A stretch of DNA of 64,000 nt, from NCBI GenBank assembly GCA_963733375.1, contig CAVTDB010000026.1, positions 288,001 through 352,000 on the forward strand, written 5' to 3'. How positions within the stretch are numbered: position 1 is the stretch's first letter; each line of letters opens with the position of its first letter. The notes under the pieces are model-generated. The model searched no databases. It was given only the letters and a program-made list of their open reading frames with translations, and was not told where the DNA came from. The DNA is from Nitrospirota bacterium. GTDB taxonomy: Bacteria > Nitrospirota > JACRHJ01. A program made the position numbers and the translations under genes. Of the stretch, positions 1 to 64,000 are shown in pieces.

Positions 1-167
1 TGGCAAACCTCCCTGCGCGGGCGAGGGAGTACGTAAGCAGGCTGGAAGAACTTTCCGGGGCGGCTTTTTCCATTATCTCGACAGGTCCGGACAGGGATGA
101 GACGATAATGCTGGAAAGCCCGTTCTCCTGGCGGCATGGAAGCAGGCTTGCGGGCAAATTGGCTTGA
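1..167 (+). CDS. purA: Adenylosuccinate synthetase, C-terminal end (partial)
   Basis: Manual translation of frame 3: [40 protein letters not shown], the typical PurA C-terminus; TGA at 165-167. Confidence 0.85.
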
Positions 168-210
168 CTTTCGCGTCTTCCTCTGGTATTTTTGCCGCCT
201 GCTTAATCGC

Positions 211-286
211 GGGCCGCTAGCTCATTTGGTAGAGCACCGCCCTTTTAAGGCGGGTGTGCTGGGTTCGAATCCCAGGCGGCTCACCA
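211..286 (+). tRNA. tRNA-Lys(UUU)
   Basis: Cloverleaf GGGCCGC...GCGGCTC-A-CCA, anticodon stem CCGCC/GGCGG around CTTTTAA, T-loop GTTCGAATC. Confidence 0.97.
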
Positions 287-295
287 GTACTATCA

Positions 296-328
296 AAGGG
301 GTTACGGATTTTCCGTAGCCCCTTTTTC
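296..328 (+). terminator. Hairpin/bidirectional terminator downstream of tRNA-Lys
   Basis: AAAGGGGTTACGG-ATTTT-CCGTAGCCCCTTTTT inverted repeat with T tail. Confidence 0.7.
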
Positions 329-432
329 GTCCACTGCGCCCCCTTCGCCTGAAACCCTTGGCCTGCTTGGCTTTAGAGCCCTTACCTTTTGTGAAGTCAA
401 GCAGTATCGAGGAGGCAAGGGGGATATCCCTG

Positions 433-2048
433 TTATTTTCCAGATGATTTTTCAACCACTTTTACCATGAATTTCGAAACCTCCCCGGCAGGCAGGGCAG
501 GACTCATTAAATAGCCCTGAATCTCGTCGCAGCCGCAATCCTTCAAAAATGACAACTGGTCCTCGGTCTCGACGCCTTCTGCGGTTACCACCAGATTCAG
601 ATTGTGCGCTAACACGATAATAGCCTTGATGATAGCTTCATCGCTCGGACTCATGGAGATGTTTTTTACAAAAGAAGTGTCGATCTTCAGGCAGTCGAGC
701 GGAATCTGGCTCAGGTGGTTCAGCGATGAATACCCCGTGCCGAAATCGTCAATGGAGATTTTAATGCCCATTCTCTTCAGCTTGTATAAAGTGGCAATAG
801 CTGATTTGGGATCACGCATGAGTGCGCTTTCGGTAATTTCCAATTTCAAATATTTAGGAGGCAGGTTGGCGTTGCGCAGCGCCCGGTCCACGGCCTCAGA
901 CAAGTTCGCCTGATCAAACTGTCGGTTGGAAAGATTCACCGATACCGCAATCGGCTCATATCCGGCCTCCTGCCAGGCCTTAACCTGCAAGCATGCCGTC
1001 TTCAGCACCCACTCGCCGATTGGTATGATAAGGCCGGTCTCCTCCGCGATGGTGATGAATTTCGACGGCAACACGAGGTCGCCATCGGGGGGATTCCAGC
1101 GCAGCAATGCTTCCACGCCGATTAGCTTTCTATCCGAAAGGGAGTGTATAGGCTGGTAGTAGACAAGGAACTCGTCATTCTTTACGGCCCGGTGCAGCCT
1201 GTCTTTTAAATTCTGATATTCAACAGCAGCGGACGTCATCGATTTAGAATAGAACTGGCAATTGTTTCTTCCTTTTGATTTGGCATGGTACATGGCGATA
1301 TCCGCGTTCTTGAGCAGCTCGTCCACGGTGGTCCCATCATTAGGGTAAAGTGATATTCCGACACTTGTGGTTATGAATACCTCGCGGCCGTCCAAAACAA
1401 TAGGCTCGGAAATGGCATTTAAGATGCGGCTGGCTATTTGATAGGCTTCCTTGGGATGGACAAGATTTTGCACCAGCAAGATGAATTCGTCCCCGCCCAG
1501 CCTCGACATGATATTTTCCGCCTGTACTCGTCCCCACGAGCGACATAATCGGAATTTCTTATCAGGTTGACAAGCTTATTGGTTACGGCTCGCAATAGCT
1601 TGTCGCCTTTATCGTGCCCCAGGGTATCGTTAATGCGCTTGAAATTATCCAGGTCAAGGAAGAGGACCGCCATGGTCAGTTCATGCCGGTCCGCATAGGC
1701 AATCGCATGCTCAAGGAGTTCCTTGAAAAACTGGCGGTTTGGCAGTTTTGTCAGGCTGTCGTAATAAGCCAGATAGCGGATTTGCTGTTCGGATTCCTTC
1801 CGGGTTTGCAGTTCCTGCTTTAGTCTGCTCATTTCGGAAACAAAAACTATCGTTATTCCGACCACTACCAAAGGCACCAATAACGCATCGCCAGCCCCGA
1901 TAACCAGTACTTTGTAAGGAACGTAGCCCCACCATAAATAGCTTTGTATGCAGGACGCTATAAAAGTGGCAATTTCGGATAAAAGTACCCCGATCCAGAG
2001 AAAGTGCCACGGGTTGATCTTTTTTATACTCTCAACTAACCGGCCCAT
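433..2048 (-). CDS. Membrane-anchored GGDEF-EAL diguanylate cyclase/phosphodiesterase (one indel near 1510-1530)
   Basis: Two TM helices, YDSLTKLPNR, DLDNFKRINDTLGH, SRLGGDEF, EALLRW, DDFGTGYSS; ORFs 1434..2048 and 433..1509 join. Confidence 0.93.
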
Positions 2049-2101
2049 AAATGCCCTTTTATAAATTTTTCGTTAAATAAACAATTTAGACAAGAGCCCG
2101 T

Positions 2102-3127
2102 CTATGTGAGCTCCGCGTCCAGTATATTGTCGAGATAGATACTGGGAAGCTTCTCCGGGACATAGGAATCCGAGTCGTCAACCCGCACCCACGCAAGCGT
2201 ATGGATCCCATAGGCCAGCTTTTCTTTCCTGCCGTAATTATCGACTTTAAAGTACTCAAAATAAAGGTCCATTCCGCACTCATAAACCCGGACCAGTTTC
2301 ATGGTAACACAGACACGGTCAAACGGCATCGCTTCGCGCAGGTGCTTGATGGAGGAATGAATGCATGCAAATTGTCCTTGCCTGTCCATCTTCCTGTATT
2401 TTTCGGGAGAAAGGTTGAACAGATATCTGTCCCGAAGATGCCCCTGCCACCTGAAATAGTTTGCGAAATAAATGTTCTGGGCGAGGTTGGAATGTTCCAT
2501 CGTGGTATTGATGACGCTTTCTTCGAGGACACCGTTATCCTCTCCGAGAATATCCGCCTCATAGAGCACTTTCCCGCTTCCGCCGTCGTAGGCCTTCCCG
2601 ACGCCGGCCGGCTCTTCATGCTTATCCGCAGGGTCTTCTTCGGGAAGCAGGTTTTCATCCCGCAGGAAGTCAGTAAAAAACTCCGGAGACGGGACAGGCT
2701 CCACAATGCCGTGGTCAACTACTCTGATCCAGGAGACCTCCTGCCTGCTGAATGCCATTCGCTTCATGGTTCCGCCGGGCGCTGTCTTGCCCCAGTCAAA
2801 ACTCAATACCAGCGATGAGCCGAATGCTTTCTCAATCCAAACCCGCGCATCGACCGTCTCGTGATTTCCGATACGGCCCGATATTTCGGTTTCGGTGAAG
2901 TTAGTAACCATGAAGTGGCCGTTATGAAACTCTTCGGCTATGTATTTGCCAATAGGCTTCAGGGCCGTTTCCCGCAACTTTCCAAGCCAGTTAAAATAAC
3001 TGGCGAAATAGACCCCGCCGCTAACCGTCGAGCTGTCTTTCAACACCAACGGGAACTGGAATGAGAGTATCTTCTGCCCTTGCGGGCCTCTGCCCGCGAT
3101 CGATTTCTCTGTGTTCTTTTGCGGCAA
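2102..3127 (-). CDS. Tandem (double) hot-dog acyl-thioesterase, enediyne E10/4HBT-like; probably the C-terminus of the upstream PKS
   Basis: Two repeats: DSSTVSGGVYFASYFNWLGKLRE and EHSNLAQNIYFANYFRWQGHLRD; overlaps the PKS ORF end by about 100 nt. Confidence 0.8.
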   Translation of the reverse strand: MPQKNTEKSIAGRGPQGQKILSFQFPLVLKDSSTVSGGVYFASYFNWLGKLRETALKPIGKYIAEEFHNGHFMVTNFTETEISGRIGNHETVDARVWIEKAFGSSLVLSFDWGKTAPGGTMKRMAFSRQEVSWIRVVDHGIVEPVPSPEFFTDFLRDENLLPEEDPADKHEEPAGVGKAYDGGSGKVLYEADILGEDNGVLEESVINTTMEHSNLAQNIYFANYFRWQGHLRDRYLFNLSPEKYRKMDRQGQFACIHSSIKHLREAMPFDRVCVTMKLVRVYECGMDLYFEYFKVDNYGRKEKLAYGIHTLAWVRVDDSDSYVPEKLPSIYLDNILDAELT

Positions 3128-6100
3128 CCACGGCTACCATACGCTCGCGGCCCCGCAGCAGCTGGACCGGGAATGTCAGGATGGTCAGGCCGCCGCCTTT
3201 AAATACCAGGCAGTCCTCTATCCGCTCGTCGTAGCGAAGGTCGTCCCCGTTCATCTCAGTCGCTTTCCGAAGGGCCTCCAGGGCGCACCAGATGCGGCTT
3301 CCTGCCATGTCTGCCGATTTATCCATGCCGGCCACGGTTTCAAATAGCGGCGCCCTCGTTTCCCCGAGCAGGTCTGTCCACTCCCCTGCGGTCCGGTGCG
3401 TCAGGGTCTCGATGTCGCATCCCTGCGCTCCCCGGCCTGCTGCGCACAGGCACACCCTGTCGTCGTGGCTGAACGACAGGCCGACCAAAACGGAGCCTTC
3501 TACAAAGGGCTTTCCCTCTTGCGTCCAGGCGATGGACGTCTCCCCGGGAAGGTTTTCACCGGCAGCCCCAAGCTTCCGGCAGACCTTTCCGAACAGCTTT
3601 TTCTCTTCGGCATGACGCTCCGTTTTCTTCATCCCGTGAAGTCCTGAGAGGTGTCTGACGGAGACCGCCGGAGTTGTCCTGCCTGTTTTCTGGGAATAAT
3701 GCCGGAGCAGGTTGTCGAGATGCAGTTCGTCCCAGTTATCCGGGTCTTGAAGGTCTGCCGGGCGAGGGGCGTCATTCACCCGCCCGATAATCTTTACCTT
3801 GTAGCCATGCAGCCTTTCGATAACCCGGCCTTCTGAATCGACCGCGGTTACGGCTGCGGTGACCGTTTCATCGTCCCTGTGCAGCAGGTCCAGTACGACC
3901 CTGTGTATCCCCTTGCCGGAGTATGAGGGGAATGTCTCCCATTTTTCTATTTCAACCGGCAGGGCAATCAGGTCGGGCAGTATTATCTGGACCGACTGCA
4001 GCAGCGTGTCCCTGAAGAACGGGTCTTCGGTAACGAAGCTCCCGGACGGGGCCGCCTCTGAATCAAAAACGCATTGGCTGTCGTTAAGAGACCGGACAGA
4101 CTTTATCCGCTGGAACATTCTCCCCTGGAAGAGCATATGGCCGTATAAGTCTTCCTCCGGCATTATGTCAAGGCGGGTTTCGGGAAGCTTGCCGGCATAT
4201 TGTTCCGCTTCTTTTCGCTTATTAAGGACGAACGTCGCTTCGAAATGGTTTTTTGAAAACCCGGTCTGGTCTACCGTTATGCCCGCTTTCACATGGATTG
4301 TCTCGTCCGCGGAATCCGCCTCTTCGACAAGTGCGCGGATATGGATTTCCGTCGGGTTATCCGCCTCGACCGCGATAGGGAGGGTCAGCTGGATATTCTC
4401 TACCTGCAGATAGCTGATATCGTGGATGCCCGTGACGGCCGAAACCGCCTGCGCCATGGCTTCGATGCCAAAAACGGTCGGGAACAGGTAGCTGCCCCTG
4501 AAAAGGTGGTCTTTCAGGTAGGGGTCAGCGTCCAGGGTCAGCGATACTTTTGTTTCTATCTCTATTCCCTTCTCGTAGTGAAGGACCTCTTCCAGGAAGC
4601 GCGAAGCCCGCGGTTTTGACACCTGGGGTCTCGGGATGGTATTGAGGCCTCCAAGCCTGCCCGAAACTATTATCTGTTTTTCCCCGGTCTCTTTTTCCAG
4701 GAGCTGCATGAAGCGCTCCACGCCCTTCTCCCGCGGTATGGGAAGGACGCCCATCTTCGACAGGAAATCCAGGCTTCCCATCCGTGCGCCCATCCCGACT
4801 TCGTCCCAGACGCTGAAGGCAAGGGTGATAACTTCGGCCCCGGTATCGGACCCGAACTGCTGCAGGAGGAGGTTCAACATCTCGTTCGAGAACCCGTACC
4901 ACGCGTTTCCCGCCATTCCCGTTACGCCTATAATAGACCCGAACCCGGCAAAAAGTTTAATCGGGTCGTCTTTAAGGCTGTCGCATATATTTATCGCGCC
5001 TATTAGTTTAGGCGCAATTTCCCGAAGCGCCGCGCCCGGGTCAATCTGTTCAAGGCGGCGCGGCCTGTTGAGCGCGGCCCCGTGAATGACGCCGGTGATT
5101 TTGCCCAGGTCCTTTTCCACCTGTTTTTTGAGGTCGACAACGGCCGCCTTATCCGAGACGTCGCACGGGTAGTAGCGAAAAACCGTCCCGCTTTCCCTGT
5201 AGCGTTCCAGGACGTTCTCTATCTCTTCATCCTTGTGTATTAAGACCGTGCTTCCGGCTATGGCAAGCTTGACCCCATATTTCTTTGCGAACGCAAGGGC
5301 GCATTCCGCGGTAATCCCCCTGGCGCCTCCCGTAACCAGGACCACATCATCGGCCGTCCATCGGGTTTTTCTTTCCCTGTAGTCCCTGGGGTCGCTGACC
5401 TCCAGCATGGGGACATGCCGCTTAAGGCCGCGGTCGAATGACGCTACGGCGAATTCTTCCCCGGCATGGAGCTCTTGCAGTATCTCCTGCAGGATACGGG
5501 TCTGCGTCCCCCGTTTCATTAAACTCCAGTACCCGAATCCTCTCCTTCATGTTTTCAAGATAAACGCTGCAGAGAAAGGCGGCGCTCCCTTTCGCTTCCA
5601 TGGAGACGCCGGAGCCGCATTCATAAAAACCGCCGCTCCCGAACTGCACGACCGCGTACTCCGGTTTAGTGGCCGTCTTCATCGAAGTGATGACTTTCCC
5701 GATGCAGCTTAAACGCGACACCATGCTCGTAACGGACTCACGGGTCAGCGGGCCCGCACCCTTCTTCCCTGAAGGAAGCAGGAAAATAAAGGACTGGTAC
5801 TTTGCATAATCATCCGCCGCAAGGTTATAAAGACTGCCGTAATCAATGGATGACGCGGCGATTTTATTCCGTATCAGAATATTTTCCATTTCGGAGGCGA
5901 GACCGTCAGTCTCATCGACGGAGACGAGCAGCATATGCTTTTTTTCTTCGGAGGTTTTTTCAAAAATCGCCTTGAAAGACTGCGAAGACGGGCGCGGCCG
6001 CTCCTCATAGGCGACTTTAAAATTTCGGACCCAGTTATCGGACTTATTAATTGCCGCTGTTTCCTGGGGCCGAACTTCCCCCGTCTCGTCCGGGGTATCG

Positions 6101-9100
6101 ATAACGCTTTTAATCCGGTCATAGATCTCCCGCATCGAGCTGTTCGCCATGGCCGTGGGGTCAATCTGTTTGCCTTCCGCGTTGTACAGCCTCAAAGCCC
6201 TGACCGCGAACTGCCCGGCCTTGATGGAGTCCAGGTTCAGGTCGTCGAGCAGGCGGTGGTCCATGGATATCGAGTCCACGGGAAAGCCCGTCATTTCCGA
6301 TGCAAGCTTCAAAAGCAGTTCCGGGGCAGCCGCATTTTGCGGAGCTAACGGCATTTCATGCAGGGGGCCGTCCGTTTTTCCGGTTGCGGCGGCGGGAACA
6401 TCCTTAAGGACGATACCCTGCGCCTCGGTCTGTATCAGCCCGCGTATGTAATCTATCTGCTGTCTTGTAAAGAGCCCGGCCGCGTCGTCCGGGCCCAGTG
6501 AGGGGACCAGGGCCGGCCCGATTTCGCGTATGACGACAGAACTCATCAAGGTTTCTTCTTCCGCGGGGACAGAGGAGTGTTCACACTGGTTTTCAATGAA
6601 GAAACGCTTTGAAGCCGGGACAAACGGCCTTACCAGCCGGTTCTCGAAAAGGGCTGTCCAGTTGACTTCGCCTCCGCGTACGAAGTAGCAACCGAGGAAG
6701 ACGTTCAGGGAACGCATGTCTCCCGCTTTCGATTCGACGGGAAGGCAAACCGGCTCATCCGTACCCGCAATGGAATTGGCCAGGTCGGACAAGACGCGGC
6801 CCGGACCTACTTCTACCAGCAGGTCGCATTCCCTCCTCATGTTATTTATCAAGGATATGAAATCTACCGGATGGGTTACCTGCCTTGAAAAATGCCGCTT
6901 AGTGTCGGTCCCGGGACTAACCTCGCTGCCGTCCATCGAAGTCAGCAATTTAATGTCCGTTCCGCTAAGGACATCCGGGATTGGCGCATATCTGAATAAT
7001 TTATCTGCCGCCCCGGCCATCAGCCGCGAATGGAAGGCGTTCGAAACCGGCAGGTATTTCGTTTTTATGTTCGCGAGCGACGCCCGCTTCACCGCTTCCT
7101 CAACCGCCAGCCTCTCGCCGGATACCACTGTTTGAGCGGGGCTGTTGATGTTCGCTATGGTGATGTAGCCTGCGATGTCCCCCAGCAGTTCTTCGGTTTT
7201 CTCCCGGTCGCAGGCGAAGCTGGCCATTGTCCCCGCGTTGTCTTCGGATGCGGAGGTCGCCCTACCCCGGAACGCCGCAAAATCAAGCAGTGTTTCGTCA
7301 TCGAACGCGCCTGCCGCGCGGAATGCCGTCAACTCGCCCAGGCTATGGCCGGCTGCAACGACCGGCCTGATACCCAGGTTCTCCATATGCCGGATCCACA
7401 AGAGCGAAGTCATGCATAAGGCCGGCTGCGCGATATCCGAACGGGACAGTGACTGACGCCACCCGTCCAGCTGGCTATTGTCAATGGCGCGGTCAACCGG
7501 CCGGTAGATATGCTCGTAAATGTTCTCAAATCCTTTTTCCGCCAGCCGCGTTTCGGCCTTCTTCCGGAGTTCCCTGGCCCACCCGTAGCGTTCCGTGATG
7601 ATCCGCCCCATATTCAGTTGCTGAGACCCCTGCCCCGGAAACAGGAAGCCGATGCGTGCGCGCGATACCGTATTTCCAACCCATATATCCTGATGCGGGT
7701 CGAAAGCCGTCCCGCCTTTTGGAATGTCGCCAGCCTTCAGCATCTGCTCCGCGCGGCCAAGACAACTCGACGAGAGCTGCGGGTGCCCCGGCAACCAGGG
7801 CAACCCGAAAATGTTTACCGGCCGGGAGTTCCCGGGTAAGTTCCTTGGACAGGTCTACCATCTCGCCGGTGCTTATCCCCAGGGCGACGCCCTTCAACTG
7901 GGCTATGCGGGCGAGCATTTCCTGCTGCGTCCCGGCGGACAGGACAAAAAGCTCAGTCTCCTGGTACGACGCAAGCAGCTCCCTTTCGCCGATGGAGGGC
8001 CTTATCTGCTCCGCGGGCTCCCCGGCGGACTCGACGGTAACATGGCAGTTAATCCCCCCGAACCCCATGCCCGATACCCCGGCGCGGATGGTGGCGTCCG
8101 CGTTCCGTACCTCGCCCTCTATGACGGGATATATGCCGCGCGCCTTCTCGTTGAATATCGGGTTCGGCTCGCTGCAGCCGGCGGTGGGCGGGATGACGCG
8201 CCTGTTTACCGCCATGACGGCCTTTATGAAGCCGCCTATACCCGAGGCGGCCTTGGTATGCCCGATAAGCGACTTGAGCGACGTGATGCCCAGGGGCCGC
8301 AGAGTTTCCGGGTTGCCACCTTCCATGGCGCTCGCGATACCCTCCAACTCGGCTTTATCGCCTGCGGTAGTGCCTGTCCCGTGGCCCTCGATAAAATCTA
8401 CAGAGTCAAGTCCATACCCTGCCTTGCCGTACGCCCGCCGAATCGCGAGGGCCTGGGTCAGCGCCTTCGGGGCCGTCATGCCGCCCTTGCCGTCGGAGGA
8501 CAACCCCCAGCCCCGGAGGATGGCGTATATATAATCCCCGGCGGCCCGGGCGTCCTGCAGCCTCTTCAATATGACAAACCCGGCCCCTTCGCCAGGAATG
8601 AATCCGCTGGCGCGGCGGTCGTACACCCTCATGTCTTCCCTGGTCAGGGCGTTTGTCTTGGCAAAGCCTATAAGCTCGAAGGTATCGAGGCTGATGTCTA
8701 TCCCTCCCGCTACCGCGAGGTCGAGAGTGCCGGCGGAGAGGGCGTTAGCGGCGGTGGCCACCGCGATGAGAGACGAGGAACAGGCCCCGTCCACAGTGTA
8801 CCCGCCGCCATGCATGTCGAGGAAATTGCAGATTCTGCCGGCAATGGTGTTGGAGAGGTTTCCGGCCAGGGTGTCCTCGGTGATGGGGGCGAAAGCGGAT
8901 TTGTACGACGTCTCCATGCTGCCCAGCAACTCGTCGATGACGGCGGTAGGCAGCCCTTTCTGGGTAGCGGTAGAGGTAAAGACTTTTTTCACGTAGGGCC
9001 AGCGCAGACGCATCTGCTGCGACCGGCTCTGTTCGCCCGTCATGGTGTTCCCGAGGATGACCCCCGAACGGTCGGACGGGATGCTCTGGCGGGTTAAGCC

Positions 9101-9742
9101 CGCGTCTTCCAGGGCCCTGAGCGCGACCTCAAGCGCCAGCCAGTGGACTATATCCGAAGAATCCACGACGGTCTTCGGGATGCCGCGCTTTACCCAGTCA
9201 AACTCGAACCCGTCGATCACCGCCGCACGGTCCCCGTAGGTCTTGTCGGATACGGAGGGGTCCGGGTCGTAATATTCGGAAAGCGGCAGGCGCTGCTCGG
9301 GGATCCGGCGGAACGCTCTTTTTCGGGCAAGTATGTTTTCCCAGAACGATTTTAAGTCCGCGGCGCCAGGGTAATAGCAGGACATGCCTATTACGGCGAT
9401 AGCATCGTGGGATATTTCGGTCTTTATCTTGTAATAAGAAGATTTGTAGAATTTACTGAATTCGGGGGGTGGATTTATTATCTTCAGGCCCATCTCTCTC
9501 AAGGAATTCCCGGCCCGCTTGTCGGTCCATGCCACCTCGCATGACAGTGCCAGGTCTTCTCCCTGCGGGACAGTGAATTTTACTGTCAGCGCCGTTGCAT
9601 TTTCGATAAGGTCTTTCGAATCCGTAATTACATACAAACCTTTTTCTGAAATGCCTACAATGAAAGCCTTAGAGGTCTTATTGCCCCAAATGACGTCGAC
9701 TTCAAAATTGACGGGTATCCTCAGTGTGGTTCGTCTTTCCAT
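3021..9742 (-). CDS. Iterative type I PKS of the enediyne PKSE type with N-terminal PilZ domain: PilZ-KS-AT-ACP-KR-DH-PPTase (indels near 7750 and 5500)
   Basis: KS DGACSSSL/EGHGTGT/GHTKAASG and PKSE-like GNTMTGEQSRSQQMRLRWPYV; AT GHSLGE, NAFHS; ACP LLDDLNLDSI; KR TGGARGIT; DH YLKDHLFRGSYLFP; PPTase SFSHD..GCDIE..RIWCALEALRK. Confidence 0.9.
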
Positions 9743-9835
9743 TTGGTACGCCTCTAGTCGTTAGATGTCGCAACGCAGTTTTTTCAGCATCCGGCTCCAG
9801 TGAAGCAGGGGCGTAGCCGACTGAAAAATCAGTTA

Positions 9836-9865
9836 ATAATAATCTAATTTATAAGCATTAGTCAA
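9836..9865 (-). promoter_or_regulatory. Putative sigma70 promoter of the PKS operon
   Basis: Minus strand TTGACT-18 nt-TATTAT about 95 nt upstream of the PKS start. Confidence 0.45.
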
Positions 9866-9937
9866 TTTGTTTCATGTAAAGTGTGTAACCGGGCGTTGCG
9901 GAACGGGTTTATCAAACGCGTCAACCAAAAACCCGCC

Positions 9938-9990
9938 TTGACAATATTACCCCAATATGCAATACTTGCGAAGTAACAATGATTTCATTC
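9938..9990 (+). promoter_or_regulatory. sigma70 promoter plus Fur/Per-box-like palindrome upstream of the Fur-family gene
   Basis: TTGACA-17 nt-AATACT with extended TG; AATGATTTCATT near-palindrome before the RBS GAGG. Confidence 0.5.
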
Positions 9991-10002
9991 TGAGGTAGCA
10001 AT

Positions 10003-10404
10003 ATGGTGGAAAATAAGGATAAAAAACTAAAAATGACTCCGCAGAGGGCGGCAATTTTAAAATACATGGACGGAAATAAGTCCCATCCGTCAGCGGAGGC
10101 GATTTATGAGGCCGTCCGCAAAAAATACCCCATGATCTCCTTCACCACCGTCTATAACACGCTCCAGACGCTGAAAGACTTGGACCGGGTATGGGAACTG
10201 AACATCGACGACGAGAGGAAGCGCTACGACCCGAACACCAATCTTCACCACCACCTGATATGCAACAAGTGTAAAAAGATAGTGGATATACACATGGATT
10301 TTCCGCTGGAAGTCCCGGAGGAGCTTGCGCAGGGCTATATGGTAAACGGACGGCACGTGGAATTCTATGGACTCTGCCCCAAGTGCCGTAAGACGCGAGG
10401 CTGA
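10003..10404 (+). CDS. Fur-family regulator, PerR-like
   Basis: MTPQRAAIL, HPSAE, TVYNTL, HHHLICNKC, CPKC; adjacent to rubrerythrin and cydAB. Confidence 0.9.
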   Translation: MVENKDKKLKMTPQRAAILKYMDGNKSHPSAEAIYEAVRKKYPMISFTTVYNTLQTLKDLDRVWELNIDDERKRYDPNTNLHHHLICNKCKKIVDIHMDFPLEVPEELAQGYMVNGRHVEFYGLCPKCRKTRG

Positions 10405-10514
10405 ATATATGCGGAAAGTAGTAAAGAGGCGGCGCAATTTTGCAAAACCCCCGCCCGAGTGCACACTCAGGCGCGGCAACATTAACCAGGCACATGAAAC
10501 CAGGGAGGGTGAAG

Positions 10515-10934
10515 ATGGAGATAATAAACGAACACAAGCTGGGTGTGGCAAAAGGGACTGCTGTGGAGCAGGATGTAGATATGAACTTCAAAGGTGAGAC
10601 CGCCGAGGTCGGGCTTTACCTGGCCATGGCGCGGGTGGCGCAGAGGGAAGGCTATCCGGAGGTCGCGGGTACGCTTAAGACCATCGCATGGGAAGAGGCG
10701 GAGCACGCGGCGCATTTTGCCGAGATGAACGGGCTTGTGTCGGAGAGCACCAGGGAGAATATCGAGCGGATGATAAAGGGTGAGATCGGCGCCAATAACG
10801 GCAAGAAGGCCGCGGCGAAAAAGGCCAAGGAAAACGATATAGACCCGGCGCACGATTTCTTCGACGAGTCCTCAAGGGACGAGGCGCGTCACGCAAGGAT
10901 GCTCCAGGGCGTGCTCGACCGTTACTTCAAATAA
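10515..10934 (+). CDS. Rubrerythrin/ferritin-like di-iron protein
   Basis: [32 protein letters not shown] motifs; RBS GGAGG. Confidence 0.88.
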
Positions 10935-10944
10935 CAGTCAAAAC

Positions 10945-11043
10945 CTTTCTTTTCTTTTGCGGAAAAGAAAAGAAACAAAAGAAAATGGGGCTTTTAAGTC
11001 CGGCTTTCTTTTGGTACTTTTCTTTCACCCGAAAGAAAAGTAC
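10945..11043. repeat. Inverted pair of REP-like palindromic elements (TTTCTTTGGTTACTTTCTTT...AAAGAAAGTAAC family)
   Basis: Two hairpin units in opposite orientation; a third copy at 48797-48834. Confidence 0.7.
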
Positions 11044-11093
11044 GGTTAAGATTTCTGCTATATTATTGAATATTACCCTTACGGAGGTGGCTG

Positions 11094-12392
11094 GTGGATA
11101 CCGCACTTCTCTCCCGCATTCAGTTCGGGCTTACGGCTGGTTTCCATTTCATTTTCCCGCCCCTGACCATCGGATGGCATGGCTGATCTTCTACATGAAG
11201 TCGGCATACCTGAAGACCGGGGACGAGAACTACTGGCGGATGTCGCGCTTCTGGACACGCATATTCGCCATAGGTTTCGTGGTCGGCGTCGCGACCGGAA
11301 TCACTATGGAGTTCCAGTTCGGCACGAACTGGGCGACCTATTCCCGGTACGTGGGCGACGTCTTCGGCGCGCCTCTCGCGGCGGAGGTGATATTCTCCTT
11401 CTTCCTCGAGTCGTTCTTCCTTGCGCTGCTGGTATTCGGGGAGAAACGGGTCTCGAAGAAGGCGCTCTGGTTCGCGTCCCTGATGGTCGCGTTCGGCTCG
11501 ACCCTTTCGGCGTTCTGGATAATAGTCGCGGGCTCATGGATGCAGACCCCCGCCGGGTATGAGATAGTGAACGGCAAGGCGCACCTGGTCAATTTCTGGG
11601 CCGCGCTATTCAACCCTTCGACGCTCCCGCGCTTCACGCACGTCATAATTGCCGCGTTAATCACAGGCTCGTTCTTCGTGATGGGCATAAGCGCCTGGCT
11701 CCTCAAGAATAAGAAGAGCGTCCAGCTGGCAAAAAAATCACTCGCCGTCGCGCTCGTTACCGCGGCGTTCTTCTCCGTCGTCCAGCTTCCGGCGGGTCAT
11801 CTCCACATGTTGGAGGTCGTCCATACTCAGCCGGTAAAACTCGCCGCATTCGAAGCCTTATATAAAACGACGGCCGGCGCGCCGCTTTGCGTCATCGGCA
11901 TACCGGGCAGTTAATGGCCTCACGGCCAGGATAGAGATACCGAACATGTTGAGCTACCTCGCATACGGGGATTTTCACGCGGTAGTGAAGGGGCTCGACT
12001 GCGTGCCGTCGTCCGATTGGCCGCCTATTGCCACGACCTTCCTTACCTTCAGGGGGATGGTGGTCCTTGGGACGTACATGCTGCTCCTGACGCTCATCGG
12101 GTTATATCTTCTGGCGCGCGGGAAGCTCTTTGACAGCCCCCGGTTCCTGAGCTTCGCCCTTTATTCCATACCCGTGCCGATTATCGCGAACGAGATGGGC
12201 TGGGTCTCGGCGGAGATGGGACGTCAGCCCTGGATCGTGCAGGGGCTTATAAGGACGAAAATGGCGTTTTCACCCGTCGTCCCGGCGGGGGACGTGCTGT
12301 TCTCGATAATCCTCCTCGTGGCCGTCTATGCGATGCTCTTTTCGGTATGGATTTATCTCGTGAAGCGCGAAATGGGAAAGGAGGCCCTGTGA
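11094..12392 (+). CDS. cydA: Cytochrome bd ubiquinol oxidase subunit I (two indels)
   Basis: GTG start [27 protein letters not shown]; [16 protein letters not shown]; QPVKLAAFE; EMGRQPWIV. Confidence 0.93.
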
Positions 12393-13405
12393 TGTTTACA
12401 CTTCAGACGATATGGTTCCTCCTTCTCGCGGTGCTGTTTATCGGTTATGCGGTGCTCGACGGTTTCGACCTCGGAGTGGGGGTACTCAGCGTACTGGCGA
12501 AAGACGATAACGAACGGGGCAGGATGGTGGCCGCCGTGGGTCCTTTCTGGGACGGGAACGAGGTATGGCTTTTAACCGGCGGCGGCGCGATATTCGCGGC
12601 GTTCCCGGATGTCTACGCGACGGTTTTTTCCGGGTTCTACCTTGCGTTGATGCTGTTACTGGTCGCAATCATCCTGCGCGCGGTCTCGGTCGAGTTCTGG
12701 AGCAAGGTGGACAGCCCCGGCTGGCGGAAGGCCTGGGGGTTCGGGTTTTTTCTAGGCAGCCTGCTCCCGGCAATCCTTCTGGGCGTTGCCTTCGGGAACA
12801 TCCTGCACGGCGTGCCCGTGGACTCCACTAAAGAATACGCCGGCACCTTCTTTACGCTCCTGAACCCGTACTCGGTACTGGTCGGGGTCCTCTCTCTTGT
12901 GATGTTCATGATGCACGGGGCGCTGTACTTAACGCTCAGGACCGACGGCGAGCTCAAGGCGAAGGCAATCAAATGGGCAGGCATGGGATGGGCGGCATTC
13001 GTCGCGCTGTATGTATTGGTGACGGCGCTGACCGCGGTTTTCGCGGGCAAGATGTTCGCCCGTTACCTGGAGAGCCCGCTGCCCTGGATACTGGTTGTCG
13101 TAGCGGTGGCCGCGATAGTCGCGATAAAGCTTTTCCTGAATAAGGAGCTGGTGGGAAAGGCCTTCATAGCGTCGTCCTTGACGATAGCGTCGCTTATCGG
13201 CGTGGCCGCTGTCGGCCTCTTCCCCAATCTCGTGCCGTCAACCCTCGACCCGGCATACAGCCTGACAGCGATGAACTCGTCCAACTCGCAGCTGACGCTC
13301 ACGGTGATGCTCATACTGGTGGCAATCGGCGTCCCGATCATGCTCATCTACACGGCGTACATTTACCATTGCTTCCGGGGCAAGTCCGAGGCTGGAGAGT
13401 ATTAA
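12392..13405 (+). CDS. cydB: Cytochrome bd ubiquinol oxidase subunit II
   Basis: LDGFDLGVG, GPFWDGNEVWL motifs. Confidence 0.95.
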   Translation: MFTLQTIWFLLLAVLFIGYAVLDGFDLGVGVLSVLAKDDNERGRMVAAVGPFWDGNEVWLLTGGGAIFAAFPDVYATVFSGFYLALMLLLVAIILRAVSVEFWSKVDSPGWRKAWGFGFFLGSLLPAILLGVAFGNILHGVPVDSTKEYAGTFFTLLNPYSVLVGVLSLVMFMMHGALYLTLRTDGELKAKAIKWAGMGWAAFVALYVLVTALTAVFAGKMFARYLESPLPWILVVVAVAAIVAIKLFLNKELVGKAFIASSLTIASLIGVAAVGLFPNLVPSTLDPAYSLTAMNSSNSQLTLTVMLILVAIGVPIMLIYTAYIYHCFRGKSEAGEY

Positions 13406-13435
13406 AGCGAATTAATTTCTTCTTTACTATCTCTC

Positions 13436-13459
13436 AAGGAGGGCGAAAGCCCTCCTTTT
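13436..13459 (+). terminator. Rho-independent terminator after cydB
   Basis: AAGGAGGGC-GAAA-GCCCTCCTT-TT. Confidence 0.85.
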
Positions 13460-13617
13460 CTTTAAGAAAAGCCCCGCAAGCAGTTCAAAAATAGGCTTAT
13501 TCCCGCCCGAATCCGCCCCATTGTATATTAAATAAGACCGCGCCAGCGGCAATGAAACGCCGCCTTGAGGGCTTTTTGACTTGCAAAGCATTACAAAAGG
13601 TTATAAAATCTCTGCCG

Positions 13618-14595
13618 ATGAAGGCCTTGGTGACAGGAGGGACCGGGTTCATCGGAAGCCATCTCGTCGAGGCCCTCCTGAAGGAAGGCATCGAGGTGAG
13701 GTGCCTTGTCCGTGACCCGAATAAGTTATCCTGGCTTGCCGGGCTGGATGTAGAGGCGGTAAAAGGGGACTGCGCGGCCCCGGCGGGTTTGTCCGATGCG
13801 GTGAAGGGCGTGGACTATGTCTTCCATGCCGCCGGGATTACAAAGGCCGTTAAACCGCAAGATTATTACAGGGTAAACGCGCAGGGGACGGAGAACCTCC
13901 TCCATGCGGCGATAAAGGAAGCCGGGCGGATAAGAAAGTTCGTCCTGGTATCCAGTCAGGCCGCCGCGGGGCCGTCGAAGGAAGGCCGGCCAAGGCGCGA
14001 GGACGACCCTGCCGAGCCGGTATCCGACTACGGCAGGAGCAAGCTCGAAGCTGAGCAGTACGCGCTGTCCGCGAAGGAAGAACTGAATATCGCGATAGTC
14101 AGGCCGACGGCGGTTTACGGCCCGAGAGACCGGGATATCCTGACCTTTTTCAAGATGGTCAGCCGGGGGTTCCGGACCGCGTTCTCTGAAAAAAGGTTGC
14201 TCTCCGTCTGCTATGTTTCCGATATAGTTGACGGTACGGTTAAGGCGGCGCTGAAGCAGACGAAATCCGGAGACGCTTTTTTTCTGGCGCATCCGGTCCA
14301 GAACGACTGGGACAGGATGGGTGAGGCTATCGCCTCTTCCCTGGGGGTGAAGGCCAGGAGACTGGTTATCCCGATCCCCCTGATGGGGGGCGTCGCGTTA
14401 TGCGCCGAGGCGTTTTCCTTCATTTCCGGAAGACCGGCGCTTCTTAACCGCCAGAAGATGGCGGAGATAAGACAGCGCTTCTGGGTAGTGGATACAAGCA
14501 AGGCCGAAGAGGTTTTAGGGTTTGCCGCCCGTGTTGATTTCCCGGCGGGCGCAAAAATTACTGCCGAGTGGTACAGGCTACATGGATGGCTTTGA
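13618..14595 (+). CDS. NAD-dependent epimerase/dehydratase (extended SDR); candidate sphingolipid 3-keto reductase
   Basis: TGGTGFIG, YGRSK, RPTAVYGP; directly upstream of the SPT gene. Confidence 0.8.
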   Translation: MKALVTGGTGFIGSHLVEALLKEGIEVRCLVRDPNKLSWLAGLDVEAVKGDCAAPAGLSDAVKGVDYVFHAAGITKAVKPQDYYRVNAQGTENLLHAAIKEAGRIRKFVLVSSQAAAGPSKEGRPRREDDPAEPVSDYGRSKLEAEQYALSAKEELNIAIVRPTAVYGPRDRDILTFFKMVSRGFRTAFSEKRLLSVCYVSDIVDGTVKAALKQTKSGDAFFLAHPVQNDWDRMGEAIASSLGVKARRLVIPIPLMGGVALCAEAFSFISGRPALLNRQKMAEIRQRFWVVDTSKAEEVLGFAARVDFPAGAKITAEWYRLHGWL

Positions 14596-14609
14596 GGGAG
14601 GATGACAGC

Positions 14610-15803
14610 TTGGACATTTTCGGGAAGTGCAAACGGTTTACAAAAGCGGACGATTTAAAGGCGATAGGCGCCTATCTTTATTTCCGCAGAATAGATTCAC
14701 CACAGGACCCGATAATAACCATCGCCGGCAAAGAGCTGATAATGCTCGGCTCGAACAATTATCTGGGCCTCACCAACCACCCCAAGGTAAAAGAAGCGGC
14801 AATTGCCGCCATAAAAAAGTACGGCACCGGTTGCGCCGGCTCCAGGTTCTTAAACGGCACGCTGGACATCCACGAGGAGCTTGAAGAGCGCCTGGCGAAG
14901 TTCATGAATAAACCGGCGGCGATCACGTTTTCCACCGGGTTCCAGACAAACCTGGGCACGATTTCCGCCATCGTGGGCAAGGACGATACCGTATTCATAG
15001 ATAAGCTCGACCATGCCAGCATCATAGACGGCTGCAGGCTCTCCTTCGGCGACGCCAGGAAATTCAAGCACAACGACATGGAAGACCTGGACCGGGTCCT
15101 TACCCAGGACGGGAAAGGCGGCAAGATGGTCGTCGTCGACGGCGTCTTCTCGATGGAAGGCGACATAGCCGACCTGCCCAGGATAGTGGACGTAGCCAGG
15201 ATCCACGGCGCGCGCGTAATGGTGGACGACGCGCACGGCATCGGCGTGCTTGGAAAGAACGGCAGGGGGACGGCGGAGCATTTCGGCCTGGAAGACAAAG
15301 TCGATATCATAATGGGGACGTACAGCAAGTCGCTTGCCTCCATCGGCGGCTTCGTCGTCGCGGAACTCGACGTAATAGACTACATAAAGCACCATGCCCG
15401 CGCCCTGATATTCTCCGCAAGCCCGCCCCCGTCTTCGGTCGCGTCGGTAATCGCCGCCCTGGACATTATCGAGAGCGAGCCGGAGAGGCGCAAGGCCCTT
15501 TGGGACAATACCCATAAGATGCAGAAGGGCTTCAAGGAGATGGGCTACGACATCGGCGTGAGCGAGACGCCTGTCGTCTCGGTCGTCGTGGGCGAGGACA
15601 TGACCGCATTCATGATGACGAAGAGGCTCCAGGAAGAGGGCGTGTTCGTGAACCCGGTGGTCAGCCCGGCGACGGCCCCCGGAAGGGCCCTCATCAGGAC
15701 GAGCTACATGGCCAACCACACCTTCGACCAGCTCGACCGGGTGCTTGATATATTCGAAAAGGTGGGCAGGGAACTCGGGATACTCCAGACGAAGCACGCG
15801 TAA
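14610..15803 (+). CDS. spt: Serine palmitoyltransferase (alpha-oxoamine synthase family)
   Basis: GSNNYLGL, YGTGCAGSRFLNGTLDIH, DDAHG, GTYSKSLASIGGF; GSRFLNGT is SPT-type rather than KBL or BioF. Confidence 0.78.
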   Translation: MDIFGKCKRFTKADDLKAIGAYLYFRRIDSPQDPIITIAGKELIMLGSNNYLGLTNHPKVKEAAIAAIKKYGTGCAGSRFLNGTLDIHEELEERLAKFMNKPAAITFSTGFQTNLGTISAIVGKDDTVFIDKLDHASIIDGCRLSFGDARKFKHNDMEDLDRVLTQDGKGGKMVVVDGVFSMEGDIADLPRIVDVARIHGARVMVDDAHGIGVLGKNGRGTAEHFGLEDKVDIIMGTYSKSLASIGGFVVAELDVIDYIKHHARALIFSASPPPSSVASVIAALDIIESEPERRKALWDNTHKMQKGFKEMGYDIGVSETPVVSVVVGEDMTAFMMTKRLQEEGVFVNPVVSPATAPGRALIRTSYMANHTFDQLDRVLDIFEKVGRELGILQTKHA

Positions 15804-15925
15804 GCGGAAGCGGCGGAGGGGCGCGGGATGATCCAGGCCGCCTTTGCGGAAGCAGTTTAGACTGAGTATGGGGCTGCGGGAATGCGCGGCCGCTTGAATA
15901 TAACATGGAGTCGGACGCCTTTTAA

Positions 15926-16564
15926 GTGAAACATCCGGGCCGCAAGATATATCACCTGCTGGGCGGCCTCTTCATAATTGCCGCATATATTTTCCTGGGA
16001 CGGGCGCGGGGACTACCCGCGCTCGCCGCGCTTACGGCCATCGCCACCGCGACAGACATCTCCCGCTTCATTTTCCCGAAGTTCAACTATTTCGTATTCA
16101 GGCATTTTAAGGCGTTCATCCGGGAGTCCGAAAGGAACACCCTTACCGGGACGCCTCCGTATCTGATGGGGATGCTGGGTTCGTTTTTCCTTTTCAGTTT
16201 GCCGGTTGCAATCTGCTCGATTATATTTCTTGCCTGCGGCGACGTGAGCGCGACGGTCGTGGGGGAACGGTGGGGGAAGACGAAAATATCCGGGATAAAA
16301 AGCCTGGAGGGGACGATGGCCTTCTTCGCCGCCTCGCTTATATCCGGGGCCGTAGCCGGTGTTTACTGGCAGGGGCTTCCTTTGTATGTCGTCGCGGCGG
16401 GCGCACTCACCGCGTCCGTGGTTGAAATCCTGCCCCTGAAGTTCAACGACAACTTAACTATACCGATAATTTCAGGTGCGGTGATGCAGGCGCTGATTCA
16501 TAAACGCCCCGTCATGCCCCTCTTATCTAGGGGAAGCGGAATGTCATTTCGGGGAACCCGGTAA
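15926..16564 (+). CDS. CTP-dependent lipid kinase, dolichol/phytol/Dgk1 family membrane protein
   Basis: RKIYH, GDVSATVVGERWG, KSLEG, DNLTIP motifs. Confidence 0.8.
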   Translation: MKHPGRKIYHLLGGLFIIAAYIFLGRARGLPALAALTAIATATDISRFIFPKFNYFVFRHFKAFIRESERNTLTGTPPYLMGMLGSFFLFSLPVAICSIIFLACGDVSATVVGERWGKTKISGIKSLEGTMAFFAASLISGAVAGVYWQGLPLYVVAAGALTASVVEILPLKFNDNLTIPIISGAVMQALIHKRPVMPLLSRGSGMSFRGTR

Positions 16565-17438
16565 CTTTAAAATATCTGCAATAACCCGCATATAGTTTAT
16601 CCGCCAGCCGGACGCACACCGGCGCGAGGGCCGCGCCCGCGATCACGTCAATAACGTAGTGATACCGCAGGTACATTGTCGCGACTATCAGCCCCGTGAC
16701 AAGCGGCAGGGCCAGCCAGAAGAACCACCTCTTGTACCGCCACGCATACGCAAGCACTATCAGCACGACTTCCGTATGGCCGGAAGGGAACGCGTCCCGG
16801 TTCGTGCCCTCAAGCAGGTTCAGGGTCGAGTCGATTCCACTTGCCAGCCCGCCGCGCATAAGGCCGTGCGCATACTGCCCCTCAAGATAAAACCTTGGCC
16901 CCAGCGCCGGGACGATTATGTACCCCAGGTACGAAACGAAAAAGCCCAGGGTAATCCCGAAGAGCGAGATATCGAAATATTCCGTTTCCCTTTTAAAAAA
17001 TAAAATAAGACAGAAGACAATGGGGACGAAATAGTACGAGGTGTAGCAGATCTGAAGGACGGTCGTGAGAGCGGGGCGTACCATCCACTCCAGCCATGCG
17101 CCGGGGACGGGTCCGGTCAGATACGCATCCATACGGGCCAGCCAGGGGTCCTTGTCAGGCGCGTTTATATAGGCCGTTATGTGGCTCATGCTGTCGAAAG
17201 TGAAGAGGATGACGAACAGGGGCATCAGGAAATCGACGTATTTTATCAGTACGCTTTGCGGGGATTTCTGCCGCATGTAAGACGCCGCCAGGACGACGGC
17301 CATTACCGCGCCGTAGCGAAGCGCAATCTCCGCCGCATCGGGTATTTTTTTAAAATTCAGGAGGGTAAGGACGAGAAGGAAAAGCAGGAAAAATACCGAT
17401 AGCGGCGTTACCGGCTTTGCCTTCCGAAGGAAGCGCAT
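16527..17438 (-). CDS. PAP2-superfamily membrane protein, Aur1/inositolphosphorylceramide-synthase-like
   Basis: YTSYY, PALGPRF, DAFPSGHT, RYHYVIDV. Confidence 0.8.
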   Translation of the reverse strand: MRFLRKAKPVTPLSVFFLLFLLVLTLLNFKKIPDAAEIALRYGAVMAVVLAASYMRQKSPQSVLIKYVDFLMPLFVILFTFDSMSHITAYINAPDKDPWLARMDAYLTGPVPGAWLEWMVRPALTTVLQICYTSYYFVPIVFCLILFFKRETEYFDISLFGITLGFFVSYLGYIIVPALGPRFYLEGQYAHGLMRGGLASGIDSTLNLLEGTNRDAFPSGHTEVVLIVLAYAWRYKRWFFWLALPLVTGLIVATMYLRYHYVIDVIAGAALAPVCVRLADKLYAGYCRYFKVTGFPEMTFRFP

Positions 17439-17440
17439 CT

Positions 17441-18269
17441 TCAGGCGCTGAGTCCGACGGTCAGGCCGAAATCGGCGGCGACTTCCTCGATAACCTTGCG
17501 GTCTATGCCCGGCCTTTTAGTCAGGTAAGCCTTCCAGGAGCGCGTTGTCGCAGATTGTATTGATGAGCCGCGGGATCCCCTTGGAGAACATATACACGGC
17601 CTCGATCGCGTCCGGGGAAAAAAGTTCCTTTTCACTCCCCGCGATGTGGAGCCTGTGGCGGATGTATTGCGCGGTCATATCATGGCTAAAGGATTTCAGC
17701 CGGTATTTTACCGCGACCCTCTGTTTCAGCGGTTCGTCCAGAGAGAGCACGTCGTCCAGCTCCGGCATCCCGAAGAACACGAAAGACACCAGTTTCCCTC
17801 CGGGCACTTCGAGGTTAAGAAGTCCTCTGAACTCCTCCATTATCTCCCGCGAGTTCAGCATCTGGGCCTCGTCTATAAGCACCACGGCCTTTTTGCCGGC
17901 CTCGTTTATTTCTATAAGGCGGTGGTATATGGAGCTCAGGAGGTTTACTTTATCCTCCGGTACGTCGTCCACGCCAAGCTGCATGGCGATTTTTTTAAGC
18001 AGCCATTCGGTCGTTATGGAGGAATGGATTATCACGAGCAGGGCGGACTCGTGCTCATCGTCGTCGAGTTCGTCCAGCATCCTTCTGGCGAGAGTGGTCT
18101 TGCCGGTGCCGATGCCGCCGACCAGGACGGCCAACCCCTTCATGGTGCTCACGGCGTATTTAAGACGGAGCAGCGCTTCGGCATGCTGTTCGCTGTTGTA
18201 GTAAAACCTGCTGTCGATGGAGTTGGTGAAAGGCTGTTCGTTAAGGCCGTAATACTCGAGGTAATCCAT
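17441..18269 (-). CDS. ExeA/GspA-family AAA ATPase (indel near the 3' end)
   Basis: YYGLNEQPF, GGIGTGKT, IDEAQ, GIPRLINTICDNALL. Confidence 0.88.
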
Positions 18270-18284
18270 CTAACTCTCCGTAGA

Positions 18285-21200
18285 TTATAAGTACGATACC
18301 TTGTTTTTCTTGGGTGCGGCGGGTTTCTCTTCCGTCTTTTTCTTATCCTTGGCCGCGGGCGCCGCCCCGGATTCCAGGAGCGCCTTGTTCAACCTCTGGA
18401 GCCTCTCCTTGACGTCTCTGAAACCGCCGTCCGCCCGGGTTATCTCCTCCACGACCGACTGCGCCGACGGTATATCCTCATTCAGTTCGTATGCGGTCGC
18501 AAGGTCGTATTTAAGTCCCAGGTACTCGTCCGGCTCGCGTCCTTCGGCTTCCAACCCCTTTTTTAAATTTATAATCGCCGTGCCGTATTCGCCCTTCTCG
18601 ATATAGCATAACCCCCTCATGCTCGCGCAGTCGAGGAGCCTGCCCGGGTCGTGCGAGGCAAGCTCGAACTCGCCCAGCGCCTCGTCTAACATCCCCATCT
18701 CTTTATATGCGATACCCAGGTTATAATGGGTCTCGTAATCTTCCTTGTTGAGCTGCTCCTCAACGCCCTTTTTAAATTCCTGGAAAACGTCCTCGAGCAG
18801 TTTGTCTTCGAACACATCGGAAGATTTCTTCGCCGCCGGCGCCTCGGTTTCTTCTTCGAATTCCTCGCGGAGTTCCGCTCCCAGGTCGAAGAAATCCTCA
18901 TCCGGCTTCGGCTCCTGTATAGAAAAAGCGCTGGAGATGAGCGCGGCTGACTGTTCCGGATCAGGCGTCTTAACCGGCTCGTCCGTCTCCGTTTCATCCG
19001 GCGCGGTCTCCTCAAAATCTCCGCCCAAAACAGGCTCGTCCCATGTCTCCTTGAAGGCCTGCTCCAATTCGTTGTCCAGGGATTTGAAAACGTCGTCTTC
19101 CTCGCTTGTTTCTTCCCGGATTTCAGCGGATGGCTCGGAATGCTCCGGCTCCTCCGTGACCAGCTCTATATCCTGCGGTCCCGGCTCTTTTGACAAACTA
19201 TCAAGCAGCGTATCGTGCCTTTCGCGGACTTCAAGGTCGTCCGGGTTTACGGAAAGGAGCTTCTCGTAGATATCGATTGCCTCTTGAGTAAAGACCCTGC
19301 TGGGCATAGAAATCCGCCTCCGCGCGCTCCTCCACGTAATGCACTGAACCCGGAGTCATCGAGGGCCCGGCCAGATATTCCAGCTCAATCTGGTTCTCAG
19401 TTTCAAACAGAGGTTCCTCTGATTCCTGTTCCGGGAGCGGCACATCTTCCAGGCTGTATGTCCAGTTCAAGCTGTACGTCCGGCTCCAGGCTGTACGTCC
19501 GGCTCCTACTGCATTTCTCTGCCGGCTAATGAAATTTCCTCCCCGGCAGGTCGTCCAGTTCATAAATTTTCGACTCCGGCAAAGCTTCCTGTTCTTTTTG
19601 ACCCTCCTCCAGCGCCGGTAATTCCGTCTCCGAAAGTTCCGGTATTTCCGAAACCGCGCCTATCTCATATACCGCGGAAGGCGGCGGCTGCGATTTGGAT
19701 GCAAGTCTTGGGTCGGCAGGGTCGAGCCGGCGCGCTTTGCCGAGTACCGCTTCGGCTTCCGCCTCCATGCCCATCGAATTATAAATATCGGCAAGTTCGA
19801 CGGAGACGTTTATAAAACTATCGAGATCGCCCTGAGCCTTGTAAAGCTCAATGTACCTCTTTTTTACCTCCGGGTCCCGGGGACGGGTTTCGGAGAGGCC
19901 ATTAAGAATATCCGTCACCTTTTCCGTCATCCCGTACCTTAGCAGCACATCGGCCTCGCCAAGGCGCTCCTCAAAGCTTTTTTCAGGCGGCGGAGCCGCT
20001 ATTTCTTCCATGTCGGGGATGCCGTCGCCCGGGCCGCTCTGAATTCCGGTCTCGTCCGCCCCGGAGGTTTCTTCAGGACCTTTATTCACGGCGAAAATAT
20101 CTAAACCTTCAAGCTCGTTATCCTCCGGAAAACCGTACGCCCCGAGGTCCTGCGGAATTTCAACCAGCCCTTCATCCTCGCCCAGTTCCATCGGCGGGAA
20201 CTCTCCGAACTCCTCGGGCAGGTCCGGCATAGACGTCGTCCGGCATTGGCTCGTCCGGCATAGGCATGTCCGGCAAAGACGCCTCTTCCTCTAATGGAGG
20301 GAGTATCGCTTCAGGCACGGCGGGGGCGGCCTCGATGGGAATTTCTTCTTCAGGGGACGGGATGGGGGCGGTCAGGTCTTTCGCCTGGCGCCTTATTTTG
20401 TCCGCCTCTTCCTGCCTGTCCTGCTTCTCCAGGACGTAAGCAAGGAGGTTCAGGGCAGCGACGCTGTCTGCCTTGTGGGCAAGGAACTCCCGGAGGAATT
20501 TTTCGGCCTCGGCGAATTCGTTTCTGGAGATGTGCCAGTCGGCCAGCGCTTCATATTCCTTCCAGGCGGCCTCGAAATCCCCTGTCTTCAGGTCCAGCTC
20601 GATGAGCTGATGCCGGTAGAGCATGTTCTGCGGGTCTTTATCCTGAAGGACATTGTAGATCGCTCTGGACTCCTCGTACCTGCCGGAGCGGAGATAGGCC
20701 TCTGCCAGCGAAGTCTGTATCCTCGCGTCGTTCGGGTCCAGCTTGTTTAATTCTTCGAGCCTGGAAATCGCCTCCTGAAGCCGGTCCTCCTTCAGGTCTA
20801 TCAAAGCACAGACCCTGCCGAACTCGAACCCGTCAGACGCCTTTTCCTTGACCTTGGCCAGGAATTCCCTCGCGCCCGCTAAATCTCCCTGGGCAAACTT
20901 CTTTTCCGCAAGCTCGACGCATTTATTTACTCCCTCCCGCTCGAACCCTTCGCCCAGATAAAGCTCCGCAAGTTTTTGGGCGAGGGAAAAATTGTCGGGG
21001 TTCAGTTCGCAGAGGGTTTTGTAAATATCTATCGCCTTGCTCCTCTGGCCTTGTTTGGTAAAGTAGGATGCCGCCGCCAGGTAATTCTCGTTTGCGTTAC
21101 CCACCATGCCGCGCTCGGCGTTCAGCTTGCCCATCATGAGGAAGACGTCCACCTGGTCGGGCTTTATGTTCAGGACTTTTTTGTAAAGCGCGATAGCCTT

Positions 21201-21425
21201 GAGGGTGAAGCCGGTCTTATTGAAGATTTCAGCGGATCTTTTGAAAGACTCAATGGCCTTTTCGGTATCGTTCCTTTTTAGGCAGAGGTCTCCGACGGTA
21301 TTGAAGGTGTTGGCGTCGTTCGGCGACTCAGCTAAGATCTTCTCGTACTCGATTATCGCCTTATCCCATTGCGACTTGGCGATAAACTTCTGCACGTCCT
21401 TTAAAATCTTGCTTTTGTTAATCAC
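18285..21425 (-). CDS. Large TPR protein with acidic, proline-rich linkers (several indels)
   Basis: N-terminal TPRs, acidic linkers, C-terminal EDYETHYNLGIAYKEMG TPR block; ORFs 20172..21425, 19526..20230 and 18285..19307 are collinear. Confidence 0.8.
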
Positions 21426-21581
21426 TTACAACCTCGGTTTGAGGGCATAAAATCCCACATGAATTTAGCATATTCAAGGTCTTACTGTCAAGGTTATTGA
21501 CCCCCCTTCCCGCCGGTTTACATCCGGGGCCAGTTGTGTTATAAATATCCGGATTTATCCGGATTTAACTTAGGGGGAGAA

Positions 21582-22986
21582 ATGTCTTCAACGGGCCGTG
21601 TTTTAAGTCTATTTGCGGTTTTTTTGACTCTTTTGCTTGCCCAGGCTGCGTTTGCCGCCCCTTATGAAGAATGGGCCGGGATGTACCTTGGGAAAGAGAA
21701 GATGGGTTATGCGTATCTCAAGGTTGAAGATGTTCCCGGCGGCTATAATATCACCGAAGAGATGACGGCGGCCCTGACCGTGCTGGGAACGGTGCAGGAA
21801 GTAAAAATAAAGACCTCTTCCATAACCGACGGCGGTTACAGGGTAAAAAGCTTCCGTTTTTCGATGGTCTCAGGTTTTGCGAACTCCGCAGATCGACGGG
21901 GTCGTGGATGGCGATGTCCTTCGGCTGAAAACAGGCCCCGGCCAATCCGACTCGGAAGAGATAAAGCTTAAGGAAAGACCTTTTCTGTCTTCGGGCGCGG
22001 ACCTCTACATCCAGAACCAGAAGCTTAAGGCGGGAGATTCCATGGAGCTTCCGCTTTTCGACCCGGCGTCGCTCTCGCTGCAGGAGATGAAGGTAAACGT
22101 GGAGGCTGTGGAGGAGATGAAGGCGGGCGAGGGCCTGGTCCCGGTGTATAAGGTGCGGGAGAGCTTTTCCGGCATCGACGGGACGAGTTGGATAAGCCCC
22201 CGGATGGGGACCCTGAAGGCCTCCGGGCCGATGGGTTTTACCTTCATAAAAGAGACGAAGGAGCAGGCCCTGAACATGAAAGTAACCGCCCCGCCGGACA
22301 TTATCGCGCTTACGGCGGTCCAGGCGGAAGGGGAAGTTGTCGCCGACCCCAGGAGCATATCGTTTATGAAGGTGAAGCTCGAAGGGGCCGACCTCTCCGG
22401 GATGGCGCTGGACGGCGGGAGGCAGGTTTTCTCGGACGGTATTCTTTCATCCGCAAAAGAAGATTTATCGGGCCTGAAGCCGGCGCAGTTCCCGGTGAAA
22501 GGGCCGGGTCTCGACGAGTTTATGGGGCCGCAGCCATTCGTCCAGTCTGACGACCCGCGGATAATAAAACAGGCCCGGGAGATAACGGGGGGAGAGAAGG
22601 ACACGCTGAAGGCGGCGCGGAAACTGCTGGACTGGGTCCACGAGAACCTCAGAAAATACCCTTCCGCGGGGATACCGAATGCGTTGGAGGTACTGCAAAA
22701 CCTCTCCGGGGACTGCAACGAGCACGCGGTGCTGTTCATGGCGCTGGCCCGCGCCGCCGGGATACCGGCCAGGATGGACGCCGGACTCGTCTTGATGGAC
22801 GGGAAGTTTTATTACCACGCCTGGAATGAAATATACGTCGGCCAGTGGGTAACGGTCGATCCCACCTTCGGCCAGTTCCCGGCCGATGCCTCCCATATCA
22901 GGCTGGCCGAGGGCGGGCCGGACAAACAGATGGAGTTGATCAAGGCGGTGGGCAAGCTTAAGATAAAGGTGTTGGAGGCGAGATGA
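21582..22986 (+). CDS. Secreted transglutaminase-like domain protein (one indel)
   Basis: Signal peptide; GDCNEHA, YHAWNE, VDPT catalytic triad motifs. Confidence 0.88.
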
Positions 22987-23092
22987 GGAATAAGAAACGT
23001 TTTACATGTAAGAGGGAGGAAAGAAACGTTTTACCTGTCCAGAGCGACAGCGAAGACAGAAACTGCTGACGGTCCTGGTAATCCTGGCCGCC

Positions 23093-23515
23093 TTGTCATT
23101 ATCCGCATGCAGCATGAAAAGCGCCGTCCAGAAGATGTCCCTGGAACTGAAGACCGTCCATATAAAAGACATGACGCTTAAAGGTTTCGATGCCGAAATC
23201 GACCTCCAGATAGTCAACCCCAACTGGTTCACCGTCAGGATATCCGACCTGGACTACCACGCATATATTGCCGGGGAGGAGATAGCGAGCGGGCAGGCGG
23301 ACCAGGAAATAGCCATACCTTCGGACTCTGCCACTGTCGTGACCCTGCCCTTGAAGGTGAGCTATGGGAATCTGGGCGGCAGGCTTGCCCAGATTTTACT
23401 TGCAGGAAACCTTGAATACCGCCTCAAGGGCTCGGCCGTATTCCATACCTGGTTCGCAAGCCGGACCGTCCCGTTCGATACGAAGGAAAAGAAGCTCAAA
23501 GTGCCTGAGCAATGA
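23093..23515 (+). CDS. LEA type 2 (WHy domain) lipoprotein; true start is upstream and uncertain
   Basis: In-frame LVILAALSLSAC lipobox; IVNPNWF, LDYHAYIAG. Confidence 0.75.
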   Translation: MSLSACSMKSAVQKMSLELKTVHIKDMTLKGFDAEIDLQIVNPNWFTVRISDLDYHAYIAGEEIASGQADQEIAIPSDSATVVTLPLKVSYGNLGGRLAQILLAGNLEYRLKGSAVFHTWFASRTVPFDTKEKKLKVPEQ

Positions 23516-24434
23516 AAAGGCGCCTGCTATCAGCGCTCGTAGTTGTCCTTATGCTGTCATCCGGCTGCGGGGCGCTGGACGGGATGAAGAGCCGCGCCAT
23601 GCTGGCGCAAGAAGATGCGCTGCATCCCAGGGACGCGAGGACCGGGCTTCTGCCCAATGCCGGACCTATCTCTTTTCCGGGAAAGGCAATGAGAAAGCCG
23701 CCCTTTTGATACATGGGTTCGGCGCCACCCCATACGACCTTAAACCCCTGGCAATTGCGCTTGATAAAGCGGGTATCGCGGTTTACGCGCCCCTTCTTCC
23801 CGGCCACGGCACGAGCGTCCTGGACTTCGGGCGTTCAGGCAAAAAAGACTGGATAGCGGCGTCGGACAGGGCCTTTGACGAGCTTTCACGCAAGTACCGC
23901 AAAGTCTATGTCGTCGGGTTTTCGATGGGCGGGGACATCGCGCTGGACATCGCCGCGAAAAAAAAGCCCGCGGGAGTGGTGCTTCTCGCGCCATGCGTTT
24001 TCATAAACGGCCAGAATAAATTTATCACCCCCGAATATTCGATTAAATATCTCTCCCGGTTTCTGTTTACCGACTATGTAATCACCCAGCCTTCCTTCTG
24101 CTTCGATAAAAAAGCGCTCGAAGGAAGGCCGGTTTACGACCTCTTGCCGATAAATGCGCTCCGGGAACTGGTGTCGCTTGAAGAGTCCGTCCGGCGGGAG
24201 CTTCCGGAAGTCAAGGAGCCGCTCCTGGTAATCCAGTCAAAGAACGACGCCACCGTGGACTCCTCCGGCCCAGGCTATATAGTGGCCCATGTCTCATCCA
24301 GGGATAAGGGGGTTTTCTGGGTGGAGCGCTCCGGCCACCTGCTTTGCCTGGACGCGGAGAAAGGCCGTGTAATAAGCAAGGTCTCGCAAGGAGCCCTTCT
24401 ACTGCCCCCCTTGCCGGTCGCAGACGGGGCGTAG
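23512..24434 (+). CDS. Alpha/beta-hydrolase carboxylesterase lipoprotein (indels)
   Basis: LSSGC lipobox; LIHGF, LPGHG, GFSMGG, SGH. Confidence 0.85.
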
Positions 24435-24561
24435 GAGGTATTCCTGGAAGAAGATCATCGTTGAGCGTAAAACAGAAATTAGCGGTTTCCGCACGATTGC
24501 GAATAATGAGGTTCTGGAAGGAATGCCTCCTAGGCTACTCCCTCTGGCAAAAACCATATAA

Positions 24562-24609
24562 ATACCATATATTGTACCGTCTTAATCCATCTGCCACATT
24601 TTTTAGTGC
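24562..24609. promoter_or_regulatory. Tandem NrdR-box-like operators upstream of smc
   Basis: ATACCATATATTGTAC (12/16) and CCACATTTTTTAGTGC (11/16) versus acaCwAtATaTwGtgt, starts 32 bp apart. Confidence 0.55.
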
Positions 24610-24707
24610 TTTTCAATTGATTTTTCTCATCTCATATGATATAAATTCAGCCGGGAAAGCCTAAGCGAAAATCATTTTCCCAAACTTCCAAGAAGAGGTA
24701 GAAGAAG

Positions 24708-27700
24708 ATGCGCTTCCACAAGCTGGAAATGACAGGTTTTAAATCCTTTTCGGACAAGACATCCGTCACCTTCGAGCGCGGCATGACCGCCGTGGTGGGG
24801 CCGAACGGGTGCGGGAAGAGCAACATCTCCGACGCCATACGCTGGGTGCTTGGCGAGAAGAGCGCCAAGAACATGCGCGGCGAAAAGATGGAGGACGTGA
24901 TCTTCAACGGGACCGAGGTGCGCAAAGCCACCGGGATGGCGGAGGTGAACCTTACGCTTCAGGACGTGGAGGGCGCGGACTCGCTGGGGTTCTCGGAGTT
25001 CAAGGAGATAACCATCACCCGCAGGCTGTACAGGAGCGGGGAGAGCGAGTACCTGATCAACAAGATACAGTGCCGCCTGAAAGACATCCGCGACCTGCTG
25101 ATGGATACCGGCGTCGGTTCCAGGGCGTATTCTATAATCGAGCAGGGAAAGATCGGCCAGCTTATAACGAGCAAGCCGGAGGAACGCCGCTTCATAATCG
25201 AAGAGGTCGCGGGGATAACGAAATACAAATCCCGCAAGAACGAGGCGTTATCGAAGCTGAAAGAGACCGAAGACAACTTAAGCCGCGTGAGCGACATAAT
25301 CCACGAGGTGAAGCGTCAGATAGGCTCGCTGGACAGGCAGGCGAAGAAGGCGGAGCGGTACAAAAAGCTCTCGTCGGAGCTTCGCGGCCTGGAACTCAAG
25401 ATGTCGTGGGACGACTACAACGCGCTCCTTGCAAAAAGCCAGGAGGTGGAGGAAGAGCACGAGAGGCTTGCTTCCCTGCAGTCGGCGGCGAAGAACTCGG
25501 TCTCGGCAAGGGAGGCGGACCTCTCCGAGGCGAGGCTCCAGCTTGTGGAGAAAGAGCGCTCGTTGATGGAGCATCAGCGCGAGGTCCATCGGCTGGAGTC
25601 CGAGGTGAGCCGGCTGGAGGCGCGCGCGGAAGTGGCGGCAAACCAGCTGAAGAACCTGGACGAGCGCGAGGAGCGCAGGCTTTCCGAGATGGGCCAGCTT
25701 AAAGTCGAGGAAGAAGACCTCCACCAGCAGGCGTCGTCTCTCAGGGAAGAGGAGCAGGCGCTTAAATCGGAGCTCGACGGCCTTCGTTCCGAGCTTCAGT
25801 CTCTTGAGGCCGAGTACCAGGAAAAGACCGACGGGGCGCACGCGCTTGAGCAGGAGATAGAGCATGGGCGGGTCCGGCTTTTCGATATGCAGGCGGGCCT
25901 TTCTAAGCAACCAGAACGTCCTCACGAGGCTGGAAGAGCGAAGGGCCGCGCTGGAAGCCCGCTCCGCGAGGGCGCTAGAGGAGAGGCGGGAGACGGAGGA
26001 AAACCTGTCCGCCGCCAAGCTTGCGGCAGAGAAGAAGAGGATGGAACTGGAGGCGGCCCGGTCTTCAAATAACGAACTCGAAGCCGAACGCGGCAGTCTG
26101 TCCGCTAAAGTGGACGAGACGCGCGCCTCGTTAAAAGGGCTTTCAGACGAGTTGGCCATTGGCAGGGAACAGCTCTCCCAGAAGTCGAACAGGCTGAAAT
26201 CCCTGAAAGAGCTGGAAGAGGGGCTGGAAGGGTTTGACGCGGGCGTGAAGGCCGTTGATATCCGAGAACAAGCGCGGCGCGCTTCCCGGTATCAGGGGGC
26301 TGGTCGCGGATATTCTTTCCGCAAGCCCGGAGCATGAGCGCGCGATCGAGGCGGTGCTTGGCGAGAGGCTCCAGAATATAATCGTCGGCGGCCACGACGA
26401 CGCGAAATCCGCGATTGAATTCCTCAAAGCGCGCGGCGCGGGCAGGGGGAGCTTTCTACCCGCGTTGCCGAAGGTCTTTTCCTGCTCGGAAGCTCCTGCG
26501 GGAGAAGGAATAATCGGCCCGGCGCTTTCGCTCTCGAATGTAAAGGACGGATACGAAGATATTCTAAAGAGCCTCCTGGGGCAAGTGCTGGTCGTCCGGG
26601 ACCTGGACGCCGCATTCTCAATCTGGGAGCAGGGCGCGGACTGGACGCTGGTTACGCTGGACGGAGAAGTGGTGGAACCTTCCGGCGCGGTTACCGGCGG
26701 GGCGGGCGGCTCGGGCGGGATACTTTCCAAGAAGCGCGAGATACGCGAACTGACCGAGGAAGTGGAGAGTCTTTCCCGGAGCAACCAGGCGGCCGAGGAC
26801 AGGCTTTCCGAGTCTAAGGCCCTGATGGAAGAACTGGAAGGGAAGCTGAAGGGGCTTCATGAGATTATAAATGAAAAGCGCGTTACCTTGGTAGGGCTGG
26901 AGAAGGACGCGGCGTCTCTGGCCGCTGAGACTTGAGCGGATAACGAAGAAGCTGGAAGTGCTGGACATCGAAGCGTCCCAGCGCTACCCAGGAAGAAGAT
27001 GAAATAAGAGAATCCCAGGTCAAAGCGCGCGCGGCCCTCGAAGAACTGGGCGAGAAGAAAAATAATGCGGAATCCGCGCTTTTTGCCGTGCAGGAAAATC
27101 TCAAGGCCGCTAAATCACAACTTGAGAGAGACCGGGAGGCGCTGACGGCGAAGAAGATGGACCTCTCGGCGCTTATCCAGAAGCACGAGTCATGGGCGCG
27201 TGATTTGAAACGGGCGGACCTTAAAAAAGAAGAGCTGGAACGAAGACGGACACGCCTTGAGGAAGAGGGACGCGAGATATCCGAGAAAAAAGATGAGTTG
27301 TCCAAAGGCCGCGCGGAAGCGGAAGGCAGCATCAATTCGTTTTTGACCGAGGCGATGGCGATGAAGGAGCAGGCGCCCGCGCTCCAGGATGCATACCAGA
27401 CCGCAAACGACGCCATAGAAGGCTTGGAAGAGTCGTTGAAATCGACCCGCCGGGAAGCCGAAGCGGCGCGGGACGCGTTAGGCGAGATCGAGCTTAAGCG
27501 CGCGGAACTGAAGCTGAAAGCCGAGCACCTGCTTGAGACCGTGGAGCATAACTACCACATCCGGATACCGGAGATAGAGGAAGAGTTCAAGGCGCTGGAG
27601 ATAGAGCGCGAGCAGGCGGAGATGGATGCGGCGGAGCTTAAGATAAAGCTTGAAAAACTCGGGCCGGTGAATGTCGGCGCGATAGAGGAATATAACGAGC

Positions 27701-28284
27701 TGATGGAGCGCTTCGAGTTCCTGAGTTCCCAGAAGCAGGACCTGGAGTCGTCGGTCTCGCGGCTTCGGGAGGCCATCGGCAAGATAAATAAAACTTCCGA
27801 AGAGCTTTTCACGGAGGCGTTCAACTCCATCAACGAGACTTTTAAAACGGTATTCCTCTCACTATTCGGCGGAGGACGCGCTGAGCTCGTACTCGTGCCG
27901 CCGGAGGAGGGAAACGACGTGCTGGATTCCGGCCTTGAGATTGTCGCCCAGCCGCCCGGAAAGAAGCTCCAGAGCCTGCTCCTGTTCTCCGGCGGCGAGA
28001 AGGCGCTTATAGCCGCCGCGCTGACGTTCGCATGTTTCCTCGTGAAGCCCTCGCCGTTCTGCGTCCTGGACGAGGTGGACGCGCCGCTTGACGAAGGCAA
28101 CGTAACGCGTTTCGGAAACCTGCTGAAAGAGTTCGCGGACAAGACCCAGTTCATCGTCATCACCCACAGCCGCCCCACGATGGAGCTTGCGGACGCGCTC
28201 TACGGCGTCACGATGGACGAGCCGGGCGTGTCGCGCCTCGTATCCGTCCGCCTCACGGAAGCGGCGGAACTGGCAGGGGTGTAA
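24708..28284 (+). CDS. smc: Chromosome segregation protein SMC (several indels)
   Basis: GFKSF, GPNGCGKSN, hinge region, FSGGEK, LDEVDAPLD. Confidence 0.96.
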
Positions 28285-29041
28285 TACTATTAGCTGTAAT
28301 GGTTTCATGATTATCGAATACATAAAATAGCAATCTTTAGCTACGTTGTTATTGCTGTTATTCGGAGGTACTTCCTGGTGACAATATGCATAATAAATTC
28401 TTTATGTTGATGACTCCAAAACTTAGTTTATCATTTGGATGCCATATAATTGAATAGGTACATGGAAAAACCGATGACAATAGCTGATAGTGGCATTATA
28501 ATTTTATAGGCTCAGTCATAAGATACTAGGAATCAAGAATTATGATTCCACGAGTATTATGTACGTCTATAGTAAATCTGAATGGTAAGTGGGTTCATTG
28601 CTATCAGAACGCATTAGTTTATAATATGCCGTATACGGATTGTAAAGACGCATTGTCTATTAACTTAGTACCGAGCCAGGCAATATGATTTACAAAGTTA
28701 CGCAAGACACTTCTTCCCTAATGCTATTGTTTATACCACACTTCAAAAGAATTACATTCGACGTCAATCTGAGTACAAATCATTAAATAGAAAAGATTGT
28801 AATAATTTGAATTAACTCTGTATTGATGTGTTTTGGCAAGAAATAGAATACTTATGAATTTCTAACTGACCTATTCTTCTGATGTTTCGACCAGGAACAT
28901 TACATCGATATGGAGGGTTATGTTTCCACAAGTGACATAATCTCGCGAAAATACTGTATCTAGGGCGGAAAGCTTTGTTTACCGACTCTATCTTATTTAT
29001 AGACCGCTTCCAGAGCGGCATATTCCAGCTCCAGTTGGAGC

Positions 29042-29070
29042 AAATCCGCCTTTCCGGCGGATTTTTTATT
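29042..29070 (+). terminator. Rho-independent terminator
   Basis: AAATCCGCC-TTTCC-GGCGGATTT-TTTATT. Confidence 0.75.
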
Positions 29071-29103
29071 TAAAAACAAGGGCCTCTGTGTTATCTTTAT
29101 TAA

Positions 29104-30493
29104 ATGGCAGGTGCTGAAATAATATCAAAGGATATAATAGATAGATTGAAGGCTATCGCCGGCCCGGAGAACGTCGTCTCGGACGAGACGGGGCTATTGG
29201 CTTACGCCTATGACGCGACACGCCTGAAGGGGACGCCGCAGGCGGTTGTCAGGCCGGGGACCGAGGAAGAGGTTTCCAAAATCCTGATCCTCGCAAGCGG
29301 GCATGGTATTCCTGTAATTCCTCGCGGGGCGGGGAGCGGCCTGTCCGGCGGCGCGGTGGCAAGCAGGGGCGGGATAATCCTCTCGTTCGAGAGGATGAGC
29401 CGCATACTTTCAATCGACGTGGGGAACCGAATCGCGACCGTCCAGCCCGGCGTGGTGACGGCGGACCTACAGAGGGCTGTCGAGGAGAAAGGGCTTTTTT
29501 ATCCGCCCGACCCGGGCAGCCTCGCGTTCTGCACAATCGGCGGGAACGTAGCCGAGAACGCGGGCGGGATGCGGGCGGTGAAATACGGCGTCACGCGCGA
29601 TTACGTTACCGGGCTTCGGGCCGTCCTGCCCTCCGGCGAAGTCATACGCGCGGGGGTAAAGACGGCCAAGGGCGTGGTGGGATACGACCTTGCCGCCTGC
29701 TGGTCGGCTCGGAAGGGACGCTTGCGGTAGTGACGGAGATAACTCTTAAGTTAATCCCATTGCCTGAGAGAGTGATTACCATGACAGCGTTCTTTGCCGG
29801 GACCAGGCTTGCGGGCGAGGCCGTCGCGGCTATAATGGCGTCTCCCTATACGCCCCGCTGCCTGGAGTTTCTGGACGGCGAGGCGCTTAACGCCGGGGCG
29901 AAGAAAATCGGCTACCAATTGCCGGAAGGCGCGGGCGCGTTCCTTCTGATAGAGACGGACGGAAACCGCGAGGAGGCGGCCCGGCAGATGGACGGAATCC
30001 GTGCGCATTGATGAAGGATAAGGCGCTGGAAATAAAAATTACGCAGGATAAAGCCTTCGCGGCGGAGCTATGGAAACTGCGCCGGAGCACGTCCCAGGCG
30101 CTCTTTTCGATTGCCCCGCATAAGATAAATGAAGACACCGTGGTGCCCATAACCAAAGTCCCGGAAGCCCTGGAAGGTTTCAAAGAGATAGCATCCAGCT
30201 CCGGCCAGAAGATAATATGTTTCGGCCACGCGGGAGACGGGAACATCCATGTAAACGTGATGACGGATAAGTCGGACCCGGAGAGGCTACGGAAAGCGGA
30301 AGAGGCGATAGAGGAAGTGTTCAGGCTGGTGCTCGCCCTTGGCGGGACGATTTCCGGGGAGCACGGAATCGGGCTTACCAAGCTTCCGTATATCGGGATG
30401 GAGCTGAATGATGTCGAGCTTAACCTGCTGAAGAAAATAAAATCGGTTTTCGATCCTGCGGGGATACTGAACCCCGGAAAAATCTTTCCTTAA
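29104..30493 (+). CDS. FAD-linked oxidase, GlcD/D-lactate dehydrogenase family (two indels)
   Basis: RGAGSGLSGG, PPDPGS, HAGDGNIH, GEHGIG, LNPGKIF. Confidence 0.9.
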
Positions 30494-30511
30494 AAGTCAG
30501 CCGGAGGAGAC

Positions 30512-31771
30512 ATGGGGATTGTCGAAGAGGCGTGGGAGCGGTCCGAGACCGAGCGAATCCTTAACCACAACGTCGATGTCGCGGCCCAGAAGATAAACCT
30601 GGACAACGAGATGCGGACCTTTCTGAAGGTCCCGTTCCGCGAGATAAAGGTCCAGATACCGCTGAAGATGGACGACGGGCGTGTGGAGATATTCGTGGGA
30701 TACCGGGTCCAGCACAACCAGACGCGCGGCCCGATGAAGGGCGGCATAAGATATCACCCGCAGGTGAACCTTGGGGAGATAAGGGCGCTGGCGGCGGCGA
30801 TGACGTGGAAGACCGCGCTTATAGGTATCCCGTTCGGCGGCGCGAAGGGAGGCGTGACATGCAACCCGAAGGTGATGTCCCCGGGAGAGCTTGAGAGGCT
30901 TACACGGTTCTTCGTCACCAGGATAAGCGACAGCATCGGCCCGAACGTAGATATCCCCGCGCCCGACGTGAACACGAACCCCCAGGTAATGGCCTGGATA
31001 ATGGACGAATATTCAAAAAGGCACGGTTATTCTCCGGCGTCCGTAACGGGCAAGCCGGTGGAGCTCGGCGGCTCGGAGGGACGCATGGAGGCCACGGGCA
31101 GGGGCGTGACTTACCTGACGAAGCGGGCGTTCAAAGACAAAAAAATCGAAATACAGGGCGCGCGAGTTGTCGTGCAGGGGATGGGCAATGTCGGCGGGGT
31201 GTCCGCAAAATTGCTGGCGGACGAGGGATGCAAGGTTATCGCGATATCGGACAGCAGGGGAGGCCTGTACAACGAAGGGGGCCTTAACATCTCCCGCGTC
31301 ACGATGCACAAGGAGGAGACCGGCTCTCTAAAAGACTATAAAGGCGCGGACTATATCACGAATGAAGAGCTTCTCGAACTTCCCTGCGAGGCGCTGATAC
31401 CGGCGGCGCTGGAGTGCGTGATAATGGAGCATAACGCAGACAGGCTTAAATGCGCCATGTTAGTCGAGGCCGCGAACATACCGACCTCTCCGGAGGCCGA
31501 TAATATCCTTCAGGAGAAGGGCGTATATGTGGTCCCGGACATCCTTGCCAACGCGGGCGGGGTGCTGGTATCCTATTTCGAGTGGGCGCAGGACCTCCAG
31601 TCCGCATTCTGGGAAGAAGAACGGGTGAACAGGAAGCTCTCAAAGATGATGCTGGACGCATACGAGCTGGTAAAAGTAGTATCCGAGCAGAATAAAGTCA
31701 CTCTGCGGACGGCGGCCTATGCCATCGCTATTGAGAAAGTCTCGAAGGCTGTGAGGCTGAGGGGATTCTAA
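30512..31771 (+). CDS. gdhA: Glu/Leu/Phe/Val dehydrogenase (glutamate dehydrogenase)
   Basis: GPMKGGIRYHP, GGAKGG, DIPAPD, VTGKP, GRMEATGRG. Confidence 0.92.
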   Translation: MGIVEEAWERSETERILNHNVDVAAQKINLDNEMRTFLKVPFREIKVQIPLKMDDGRVEIFVGYRVQHNQTRGPMKGGIRYHPQVNLGEIRALAAAMTWKTALIGIPFGGAKGGVTCNPKVMSPGELERLTRFFVTRISDSIGPNVDIPAPDVNTNPQVMAWIMDEYSKRHGYSPASVTGKPVELGGSEGRMEATGRGVTYLTKRAFKDKKIEIQGARVVVQGMGNVGGVSAKLLADEGCKVIAISDSRGGLYNEGGLNISRVTMHKEETGSLKDYKGADYITNEELLELPCEALIPAALECVIMEHNADRLKCAMLVEAANIPTSPEADNILQEKGVYVVPDILANAGGVLVSYFEWAQDLQSAFWEEERVNRKLSKMMLDAYELVKVVSEQNKVTLRTAAYAIAIEKVSKAVRLRGF

Positions 31772-31780
31772 GCAAATTAT

Positions 31781-32701
31781 ATGCCTGAATACATAATAGA
31801 AGCGCGGGGACTGTACAAGGAATACTCCGGATACCCCGCCGTAAAGCACATAGATTTCACCGTGGAGCGGGCGGAGTGTTTCGGGTTCCTGGGCCCCAAC
31901 GGCGCGGGCAAGACCACGACCATGAACATGGTCCAGGGATACGTGACCATCACCGGCGGCACGCTCAGGATTTTCGGGATGGACGTCCGGGGGAACGAGA
32001 GGAAGATAAAGGCCCGCCTTGGCGTGGTCCCGCAGGAGAACAACCTGGACCCGGACCTCTCGGTCATAGAGAACCTCCGGGTCTATGCGAGGTACTTCGA
32101 CATCCCGAAGGCGGAGGCCCAGAGGCGCGCGGAGTCCCTTTTGGAGATGATGTCGCTTTCGGATAAAAAGGACGAGAAAATAACCAAGCTCTCCGGCGGG
32201 ATGAAAAGACGGCTGATGGTCGCGCGCGCGCTGATAAACGAATCGGACCTTATAATGCTGGACGAGCCGACTACGGGGCTCGACCCCCAGGCGAGGCACT
32301 TGATCTGGCAGAAGCTCCGGGCATTGAAGCGCGAGGGGCGGACGATGGTCCTGACGACTCACTACATGGAAGAGGCGGCGCATCTGTGCGACAGGATCGT
32401 GGTGATGGACCAGGGGAAAATACTCGCACTCGGAACGCCCGCGGAGCTTATCGATACTTACGCGAAGGGGAGCGTGGTCGAGCTGCCGATCCCGGCAGGG
32501 GGCGTGGAAGAAGTCATTCAGGACCTGTCGGGCGCGGATTACGAATATGAAATATCGGGAGACACCCTTTTTATCAAAAGCGCGAAAAGCGACGAGGTCC
32601 TTGCGAAGCTCACGCGGTTTATACAAGGCGGGTTCGTGCACAGGCAGGCTACGCTTGAGGATGTTTTTCTGAAGCTTACCGGGAGGGAGCTACGGGAGTG
32701 A
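31781..32701 (+). CDS. ABC transporter ATP-binding protein, NodI-like
   Basis: GPNGAGKT, LSGGMKRRL, LDEPTTGLDPQARH. Confidence 0.9.
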   Translation: MPEYIIEARGLYKEYSGYPAVKHIDFTVERAECFGFLGPNGAGKTTTMNMVQGYVTITGGTLRIFGMDVRGNERKIKARLGVVPQENNLDPDLSVIENLRVYARYFDIPKAEAQRRAESLLEMMSLSDKKDEKITKLSGGMKRRLMVARALINESDLIMLDEPTTGLDPQARHLIWQKLRALKREGRTMVLTTHYMEEAAHLCDRIVVMDQGKILALGTPAELIDTYAKGSVVELPIPAGGVEEVIQDLSGADYEYEISGDTLFIKSAKSDEVLAKLTRFIQGGFVHRQATLEDVFLKLTGRELRE

Positions 32702-33480
32702 ATGATTTTTTCTCGTGCCCGCAGGTCGGACGCCGCGCGTTCAAGGTCTGGCAAAGGAATAAGGACGCCTGGCTTAAGTTCTACAAGGCCAGCATGGTCG
32801 GCAACCTCGCGGAACCGATTTTATTCCTGGTCGCTTTCGGCCTGGGGCTGGGCAAATTCATCAGGAACGTCGAGGGCGTCCCGTATATACAGTTCATAGC
32901 GCCGGGCCTTGTAATCGCGGCCGCGATGAACGCGGCGTCTTTCGAGTGCACCTTCGGCTCCTTCACGAGGATGAGCACGCAAAAATCCTATGACGCGATC
33001 ATAGTTACTCCGGTAAACATCGACGAGGTCGCGGCGGGCGACATACTATGGGGCGCGACGAAGGGTTTTATCTCCGCGGCCGTGATGCTCCCCGTACTTA
33101 TGGCTTTCGGCCTGATGAGCTCTCCCTGGCTTATCCTCTCGCCCGTGCTGTACGTACTCATGAGCCTGATGTTCGCGTCGATGGCGCTTATCGTTACCGC
33201 GTTCGTACCGTCTTACGATTATTACGCGTATTATTTCAGCCTCGTCATATCGCCGATGTTCTTCTTCTCCGGCATATTCTTCCCGCTCTCGTCCATGCCG
33301 CCGTGGGTCCTGAAAATCGCGTGGTTTACCCCGCTGATACACGCGGTGAACGTGTCGCGCGCGCTTGCCACGGGACACCTGTACGTGGGCCTGGTCTGGG
33401 ACATTCTCTGGATGGTCGTCTTCACCTTCATCTGCTCCTGGACCGCGATTAAATTCATACGGAGAAGGCTTATCAAGTAA
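32698..33480 (+). CDS. ABC-2 permease, NodJ-like
   Basis: Six TM helices, YIQFIAPG, SFECTFGSFTRM, FSGIFFP. Confidence 0.88.
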   Translation: MNDFFSCPQVGRRAFKVWQRNKDAWLKFYKASMVGNLAEPILFLVAFGLGLGKFIRNVEGVPYIQFIAPGLVIAAAMNAASFECTFGSFTRMSTQKSYDAIIVTPVNIDEVAAGDILWGATKGFISAAVMLPVLMAFGLMSSPWLILSPVLYVLMSLMFASMALIVTAFVPSYDYYAYYFSLVISPMFFFSGIFFPLSSMPPWVLKIAWFTPLIHAVNVSRALATGHLYVGLVWDILWMVVFTFICSWTAIKFIRRRLIK

Positions 33481-33493
33481 TGAAGGGAGTCTT

Positions 33494-33733
33494 ATGAAGC
33501 GAAGAGACATGTTTTTTGCCGCCGTCATAATCGTGATAATAGTTTTTCTGGTTTACTTGAGCACAATCGGCAGAAAGGCTCCCGCGATACCCGGGGACGC
33601 GGCGCATGTAAAAATCACCGACCAGCGCGCATGCCTGGACTGTCACGCGCCGGGCAAGGTCAGTCCCTTAAAGCAGGACCACCCGCCGAAGGAAATGTGT
33701 TTCGAGTGCCATAAACGCGGCGGCAGCAGATGA
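33494..33733 (+). CDS. Small membrane-anchored diheme cytochrome c
   Basis: N-terminal TM helix; CLDCH and CFECH. Confidence 0.8.
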   Translation: MKRRDMFFAAVIIVIIVFLVYLSTIGRKAPAIPGDAAHVKITDQRACLDCHAPGKVSPLKQDHPPKEMCFECHKRGGSR

Positions 33734-33832
33734 TTTTTGACACTGACATTACGCGGTGATACGATATAAAAAGGATTATCACCCTCTCCCCGTAGTGGGA
33801 GAGTGCAGGGAGAGGTGGGAATGGAGGTTACG

Positions 33833-34454
33833 ATGATGCTTGACCAGATGAAATGGCTGGGCCACGACACTTTCAAGATAGAGTCGGGCGGCAAGGTTAT
33901 ATATACGGACCCGTTCCAGCTCAAGGAGGGACTGCCGAAGGCGGACCTTATCCTCATCACGCATGAGCATTACGACCACTGCTCGCCGGACGACGTAAAG
34001 AAGATAACAAAGGACGGCACGGTAATCGTCGCGCCGGGGGACTGCGAAGGGAAACTTACGGGAAACGTCCGGACGGTCAAACCGGGCGACAGGTTGACGG
34101 AGATGGGCGTGGATATAGAGGCCGTCGCGGCGTACAACACCAACAAACAGTTCCATCCCAAGTTCCAGAGCTGGGTCGGGTATATATTCACACGTGGAAG
34201 GCAAAAGGATATATCTGGCGGGCGATACCGACCGCATCCCGGAGATGAAAGGCTTCCGGTGCGACATCGCGCTCCTGCCGGTATCCGGGACATATGTAAT
34301 GACGGCGGAGGAGGCCGCGAAGGCCGCGGAGGACATAAACCCGGAGGTCGCGGTGCCGATGCATTATGCGTCGATTGTAGGCACCGAGGACGATGCGGAG
34401 AAGTTCAAAAAACTGTACAAGGGGAAGACGCACGTCTTCAAGAGGGCCGCATGA
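33833..34454 (+). CDS. MBL-fold metal-dependent hydrolase (one indel)
   Basis: WLGH, THEHYDH, AGDT, PMHY. Confidence 0.88.
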
Positions 34455-35007
34455 ACCTGTATTACGCCTCGATAGACCTTCCCACCGGCCCCGCTTTCGC
34501 GGCGGCCACCGAGGATGGTCTTTGTAAACTGGACTTAAATCCGCCGTCGTTCGGAGAGTTCATGGAGGAGGTGGAGGCGGAGTTCGCATGAAGCCTGTCG
34601 AGGACGGACGGCCATTCCAGGCGCTCTGGCGTGAATTGAAATCATATTTTGCGGGTGAGCCGGTCTCATTCACCCAGAAGCTGGACCTGCGCGGGACGGA
34701 CTTTCAAAAGACTGTCTGGCGGGAACTCCTGAAAATTCCCTACGGCAACGTCCGCTCGTATAAGTGGCTCGCAGCTCAGGCCGGGAACCCGAACGCCGCG
34801 AGGGCGGTAGGAAACGCGCTGAACGGCAATAAAATCCCCGTAATCATCCCCTGTCATCGGATAATCGAGTCCTCGGGCGGTCTCGGCGGGTTCGGAGGCG
34901 GGATAGAGCTGAAGAAGAGGCTCCTTCAACTGGAAGGGGTCCTCCCGGCTTGTCATTCCGAGCGCAGCGAAAAGTCGCGGCGGCTTAGAATTTCTTTACC
35001 TGCCTGA
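34451..35007 (+). CDS. ogt: Methylated-DNA-protein-cysteine methyltransferase (one indel near 34588)
   Basis: IPYG, ARAVG, IPCHRII. Confidence 0.9.
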
Positions 35008-35440
35008 GCGCCTCATAGACCACTATCCCCACGCACGTGGAGAGGTTCAGGCTCCTGACTTCCCCGAACATAGGGATGGTCAGTGAAGACTCGGCGTGCG
35101 TTTTTAACAGTTCTTCCGGCAGGCCCCTGGTCTCCGGACCGAAAACCAGGGCGTCGCCGTCTTTATATTGCGCCTCGGTATAAGGCCTTGTCACCTTGGT
35201 GCTGAAGTAGAAGAAGCGGGAGCCGGGAAGCCCCTGGTAAACCTCGTCAAGCGAGTCGTGCACGGTGAGCTTCACGTGCGGCCAGTAGTCCAGCCCGGCG
35301 CGTTTTAGGTAGCGGTCCGAAAGAGAGAACCCGAGCGGCCCGACCAAGTGAAGATAGCAGTCCGCGGCGGCGGAGAGCCTGGCGATGTTCCCGGTGTTCC
35401 CTGCGATTTCAGGCTGATATAGTACGATGTGCAAAGGCAT
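34985..35440 (-). CDS. trmL: tRNA (cytidine(34)-2'-O)-methyltransferase
   Basis: PEIAGNTGNIAR, KRAGLDYW, FGPETRGLP, RSLNLS. Confidence 0.93.
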   Translation of the reverse strand: MPLHIVLYQPEIAGNTGNIARLSAAADCYLHLVGPLGFSLSDRYLKRAGLDYWPHVKLTVHDSLDEVYQGLPGSRFFYFSTKVTRPYTEAQYKDGDALVFGPETRGLPEELLKTHAESSLTIPMFGEVRSLNLSTCVGIVVYEALRQVKKF

Positions 35441-35458
35441 GGGGCAGTATAACATTTT

Positions 35459-36314
35459 ATGCGCGATATTAAAATACACCTGCTCCTTTTTGTCCTGACG
35501 GTCTTCTCGACGCTGATCGCCGGCTCGTATTTCATCGCTGAGTACGACCTCTTAAGCGAGTTCCCGAAGCACCTGCTGCATGGGCTTGCGGTAGGAGTCC
35601 CGTTCGCCATGCCGCTGATGCTGATACTCGGCGGGCACGAGATGGCGCACTACGTGAACTCGCGCCGGCACAAAGTCATTGCGACTCTTCCGTACTTCAT
35701 CCCGTTCCCGAACCTCTTCGGGACGCTGGGCGCGGTAATAAAGATGAAGTCGCGCATACGGGACAAGTCCGCGCTGATAGATATCGGAGCGTCCGGCCCC
35801 ATCGTCGGTTTCATCCTGTCGGTGGTCGTCTGCTCTATCGGGCTTTCCATGTCCCATATAGTACCGGCGCATCCTTCGTCTTCCGGCGAGACGGTCCTTG
35901 GCGGCTCTTTGCTGTATAACTTCCTGATGAGCATATTCATCAAGGGCGATTTCCACACGCATGCGGTGGACCTGCACCCGGTGGCTGTGGCAGGCTGGGT
36001 GGGGCTATTTGTAACGTCGATAAACCTGATGCCCGTCGGCCAGCTGGACGGCGGGCATATCTCCTACGCCTTCTTCCCCAAGAGGCACAGGCTTATTTCC
36101 AAAATCTTCGTCGTCGCCCTCATCGCACTGGGTTTTGTATTCCCCGGCTGGTTTATCTGGGGGATCCTGCTCCTTTTTCGTCCTCGGCACGAAGCACCCG
36201 CCGGTCGAGAACCCTTACGAGCCGCTGGACTGGAAAAGGAGAGCCATCGGAATTTTTTCATTCCTGATTTTCATCGCCACGTTCACGCCGGTGCCTATCG
36301 TCATAACGCCGTAA
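35459..36314 (+). CDS. Site-2 protease (M50) family (indel near the 3' end)
   Basis: HEMAH, GTLGAVI, NLMPVGQLDGGH. Confidence 0.88.
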
Positions 36315-36455
36315 ACATCATTTTCGCAGGCCGGAATGGAGATTGGAAAGTCCTGCCAACCAGCGGGTAGGCACTAAAGTCTTGACAGTGAGACCCCGGA
36401 TGTGATAAATACGGCTAGTCTAAACAACTCCGCCACTTCACTGCAGCCCCGTTTT

Positions 36456-36806
36456 ATGACCATACAAAAGTATCAATGGCACCGGAAGGTAACGCTGGGA
36501 TGGCTTCGCATAGCGCTTGCCATGATGGTTGTAAGTTCACATTATAACCTATATGGCCACATCTTTAACGCTGCATATAAACAACTTCATTTCACCGGAA
36601 AAATAATCTTTGCCGGGGACGGATGCCTTGCGGTGAGAGGCTTTTTCGTGCTCAGCGGATTTCTCGTCTCCTATATCCTCGAAAAGCGCTACCCAAGTAA
36701 TTCCGTGCATGACTTTTTTCATTTCACACTTTCCAGATATTTACGGATATACCCCTTATTTTTGATATTGCTCTTTGTTTGCCTGACCACAATAGTCACG
36801 CCTTGA
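36456..36806 (+). pseudogene. Truncated acyltransferase-3 (OafA-like) N-terminal fragment
   Basis: LRIALAMMVVSSH, AVRGFFVLSGF, RYLRIYP, then stop after about 115 aa; AT-richer than the flanks. Confidence 0.65.
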
Positions 36807-36822
36807 TTTTTCTCTCTTTCTC

Positions 36823-36879
36823 TTGACATTCCCGGACTCACCTTGTTATTATACGTAAGCTATTTTACGTAAACTATTT
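36823..36879 (+). promoter_or_regulatory. Promoter and tandem operator of the type II PKS operon
   Basis: TTGACA...TGnTATTAT, then TACGTAAGCTATTT-TACGTAAACTATTT direct repeat. Confidence 0.6.
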
Positions 36880-36890
36880 TAAGCCGTAAT

Positions 36891-37478
36891 ATGAGCCTTC
36901 TCGAAAGGGGGAGTGGCGTGGCAGGCTTTAATACCACGATGTCGAAAGAGGTGCTTCTTCTGGGACTCCTGAAGAGGAAGCCCATGTACGGCTATGAGAT
37001 AAAGCAGCTCGTGGACGAGGAACTCGTCCATGTCGCGCCCATCACCTCCGGCTCGCTGTATCATAACCTCAAAATCCTGGAAAAACGCGGCCTTGTGACC
37101 AAGAGCGTCCTCAAGGACACCGCGCACCCCGAAAAGCAGATTTACCATATCACGGACGAGGGCGTCCGCACCTTCGACAGCCTCCTTCAGGAGAACATTA
37201 CGAACTTCGAGCGTCCGCACCTGGCGCTTGACATATCCTTCTATTTCTTAAGGGAATCGGATGCGGGGCAGTTCCTTGATCAGCTCCGGGAACTCAGGGT
37301 ACGGCTTAAGGAGTATCACGCTGAAGCGGAGAGGTTTAAGGACGAACTGGCATCGAAGGGCGCGCCGGAAAATATGCTTTTCATCCCCGCGCATTACCTC
37401 GCGCACTCGGAGGCGGAGATAAAGTTTCTGGAAGGAATAATCGGCAGACTTGAGGCCGGAAGGGAAGGGGCTGCATGA
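36891..37478 (+). CDS. PadR-family transcriptional regulator
   Basis: LLGLLKRKPMYGYEIK, GSLYHNL, YHITDEG. Confidence 0.92.
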   Translation: MSLLERGSGVAGFNTTMSKEVLLLGLLKRKPMYGYEIKQLVDEELVHVAPITSGSLYHNLKILEKRGLVTKSVLKDTAHPEKQIYHITDEGVRTFDSLLQENITNFERPHLALDISFYFLRESDAGQFLDQLRELRVRLKEYHAEAERFKDELASKGAPENMLFIPAHYLAHSEAEIKFLEGIIGRLEAGREGAA

Positions 37479-38884
37479 AGTTCGAACTGGCCTGCAACTG
37501 GGACCCGGCGCTCCTTGAAGGTCTTGAAGGCGCCCCGAAGGTGGAGCTGTTCGGCGGCATTCCCGGAAGCCTTATCGCGGGGGGCAGGGCGTCGTTCGTC
37601 GCCCCGGAAGTGACGGAAGCCGACGCCGAAAAATACATCGCCGCCGCACGCGAAGCCGGGCATTCTTTCAATTTCCTCCTGAACGCCTCCTGCCTCGATA
37701 ACAGGGAGTACAGAAAGGACGAGTTCGAGAAGATACTCCGCCATGTAGAATGGGTGCAGGCGACCTCCGCGGACTGGGTGACGGTCACAATCCCCTACCT
37801 CCTGCAGATAATCAAAAAACATTATCCGTCATTGAAGCTCGTCGTTTCTTCCTGGGCGAGGGTGGAGAGCGTACGGAAGGCCCAGTACTGGGAGGAGATG
37901 GGCGCGGACGCTATCGTTTTGTCCGAGGAGATAAACCGCGATTTTAAAACCCTGGCGGCCATTCGCAGGGCGGTAAAATGCAAGCTTATCCTCATCGCCA
38001 ACCCCGGCTGCCTGTACGGATGCCCGCGCTCTTTCTACCACGCGAACGTCATGACACACGGCTCCCAGGGCAATCATTCCTCCGAAGGCTTCCTGGTTGA
38101 CCACTGCTATTTCTCCTGCACGAAGGACAAGATAAAAAACCCGACGGAGCTGATAAAGATACGCTGGATACGCCCCGAGGACGTGGAAGATTACGAGATG
38201 ATCGGCATTGACTGCCTCAAGATTATAGACCGGTACAAGACCACCGGGACGCTGCTTTCCTACCTGAAGGCATATACCGGCGGGCGGTTTGACGGGAACC
38301 TGGTGGAGCTTTTGAACCTTCCCCGCAAGAAGGCGTTCCTGCCCGCGAATGTAAAGTATCTCCTGAGGGATGAATATATAAATACGTCTAAATTAATGGA
38401 GTTCGCGGACATCACGGATTACCCGGTGACGGAAGGTCTGGTCCTGGATAACTCGAGGGTCCCGTCGAACTTCTTAAGCTTCTTCAAGACCAAGGACTGC
38501 GCGACGAGCGACTGCGAAGAGTGCGGGTACTGCGCCCTGATTGCCAAGAGGGCGCTTACGGTGGACAAGGCGCTGACGGGGGAGGCGGCGGGGAGGTACG
38601 AGGCGCTTTTGGAGTCGCTCGTTTCCGGTGAGATTTACCGGGAAGAGCCGGAGCCGGCGGCTGGCGAATGGGACGCCGAAGCGGTGACGGCGCACAAAAA
38701 ACTCCTTGATTTCGTGCCCGCGGTTTTCCGTTCGACCGCCGGGAAAAAAGTGTCCGCGGAGGTAAATGTCTTAAGCGGCGGGAAAGTAGGCCCGGACGAT
38801 ATTTACGCCGCATGGCGGAGGGCGACGCCCGCGCCGTTTAAGAAGATGGTAGAGGACAAGATCGCGGAGCTGAAGAATTGCTGA
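37475..38884 (+). CDS. U32-family Fe-S protein (UbiU/UbiV/RlhA-like) with C-terminal DUF2621/PCP_red-like domain
   Basis: FNFLLNASC, EINRDFKTL, NPGCLYGCP, WIRPED, CEECGYC; C-terminal WDAEA...VPAVFR...ATPAPF. Confidence 0.82.
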   Translation: MKFELACNWDPALLEGLEGAPKVELFGGIPGSLIAGGRASFVAPEVTEADAEKYIAAAREAGHSFNFLLNASCLDNREYRKDEFEKILRHVEWVQATSADWVTVTIPYLLQIIKKHYPSLKLVVSSWARVESVRKAQYWEEMGADAIVLSEEINRDFKTLAAIRRAVKCKLILIANPGCLYGCPRSFYHANVMTHGSQGNHSSEGFLVDHCYFSCTKDKIKNPTELIKIRWIRPEDVEDYEMIGIDCLKIIDRYKTTGTLLSYLKAYTGGRFDGNLVELLNLPRKKAFLPANVKYLLRDEYINTSKLMEFADITDYPVTEGLVLDNSRVPSNFLSFFKTKDCATSDCEECGYCALIAKRALTVDKALTGEAAGRYEALLESLVSGEIYREEPEPAAGEWDAEAVTAHKKLLDFVPAVFRSTAGKKVSAEVNVLSGGKVGPDDIYAAWRRATPAPFKKMVEDKIAELKNC

Positions 38885-39396
38885 ACCACCACTTCGTGGA
38901 GATAAAGGCGCCCTTGGAGAGGATATTCGAAGAAATCATCCTCTGGGGTGAAAGCAAGTGGTGGCCTGATGAATCGCCCATGAAGTACAGCCGCGAAGAA
39001 AAGGGAGAGATAAAGGTCGGCACAAGATTCCATCAGAAAGTGCATAGGCCGTTCGCGCCGGAATGGGACGTCGAGGTAACCTCCATCGTCCCCGGACGCG
39101 AGGTCTCGAGGAAATTCATCAACGGGATGTTCAGGGGCACGGACAAGGTATATATAATCCCCAACCGCGGGTTCAACGAGGTCCATTTCCTGATGGACTA
39201 CGAAATAGTCGGGAATTTAAACCGCATCTTGTGGGCGCGCGTTTACCGGCGGATGCATGACGATAATATAAAACTGATTCTGCGCGCGCTGAAGGCGAGC
39301 CTTGAGGGCGAGGAAGTCTCGAAGCAAGAGGATTGGCTTTCTCCTGAAGAGCAGGACAGGAGACGTTTCTTCAAATCATTAATAAGGAGACATTAG
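38878..39396 (+). CDS. SRPBCC/START-family protein
   Basis: VEIKAPLERIF...KWWP, helix-grip pattern. Confidence 0.7.
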   Translation: MLNHHFVEIKAPLERIFEEIILWGESKWWPDESPMKYSREEKGEIKVGTRFHQKVHRPFAPEWDVEVTSIVPGREVSRKFINGMFRGTDKVYIIPNRGFNEVHFLMDYEIVGNLNRILWARVYRRMHDDNIKLILRALKASLEGEEVSKQEDWLSPEEQDRRRFFKSLIRRH

Positions 39397-39639
39397 ATGG
39401 ACTGGGAGACTGGGGCGCGGACGAAATTTGAAAAAATGATATCTATGATCCCATTTTTTCAGCGGAAGATGGCGGAGAGACTGGCGGGGAAGAAGGCGGA
39501 AGAATACGCGCAGGAACGCGGCGCGGCGCAAGTCGAAGAGCACCATATAGTAGCCGCGTTGATTGCCGAGACCCCGGCGCCGTTTCAGAGCAGTATGCGG
39601 GACACGGCCAGGACCGCGGGATTCGATATGCCGTCGTAA
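39397..39639 (+). CDS. Stand-alone DUF2621/PCP_red-like small helical protein
   Basis: MDWETGA...IPFFQRKMA...AEEYAQERG...ETPAPF. Confidence 0.75.
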   Translation: MDWETGARTKFEKMISMIPFFQRKMAERLAGKKAEEYAQERGAAQVEEHHIVAALIAETPAPFQSSMRDTARTAGFDMPS

Positions 39640-39756
39640 CTCTCCTTTTTGCCACTCCTTAAGAAGGGGCAGAGGAGGATGGATTTGGTCTTAAATATCA
39701 ATAAATTTTTTCCTTAATCCCCCTCTTGGGTTAAGAGGGGGACAGAGGGGGCGTTA
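39637..39756. repeat. Inverted pair of REP-like CCCCTCTT..AAGAGGGG elements
   Basis: TAACTCTCC...CCTTAAGAAGGGG faces CCCCCTCTTGGGTTAAGAGGGGGACAGAGGGGGCGTTA. Confidence 0.55.
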
Positions 39757-39757
39757 C

Positions 39758-41625
39758 TATAAATTCCCGGATTTTATATATAGATTTATCTTCCGGGACT
39801 TCCGAAATAAAGGACATTCCGGAAAGCCTCCTGCGCAAATATATCGGCGGGCGGGGGATAAACAGCGCGCTGCTCTTTGAGAATACAAAAAAAGGCCTGG
39901 ACCCTTTAAGCCCGGAGAACCCGTTGATATTCGGCGCCGGCCTGCTGACCGGAATGCCGGGGCCGTCCTCCGCGAGACTGACCATCACCGGCAAGAGCCC
40001 GGAGAGCGGTCTTTTAGGCGACGCGAATATCGGAGGAGAGTTCGGATGCGCTTTAGCCTCCACGGGCGTCAGGCATCTGTTCATCACGGGGAAAGCAAAG
40101 CGGCCCGTTTACCTGCTTATTAAAAAAAATGGCGACGGGACATCCGCCGAAATAAAGGAAGCGTCGCATATCTGGGGCATGGACACAGTTCGAAGCGCAG
40201 GAGGTTATAAAAGAGGAGCATGGCGATAATGCGCATGTCGCCTGCATAGGCCCGGCCGGCGAGAACCTTGTCCGCTTCGCCTGCGTCATGCACGGCAGAA
40301 AGAACGCCGCGGGCCGCACCGGGATGGGCTGTCTGATGGGGGCCAAAAATTTAAAAGCGGTTGTGGCGGTAGACGCCGGGAAGGTCAAGCCGCACGACCC
40401 GGACGGTTTCGCGGCCCTTACCCATGAAATAAATTCGAAGCTCCGGACGGAATTCCTTACGCAGGACTTGGCGCGCTTCGGGACGGCGCATCTATATAAC
40501 GTAATAAATACGAACATCGAGATGGGCCGGACATATAACGGCCTCTCGACGAAAATGAAAGAGCCGGGTGACCTTGGCCCGGAGACGCTGGAAGCCCGGT
40601 ATTATTCGGGCAAACGCGGCTGCAGGCACTGCGCGGTAGCGTGCAGGCACTCGTATAAGATAACCGAAGGAAAACATGCCGGGCTGACAGGCGAAGGCCC
40701 GGAATACGGCATCATGGGACATATGGGGCCGGTGCTCGGGATAAACTCCGCCGAGGCGGTGCTCATGTTGAACGACAGGCTTAACCGCCTCGGTATAGAC
40801 GCAAGCTCCGCCGGCAACATAATAGCGTGGGCGATAGAATTATATAAAGAGGGTTTTATCGGAGACGCCGAGACCGGCGGGATGAAGCTGGACTGGAACG
40901 ACCCGGAGACGGCCGCCTTGCTTCTGGACGATATTGCATACAGAAGAGGGTTTGGAGACGTCCTGGCGGACGGCGCATCGGAGGCGTCGGCTAAGTTCGG
41001 AGATGACTCGGCCGGGCGCATGATCTGGGTGAAGGGCCTTCCGCAGTCGGACCCGGTAGACCTCCGGTTCATCAAGGCGTTCGCCCTTGGCGTCTCCACC
41101 GCGACCCGCGGCGCGGACCACCTTCGAAGCCGCTGCCCCTGGGAGGCGTTCGAATTCGATAAGGAATTTCTGGCGGGAATTTATGGCGGGCCGGTGGAGC
41201 CGGACCCGCTGAAATATGGCGGCAAGGGCCGGGTGGTCTGGTGGTGGGAAAGCTATCTCGCGCTCTTCGACGCGCTGGGGCTGTGCAAGCTCCTGGCCTT
41301 CCACACCTTGCCGGAGCCGGGCGTATTCGGCTTCGATGTATTCAGCGACTTAGTCAGGACGGGCAGCGGGATGGAGATAACGCCGGAGGAGATATTCGCG
41401 GCGGGACACGCTGTAACGGACGTGGAGCGCAGGTTCATCTGCCGCGAGGGCGTGGGACGAAAAGACGATTACCCGCCCATGAGGTATTTCGAGCCGCTTA
41501 TATGGCAGGACGGGCTGGACGACGAATCGCGGACGATGAAGCTCGACCGGGTATTGTACGACGGTATGCTGGACGAGTATTACGCCTGCCACGGCTGGGA
41601 CGTGAAAACAGGAAAACCTTATTAA
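39758..41625 (+). CDS. Aldehyde:ferredoxin oxidoreductase family (W/Mo-pterin); start uncertain, one indel
   Basis: RILYIDLS, YIGGRG, KSPESG, IGPAGENLVRFA, AAGRTGMG, GCRHCAVAC, GPEY, RGADHL. Confidence 0.88.
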
Positions 41626-41708
41626 CCACGGATTATGCGGGTCGGGCTGATTTTAAAACCTGAAAATAGTTCTAACATTTAATCGGCTGAATCTGGTTTT
41701 AGGAAAAT

Positions 41709-42708
41709 ATGAAGATAGCGGTAATAGGCGCGGGGGCAATCGGGTGCGTGGCGGGGGCGCTTCTCCATGAGAAGGGCCACGCGGTTACCCTTGTTAGCCG
41801 CGACCCGCGCCAGGTCCGGGCGATTAACCGCGAAGGCCTGTCGCTTGACGGCATTTCGGCAAGGAATAATTTTGTCATATATGCCGCAAGGTCGCTGGAG
41901 TTCATTCCCGACCTGGCGCTCCTCGCGGTAAAGACGCAGGACCTGGAGACGGCATGCAACCAGATTGCGGGCATGGGCGATTTCCCGGCGCTGACGATGC
42001 AGAACGGCCTGATGGCCGACGAGATAGCCGGAAGCATCCTTGGCAGGGAGCGGATCATTTCGTCGGTCGTCATGTTCGGGGCGACATATAAAGAGCCGGG
42101 GCATGTAACGTATAACTTTCCCGGCGGCCTCGTTATAGGCAAGGCGTTCGGCCCGGACGGCGGCGGCATCGTAGAGAAGGCGAAGAATATGATGTCCGGG
42201 TCTTTAGAGGTGCGCGTAGCCGAAAACATCCAGGCCATGCACCGCGCGAAGCTGATACTGAACTTAAATAACGCGCTTGCCTGCGTACTGGGGAAGAGCC
42301 TGCAGGATACGTTTTCGGATAAACGGTATGTGCATATTGGGGCTGTCGATGATGCGCGAAGCATGGGAGGTTTTCGAATCCAGCGGGATGGAGATGGCCG
42401 ACCTCCCGAACCTGCCTCTGGAGAAATTGAAATCTCTGCTATACGCCCCGGAGGAAGTAGGGGCGCAGATTTACGGCAATATCATGCGGGGCCTTTCCCA
42501 CCTCCCCCTTCTCGGCTCCGTCCTGCAGAGCGTCATGCGGGGCCGCGCGTCGGAGGTGGATTATTTAAACGGCGAAGTCGCGAGGGCGGCTGGGAAGATG
42601 GGGCGGGAGGCAAAGTTGAATTCAAAGGCGGCGGAGCTGGTCAAGGAAATCGAAAATATAAATCAATTTCTATCAATCGAAGAGATGCTAGCGAGGTTCG
42701 GCTTATGA
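41709..42708 (+). CDS. Ketopantoate reductase (PanE/ApbA)-like protein (one indel)
   Basis: GAGAIG, AVKTQD, MQNG, KLILN, SVLQS, EVDYLNGEV. Confidence 0.85.
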
Positions 42709-42968
42709 TGGAGTTTCCGGGTTTTCTGCTGACGGTGGACAGTCTTCAAAAAGAATGTTTCAAGGGATATAAAGTGGGTGATTCTTTTGAGGTAAAGGAC
42801 TTCGTGACGCCGCCCGACGGCTTCTGCGCCGGGGCGTATCATTCGCTCTTCCCGGTCATTTATGCCTGGACATTCGGCGCGGAATTCCCTTTCAAGGACG
42901 GGGAAGGGTGCGTCAGGACGACATGCCCGGACGGCGGGAAACTGACGTTCAAGGTGAGGAAATTATAA
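42705..42968 (+). CDS. TIGR04076-family small Cys protein (copy 1)
   Basis: ECFKGYKVGD, GFCAGAYHSLFP, TCPDG. Confidence 0.75.
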   Translation: MMEFPGFLLTVDSLQKECFKGYKVGDSFEVKDFVTPPDGFCAGAYHSLFPVIYAWTFGAEFPFKDGEGCVRTTCPDGGKLTFKVRKL

Positions 42969-43237
42969 TGGCTAATCCCAAAAAAATGGTCATATCGGTC
43001 GAGGAAGTTTCCGGGCCGTGTTTTTATAAATACGAGCAGGGACAGGAGGTGGAGGTCCTGGGACTTCGGACGCCGGAAGGTTTCTGCGGCGCGGCGTACC
43101 ATACGCTGTTCCCCGTGCTCTTCGCCCTGAACTTCGGCGCGAAGTACCCCTTCATGGAAGACCCGAATTCCATCAACACCGTGACCTGCCCGGACGGCGG
43201 GTACGTGCGGTTCAAGGTCAGGAGGGTGGAGGGTTGA
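42968..43237 (+). CDS. TIGR04076-family small Cys protein (copy 2)
   Basis: GPCFYKYEQG, GFCGAAYHTLFP, TCPDG. Confidence 0.75.
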   Translation: MANPKKMVISVEEVSGPCFYKYEQGQEVEVLGLRTPEGFCGAAYHTLFPVLFALNFGAKYPFMEDPNSINTVTCPDGGYVRFKVRRVEG

Positions 43238-44491
43238 ATCTCCGCAGGGTCGTCATAACAGGCCTGGGCGTCATCGCGCCGGGAGGCATCGGTAAAGACG
43301 CCTTCTGGGATTCCATGATAAACGCGCGGACGCAGACCGGGCTTATTACCGCATTCGATACCTCCGGGTTCCTTTCGAAGGTCGCGGCGGAAGTGAAGGG
43401 GTTCAACCCTGCCGCCTTCGGCATCTCATATGAAGAGGCCTCGGGGATGGACCGCTATCTGCAGTTCGCCCTGGCCGGGGCGAAACTGGCCGTGGAGGAC
43501 GCCGGGCTGGAATTCGGCGGCCTGGACGGAGAAAAGTGCGGAGTGGCGCTGGCTAACGCCATATGCGGGACGAAATGGATGGAGGAGGAGTTCCTGCGCG
43601 TTACCGGCAACGGACATGGGCCGATCGACCCGGCCCTCGCGTCGCCGTATCTGTACGATGCGTCCATATTCAATTCTCCCGCCAACTTCATAGCCGCGCG
43701 CTATGGCTTGAAAGGCGGGGCGTGCGTCATATCCACCGGCTGCACGGCCGGGACGGACTCGGTCGCCTATGCGTATGAAAATATCCAACTCGGTTTATGC
43801 GACATGATGATAACCGGCGCGTCCGAGGCCCCGATTACGCCGATAGCCCTTGCCGCATTCGACGTGATAAAGGCGCTCTCGAAGCATAACGACGAGCCCG
43901 GGGCGGCGTCCCGTCCTTTCGACAGGACGAGGAACGGGTTTGTCCTGGCCGAGGGCGCGGGGATACTGGTACTGGAGGAATACGGGCACGCGGTGAAGCG
44001 CGGAGCGAAGATATACGCGGAGATAGCGGGTTTCGGCTCCACGTCCAACGCATTTCACATGACGGATCTGCCGAAGGACGGCGAAGCCCTGGCCCGGTCA
44101 ATAAAAATGGCTATGGACGAGGCGCGGGTCAATGCCGACGACGTGGATTACATAAGCTCTCATGGAAGCTCCACGGAACAGAACGACGTCTTCGAGACGA
44201 ACGCGATAAAGACGGCGCTTGGGGAACATGCCTGGCGGGTGCCTGTCAGTTCCATTAAGATCCATGATAGGACATCCGCTTTCCGCGGCGAACTCCATCG
44301 AGCTTGCGCTTTCGGCGATGGTGATGGAGCGGGGCGTAATCCCGCCGACAGTGAATTACCGTGAGCCGGACCCTGCATGCGACTTCGATTATGTGCCAAA
44401 CGTGGCGCGGGATAAAAAGGTGGACGTGGTGATAAAAACGAGCAGCGGGTTCTCCGGGATCCATTCGTCAATGGTCTTGAGGCGGGCATGA
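43234..44491 (+). CDS. Aromatic type II PKS ketosynthase alpha (one indel)
   Basis: STGCTAGTDS, SRPFDRTRNGFVLAEG, HGSSTEQND, SMIGHPLS; KS-alpha-like MEEEFLRVTGNG insert. Confidence 0.9.
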
Positions 44492-45694
44492 GACGCGCGG
44501 TCATAACAGGCATAGGGGTGGTAAGTCCGGCGGGCAACTCGCCTGAAGAATTATTCGACAGGCTCTCCTCGGGCGAGGGCTTCACGGGCGAGATCAGCCG
44601 CTTCGACGCTTCGCGCTACCCGTCGCGTCATGCGGGGCTGGTACATGATCCCGGCGGGGAAGAGATATTTTCCAAGAGGCTCCTTAAGAAGCTGGACAGG
44701 TTCTCGCACATGGCGCTCTCCGCCTCCGACGGGGCGATTCAAAGACAGCGGGATAAACCTGGACGCCGAGGACAAAAACCGGGTCGGGATAGCCTTCGGC
44801 AACGCCCTGGGCGGCTGGTCGTTCGCGGAGGAGGAACTGCGGGACCTCTGGACTCACGGCCTTCGTGAAGTCAGCCCGTACCAGGCGACCGCATGGTTCC
44901 CGGCGGCGCCGCAGGGCCAGATATCCATTTTCTACGGTATAAAGGGTTTTTCCAAGACCATAATCTCCGACATCGCCAGTTCGCATCTCGCTATCGCTTA
45001 CGCCGCGCGTGCCATTCAAACGGGCAAGGCGGACGTGATGTTAGCTGGCGGCACCGAAGCGCCGGTATCGCCTTACGCGCTTCTGTGCTGCAACACCTCC
45101 GGGGAGCTTAGCCTGACCGGGAGCTACAGGCCCTTCAGCAAGGGCCGCGACGGGTATATAATCGGCGAAGGGGCGGCCGTACTCGTCATCGAAGAGATGG
45201 AAAAGGCGGTCGCGAGGGGGGCCAGGATATACGCGGAGGTAAAGGGTTTTGGGCACACAAGCGACGGGATGCACCCGACAATGCCTGATCCGTCAGGCGA
45301 CGGCATGGCCCGCGCCATCGGACTAGCGATGCGGCAGGCCGCTGTCTCTCCATCCGAAATCGGGATGGCTATCCCATCCGCGAATGCGGGGAAAGAAGCC
45401 GATTTATCCGAGGGAAGGGCCCTTTTAAAAATCTTCGGAAACAGGGCTTCTGAACTGCCGATTTATTCGCCGAAGCCGCAGACGGGGAATTTACTGGGGG
45501 CGTCCGGCGCGCTCGATACGGCGTTTGCCTGCATGGCGCTTGGCAGAGGTGAGACGCCGACCCTCAAGGTAATTGATCCGGAATTTGATTTCTTTGACGG
45601 CGGCGGAAAAAAGAAGATCGATAAGCGGGATATCATTATAAATTCCATCGGGCGTGGCGGGGTAAACGCCTGCCTTTTAATCGGAAAGCCTTAA
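44488..45694 (+). CDS. Type II PKS chain-length factor (KS beta) (one indel)
   Basis: GGWSFAEEELRDLW, VSPYQATAWFPAAPQGQISI, YRPF, PKPQTGNL; no catalytic Cys. Confidence 0.9.
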
Positions 45695-45708
45695 GGTAAG
45701 GGGTAAAG

Positions 45709-45946
45709 ATGACGGTAGAAGAGAGGGTCGAAAAAGTTTTCGAGGAAATAGGCATAGACAAAGCTGAACTTCGTCCGGAAGTCGACTTTGAAAAGCGATC
45801 TCGGGATTGACTCGACGGAGATGGTGGAACTGATGGTCGCGCTGGAAAAAGAATTCTCGGCCAAAATCCCCAACGGCGTGATAAACGGCGGGAGCACGGT
45901 CCGCGAGATAATCGACTATTTTCTAACCGTGGCGGCCAGGTCTTGA
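45709..45946 (+). CDS. Acyl carrier protein (one indel; absent from the ORF track)
   Basis: Manual translation MTVEERVEKVFEEIG...DLGIDSTEMVELMVALEKEF...STVREIIDY. Confidence 0.85.
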
Positions 45947-46713
45947 AAATAATCGACCTGAGCACCCCGATAGACGACCTGGCGCCGGAGCCTTTTCCGG
46001 TACAGGTGACCCGGATTGGCCATGAGGAGGGTGCGGAGAGGGTAGGGGAGAAATTTCCCGGAGAGAAGAAAATCGGCGGCGATACTTTCCCCGGCGGGAT
46101 GTTCCTGTCCCATGAAACCGTCCAGGCGTCGGTGCACTGCGGGACGCATGTGGACGCGCCGTGGCATTTCGGGCCGGAGTCGGAAGGACGGCCGGCGAAG
46201 AAGATAGACGAGGTCCCACTTGAATGGTGCTATGGGGACGGTTTTGTAATTGACATGAGGGCCCTGCCGCCGGGCGGAGAGATAAAGCCGGAGGACGTGA
46301 GGCGGGGCTTGAGAGAGATCAATTACCAGCCGAAACCGGGCGACATCGCGCTTATCAGGACCGGGGCGGACAGCTATTTCGGCACAAAGGAATATTTTCT
46401 GAAATTCGCGGGCCTGAATGTCGATGCGGCGGAATATTTATTCGGTCTTGGAATCAGGACCATCGGGACCGACGCGCCGGGCCTGGACAGGCCTTTTATG
46501 GATATGGTCGCGGATTATCAAACGACGGCGGACAACTCGAAACTCTGGCCGGTACACATGCTGGGAAGAAAAAAAGAATACTGTCATATAGAGAGGCTCG
46601 CAAACCTTGGCGCGCTCCCGAGGGCGCACGGATTCAAGTTCGCCTGTTTCCCGGTAAAGATAAAAAACGCGGGCGCGGCATGGGCACGCGCCGTGGCTAT
46701 ATTCGAGGACTAA
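45943..46713 (+). CDS. Cyclase-family (kynurenine-formamidase fold) polyketide cyclase
   Basis: HCGTHVDAPWH, GTDAPGLDRPF, HIERLANL, WARAVA. Confidence 0.88.
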   Translation: MKIIDLSTPIDDLAPEPFPVQVTRIGHEEGAERVGEKFPGEKKIGGDTFPGGMFLSHETVQASVHCGTHVDAPWHFGPESEGRPAKKIDEVPLEWCYGDGFVIDMRALPPGGEIKPEDVRRGLREINYQPKPGDIALIRTGADSYFGTKEYFLKFAGLNVDAAEYLFGLGIRTIGTDAPGLDRPFMDMVADYQTTADNSKLWPVHMLGRKKEYCHIERLANLGALPRAHGFKFACFPVKIKNAGAAWARAVAIFED

Positions 46714-46723
46714 AGGAAAAATA

Positions 46724-47152
46724 ATGGCACACACCAAAAATTCCATATTCATAAACGCGCCTTATGGGAGCGTGTTCGACATTACGAACGACATCGAGCG
46801 CTGGCCCGAGCTTTTCGACGAGTATTCGGACGCGAAAATCCTTTCGCGCGAAGGAAACAAAATAACCTTCCAACTTACCAACAAGGAAGGGAAGTCCTGG
46901 CGCTCCAGCCGCATCCTGGACAAGCCCGGGCATAAATGCTCCGCGAAACGCGAGGAGCCGATGTTCCCGTTCAAATACATGGACCTCCTCTGGACATACG
47001 TCGAGAAAGACGGCGGGGTGGAGATGACCTGGGAGCAGGACTTCTCCATGGACGAAAAAGCGCCGGTGGACGATAAGACGGCCGAGGCCCGCATAAACGA
47101 GCACTCGAAGAAGAACATGCAGAGGATAAAAGAAATAATCGAGGGAATATGA
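46724..47152 (+). CDS. Monodomain aromatase/cyclase (TcmN/WhiE-type SRPBCC)
   Basis: HTKNSIFINAP, TNDIERWPELFDEY, WRSSR, PFKYM, MTWEQDF. Confidence 0.88.
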   Translation: MAHTKNSIFINAPYGSVFDITNDIERWPELFDEYSDAKILSREGNKITFQLTNKEGKSWRSSRILDKPGHKCSAKREEPMFPFKYMDLLWTYVEKDGGVEMTWEQDFSMDEKAPVDDKTAEARINEHSKKNMQRIKEIIEGI

Positions 47153-47875
47153 AGATACTTGGCATCTGCGGGACGCACAAGAGGGGGAAGCAGAAATCCG
47201 CCAGCGATTATTTTCTGCGCAAGGCCCTTGAGGCCGCCGAAGAAAAAGGGGCCGAGTCGGAAGTTATCCGCCTGATAAATTACAACGTGAAGCCATGCCT
47301 CGCGTGCAACCGCTGCCTCTGCGGCCTTACCTGCCCTTTGCTCGAAGACAAGGACGACGACGGGAAGCTCATTTTCGATAAAATGTCGGAGTCGGACGCG
47401 TTTATTTTTTCGTCCCCGGTCTATGCCTATCAACAGCCCGCGATAGTCATGAACCTTTTGCACAGGACCCGCCCCTTGCACGAGCAGGAGCGTTCGGAGA
47501 TATGGGGGACGACTATCACCGCATACCCGAAAAACCCTTTCAAGGGCGCCCCGGTGGGCAACCTCGCGGTAGGCGCGGCGCTCGGGATGGAGGGTGCGCT
47601 CTATTACCTGTTCCATTACCTGAAGGCGATGACGGCGACTTCTGTCGCGTGCGCGGGGATCGCTCTGATGGACGCGGAGATGAGGAACCTCTGCATGGTG
47701 GGAAAGCGTTTCGCGATGGAGCATCCCGGTTTTAAAACACTGCTGGACAAGCCGATGCCGTCTTACGAGGAGAATAAACCCGCCAGCAATGATGGCGCGT
47801 GCGGTGGGCGAGCAGGTGTTCGACGTGTGGAATTCGGAGCTTTTTCAAACGATAAAAGAAGTGCTGAGATATTGA
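47149..47875 (+). CDS. Flavodoxin-family iron-sulfur flavoprotein (one indel)
   Basis: MKILGICG, PCLACNRCLCGLTCP, SSPVY. Confidence 0.82.
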
Positions 47876-48853
47876 TGATATTCGACTCTCATTTCCATCT
47901 GTTGCCGGATGAGGTAATCAAGCACGCCTCGTTCTACAACGACTCCTGGGGCGGTATGGACGGCCATCTTCGTGCAATGGACGAGGCCGGTGTCTCGCGC
48001 GCGCTTATCTCTTATCCGACTACCGATTTTCATCTGAAGGCCGCCCTTGCGGAAACGGATGCGGCGCGGGTATATAACGGGGCGGTGAAGGAAATAGCCG
48101 AGCGGTCGGCGGGACGGATTTCGTGGCTTGGGTCAGTGCCCTTGACAGGGCCTGACGAGATGGTCTCTCTGGGCGAAGAGGCATTGGCGCAAGGCGCGCG
48201 CGGGTTTACCATGCCGACGAACAGCGGCGGGATATATCCGGACGACCCGCGGTTCCTGCCTTTTTTCGAGAAGGCCGAAGGGTGGGGAGCGCCGATATTT
48301 TTTCATCCCACCACGCTTACTCCGTTCGGGTCCGAGAGAGCTGCGCCACCCGCTGATAACGCCCGTGTTCCAGTACGCGTTCGATACCACGCTCTGCCTC
48401 GCCAGGGTTATCGACTGCGGCCTGCTGAAAAAGTTCCCCCGGTTGAAGCTTGTGTTCGCGAGCTTCGCGGGCGTGATGCCGTTTCTTGCGGGCAGATACG
48501 GCAGGACGTACAAGATGCTCCTTGGCCGGGGGATAGTGAAGGACATGGGCGAGGAGCCGGGTGAGACGTTGAAGAAAATTTACGTGGACACTTCCGGCAC
48601 GGCGGACGTAAAGATGCTGGAGCTGGCGATAGATATATTCGGCGAGGACAGGGTGCTGTGGGGAAGCGATTTCCCGGCGAACCGTGAGATAAAGGCGTCG
48701 ATAGACGCCGTTAACGCTCTAAGTTTGAAGCCGCCTTCCAAACAAAAAATTTTGCACGAGAATTTAGATAAGCCTTGCTCGGTTTTTAACCCCGGTTTTC
48801 TTTGGTTACTTTCTTTTACCCAAAAGAAAGTAACGAAAGGTTTTGAATGTTAA
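47875..48853 (+). CDS. Amidohydrolase_2 family (ACMSD/aromatic-acid decarboxylase-like); indels
   Basis: FDSHFH, IFFHP, IYVDTS, LWGSDFP. Confidence 0.82.
48797..48834. repeat. REP-like palindrome, same family as 10945-11043
   Basis: TTTCTTTGGTTACTTTCTTTTACCCAAAAGAAAGTAAC. Confidence 0.7.
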
Positions 48854-50052
48854 TAATAAAAAGGTTTTGATCTTCGGCGCGGGGATCGCGGGTCTTTCGA
48901 CGGCCTATTACCTGCGGAAGGAAGGCTGCCAGCCGGTCGTCTACGAGAAGAGGCCGGATGCGGGCGGACGGTTCGCGACGCTGGAATATGAAGGGGTATA
49001 TATAAATAAAGGCGCGATGATGTTCGCGCCGGCGCTGAACCCGCACTTTACGGAACTGATCAGGGAACTGGGCGTGTCGCACGAGCTTATCAGGCTTAAA
49101 AAATTTGCCCTCCAGATAGGCGATGAAATCACCGGCCTGGATTCCTGGTCCATGTTCAGGAGCGGCTTTTTTACTTTTTCCGAGTACATGCAGTGGAGGC
49201 GGCTGAAGAAGTTTATAAAGGGCCTGGACTTCCGATCTTGAGAGCTGGGACCCGAAGCTTCAGGAGCTTCATTCGATTTCGCTGGAAGAGTTCTGCGTCC
49301 GCGAGATGGGCTATTCGCAAAAGATGCTGGACTACATCGTCCAGCCGTTCTCCAGCTTCGGGTATATCGACCCGCCGCACATTGCCGCGGACCATGGGCT
49401 GTTCCTGTTCGCATACGGCGATTCGCCCGTGCGCGTCCCGCACAAGGGGATGGCGGAGGTGGCGGCCGAGCTTGTCCGGAGGATGCCGGGCGTCGTAAAG
49501 ACGGGGTATAAGGTAGAGAGGGTAAAGAAAAATGCATCAGGGACTTTTGATGTAAACCTTAAGGGGCCGGAGGGAGCGCCTTTGAAGGAGACGGCGGACT
49601 GCGTGGTGTTCGCCACCGGCCAGGAGAGCCTCGGCAAGGTGATGCCGGAGATAACGGTGGACGTGAAATCCACTAAGACGCGCGGAGTGATATTCGAGTC
49701 CCGCACCCCCCGGTACGGCAAATACGACGTCCTGCTTTTTTCCAAATATAAAAACCGCCACGGCATACACGGCGGAGAGATGAAACACCTGCCTGACGGC
49801 AGGACCATCGCCGGGATGTTCATGTACAGGCCGGACGCGGACATCGAGGCCGTGTTCGGGAAATATAAAGAACTGCCGAAGGTCGGCTGGTCTCCGGCGA
49901 TAACGCTCATCCCGCCGGGGAGCAGGACGAGAGGCATCGAGACAGAGGTTCCGGGCGCATTCCTGGCCGGAGATTTCTACCGGCTTCCGTGCATCGAGTC
50001 ATGCGTTTACACCGCGAAAAAAACGGTGCAGGCGATAAAGGGGCTTGCCTGA
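48843..50052 (+). CDS. FAD-dependent oxidoreductase, amine oxidase/protoporphyrinogen oxidase-like (one indel)
   Basis: GAGIAGL, EKRPDAGGR, FLAGDF. Confidence 0.8.
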
Positions 50053-50054
50053 CA

Positions 50055-51416
50055 ATGTCATATGACGCGGTAATAATCGGCGCCGGTCTTGGCGGGCTTT
50101 CCGCCGGAGCGTATCTTTCGCGCGCCGGGAAAAAAGTGCTGGTGCTGGAGAAGATGTCCGAGCCGGGCGGGCGATGCCGGACGGTGGAGCTTATGGGGCA
50201 CCGCTTCGACATCGGCGCGGACTATTTCGGCAAAAAATTACTCGGCGTATTCTCGGAGCTTGGGAAGAGAAAAGAGCTGGAGCCGGTATGGTTCAAGGTG
50301 CGGGCGAATTGCGCGGGTTCCTCCATGACCATCCCGCCGGGCCTGCATACGCCTAAGGACCTTCGCGGCATGGGGATGGGGACGAAGGATATCGGCCGCT
50401 TCGGCCTTAATATGGGCGGGCAGATATTATTCAACCGCTTCAGGAAAATCTCCAATTACAAAGAACTGATAAACAGGATTACCGACAACCCGAGCCTCCG
50501 GGAGATACTGAATGTCGGCGCGTTCTTCTCCGGGAACGAACCTGAAAACATGCCGTCTCACTGGTTTAACCTGGTCTTCGGCAGGACGTATGGATACGAC
50601 AGGCCGTTCATACCCAGGGCCGGTGCGGGGAGGCTGCCGGAGCTTCTGGCCGACGTCATCCGCGAGAGCGGCGGCGGCATAGTCTATAACGCGCAGCCGA
50701 AAAAGATAATGATAAGCGACGGCAAGGCGAAGGGCGTCCTGCTGGACGGCAGGGAGATAGAGGCGGAGAACGTCATAAGCGGGACGGGCATTTTGCAGAC
50801 CGTGCACTCACTCGCGGGCAAGGAATATTTCCCGCAGGGGTTCCTGAACACGCTGGGCTACTACAAAGAGGGTTTTTGCATGGCGAGCGTGTTCACGGTG
50901 TTCAAGAGGAGCGCGAAAATTACTCCGGGCGTGCACCTCTACGCGATGTTCCCGAAAAGTGTCGGCGGGATGTTCAGGACCCTGAAAGACGGCTCCTTTC
51001 CGCAAGATAACATGTATGTCATCTCCGTCCCCGGCGCGGCGCACGACAGCGGCGGGGAGCATCTTGCCGGCACCATAAAGTTCCTCGTGCCCAAGGGCAT
51101 TATCGCAAGAGAGGCTATCGAGGCCGAGGCCGGGAAAGTAATGGCTAAAATGGATTCGCTGATTCCGGGCTTCCGGGAGAGCGTAATAGAGAGCAGGCTA
51201 TACACGCCGATGGACTATGCGGTTAATTTCGGTTTTGTCAGTTCCGTCTCGCCTGTCGCCGAGAGCGTGCATTACGAGAAGATGGATACAAATACGCCGG
51301 TCAAGGGATTATACTGCGTAGGCTCCACGGTGCTTCCGGCAGGCGGCTGTGCCGCGTCGTCGGTGCTGTCCGGCAGGGCCGCCGCGAGACTTATAATAAA
51401 GAATGGCGGAAGTTAA
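50055..51416 (+). CDS. Phytoene desaturase/retinol saturase-like FAD oxidoreductase
   Basis: GAGLGGL, EPGGRC, FDIGA, YTPMDY, TPVKGLYCVG. Confidence 0.85.
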   Translation: MSYDAVIIGAGLGGLSAGAYLSRAGKKVLVLEKMSEPGGRCRTVELMGHRFDIGADYFGKKLLGVFSELGKRKELEPVWFKVRANCAGSSMTIPPGLHTPKDLRGMGMGTKDIGRFGLNMGGQILFNRFRKISNYKELINRITDNPSLREILNVGAFFSGNEPENMPSHWFNLVFGRTYGYDRPFIPRAGAGRLPELLADVIRESGGGIVYNAQPKKIMISDGKAKGVLLDGREIEAENVISGTGILQTVHSLAGKEYFPQGFLNTLGYYKEGFCMASVFTVFKRSAKITPGVHLYAMFPKSVGGMFRTLKDGSFPQDNMYVISVPGAAHDSGGEHLAGTIKFLVPKGIIAREAIEAEAGKVMAKMDSLIPGFRESVIESRLYTPMDYAVNFGFVSSVSPVAESVHYEKMDTNTPVKGLYCVGSTVLPAGGCAASSVLSGRAAARLIIKNGGS

Positions 51417-51489
51417 AATCTCGAAAGGAGGCGAATGGGGTTAGCCGAGTTTTTATTTATTAACCTGATTATCTGACAGGAGGAATGCA

Positions 51490-52080
51490 ATGAAAAAAAT
51501 GCTTTTAATAATGGCCGTCGTCGCACTTTTGATACCTGTTAATGCCTTAGCCGGGTCGAGTGGCCCGGGAGTCCTCGACAAAGAGAACGTGATGACGGAC
51601 AAGAGCCTCGCGAAGTACAAGAGCATCGGGATCAAGATATTCTCCACGGACAACATAGAGTACAATAACGTGGACGACGAGGAGAAGCAGAGAGATGAAG
51701 GGCTACCTGAAGGGACTGGCAGGAGATGCTCGCAAGGACCTGTGAAGAACGAGCTTAACGGGGACAGGGTCACCGCCTTTATAATCGATCCGGACGGCAA
51801 GAACGCCGGCAAGGCGGACATGATAATCGAAGGGCGAGTTATCGCAGATAAACATGGGAAGCGCATTCAGCAGGATGGTTCTGGGGGATGGGCGCCGGCG
51901 GGCGGGGGTCACCGTGAAGGGCAAGCTGATAGACGCCAGGACCGGCAAGGAACTCGCGACAGTTCGAGCACGAAAGCACGTCCGGACTCCAGGGCGGCGA
52001 CAAATGGTCGATGGTGGCAAACAGGGTTAAGGCCACGGGCGACAAGATAGACTGAGTTCGTAGAGAAACTGAGCAGATAA
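51490..52080 (+). CDS. Secreted DUF4410-like protein (several indels)
   Basis: Signal peptide; ADMIIEG, then GWAPAG/GAG and VKGKLIDARTGKELA in adjoining frames. Confidence 0.5.
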
Positions 52081-52116
52081 AGGCCGCACAAGTCCCGGCA
52101 TTCTGGAGTATAAGGT

Positions 52117-53679
52117 TTGCGAACTTTTGTATCCGTGAACAGGGAGACCGAGCCTTTCACCGCGGCCCCGCTCGGCCTTGCGCTCGTCGCTCAAGCGCTC
52201 CGCCTTGCGGGGCACGACGTGCATGCGCTCGACCTCCTTTTCGCGGAAGACCCGGAAGCTGAGCTGAAGCAGGCAATCAGTTCTCTCTCTCCGGATTTCA
52301 TAGGCGTCTCGATTCGGAACATCGAGTCTTCCAGCCGTTTTCTCCTGCCGGATTACAAGGAAGTCATCGGGCTGATAAAGCGGGAGACGGAGGCCCCTGT
52401 CGCTTTGGGGGGGCCGGGATATTCCATCATGCCGAAGGCCGCCCTTCAATATCTGGGAGCGGATTACGGGATAGCCGGAGAGGGAGAAGTGGCCATGCCG
52501 ATGCTTGCGGACGCGCTTTCCGGGAAGACGCCTTTCTCGAAGGTACCCGGCCTTTGCCGGTTCGAAGGCGGCTCCTATATCCAGAACCCGGCAAGTCCGC
52601 TCAGCCTTGATACGCTCGGCCTGCCCGCGTGGGAGTTCTTCCCGGCCGAAAATTACGACATGATAGGGGTCCAGTCTAAACGCGGCTGTTCCTTCTCGTG
52701 CGTCTATTGCACCTATCCGGGGCTGGAAGGAAGAGAAATGCGCCTGCGGCCCCCGGAGGAAGTGGCGCGCGAGATGAGCGGCGCGATAGACGCCGGACTG
52801 ACGGCCCCTTTTTATTTCGTGGACAATATATTCAATAATCCGCCCGGCCACGCCGCCGCCGTATGCGATGAAATAATTAAACGCGGGATTAAAGCTTCCT
52901 GGGGATGCCTTGCAAGCCCCGTCGGACTGGACGGCAGGCTCCTTGATAAGATGAAGCGGGCGGGGTGCGAGAGCGTGGAGGTGGGCGCGGACTCCCTGTC
53001 CGACAGGATGCTCTCAAAGCTCGGTAAGAAGTTCGGGAAGGACGAGGCCGTGAACGCCGTCCGGGCCGCGAAGGAGGCGGGGCTGATGAGCCTCGTGTTC
53101 CTGCTCCTGGGCGGGCCGGGCGAGGACGGGGATTCGCTTAAAGAGACCTTCGACGCCCTTGAGGAGCTGCAGCCGGATAAAGTGTTCGCCGTCGCCGGAG
53201 TGCGGATATATCCGGGCACGCCCCTTGCCCGCATAGCCGAAAATGAGAAATTGATTTCGCCCGAAGACCCGCTTATGGAGCCAAAGTTTTACGTCTCGGA
53301 CAAGCTGGGCGACGGCCTTTATTCCATCGCGGGGGAATATTTCAAGACTCATCCGGACTGGGTCTGCTATCCCGCCAATGGTATTTTACAGGGAATGCAT
53401 CCGAAAGGTATCAGTTCGGGAAGGGGTCTTCATTCACAACCGAAGGATGCCCTGTGGGACGATTTCGCATTGGAGGTGTTCGAGAAAGTCCTGCTGGAGG
53501 TCCCGGCGCTCCTTCGGCCTATTGCGCGCAAGGCCATCCGGAAAAAGGCGCAAGGGGCGGTAAAATCCGGGTCGGTAAAAGCCTCCGACGTAAAGGACGC
53601 TTTTCTCTCCGAGACGCCCCGGCCTTTTCAGGGGCCGATGAGGGAAGCCTTAAGGAAACTGGGGCTGGCCGATGGTTAA
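52117..53679 (+). CDS. Cobalamin-binding radical SAM enzyme with C-terminal DUF2621/PCP_red-like domain
   Basis: PLGLA, GVSIRNI, GEGE, KRGCSFSCVYC, FVDNIFN, RIYPGT; tail WDDFA..VPALLR..ETPRPF. Confidence 0.88.
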   Translation: MRTFVSVNRETEPFTAAPLGLALVAQALRLAGHDVHALDLLFAEDPEAELKQAISSLSPDFIGVSIRNIESSSRFLLPDYKEVIGLIKRETEAPVALGGPGYSIMPKAALQYLGADYGIAGEGEVAMPMLADALSGKTPFSKVPGLCRFEGGSYIQNPASPLSLDTLGLPAWEFFPAENYDMIGVQSKRGCSFSCVYCTYPGLEGREMRLRPPEEVAREMSGAIDAGLTAPFYFVDNIFNNPPGHAAAVCDEIIKRGIKASWGCLASPVGLDGRLLDKMKRAGCESVEVGADSLSDRMLSKLGKKFGKDEAVNAVRAAKEAGLMSLVFLLLGGPGEDGDSLKETFDALEELQPDKVFAVAGVRIYPGTPLARIAENEKLISPEDPLMEPKFYVSDKLGDGLYSIAGEYFKTHPDWVCYPANGILQGMHPKGISSGRGLHSQPKDALWDDFALEVFEKVLLEVPALLRPIARKAIRKKAQGAVKSGSVKASDVKDAFLSETPRPFQGPMREALRKLGLADG

Positions 53680-54572
53680 AGGGACTCATTCATACCGGCT
53701 GGACAAGCACTCTATCTACTGGTGGATCTCCTGGGGGGCGAGGTATATCCCGACCCCTCTCGCCAACTTGATAGGGGACAGGATCGCCGACTGGCTATTC
53801 TATTATAAATCCGAAAATATCGTCCCCGAGCAGGTAAGGAACCTGGACCACGTCCTGGGCCCGGACGTCCCGCATCGGGAAAAGTTCAAAACCGTGCGGA
53901 AACTCTGGCGCAGCCACGGGAGATTTCTGCTGGACCTCTTCCGTTTCGAGCGGATGAGCGACGCCGAGATAGCCTCGCGCGTGCCGGAATTTTTAGGCCT
54001 GGACAATATTCAAAAAGCGGTCGAGGACGGGAAGGGCGCGATAATCTTGACCGCACACATAGGCCATTGGGAGCTGGGCGGGATACTGCTGAAATACCTC
54101 GGGTTCAAGTTAAACGTCGTCCAGCACCTCTACGACTCGGAGGAGCAGAACCGCCTTTTAGACAGGAACAAGGATATCAGGGGGATAAAAATTATCTCCA
54201 CCAACGACCCCGCCGGGTTTGCCCTGAGCGCGTATAACGCCCTGAAAAGAAATGAACTCGTGGCGATTCAGGGGGACAGGGACTTAAGCAGGTCCGGCAT
54301 CAGGGTGGATTTCTTCGGGAAACCGGCGGCGTTCCCCAGGGGGCCGGCGCTTCTGGCCATGAAAACCGGCGTGCCGCTTATACCCGCGTTCACGATAATG
54401 GGAAAGGACGGCAAATACCATCCCGTCGCGGAGCCGCCGATAGAGATGACGGCTACCGGGGACACTGACGCAGGACCTGCGGGTAAACATAAGGAAAATC
54501 GCCGCTGTATTTGAAAAATACGTGCGCAGCCACCCTGAGCAGTGGTTCAATTTTTATTATTTTTGGGATTAA
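53672..54572 (+). CDS. Lipid A lauroyl/phosphatidylinositol mannoside acyltransferase family (LPLAT) (one indel)
   Basis: TAHIGHWE, QGDRD, VDFFG, HPEQWFNF. Confidence 0.85.
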
Positions 54573-54643
54573 TCCTTGACTTAGTGCCCCTTGTTTTGTC
54601 AAAATTACGTACTCTGCAATCGTAGTGGGAGGTTGAAGCGGCA

Positions 54644-56036
54644 ATGAGTTATTATGAGCAGTTGCGAAATTATACTATTACGCAGGCGGCGGACGCCTTG
54701 CTGGGGATTCTCGGCAACAGTTCAGACGAAAATGTCATCCGGTTCACCTACCTGGCCGAAAAATTCGCCAAAAAAGAGAAGTACGTCAAGGCGATAAGGG
54801 AGATCCGGAAGATGTTCATGGACGGCCACCCGAGTCTGCAGGTGGCGAAGAAGATAATCCGGGAGACCCACCCGAACGTCCGCAAGAGGCTGGTGAAGAC
54901 GTTCATAGTCGGCCAGTTGCTGGTAGGCACGAACAAGCGGAAGGCGTTTCAGGACGAAGGGGGCGGTTTCTATCCGCCCGGCCTGTATGTCATCTCGCCC
55001 TCGATGCGCTGCAACTTGAACTGCTTCGGCTGCTACGCCGGCAGCTATAAAAAGACCGAAGAACTGTCGTTCGATGAAGTTGACGGCGTCATAAACCAGA
55101 TGAAGGAGATGGGCGTTTACTTCTGCGTCGTCTCCGGCGGAGAGCCGTTCTTCCGGAAGGACCTGCTGGAAATTTTCGAAAAGCACCACGACGTTGCGTT
55201 CCTGGTTTTCACCCACGGCGGACTTTTAGACGAGACGCTTGTAAAGAAGGTGGCCGAACTTGGCAACGTCCTGCCCTGCATAAGCCTTGAAGGGTTCGAG
55301 GAGGAGACCGACCTCCGGCGCGGCAAGGGGCATTTTAAAAAGGTCATGCACGCCATGGACCTCCTGAAAGAAGCGGGGGTGCTGTTCGGCTTCTCCTGCA
55401 CCGCTACCCGCAAGAACTTCGAGACCATCACCTCGGACAAGCTACTATGACCTTATGATCGAAAAGGGCTGCTCGGTGGGCTGGTTCTTCTCGTACATAC
55501 CCATAGGCAGGGAGCCGAACATCGACCTTATGCCCACGCCCCAGCAGAGAAGCACGCTCCGGGAGACGGTCTGGCGCGTCCGGCGGACGAAGCCGATACT
55601 GCTTGCTGATTTCTGGAACGACGGGCACGTCGTGGGCGGGTGCATCGCCGGCGGTAGGAAATACCTGCACATAAACGCGCACGGCGATATCGAACCCTGC
55701 GTGTTCTGCCATTTCGCCGTGGACAACATCAGGAGCACGACGATAAAAGAAGCGCTGATGTCGTCGTTCTTCAAGATGATACGCGCGCGGCAGAAGACCA
55801 ACCCGAACATGCTGACTCCGTGCATGATGATAGACAAGCCGGAGTTCGTCCGCGAATCGGTCCTGGCATCCGGGGCGCGGCCCACGCATGAGGGCGCGGA
55901 GAAGATACTGACCGACCTGGCGCCGGACCTGGACAAATACTCCGAGGAGTACTGCCGGCTCGCGGACAAGGCATGGGAGAAGATTAAGGCTGAGAAGGAA
56001 GCGTCTGAAGAGGCGTGCACGGAAGTGGAGCGGTAG
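54644..56036 (+). CDS. Radical SAM/SPASM-Twitch protein (one indel near 55450)
   Basis: CNLNCFGC, SGGEPF, DFWNDG, GGCIAGGRKYLHINAHGDIEPCVF. Confidence 0.88.
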
Positions 56037-56043
56037 GAAAAAA

Positions 56044-56119
56044 TGGTGCCGAGGCGCAGAATCGAACTGCGGACACGAGGCTTTTCAGGCCTCTGCTCTA
56101 CCAACTGAGCTACCTCGGC
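56044..56119 (-). tRNA. tRNA-Phe(GAA)
   Basis: Reverse complement GCCGAGGTAGCTCAGTTGGTAGAGCAGAGGCCTGAAAAGCCTCGTGTCCGCAGTTCGATTCTGCGCCTCGGCACCA. Confidence 0.97.
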
Positions 56120-56216
56120 ACGAGGCCAATAAATTAACAGAGCGTCCGACGGTTTGTCAAGATAAAATTATAGCAGAACGCGGGACTTTTAAAAGGCTGT
56201 ACAATTCGTCCCCGCA

Positions 56217-56989
56217 ATGAGCGCCACATACTTGAGGTATTTTTTGAAGCAGATTTCCGGAAGGCCCACGTCCCTGAAGCCCGCGCCATTTAGGTTCTGT
56301 CCGGGTTGCAGCCACGGCACTCTGCACAGGATGATCGCCCAGGCGATAGACGATTTGGGGATGCGCGAAAAGACCATCGGCATCGCGCCCGTCGGATGCG
56401 CCGTATTCGCATACGACTATTTTAATTTCGATATGCTCGAAGTCGCCCACGGACGGCCCCCGGCGGCATGCACCGGGATGAAGCGCGTCCTCCCCGACAG
56501 GCTGATATTCAGCTACCAGGGGGACGGGGACCTCGCCGCCATCGGGACCGCGGAGATTATCCACGCCGCAAACCGGGGCGAGAACTTCACGGTCATATTC
56601 GTGAACAACGCGACATACGGGATGACCGGCGGCCAGATGGCCCCCACGACGCTCATCAACCAGAAGACTACCACGACCCCAAGGGGCAGAAAACCCGAAG
56701 AGGACGGATATCCCTTGCGGGCGGCGGAGATGATAGCGACGCTTGAAGCGCCGTATTACGTGGAGCGCACCGCGATAGACTCGAAGAAAAACGTCTCAAG
56801 ACGAAGAACGCCATAAGGAAGGCCTTCGAGTACCAGCTTGCGGGCAAGGGTTTTACTTTTGTCGAGGTCCTCTCGCTGTGCCCGACGAACTGGGGGATGG
56901 AGCCCCTGAAGGCGATGGAATGGGTGGCCGGGCCGATGCAGGATGTTTTCCCGGTGAAAGTATTCAAAGACGGCGGGAAACATCTGTGA
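56217..56989 (+). CDS. 2-oxoacid:ferredoxin oxidoreductase beta subunit (one indel)
   Basis: FCPGCSHG, VGC, YQGDGDL, NNATYGMTGGQ, LSLCPTNW. Confidence 0.92.
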
Positions 56990-57522
56990 AAAGCGACGTA
57001 TTGATCGCGGGCTTCGGCGGCCAGGGAGTCCTGCTGGCGGGCAAGCTCCTGGCATGGGCCGGGATGCTGGGCGGGAAGCATGTGACATGGTTCCCTTCAT
57101 ACGGCGCGGAGATGCGCGGCGGCACCGCCAACTGCACCGTCATAATATCCGATGAAGAGATCGGCTCTCCGGTGGTGGACAGCCCCGGCGCGCTTATCGC
57201 CATGAACGAGGCCTCCGCCGTCAAGTTCTCCGATAAGGTCATACGCGGCGGGTTCATAATCCTGAATTCCTCTCTCGTCAAGACGGTCGTCAAGAGGCCG
57301 GGCAGAAAGGTATTCAAGGTGTCCGCGAACGAGATCGCGGAGGAAATAGGGAACCCGCGCGTGGTCAATATGGTCCTGCTGGGCGCATACCTGAAGGTCT
57401 CCGGCGCGGCCTCCATCGGCCATGTAACGAAGGCCCTCGAAGAATCGCTCCCGCCCAGGAACAGGCATCTCCTTCCCGCGAACATATCCGCGCTCGAAAA
57501 AGGTTTTTCCCAGGTCTGCTGA
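56986..57522 (+). CDS. 2-oxoacid:ferredoxin oxidoreductase gamma subunit
   Basis: AGFGGQG, SYGAEMRGGTA, NMVLLGA. Confidence 0.92.
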   Translation: MKSDVLIAGFGGQGVLLAGKLLAWAGMLGGKHVTWFPSYGAEMRGGTANCTVIISDEEIGSPVVDSPGALIAMNEASAVKFSDKVIRGGFIILNSSLVKTVVKRPGRKVFKVSANEIAEEIGNPRVVNMVLLGAYLKVSGAASIGHVTKALEESLPPRNRHLLPANISALEKGFSQVC

Positions 57523-57980
57523 TGATACGAAAAGCGCGAATCCAGGACGTAAAAATCATAAAGGACCTGGTCAACCGCTACGCCGAAAAGGGAGAGATGC
57601 TCCCCAGGGCGCTTGGCGAGCTGTACGACTCCGTCCGCGATTTCAGCGTCTATGAAAAAGACGGAAAGGTCATAGGCGTAGCCGCGCTCCATATCGGGTG
57701 GGAGGGCTTAGGCGAACTGCGGTCGGTGGCGGTCGCGCCGGAGCATATCGGGGAAGGCATAGGAAAAAAACTGGTCCAGGCCTGCATGGAAGAGGCGGCA
57801 AAGATGGGGGTCAGGGAAGTCTTCGTCCTCACGTACGTCCAGGAATTTTTCGATAAAATCGGGTTTCGTACGGCCAACAGAAACGACCTCCCGCAGAAGG
57901 TATGGACCGAGTGCCGGAACAAGTGCGTAAAATATCCCGACGAGTGCAACGAGACAGCGATGACCCTGAAACTCGATTGA
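57522..57980 (+). CDS. GNAT acetyltransferase, short ArgA (N-acetylglutamate synthase)-like
   Basis: GEMLPR, ELRSVAV, VFVLTY, LPQKVWTEC. Confidence 0.85.
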   Translation: MIRKARIQDVKIIKDLVNRYAEKGEMLPRALGELYDSVRDFSVYEKDGKVIGVAALHIGWEGLGELRSVAVAPEHIGEGIGKKLVQACMEEAAKMGVREVFVLTYVQEFFDKIGFRTANRNDLPQKVWTECRNKCVKYPDECNETAMTLKLD

Positions 57981-59102
57981 TGAAGGCCGGGCTTTATTTC
58001 CACGTCCCTTTCTGCGTCCGCAAGTGCCGTTACTGCTCCTTCAATTCCATCCCGTTCGATAAAGAAACCGCGAAAAAATATGTCCTGGCCATCTGCAAAG
58101 AGATGCGGATGCGGGGCGTCGGGATAGACCCCTTAAGCGTTTACGTCGGCGGCGGCACGCCCACGGTACTGCCGATGGAAAGCCTCCGTCTCCTGCTGGA
58201 GGGTATCGGAGAGTGTTTCAATCCGCCGGGCGGCATGGAATTAACCGTTGAGGCGAACCCCGGGACTTTGGGGCGGATCGATTTTTCCGCGCTTCGGGCG
58301 CTCGGGGTGAACAGGGTAAGCCTGGGCGCGCAGTCGTTCGACCCGGAGGAGCTTCGGACCCTGGGGCAGGATACACGGCCCGGGTGAGATAAAGCGGGCC
58401 GTGGAAGGCCTGCGGGCGTCCGGGATAGATAACATCAGCCTCGACCTCATCTACTCGCTTCCGGGGCAGGGCCTTAACGGGTGGCTAAGTTCGCTCGATG
58501 AAGCCATCAGCCTCTCACCCGAACACATCTCCCTCTACGATCTGTCCATCGAGGAGGGGACCGAGTTTCACGCGATGCAGAAGGCCGGACGGTTGACCCT
58601 TCCGCCGGAGACGGTGCAGGTGGAGATGTATCTCGCGGCGGTAAGCCGGCTTTCGGAAGCCGGATACGCGCGTTACGAGATTTCCAATTTCGCCCGCCCC
58701 GGCCATGAGTGCGTGCATAACCTCAACTACTGGTCCGCGGGCGATTTTATCGGTTTCGGCGCGGGCGCGCACTCGCGGACTGATGGCCATGCCGTCTGGA
58801 ATATCCCGGATGTCGCGCGGTATATCGAAAGGCTTGAAAAGGGAGAAGACGCGGCGGAGTCCTCGGAAGTCCTGACGCCCGGGGAACGGGAGCGGGAGTT
58901 TCTGATGCTTGGCTTAAGGAAGAGCGGCGGGTTTTCGCTGGAAGAATACGGGACGAAGTTCGGGAAGGATTTTCTGGATGAATATGGTGCAATAGCCATG
59001 AAGATGGCGGATGCGGGATATATGGTCATAAGCGAAGGCAAAGCCTGCCTGACGATGCGCGGAGTCCTTGCGTCAAACCGGGTAATTACGGAGTTTTTCT
59101 AA
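57980..59102 (+). CDS. hemW: Radical SAM heme chaperone HemW (one indel)
   Basis: YFHVPFCVRKCRYCSF, GGGTP, YEISNFA, HNLNYW. Confidence 0.9.
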
Positions 59103-59181
59103 GAATTTTTTTGTTTACAGCGTCATGGCCGTAGTGCTATATTATGGCACTTTAAAAGGGTGAGCATCAAGGAGGCGATTT

Positions 59182-61514
59182 TTGGTTTTTCCCCGCACCA
59201 GAAAATTTCTGTTTCTAACCATTTCCATTCTCCTCTTAGCCACAGCTCTCCCGGTTTTCGCAGCCGATGAAGGGACCAAGGATAACTGATATCCAGATAG
59301 CGGGGAACAAGAAGGTCGAGACCGATACCCTCCGCTCGAAGATGTCTATTAAAGTCGGGGACCCTTTTATCCCGTCCAAGGTCCGCCAGGACGTGGAGAG
59401 CCTCTACCGGATGGGATATTTCAGCGATATAAAGGTGGACGCGGAAGGTTATCAGGGGGGACTCAGGCTGACGTTCAACGTCGTCGAGCGGCCGATTCTC
59501 GCGTCGTTCAATTTCGAGGGGAACGAAAAACTTGAGAGCACGAAACTGAGGGAGAAGGTAAACCTCACGGCTTATTCCATATATAACCCGTCGCTGGTGG
59601 AAGAGAACGCGGAGAAGCTCCGGCTTTTCTACCAGGACGAGGGATATTACAACGCGCAGGTCCTCCCGGTAATAAAAGAGACCAAGAGGGACGTGCGGGT
59701 AATATACCAGATAAAAGAGGGCGATAAGGTACGTATAGATAAAGTTACCTTTGTCGGGAACGAAAAGATCAGCACCAAAAAAATAAAGAAGGTCATTTCC
59801 ACCAAAAAATACATCCCGCTGTGGTCCTGGGTTATGAAGACCGGGACGTATAAGGTGTTAGACCTCTCCCAGGACATCGAGAGGATAAAAGGCCTTTATT
59901 ACAACAACGGCTACATCCAGATAAACGTCGGCGAGCCCAAGGTGGACCTGTCCGCGGACAAGAAAAGCCTCTCCATCACCATACCCATCCATGAGGGCGA
60001 CCAGTTCCGCTACGGCACGATAGAAGTCTCCGGCAACAAGGTCTTTACCGACAAAGAGCTGATGGCCAAGGTCAAGAGCAAGCCGGGCGAGATCATGAAC
60101 CGGGACCTGATGAAAGACGACGTAGTCGCCCTTACCGACATGTACGGCTCAAAGGGTTATGCGTTCGCCTCGATCTCCCCGGTCATCAAGCCGGACACCG
60201 AGAAGAAGCTGGTCGACGTTACGCTGGAGGCAAGCGAGGGCGACCAGATATTCGTGAACAGGATAAACATCTCCGGGAACGTAAAGACGCGGGACAAGGT
60301 AATCCGGCGCGAGCTTAAGTTCGACGAGGGCGAGATATACGATACCACCAGCCTGAAAACGGAGCTACGACAGGCTCAAGAACCTGGACTTCTTCGAGGA
60401 CGTGCAGATCGTCCCCGAGAGGAAGGCCGAGAAGGACACGGTGGACTTGAACGTCAAGGTGAAGGAGAAATCCACCGGCTCCTTCAGCATCGGCGGCGGG
60501 TACAGCACGATAGACAGGCTGGTCGGGATAGGCGAGATCACGCAGAACAACTTCCTGGGGCTGGGCGAAATGCTTAAGTTCAAGGGAGAGTTCGGCGCGC
60601 GCACGCAGGACTTCAACTTAAGCTTTCTGGAGCCGTGGCTCCTTGACAGGCCCGTATCGCTCCGCATCGACCTCTTTAAAGAGCAAAGGACTTATACCGG
60701 CTATTCCGACAAATCCACCGGCGCGAGCCTGAGCCTTGGCCGCCGCTTCTGGGATTACTGGGGTATAACCGGCTCCTATTCCTGGTCGGACGAGAGCTAT
60801 TTCGACGTGGTGGACTCAATCTCGACCAACCCTCTCTTCCTGCAGAGCGAGGAATTCAAGACCACCGGCAAAGTCGGGCTCAATTTCTCACGGGACAGCA
60901 GGGACAACTACCTGGACCCCAGGCGGGGAAGCAACAACTCGATATACGCCGAGTACGCCGCGACAGCTCTTGGCGGCGATAACGCATTTTATAAGGTAAT
61001 AGGCGACAGCACCTGGTACTTCCCGTTCTTCTTCGACACCGCGTTCTCCATCCACGGCAGGGCCGGATATGCCGCGGGATTGCAGGGGCGCCCGCTCCCG
61101 TTGAACGAGAGGTTCTTTGTCGGCGGCATGGGCACCGTGCGGGGCCTGGACTGGGGCACCGCCGGCCCGCGTTTCCCGATTCGTGAAGCTGGAACAAAAT
61201 AACCGGCGCAACCGTGCCAATATCGGATAACGGCGACCCGAAGGGCGGCAGTAAAGGAGTTAGTATTCAACGGCGAATATACTTTCCCGCTGTTCGCCGC
61301 CGTAAAACTCAGGGGCGTGACGTTCGTGGACGCCGGAAGGGCTTTCGACGACAACGAGGGTTTCGATTTAAGCAAGCTGACATATACCGCCGGCGCCGGT
61401 TTAAGATGGACTTCTCCAATGGGGCTTATCAGGCTCGAGTATGGATACGTCCTGAACAGGAAGCAGGATGAGAGATCTGGTAAATTTGAATTTTCCATGG
61501 GGTCGATGTTTTAA
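59182..61514 (+). CDS. bamA: Outer-membrane protein assembly factor BamA (several indels)
   Basis: POTRA repeats, TRDKVIRRE, ERFFVGG..VRG, C-terminal FSMGSMF. Confidence 0.93.
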
Positions 61515-61532
61515 AAAATGGAGGTCAAGAGG

Positions 61533-62075
61533 ATGAGGAAGATAATAGTGGCAGCAACCGCGGCGCTTGTCCTTGCGGCAATGTTCTGCAGTGTGTCGTC
61601 CGCGGCTGAGATTAAACTGGGATATATAAACCTCCGCAAGGTGCAGGCGGATTCAAAAGCGGGTAAGGACGCGCTGAAGACTCTGGAGAACCTGGTCAAA
61701 GACAAGCAGACCCAGATAGAGCAGCGGAAGAACGAGATGCAGAAGATGCAGGAAGAGCTGGATAAGCAATCCGCCGTGATATCCGCGGACGAGAGGCGCC
61801 GCAGGCAGGACAAGATCCAGAGGGCGTACAAGGACTACCAGAGGTTCGGCTCCGATTCCGAAGATGAACTGTCCAAGAAGAAAGAGGAGATGGCGAACAG
61901 GATGTTCGACGAAGTCGCCGCCGTCATCGAGAAGTTCGGCAAGGAAGAGGGCTATACCCTCATCCTCGACCGTTCGGTAGTGCTGTACGCCCCGGAGGCG
62001 GTGGACATTACGGACAAGATAATCAAGGCTTACGACGACACCAAAGAAACCAACGTAAGCAAACCTAAAAAGTAA
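61533..62075 (+). CDS. skp: OmpH/Skp periplasmic chaperone
   Basis: Signal peptide, KLGYIN, GYTLILD, VDITDKII; located between bamA and lpxD. Confidence 0.9.
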   Translation: MRKIIVAATAALVLAAMFCSVSSAAEIKLGYINLRKVQADSKAGKDALKTLENLVKDKQTQIEQRKNEMQKMQEELDKQSAVISADERRRRQDKIQRAYKDYQRFGSDSEDELSKKKEEMANRMFDEVAAVIEKFGKEEGYTLILDRSVVLYAPEAVDITDKIIKAYDDTKETNVSKPKK

Positions 62076-63103
62076 TGGACAGGACACTTCAAGAACTAGC
62101 CGGCCTCGCGGGGGCCGATCTCGAAGGTGACGGCCAGGTCCGGATAAAGGGCGTTGCCAGCTTAAAAGGGGCGGGACCCGGCGAGATTACCTTCATTGCC
62201 AGCATGAAGCATGCGAAGGAATTGACCGACACCCGCGCCTCCGCGGTCATAGCCGCGCCGGGAGTGGACGTCGGCGGCAGGCCCTGCCTCCGCACGAAGA
62301 ACCCATATCTGGCCTTCGCTAAACTGCTGACTTTCTTCGCCCCGAAGACTGAAGTTCCAAAGGGCGTCATGGACGGCGCACACGTCAGCCGGGAAGCGTC
62401 GATCGGACTGGACGCGGCCATTTACTCCAACGTGTTCGTAGAGGCGGGCGCGAAAATCGGCGACCGGACCGTCCTTTATCCGGGAGTCTATGTCGGAAAA
62501 GGCTCGTCGGTAGGCGCGGACTGCATAATCTATCCCAACGTGGTCATCCGCGAAAACGTGAGGATAGGCGACCGGGTGATACTCCACGGCGGGGTAGTCA
62601 TCGGCGCGGACGGCTTCGGCTACGCGACGGACGCCGGAAAGCGCTTCAAAATCCCGCAGATAGGCGGAGTCGTTATCGAAGACGACGTGGAGATAGGCGC
62701 GAACTCGACTGTCGACCGGGGCACGCTGGGGGATACCGTCATCGGGCGCGGGACCAAGATAGACAACCTCGTCCAGATCGGGCACAACGTCCTAGTCGGC
62801 GAGGATACGATAATGGTCGCCCAGGTCGGCGTATCCGGCAGCACGCAAGTGGGGCGCCGCGTGATAATCGGGGGCCAGACGGGCCTGGTGGGCCATATAA
62901 AGATAGGGGACGGCGCGCAGATCGGCGCGAAGTCGGGCGTGATGAACGACGTGGAGGCGGGGCAGGTCTATAGCGGCTCGCCGGCGGTGCCGCACATGGA
63001 CTGGCTCAAGATGCAGGCCGCGCTCAGGAAGCTGCCGGAGTTTCGGAAGAAGATATTGGAGCTTGAGAAGAAGCTGGAAAAAAATATGCGGACGGAGGGC
63101 TAA
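62075..63103 (+). CDS. lpxD: UDP-3-O-acyl-glucosamine N-acyltransferase
   Basis: Hexapeptide repeats, [24 protein letters not shown]. Confidence 0.96.
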
Positions 63104-63531
63104 TGCTGGACATCATCGAGATTCAGAAGATACTGCCGCATCGCTACCCCTTCCTGTACGTGGACAGGGTGCTTGAGGTCGAGCCGGGCAAGAGGTTGGT
63201 CGCCATAAAAAACGTCTCCTTCGACGAGCATTTCTTCCAGGGGCATTTCCCCGGAAAGCCGATAATGCCGGGCGTGCTGATTGTCGAGGCGTTGGCGCAG
63301 GCGTCGGGGATACTGGTCCACAAGACCGTGGAGTCCGACGACAATATGGTCTACTTCATGAGCATAGACAAGGTAAAGTTCAGAAAGCCGGTCGTCCCCG
63401 GCGACCAGCTCGTGCTCGAAGTGGAACCGCTCCAGGTCAGGGGCAAGGTGTATAAGTTCAAAGGCGAGGCCAAGGTCGACGGCAAGGTCGTCTGCGAGGC
63501 CGAGTTCATGGCCATGACCGCGAAGGAATAG
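63103..63531 (+). CDS. fabZ: 3-hydroxyacyl-ACP dehydratase
   Basis: [23 protein letters not shown]. Confidence 0.96.
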
Positions 63532-63540
63532 GGTCTTTTC

Positions 63541-64000
63541 ATGCAAAATATACATCCGACCGCGTTAGTGCATCCCGGGGCGGTCCTGGCCCCGGACGTC
63601 GTCGTGGGGCCTTATGCCGTCATAGAAGACGACGTGACGATAGGCGCAAGGTCGAAAATCGGCGCCCATGCCGTAATAAGGCAATACGTCGAGATAGGCG
63701 AGGACAACGAGATATACCAGTCCGCCTCCATCGGCGAAATCCCGCAGGACTTGAAGTTCGGCGGCGAGAAGTCCAGGCTCATTATCGGGAACAGGAACCG
63801 GATACGCGAGTTTACCACGATTAACCGGGGCACCGAAGGCGGCGGCGGCGCGACGGTAATAGGCGACGACTGCTTTATAATGGTCTATGCCCACATCCCG
63901 CACGACTGCCATATCGGAAACCATGTCATAATCGCGAACTCCGTGCAGATAGGCGGGCATGTCCATATAGAGGAACATGCCATCATAGGCGGGCTTACCG
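63541..64000 (+). CDS. lpxA: UDP-N-acetylglucosamine acyltransferase (partial, runs off the window)
   Basis: [36 protein letters not shown]. Confidence 0.93.

What the first reader, a model, noticed from the sequence alone, without database searches (positions are those of the whole stretch)
2102..9742. PilZ-fused enediyne-type iterative PKS: a candidate c-di-GMP-gated polyene synthase
Seen: one reading frame runs from a PilZ-like domain (MERRTTLRIP...GISEKG...CEVAW...MGLKII) into a KS, with no stop and no in-frame start or RBS at the junction. AT, ACP, KR, DH and an integrated PPTase follow across two indels. Known: KS-AT-ACP-KR-DH-PPTase is the architecture of enediyne PKSE enzymes (SgcE/CalE8/DynE8 type), which with their hot-dog thioesterase release linear polyenes. 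PilZ binds c-di-GMP through RxxxR and (D/N)xSxxG. No E3/E4/E5 enediyne accessory genes are present. Inference: a self-priming polyene or pigment synthase under direct allosteric second-messenger control, in a non-actinomycete. I know of no described PilZ-PKS fusion. Caveat: the second PilZ motif has G in place of D/N, so binding may be weak or lost.
Basis: partly seen in the sequence, partly recalled or inferred. Interest (0 to 1): 0.92.

Follow-up and report, generated by a model that had tools for sequence, protein, structure and literature searches.

The report
PilZ-fused enediyne-type polyketide synthase
One giant gene encodes a self-contained polyketide factory of the enediyne-synthase type that begins with a receptor domain for the bacterial signal c-di-GMP and usually sits next to a gene that makes and breaks that signal, so the product, probably a linear polyene, may be switched on or off directly by the signal.

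Summary
On the minus strand, 9742-2102 is one gene of about 2,545 codons: PilZ-KS-AT-ACP-KR-DH-PPTase plus a fused tandem hot-dog thioesterase. It is cut into four ORFs by three single-base insertions, not two. Contigs of close relatives from four public runs lack all three, other genes in the window are also split, and relatives carry intact 2,500-2,640-aa ORFs, so the breaks are most likely assembly errors.

The PilZ-KS fusion is real and conserved. 47 of the 120 best homologue clusters start with the same PilZ, and the PilZ-bearing enzymes form one clade (SH-aLRT 100). The KS groups with actinomycete enediyne PKSEs (51% identity), as a sister clade, and not with PfaA/HglE (35-36%). E3 and E5 homologues were not found in the genome, so it is not an enediyne maker.

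The PilZ model has the canonical fold. RxxxR and SxxG are invariant, but D/N is replaced by G in this sublineage.

New evidence: an orthologous membrane GGDEF-EAL gene lies next to the PKS in the window and in 13 of 22 PilZ-bearing genome loci, against 1 of 58 PilZ-less loci.

c-di-GMP gating is plausible but untested. Seven literature searches found no description of a PilZ-PKS fusion.

The parts
2102..9742 (-). Whole PilZ-PKSE-like gene, about 2,545 codons once three +1 frame breaks are read through
   Evidence: Four collinear tblastn segments to the intact 2579-aa homologue P0001, covering its residues 1-663, 647-1419, 1372-2213 and 2242-2564. ORFs.
9464..9739 (-). PilZ domain (residues 2-93) with R4xxxR8 and G30-I-S-E-K-G35
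   Evidence: Pfam PF07238 at 34.4 bits against a cut-off of 22.5. The AF2 model has six strands. The best Foldseek hits are c-di-GMP-bound PilZ proteins.
9392..9466 (-). Long C-terminal PilZ helix (residues 93-117) that runs straight into the first KS strand; Y99 is invariant
   Evidence: Model helix H93-117. Alignment A3. PilZ-less homologues start just before AIAVIGM.
8177..9403 (-). Ketosynthase (residues 114-522)
   Evidence: Pfam PF00109 and PF02801. 51% identity to Streptomyces PKSE KS. Tree.
7764..7765 (-). Frame break 1: one extra T in GAGTTGTC
   Evidence: Three-frame reading against P0001. One base is left out at 7764 (X1) and 7767 (X4) in relatives' contigs.
6808..7647 (-). Acyltransferase (GHSLG)
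   Evidence: Pfam PF00698. Best solved relative is the DynE8 AT, 4amn, E 2.6e-30.
6115..6318 (-). Single ACP (LDSIK)
   Evidence: Pfam PP-binding, weak at E 0.0038. The same region scores 32.3 bits in P0042.
5497..5501 (-). Frame break 2: one extra base in GACCCG
   Evidence: One base is left out at 5497 (X1) and 5501 (X2, X3, X4), so 4 of 4 runs.
4800..5342 (-). Ketoreductase
   Evidence: Pfam PF08659, E 4.3e-24.
3771..4547 (-). PKS dehydratase (HxxxGxxxxP present)
   Evidence: Pfam PF21089 and PF14765. The motif was read in the translation.
3075..3719 (-). Integrated Sfp-type phosphopantetheinyl transferase region
   Evidence: No Pfam hit. A profile of 26 homologues hits Sfp 1qr0 at E 0.0033, and all 12 hits are PPTases.
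3097..3118 (-). Frame break 3, in the variable PPTase-thioesterase linker
   Evidence: X1 leaves out 7 nt, while X2 and X3 replace 20 nt with 58 nt. Both changes restore one frame.
2105..3073 (-). Fused tandem hot-dog thioesterase of the CalE7/SgcE10/DynE7 type
   Evidence: Second half matches CalE7 2w3x at E 1.6e-13, plus 4i4j and DynE7. Both halves hit a Streptomyces E10. Model pLDDT is 84.9 and it is a double hot-dog like acyl-ACP thioesterases.
433..2048 (-). Membrane GGDEF-EAL gene 53 nt downstream on the same strand, itself split by one frame break near 1506-1527
   Evidence: Pfam GGDEF positions 1-78 and 77-161 plus EAL. It is an orthologue (59-60% identity) of the gene beside the PKS in relatives. 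Catalytic motifs are intact.
9836..9865 (-). Promoter-like site (TTGACT-18-TATTAT) upstream of the PKS; AGAGG lies 8 nt before the ATG
   Evidence: Consensus scan with 10 of 12 matches. Sequence. This is a pattern match only.

Best explanation
The locus encodes one functional megasynthase, PilZ-KS-AT-ACP-KR-DH-PPTase-(hot-dog)2. The three frame breaks are assembly errors.

The enzyme belongs to a clade of PKSE-like iterative type I PKSs, found mostly outside the actinomycetes, that is sister to the sampled enediyne PKSEs. It primes its own ACP, builds a conjugated polyene from malonyl units, and releases it through its own CalE7/SgcE10-type thioesterase. By analogy with PKSE plus E10, the product would be a linear heptaene-like hydrocarbon or ketone.

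The N-terminal PilZ domain is joined to the KS by its own long helix. It senses c-di-GMP supplied or removed by the neighbouring membrane GGDEF-EAL protein and thereby gates chain building.

What is shown: the anatomy, homology, phylogeny, PilZ fold and motifs, gene linkage, and absence of the frame breaks in relatives. [quoted passage not shown]
For: Single gene:
- The intact homologue P0001 (2579 aa; 92% identity over the first segment) has PilZ, KS, AT, KR, DH and 4HBT_2 in one ORF.
- Genomes of the same phylum carry intact ORFs of 2594-2635 aa.
- Contigs of relatives in 4 runs lack each extra base: break 1 in 2 of 2 covering runs, break 2 in 4 of 4, break 3 in 3 of 3. Every other listed indel is a net multiple of 3.
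- GGDEF-EAL, CydA, SMC and a HemN-like gene in the window are also split.

PKSE kind:
- A Streptomyces PKSE from an E3/E4/E5/E/E10 cassette aligns collinearly over residues 4-1933.
- KS identity is 51% to three such PKSEs, against 35-36% to PfaA/HglE and 29-35% to the modular KSs kept in the tree.
- PKSE plus PKSE-like form a clade with SH-aLRT 99.
- The AT's best solved relative is DynE8, and the TE's is CalE7.
- The PPTase profile hits Sfp.
- PKSE plus E10 alone gives a heptaene in E. coli (PMC9682884, passage read).

c-di-GMP link:
- The PilZ has the canonical fold.
- R4, R8, S32 and G35 are invariant in 21 of 21 sequences.
- An orthologous GGDEF-EAL with intact GGDEF and EAL motifs is adjacent in the window and in 13 of 22 PilZ-bearing genome loci. 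It is adjacent in 13 of the 14 non-Desulfobulbales loci with more than 2 kb of upstream flank, but in only 1 of 58 PilZ-less loci.
- No other neighbour is shared by more than 3 of 23 loci.
- A relative with 79% protein identity has a GAF-GGDEF gene there instead.
- The PilZ-bearing PKSs form one clade, SH-aLRT 100.
Against: - The D/N of [D/N]hSxxG is G in the window and in 4 of 20 relatives, while 130 of 138 stand-alone relatives have N or D. Binding may therefore be weak or lost in this sublineage.
- The four Desulfobulbaceae/Desulfobulbales PilZ-bearing loci and L093, L116, L122, L124 and L178 have no c-di-GMP gene within the flanks seen.
- Part of the linkage may be shared descent within one Nitrospirota clade, and several metagenome loci probably duplicate genome loci.
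- The source reads were not available, because no run held half of the sampled words. The breaks are therefore shown absent only in relatives 90-99% alike.
- The ACP match is weak, and the PPTase evidence rests on E 0.0033.
- No product, binding or expression data exist.
- The tree is a quick search with only 3 actinomycete PKSEs, all from Streptomyces plasmids.
Confidence: 0.55

Rival explanations
1. The synthase is real, but in this sublineage the PilZ domain no longer binds c-di-GMP. It serves as a structural or protein-docking module, like non-binding PilZ proteins, so control by c-di-GMP is lost or indirect.
For: - G replaces the D/N of the second motif in the window, L016, L020, L021 and L032.
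- N or D is present in 130 of 138 stand-alone relatives.
- The Galperin and Chou preprint states that some PilZ domains lack the motifs and cannot bind (10.1101/814665, passages read).
- The TIGR02266 match is below its cut-off, 30.1 against 68.7 bits.
Against: - RxxxR, the hydrophobic h, S and G of the second motif are all kept.
- The fold is canonical.
- G30 loci L016, L020, L021, L032 and the window itself still keep the GGDEF-EAL neighbour with intact catalytic motifs. That retention is hard to explain if the signal were no longer read.
Confidence: 0.25
2. The gene is a true pseudogene in this organism, inactivated by three frameshifts.
For: - There are three +1 breaks in 7.6 kb.
- The source reads could not be examined.
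- Around this lineage the locus is rearranged. The GGDEF-EAL gene is downstream here rather than upstream, and the closest relative, L127, has an integrase fragment upstream.
Against: - No stop codon or decay is seen inside any piece, and all catalytic motifs are intact.
- Housekeeping genes in the same window (SMC, CydA) are split in the same way. That points to assembly error.
- Near-identical contigs, such as X1 record 2 with 0 substitutions, lack the extra base.
Confidence: 0.05
3. It is the core of a true enediyne pathway.
For: - The architecture and the KS clade are those of PKSE.
- JGI names its homologues 'enediyne polyketide synthase'.
Against: - E3 and E5 homologues were not found and E4 gives one weak partial hit in the 81%-complete genome.
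- No E4 or E5 was found in any of the 80 related genome loci.
- E3/E4/E5/E/E10 are common to all known enediyne clusters (PMC5181780, passage read).
- No tailoring genes are conserved around the gene.
Confidence: 0.02
4. It is a lipid synthase of the PUFA/heterocyst-glycolipid kind, or it makes some non-polyene product such as a long hydroxy or keto lipid for the envelope. The PKSE likeness would then reflect common ancestry only.
For: - The best NCBIfam hit is omega_3_PfaA at 312 bits.
- The double hot-dog model resembles acyl-ACP thioesterases of fatty-acid metabolism.
- Some relatives fuse or neighbour a CrtI-like amine oxidase, which suggests further chain modification.
Against: - The PfaA score is far below the cut-off of 1010.
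- There is a single ACP, and no ER or FabA-type DH.
- The KS is separated from four PfaA/HglE KSs, which themselves pass the cut-off, by branches with support 98-99.
- The TE is closest in sequence to polyene-releasing CalE7 and SgcE10.
Confidence: 0.12

Closest known systems
Enediyne PKSE with its E10 thioesterase (SgcE/SgcE10, CalE8/CalE7, DynE8/DynE7; here compared with three Streptomyces plasmid cassettes)
   Same: - The domain order KS-AT-ACP-KR-DH-PPTase is the same and the proteins are collinear.
- KS identity is 51% and the two groups share a clade.
- The AT is nearest to DynE8.
- The hot-dog TE is nearest to CalE7, SgcE10 and DynE7.
   Different: - An N-terminal PilZ is added.
- The thioesterase is duplicated and fused to the synthase.
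- No E3, E4 or E5 partners are present.
- It forms a sister clade found in Nitrospirota, Desulfobulbaceae, cyanobacteria and other phyla.
PilZ-less PKSE-like iterative PKSs of cyanobacteria and other phyla (noted in Microcystis PCC 7806, PMC2442094)
   Same: - They belong to the same clade, with 62-70% KS identity.
- They share the PPTase region, and many carry the same tandem hot-dog end.
   Different: - They start a few residues before the KS and have no PilZ.
- Only 1 of 58 genome loci has a full GGDEF-EAL gene nearby.
- Seven have DUF1702 (E3-like) neighbours.
c-di-GMP-gated polymer synthases with PilZ (cellulose synthase BcsA, alginate Alg44)
   Same: - A canonical PilZ is built into a biosynthetic machine.
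- BcsA and Alg44 PilZ structures are among the fold matches.
- The logic is post-translational control of output by c-di-GMP. This comparison rests on recalled knowledge of those systems.
   Different: - Those are membrane glycosyltransferase systems that make exopolysaccharide.
- Here the PilZ is N-terminal to a soluble thiotemplate megasynthase that makes a lipid-like polyketide.
PUFA synthase PfaA / heterocyst glycolipid synthase HglE
   Same: It is an iterative type I KS-AT-ACP-KR-DH enzyme, and this is the best NCBIfam family hit.
   Different: - The score is 312 against a cut-off of 1010.
- KS identity is 35-36%, in a separate clade.
- There are no tandem ACPs, and a PPTase and a CalE7-type TE are present.

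Membership tests
Enediyne-type iterative PKS (PKSE) | Domain order KS-AT-ACP-KR-DH-PPTase in one protein | tested here: met
   Pfam finds KS, AT, PP-binding (weak), KR and DH in order. The PPTase profile hits Sfp and AcpS only. The protein is collinear with a 1984-aa Streptomyces PKSE over residues 4-1933.
Enediyne-type iterative PKS (PKSE) | KS groups with PKSE rather than with PfaA or modular KS | tested here: met
   49-row tree, quick IQ-TREE. PKSE plus PKSE-like has SH-aLRT 99. The window's clade is sister (98) to 3 cassette-borne Streptomyces PKSEs and does not lie inside them.
Enediyne-type iterative PKS (PKSE) | Partner hot-dog thioesterase of the E10 (SgcE10/CalE7/DynE7) type | tested here: met
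   It is fused rather than separate. CalE7 2w3x matches at E 1.6e-13, and 4i4j and DynE7 also match. A Streptomyces E10 hits both halves.
Enediyne-type iterative PKS (PKSE) | E3/E4/E5 genes of the enediyne cassette | tested here: not met
   tblastn of the own genome, which is 81% complete, finds no E3 and no E5. E4 gives one weak partial hit at E 2.7e-5. There is no E4 or E5 in 80 related loci.
Enediyne-type iterative PKS (PKSE) | Produces an ACP-bound conjugated polyene that is released as a heptaene | not testable with these tools
   This is known for PKSE plus E10 (PMC9682884). Here it is inferred.
Canonical c-di-GMP-binding PilZ domain | Six-stranded barrel followed by one long helix | tested here: met
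   The model has pLDDT 76.9, six strands and helix 93-117. The best-ranked Foldseek matches are PilZ domains, most solved with c-di-GMP: PlzA, VCA0042, MapZ, BcsA, MotI, YcgR and Alg44. The fold definition comes from 10.1101/814665.
Canonical c-di-GMP-binding PilZ domain | RxxxR motif | tested here: met
   R4 and R8 are invariant in 21 of 21 PKS PilZ domains.
Canonical c-di-GMP-binding PilZ domain | [D/N]hSxxG motif | tested here: inconclusive
   The window has G-I-S-E-K-G. h, S and G are kept, and S32 and G35 are invariant, but D/N is G. Across the 21 sequences the position is N in 7, D in 3, S in 5, G in 5 and E in 1. Stand-alone relatives have N or D in 130 of 138.
Canonical c-di-GMP-binding PilZ domain | Binds c-di-GMP | not testable with these tools
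   No binding assay or ligand docking was available.
PUFA synthase PfaA / HglE | Passes TIGR02813; tandem ACPs; KS in the PfaA clade | tested here: not met
   The score is 312 bits against a cut-off of 1010. There is a single ACP. The KS is separate from four PfaA/HglE KSs that pass the cut-off.

The most novel reading that the evidence does not exclude
c-di-GMP binds the N-terminal PilZ and directly gates an iterative polyene synthase. Together with its dedicated membrane GGDEF-EAL enzyme, this forms a portable two-gene 'signal-to-polyene' module. It would be the first polyketide megasynthase with a built-in second-messenger receptor, tying the sessile or biofilm state of anaerobic Nitrospirota to production of a conjugated, possibly antioxidant, lipid.
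Probability: 0.45. Interest if true: 0.85.

Novelty: new variant of a known kind. Interest (0 to 1): 0.72.

Why it matters
As far as I recall and as the searches here show, known control of polyketide and lipid synthesis by c-di-GMP acts through transcription factors. Direct gating through PilZ is known for exopolysaccharide synthases.

A PilZ wired by its own helix to the ketosynthase of a self-priming, self-releasing PKS would extend direct second-messenger gating to thiotemplate megasynthases. The conserved GGDEF-EAL partner offers a ready test case for local c-di-GMP signalling.

The enzyme is a single-polypeptide route to a polyene, with its own PPTase, thioesterase and possible switch. 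That makes it attractive for heterologous expression.

The work also identifies a widespread PKSE-like clade outside the enediyne producers whose products are, to my knowledge, still uncharacterised.

Tried and rejected
No result exists.
- RNA evidence: no RNA holder was listed.
Only contigs of relatives were used.
- Pfam found no PPTase family in 3021-3749 at E up to 0.01. A profile search against solved structures was used instead.
- Solved-structure search with the KS did not list DynE8 among the best 60. The DynE8 entries matched are chains of about 400-420 aa that match the AT region.
- The enediyne reading was rejected because the cassette was not found.
- The PfaA reading was rejected on score and tree.
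- Cyanobacterial homologues whose matches began at query residues 70-82 were checked for a vestigial PilZ. None has one.
- A CrtI-like amine oxidase was checked as a general partner. It is only sporadic: fused in the 3,100-3,200-aa forms, adjacent in L027 and L030, and not linked in the window's genome.
- Papers on PilZ plus PKS: searches returned nothing relevant by title or abstract. One reference-list co-occurrence was checked.
- Supplements of the papers were not seen.

Full report
**Anatomy**

The feature lies on the minus strand. Four ORFs tile it: 9742-7526, 7803-5422, 5519-3021 and 3127-2102.

- Pfam reads PilZ at residues 2-93 (34.4 bits against a cut-off of 22.5) and KS at 114-522 in the first ORF.
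- The second ORF holds AT and a weak PP-binding match.
- The third holds KR and the two halves of the PKS dehydratase.
- The fourth holds a weak 4HBT_2 match.
- The catalytic signatures can be read directly in the translation: DGACSSS, EGHGTGT and GHTKAASG in KS; GHSLG in AT; LDSIK in ACP; TGGARGI in KR; HLFRGSYLFP in DH.
- The stretch after DH has no Pfam hit. A profile of 26 homologues (A2) matches only phosphopantetheinyl transferases among solved structures, with Sfp 1qr0 at E 0.0033 and 12 of 12 hits being PPTases.
- The second half of the last ORF is closest to the enediyne thioesterases CalE7 (2w3x, E 1.6e-13), the 'ACP-polyene thioesterase' 4i4j, and DynE7. A Streptomyces E10 protein hits both halves, at E 1.8e-13 and 1.8e-7.
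- A model of this region (pLDDT 84.9, pTM 0.84) is a double hot-dog. Its best full-length matches are tandem hot-dog acyl-ACP thioesterases.
- From recall, N19, Y29 and R37 are the residues important in CalE7. In the alignment they align with N, Y and R of the second half. In alignment A4 the equivalent Arg of the first half is invariant.

**One gene, three spurious breaks**

- The intact homologue P0001 (2579 aa) aligns collinearly in four frames. Its residues 1-663, 647-1419, 1372-2213 and 2242-2564 cover the whole span. In P0001 all these domains, PilZ included, stand in one ORF.
- Reading the three frames against P0001 places the breaks at an extra T in GAGTTGTC (7764/5), an extra base in GACCCG (about 5499), and in the variable PPTase-TE linker (about 3100).
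- From the ORF start coordinates, each break is a +1 offset.
- Contigs of relatives from four public soil and peat runs of four studies were laid on the stretch. In X1, 14 of 19 pieces are at least 95% alike. They leave out one base at 7764 (X1) or 7767 (X4), and one base at 5497 (X1) or 5501 (X2, X3, X4).
- At 3097-3118 they either leave out 7 nt (X1) or replace 20 nt with 58 nt (X2, X3). Both changes restore a single frame.
- The other indels listed (3921, 3923, 3926 and +15 at 4053) are net multiples of three.
- Pieces X4-30 (9319-9613) and X2-15 (9409-9743) bridge the PilZ-KS junction without gaps.
- The window also splits GGDEF-EAL, CydA, SMC and a HemN-like gene into pieces that match consecutive parts of one Pfam profile.
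- The genome is a 26-contig, 81%-complete bin.
- I therefore read the breaks as assembly errors. Reads of the source sample were not available.

**The fusion is conserved**

- Of the 120 best homologue clusters of 1,293-3,690 aa, 47 carry a homologous PilZ at their very N-terminus. Three of these are N-terminally truncated.
- In a sample of 400 other genomes of the phylum, 10 have the synthase and 6 of those have the PilZ part. None was found in the 11 genomes of the window's own family.
- Four of the six show intact ORFs of 2594, at least 2579, 2609 and 2635 aa.
- By the record titles, PilZ-bearing loci come from Nitrospirota (Nitrospiraceae, Dissulfurispiraceae, Thermodesulfovibrionales, Ca. 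Sulfobium) and from Desulfobulbaceae/Desulfobulbales.
- PilZ-less relatives (cyanobacteria, Thermoactinomycetaceae, Myxococcota, Planctomycetota and others) start a few residues before the KS strand AIAVIGM.

**What kind of PKS it is**

- Three Streptomyces plasmid loci with the canonical cassette served as true PKSE references. The cassette is DUF1702, UnbV/CRTAC1, UnbU, PKS and thioesterase.
- That cassette is common to all known enediyne clusters (PMC5181780, passage read).
- The window's KS is 51% identical to them, 62-70% to PilZ-less relatives, 73-81% to PilZ-bearing ones, 35-36% to four PfaA/HglE KSs that pass TIGR02813, and 29-35% to the modular KSs kept in the tree.
- The tree has 49 rows. 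L003, L004 and L112 were dropped because their matches were shorter than 300 residues. It was a quick IQ-TREE search with one FabF as outgroup.
- In it, PKSE plus PKSE-like form a clade (SH-aLRT 99). The non-cassette group is sister to the three Streptomyces PKSEs (98). All 15 PilZ-bearing rows plus the window form one clade (100).
- The AT's best solved relative is DynE8.
- In the own genome, E3 and E5 were not found with the Streptomyces queries, and E4 gives one weak partial hit. No E4 or E5 is found in the 80 related genome loci.
- The enzyme is therefore PKSE-like in build and ancestry but is not part of an enediyne pathway.
- PKSE plus E10 alone yields a heptaene in E. coli (PMC9682884, passage read). 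A linear conjugated polyene is thus the most likely product. This is inference.

**The PilZ domain**

- A model built on 21 sequences (pLDDT 76.9) has six strands and a long helix, residues 93-117. That is the canonical PilZ core as described in 10.1101/814665 (passages read).
- The best-ranked Foldseek matches are PilZ domains, most of them solved with c-di-GMP: PlzA, VCA0042, MapZ, BcsA, MotI, YcgR, Alg44 and PP4397.
- R4, R8, S32, G35, C68 and Y99 are invariant in 21 of 21 sequences.
- The D/N position of [D/N]hSxxG is G in the window and four relatives, N in 7, D in 3, S in 5 and E in 1.
- A search of 1.84 billion representatives with residues 1-112 gave 166 hits at E up to 0.001. The nearest are stand-alone PilZ proteins of about 105-120 aa, and only one hit, P0020, is of PKS length.
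- In 138 short relatives the position is N or D in 130.
- G30 is therefore a derived change that may weaken binding.
- The PilZ helix ends where the KS begins. This gives a rigid link through which ligand binding could act on the KS. This too is inference.

**A linked c-di-GMP enzyme**

- In the window, a GGDEF-EAL gene (433-2048, itself split once) starts 53 nt after the PKS stop on the same strand.
- An orthologue, 50-62% identical over about 530 residues to the G008 protein used as query, lies upstream on the opposite strand in 13 of the 22 PilZ-bearing genome loci: L016-L021, L024-L027, L029, L032 and L035.
- Of the nine loci without it, four have less than 810 nt of upstream flank. Four are Desulfobulbaceae or Desulfobulbales, and one is L093.
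- Among the 58 PilZ-less loci, one has a full-length homologue (L066, 42%) and two have partial GGDEF hits.
- In metagenome contigs, 19 of 80 loci carry PilZ. Nine of these have the gene upstream, L129 has its first 50 residues at the contig edge, and L132 has a GAF-GGDEF gene there instead. Of the 61 PilZ-less loci, two have long matches (L193, L165) and one a partial hit (L191).
- Several metagenome loci give identity values identical to those of genome loci and are probably the same sequences, so they are not independent.
- Clustering all ORFs of 23 PilZ-bearing loci shows that only the PKS and the GGDEF-EAL gene are widely shared. The next family occurs in 3 loci.
- All orthologues examined keep GGDEF, EAL, DDFGTG, the KxD site and EGVE, and begin with a hydrophobic, probably two-helix membrane segment.
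- The genome has only four GGDEF genes and seven PilZ domains.

**Literature**

- Seven searches of the held library returned no paper describing a PilZ-polyketide synthase fusion. The term sets were PilZ+enediyne; PilZ+polyketide synthase+c-di-GMP+fusion; PilZ+ketoacyl; enediyne/PKSE/Nitrospir; PKSE+cyanobacteri; 'PilZ domain'+polyketide; and PilZ+RxxxR+xSxxG.
- Two PilZ surveys contain no occurrence of polyketide, ketoacyl or PKS in their main text.
- A PksE-like iterative PKS in Microcystis was noted in 2008 (PMC2442094, passage read).
- Subscription journals and supplements were not searched.

**Verdict**

The architecture and kinship claims are supported. c-di-GMP control gained independent genomic support but remains untested, and G30 is a real caveat.

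Noticed in passing
window 41709-55450 (+): A second lipid or polyketide cluster. It holds a KPR-like reductase, two FabF-like KS genes (43234-44364 and 44630-45694), a cyclase, an SRPBCC polyketide cyclase, an FMN reductase/amidohydrolase, CrtI-like amine oxidases (split), a radical SAM protein, and an LpxL-like acyltransferase. It also holds a B12-binding radical SAM protein that matches TIGR04072 'rSAM_ladder_B12, lipid biosynthesis' at 333 bits against a cut-off of 360.
   Followed up: partly
window 10003-13405 (+): A PerR-like Fur-family regulator, a rubrerythrin and cytochrome bd oxidase (CydA split, CydB) are transcribed divergently from the PKS. This is an oxidative-stress set next to a putative polyene synthase.
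   Followed up: no
window, many places (e.g. 10985-12392, 24708-28284, 57902-59102): Frequent frame breaks in otherwise conserved genes (CydA, SMC in three pieces, a HemN-like radical SAM, amine oxidases). This suggests an indel-prone assembly.
   Followed up: partly
L127 1-518 (closest relative, 93.5% nt identity): Homology to the window stops 139 nt upstream of the PKS start. Beyond that point L127 carries the C-terminal part of what looks, by eye, like a tyrosine recombinase (not scanned against Pfam), whereas the window has the PerR gene. The locus is rearranged and may be mobile.
   Followed up: partly
L132 625-1659 (-) and 2-406 (+): In a relative with 79% protein identity, the gene upstream of the PilZ-PKS is a GAF-GGDEF protein, with a response regulator beyond it, instead of the GGDEF-EAL gene.
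   Followed up: yes
P0031, P0041-P0046 (3,100-3,220 aa); L027 8277-9788; L030 19464-20936: Some PilZ-PKS proteins end in a fused flavin amine oxidase (CrtI-like) domain after the thioesterase, and others have such a gene next door. This is a Rosetta-stone hint of a further desaturation or oxidation step.
   Followed up: partly
L039, L042, L052, L056, L060, L073, L083 (cyanobacterial PilZ-less loci): DUF1702 (enediyne E3-like) homologues, 30-35% identical to the Streptomyces protein, lie near the PKSE-like gene. No E4 or E5 is present.
   Followed up: no
G000 contig C8 38797-50208: The own genome holds another pair of FabF-like KS genes next to two amine-oxidase homologues. This resembles the cluster at 43-51 kb of the window.
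   Followed up: no
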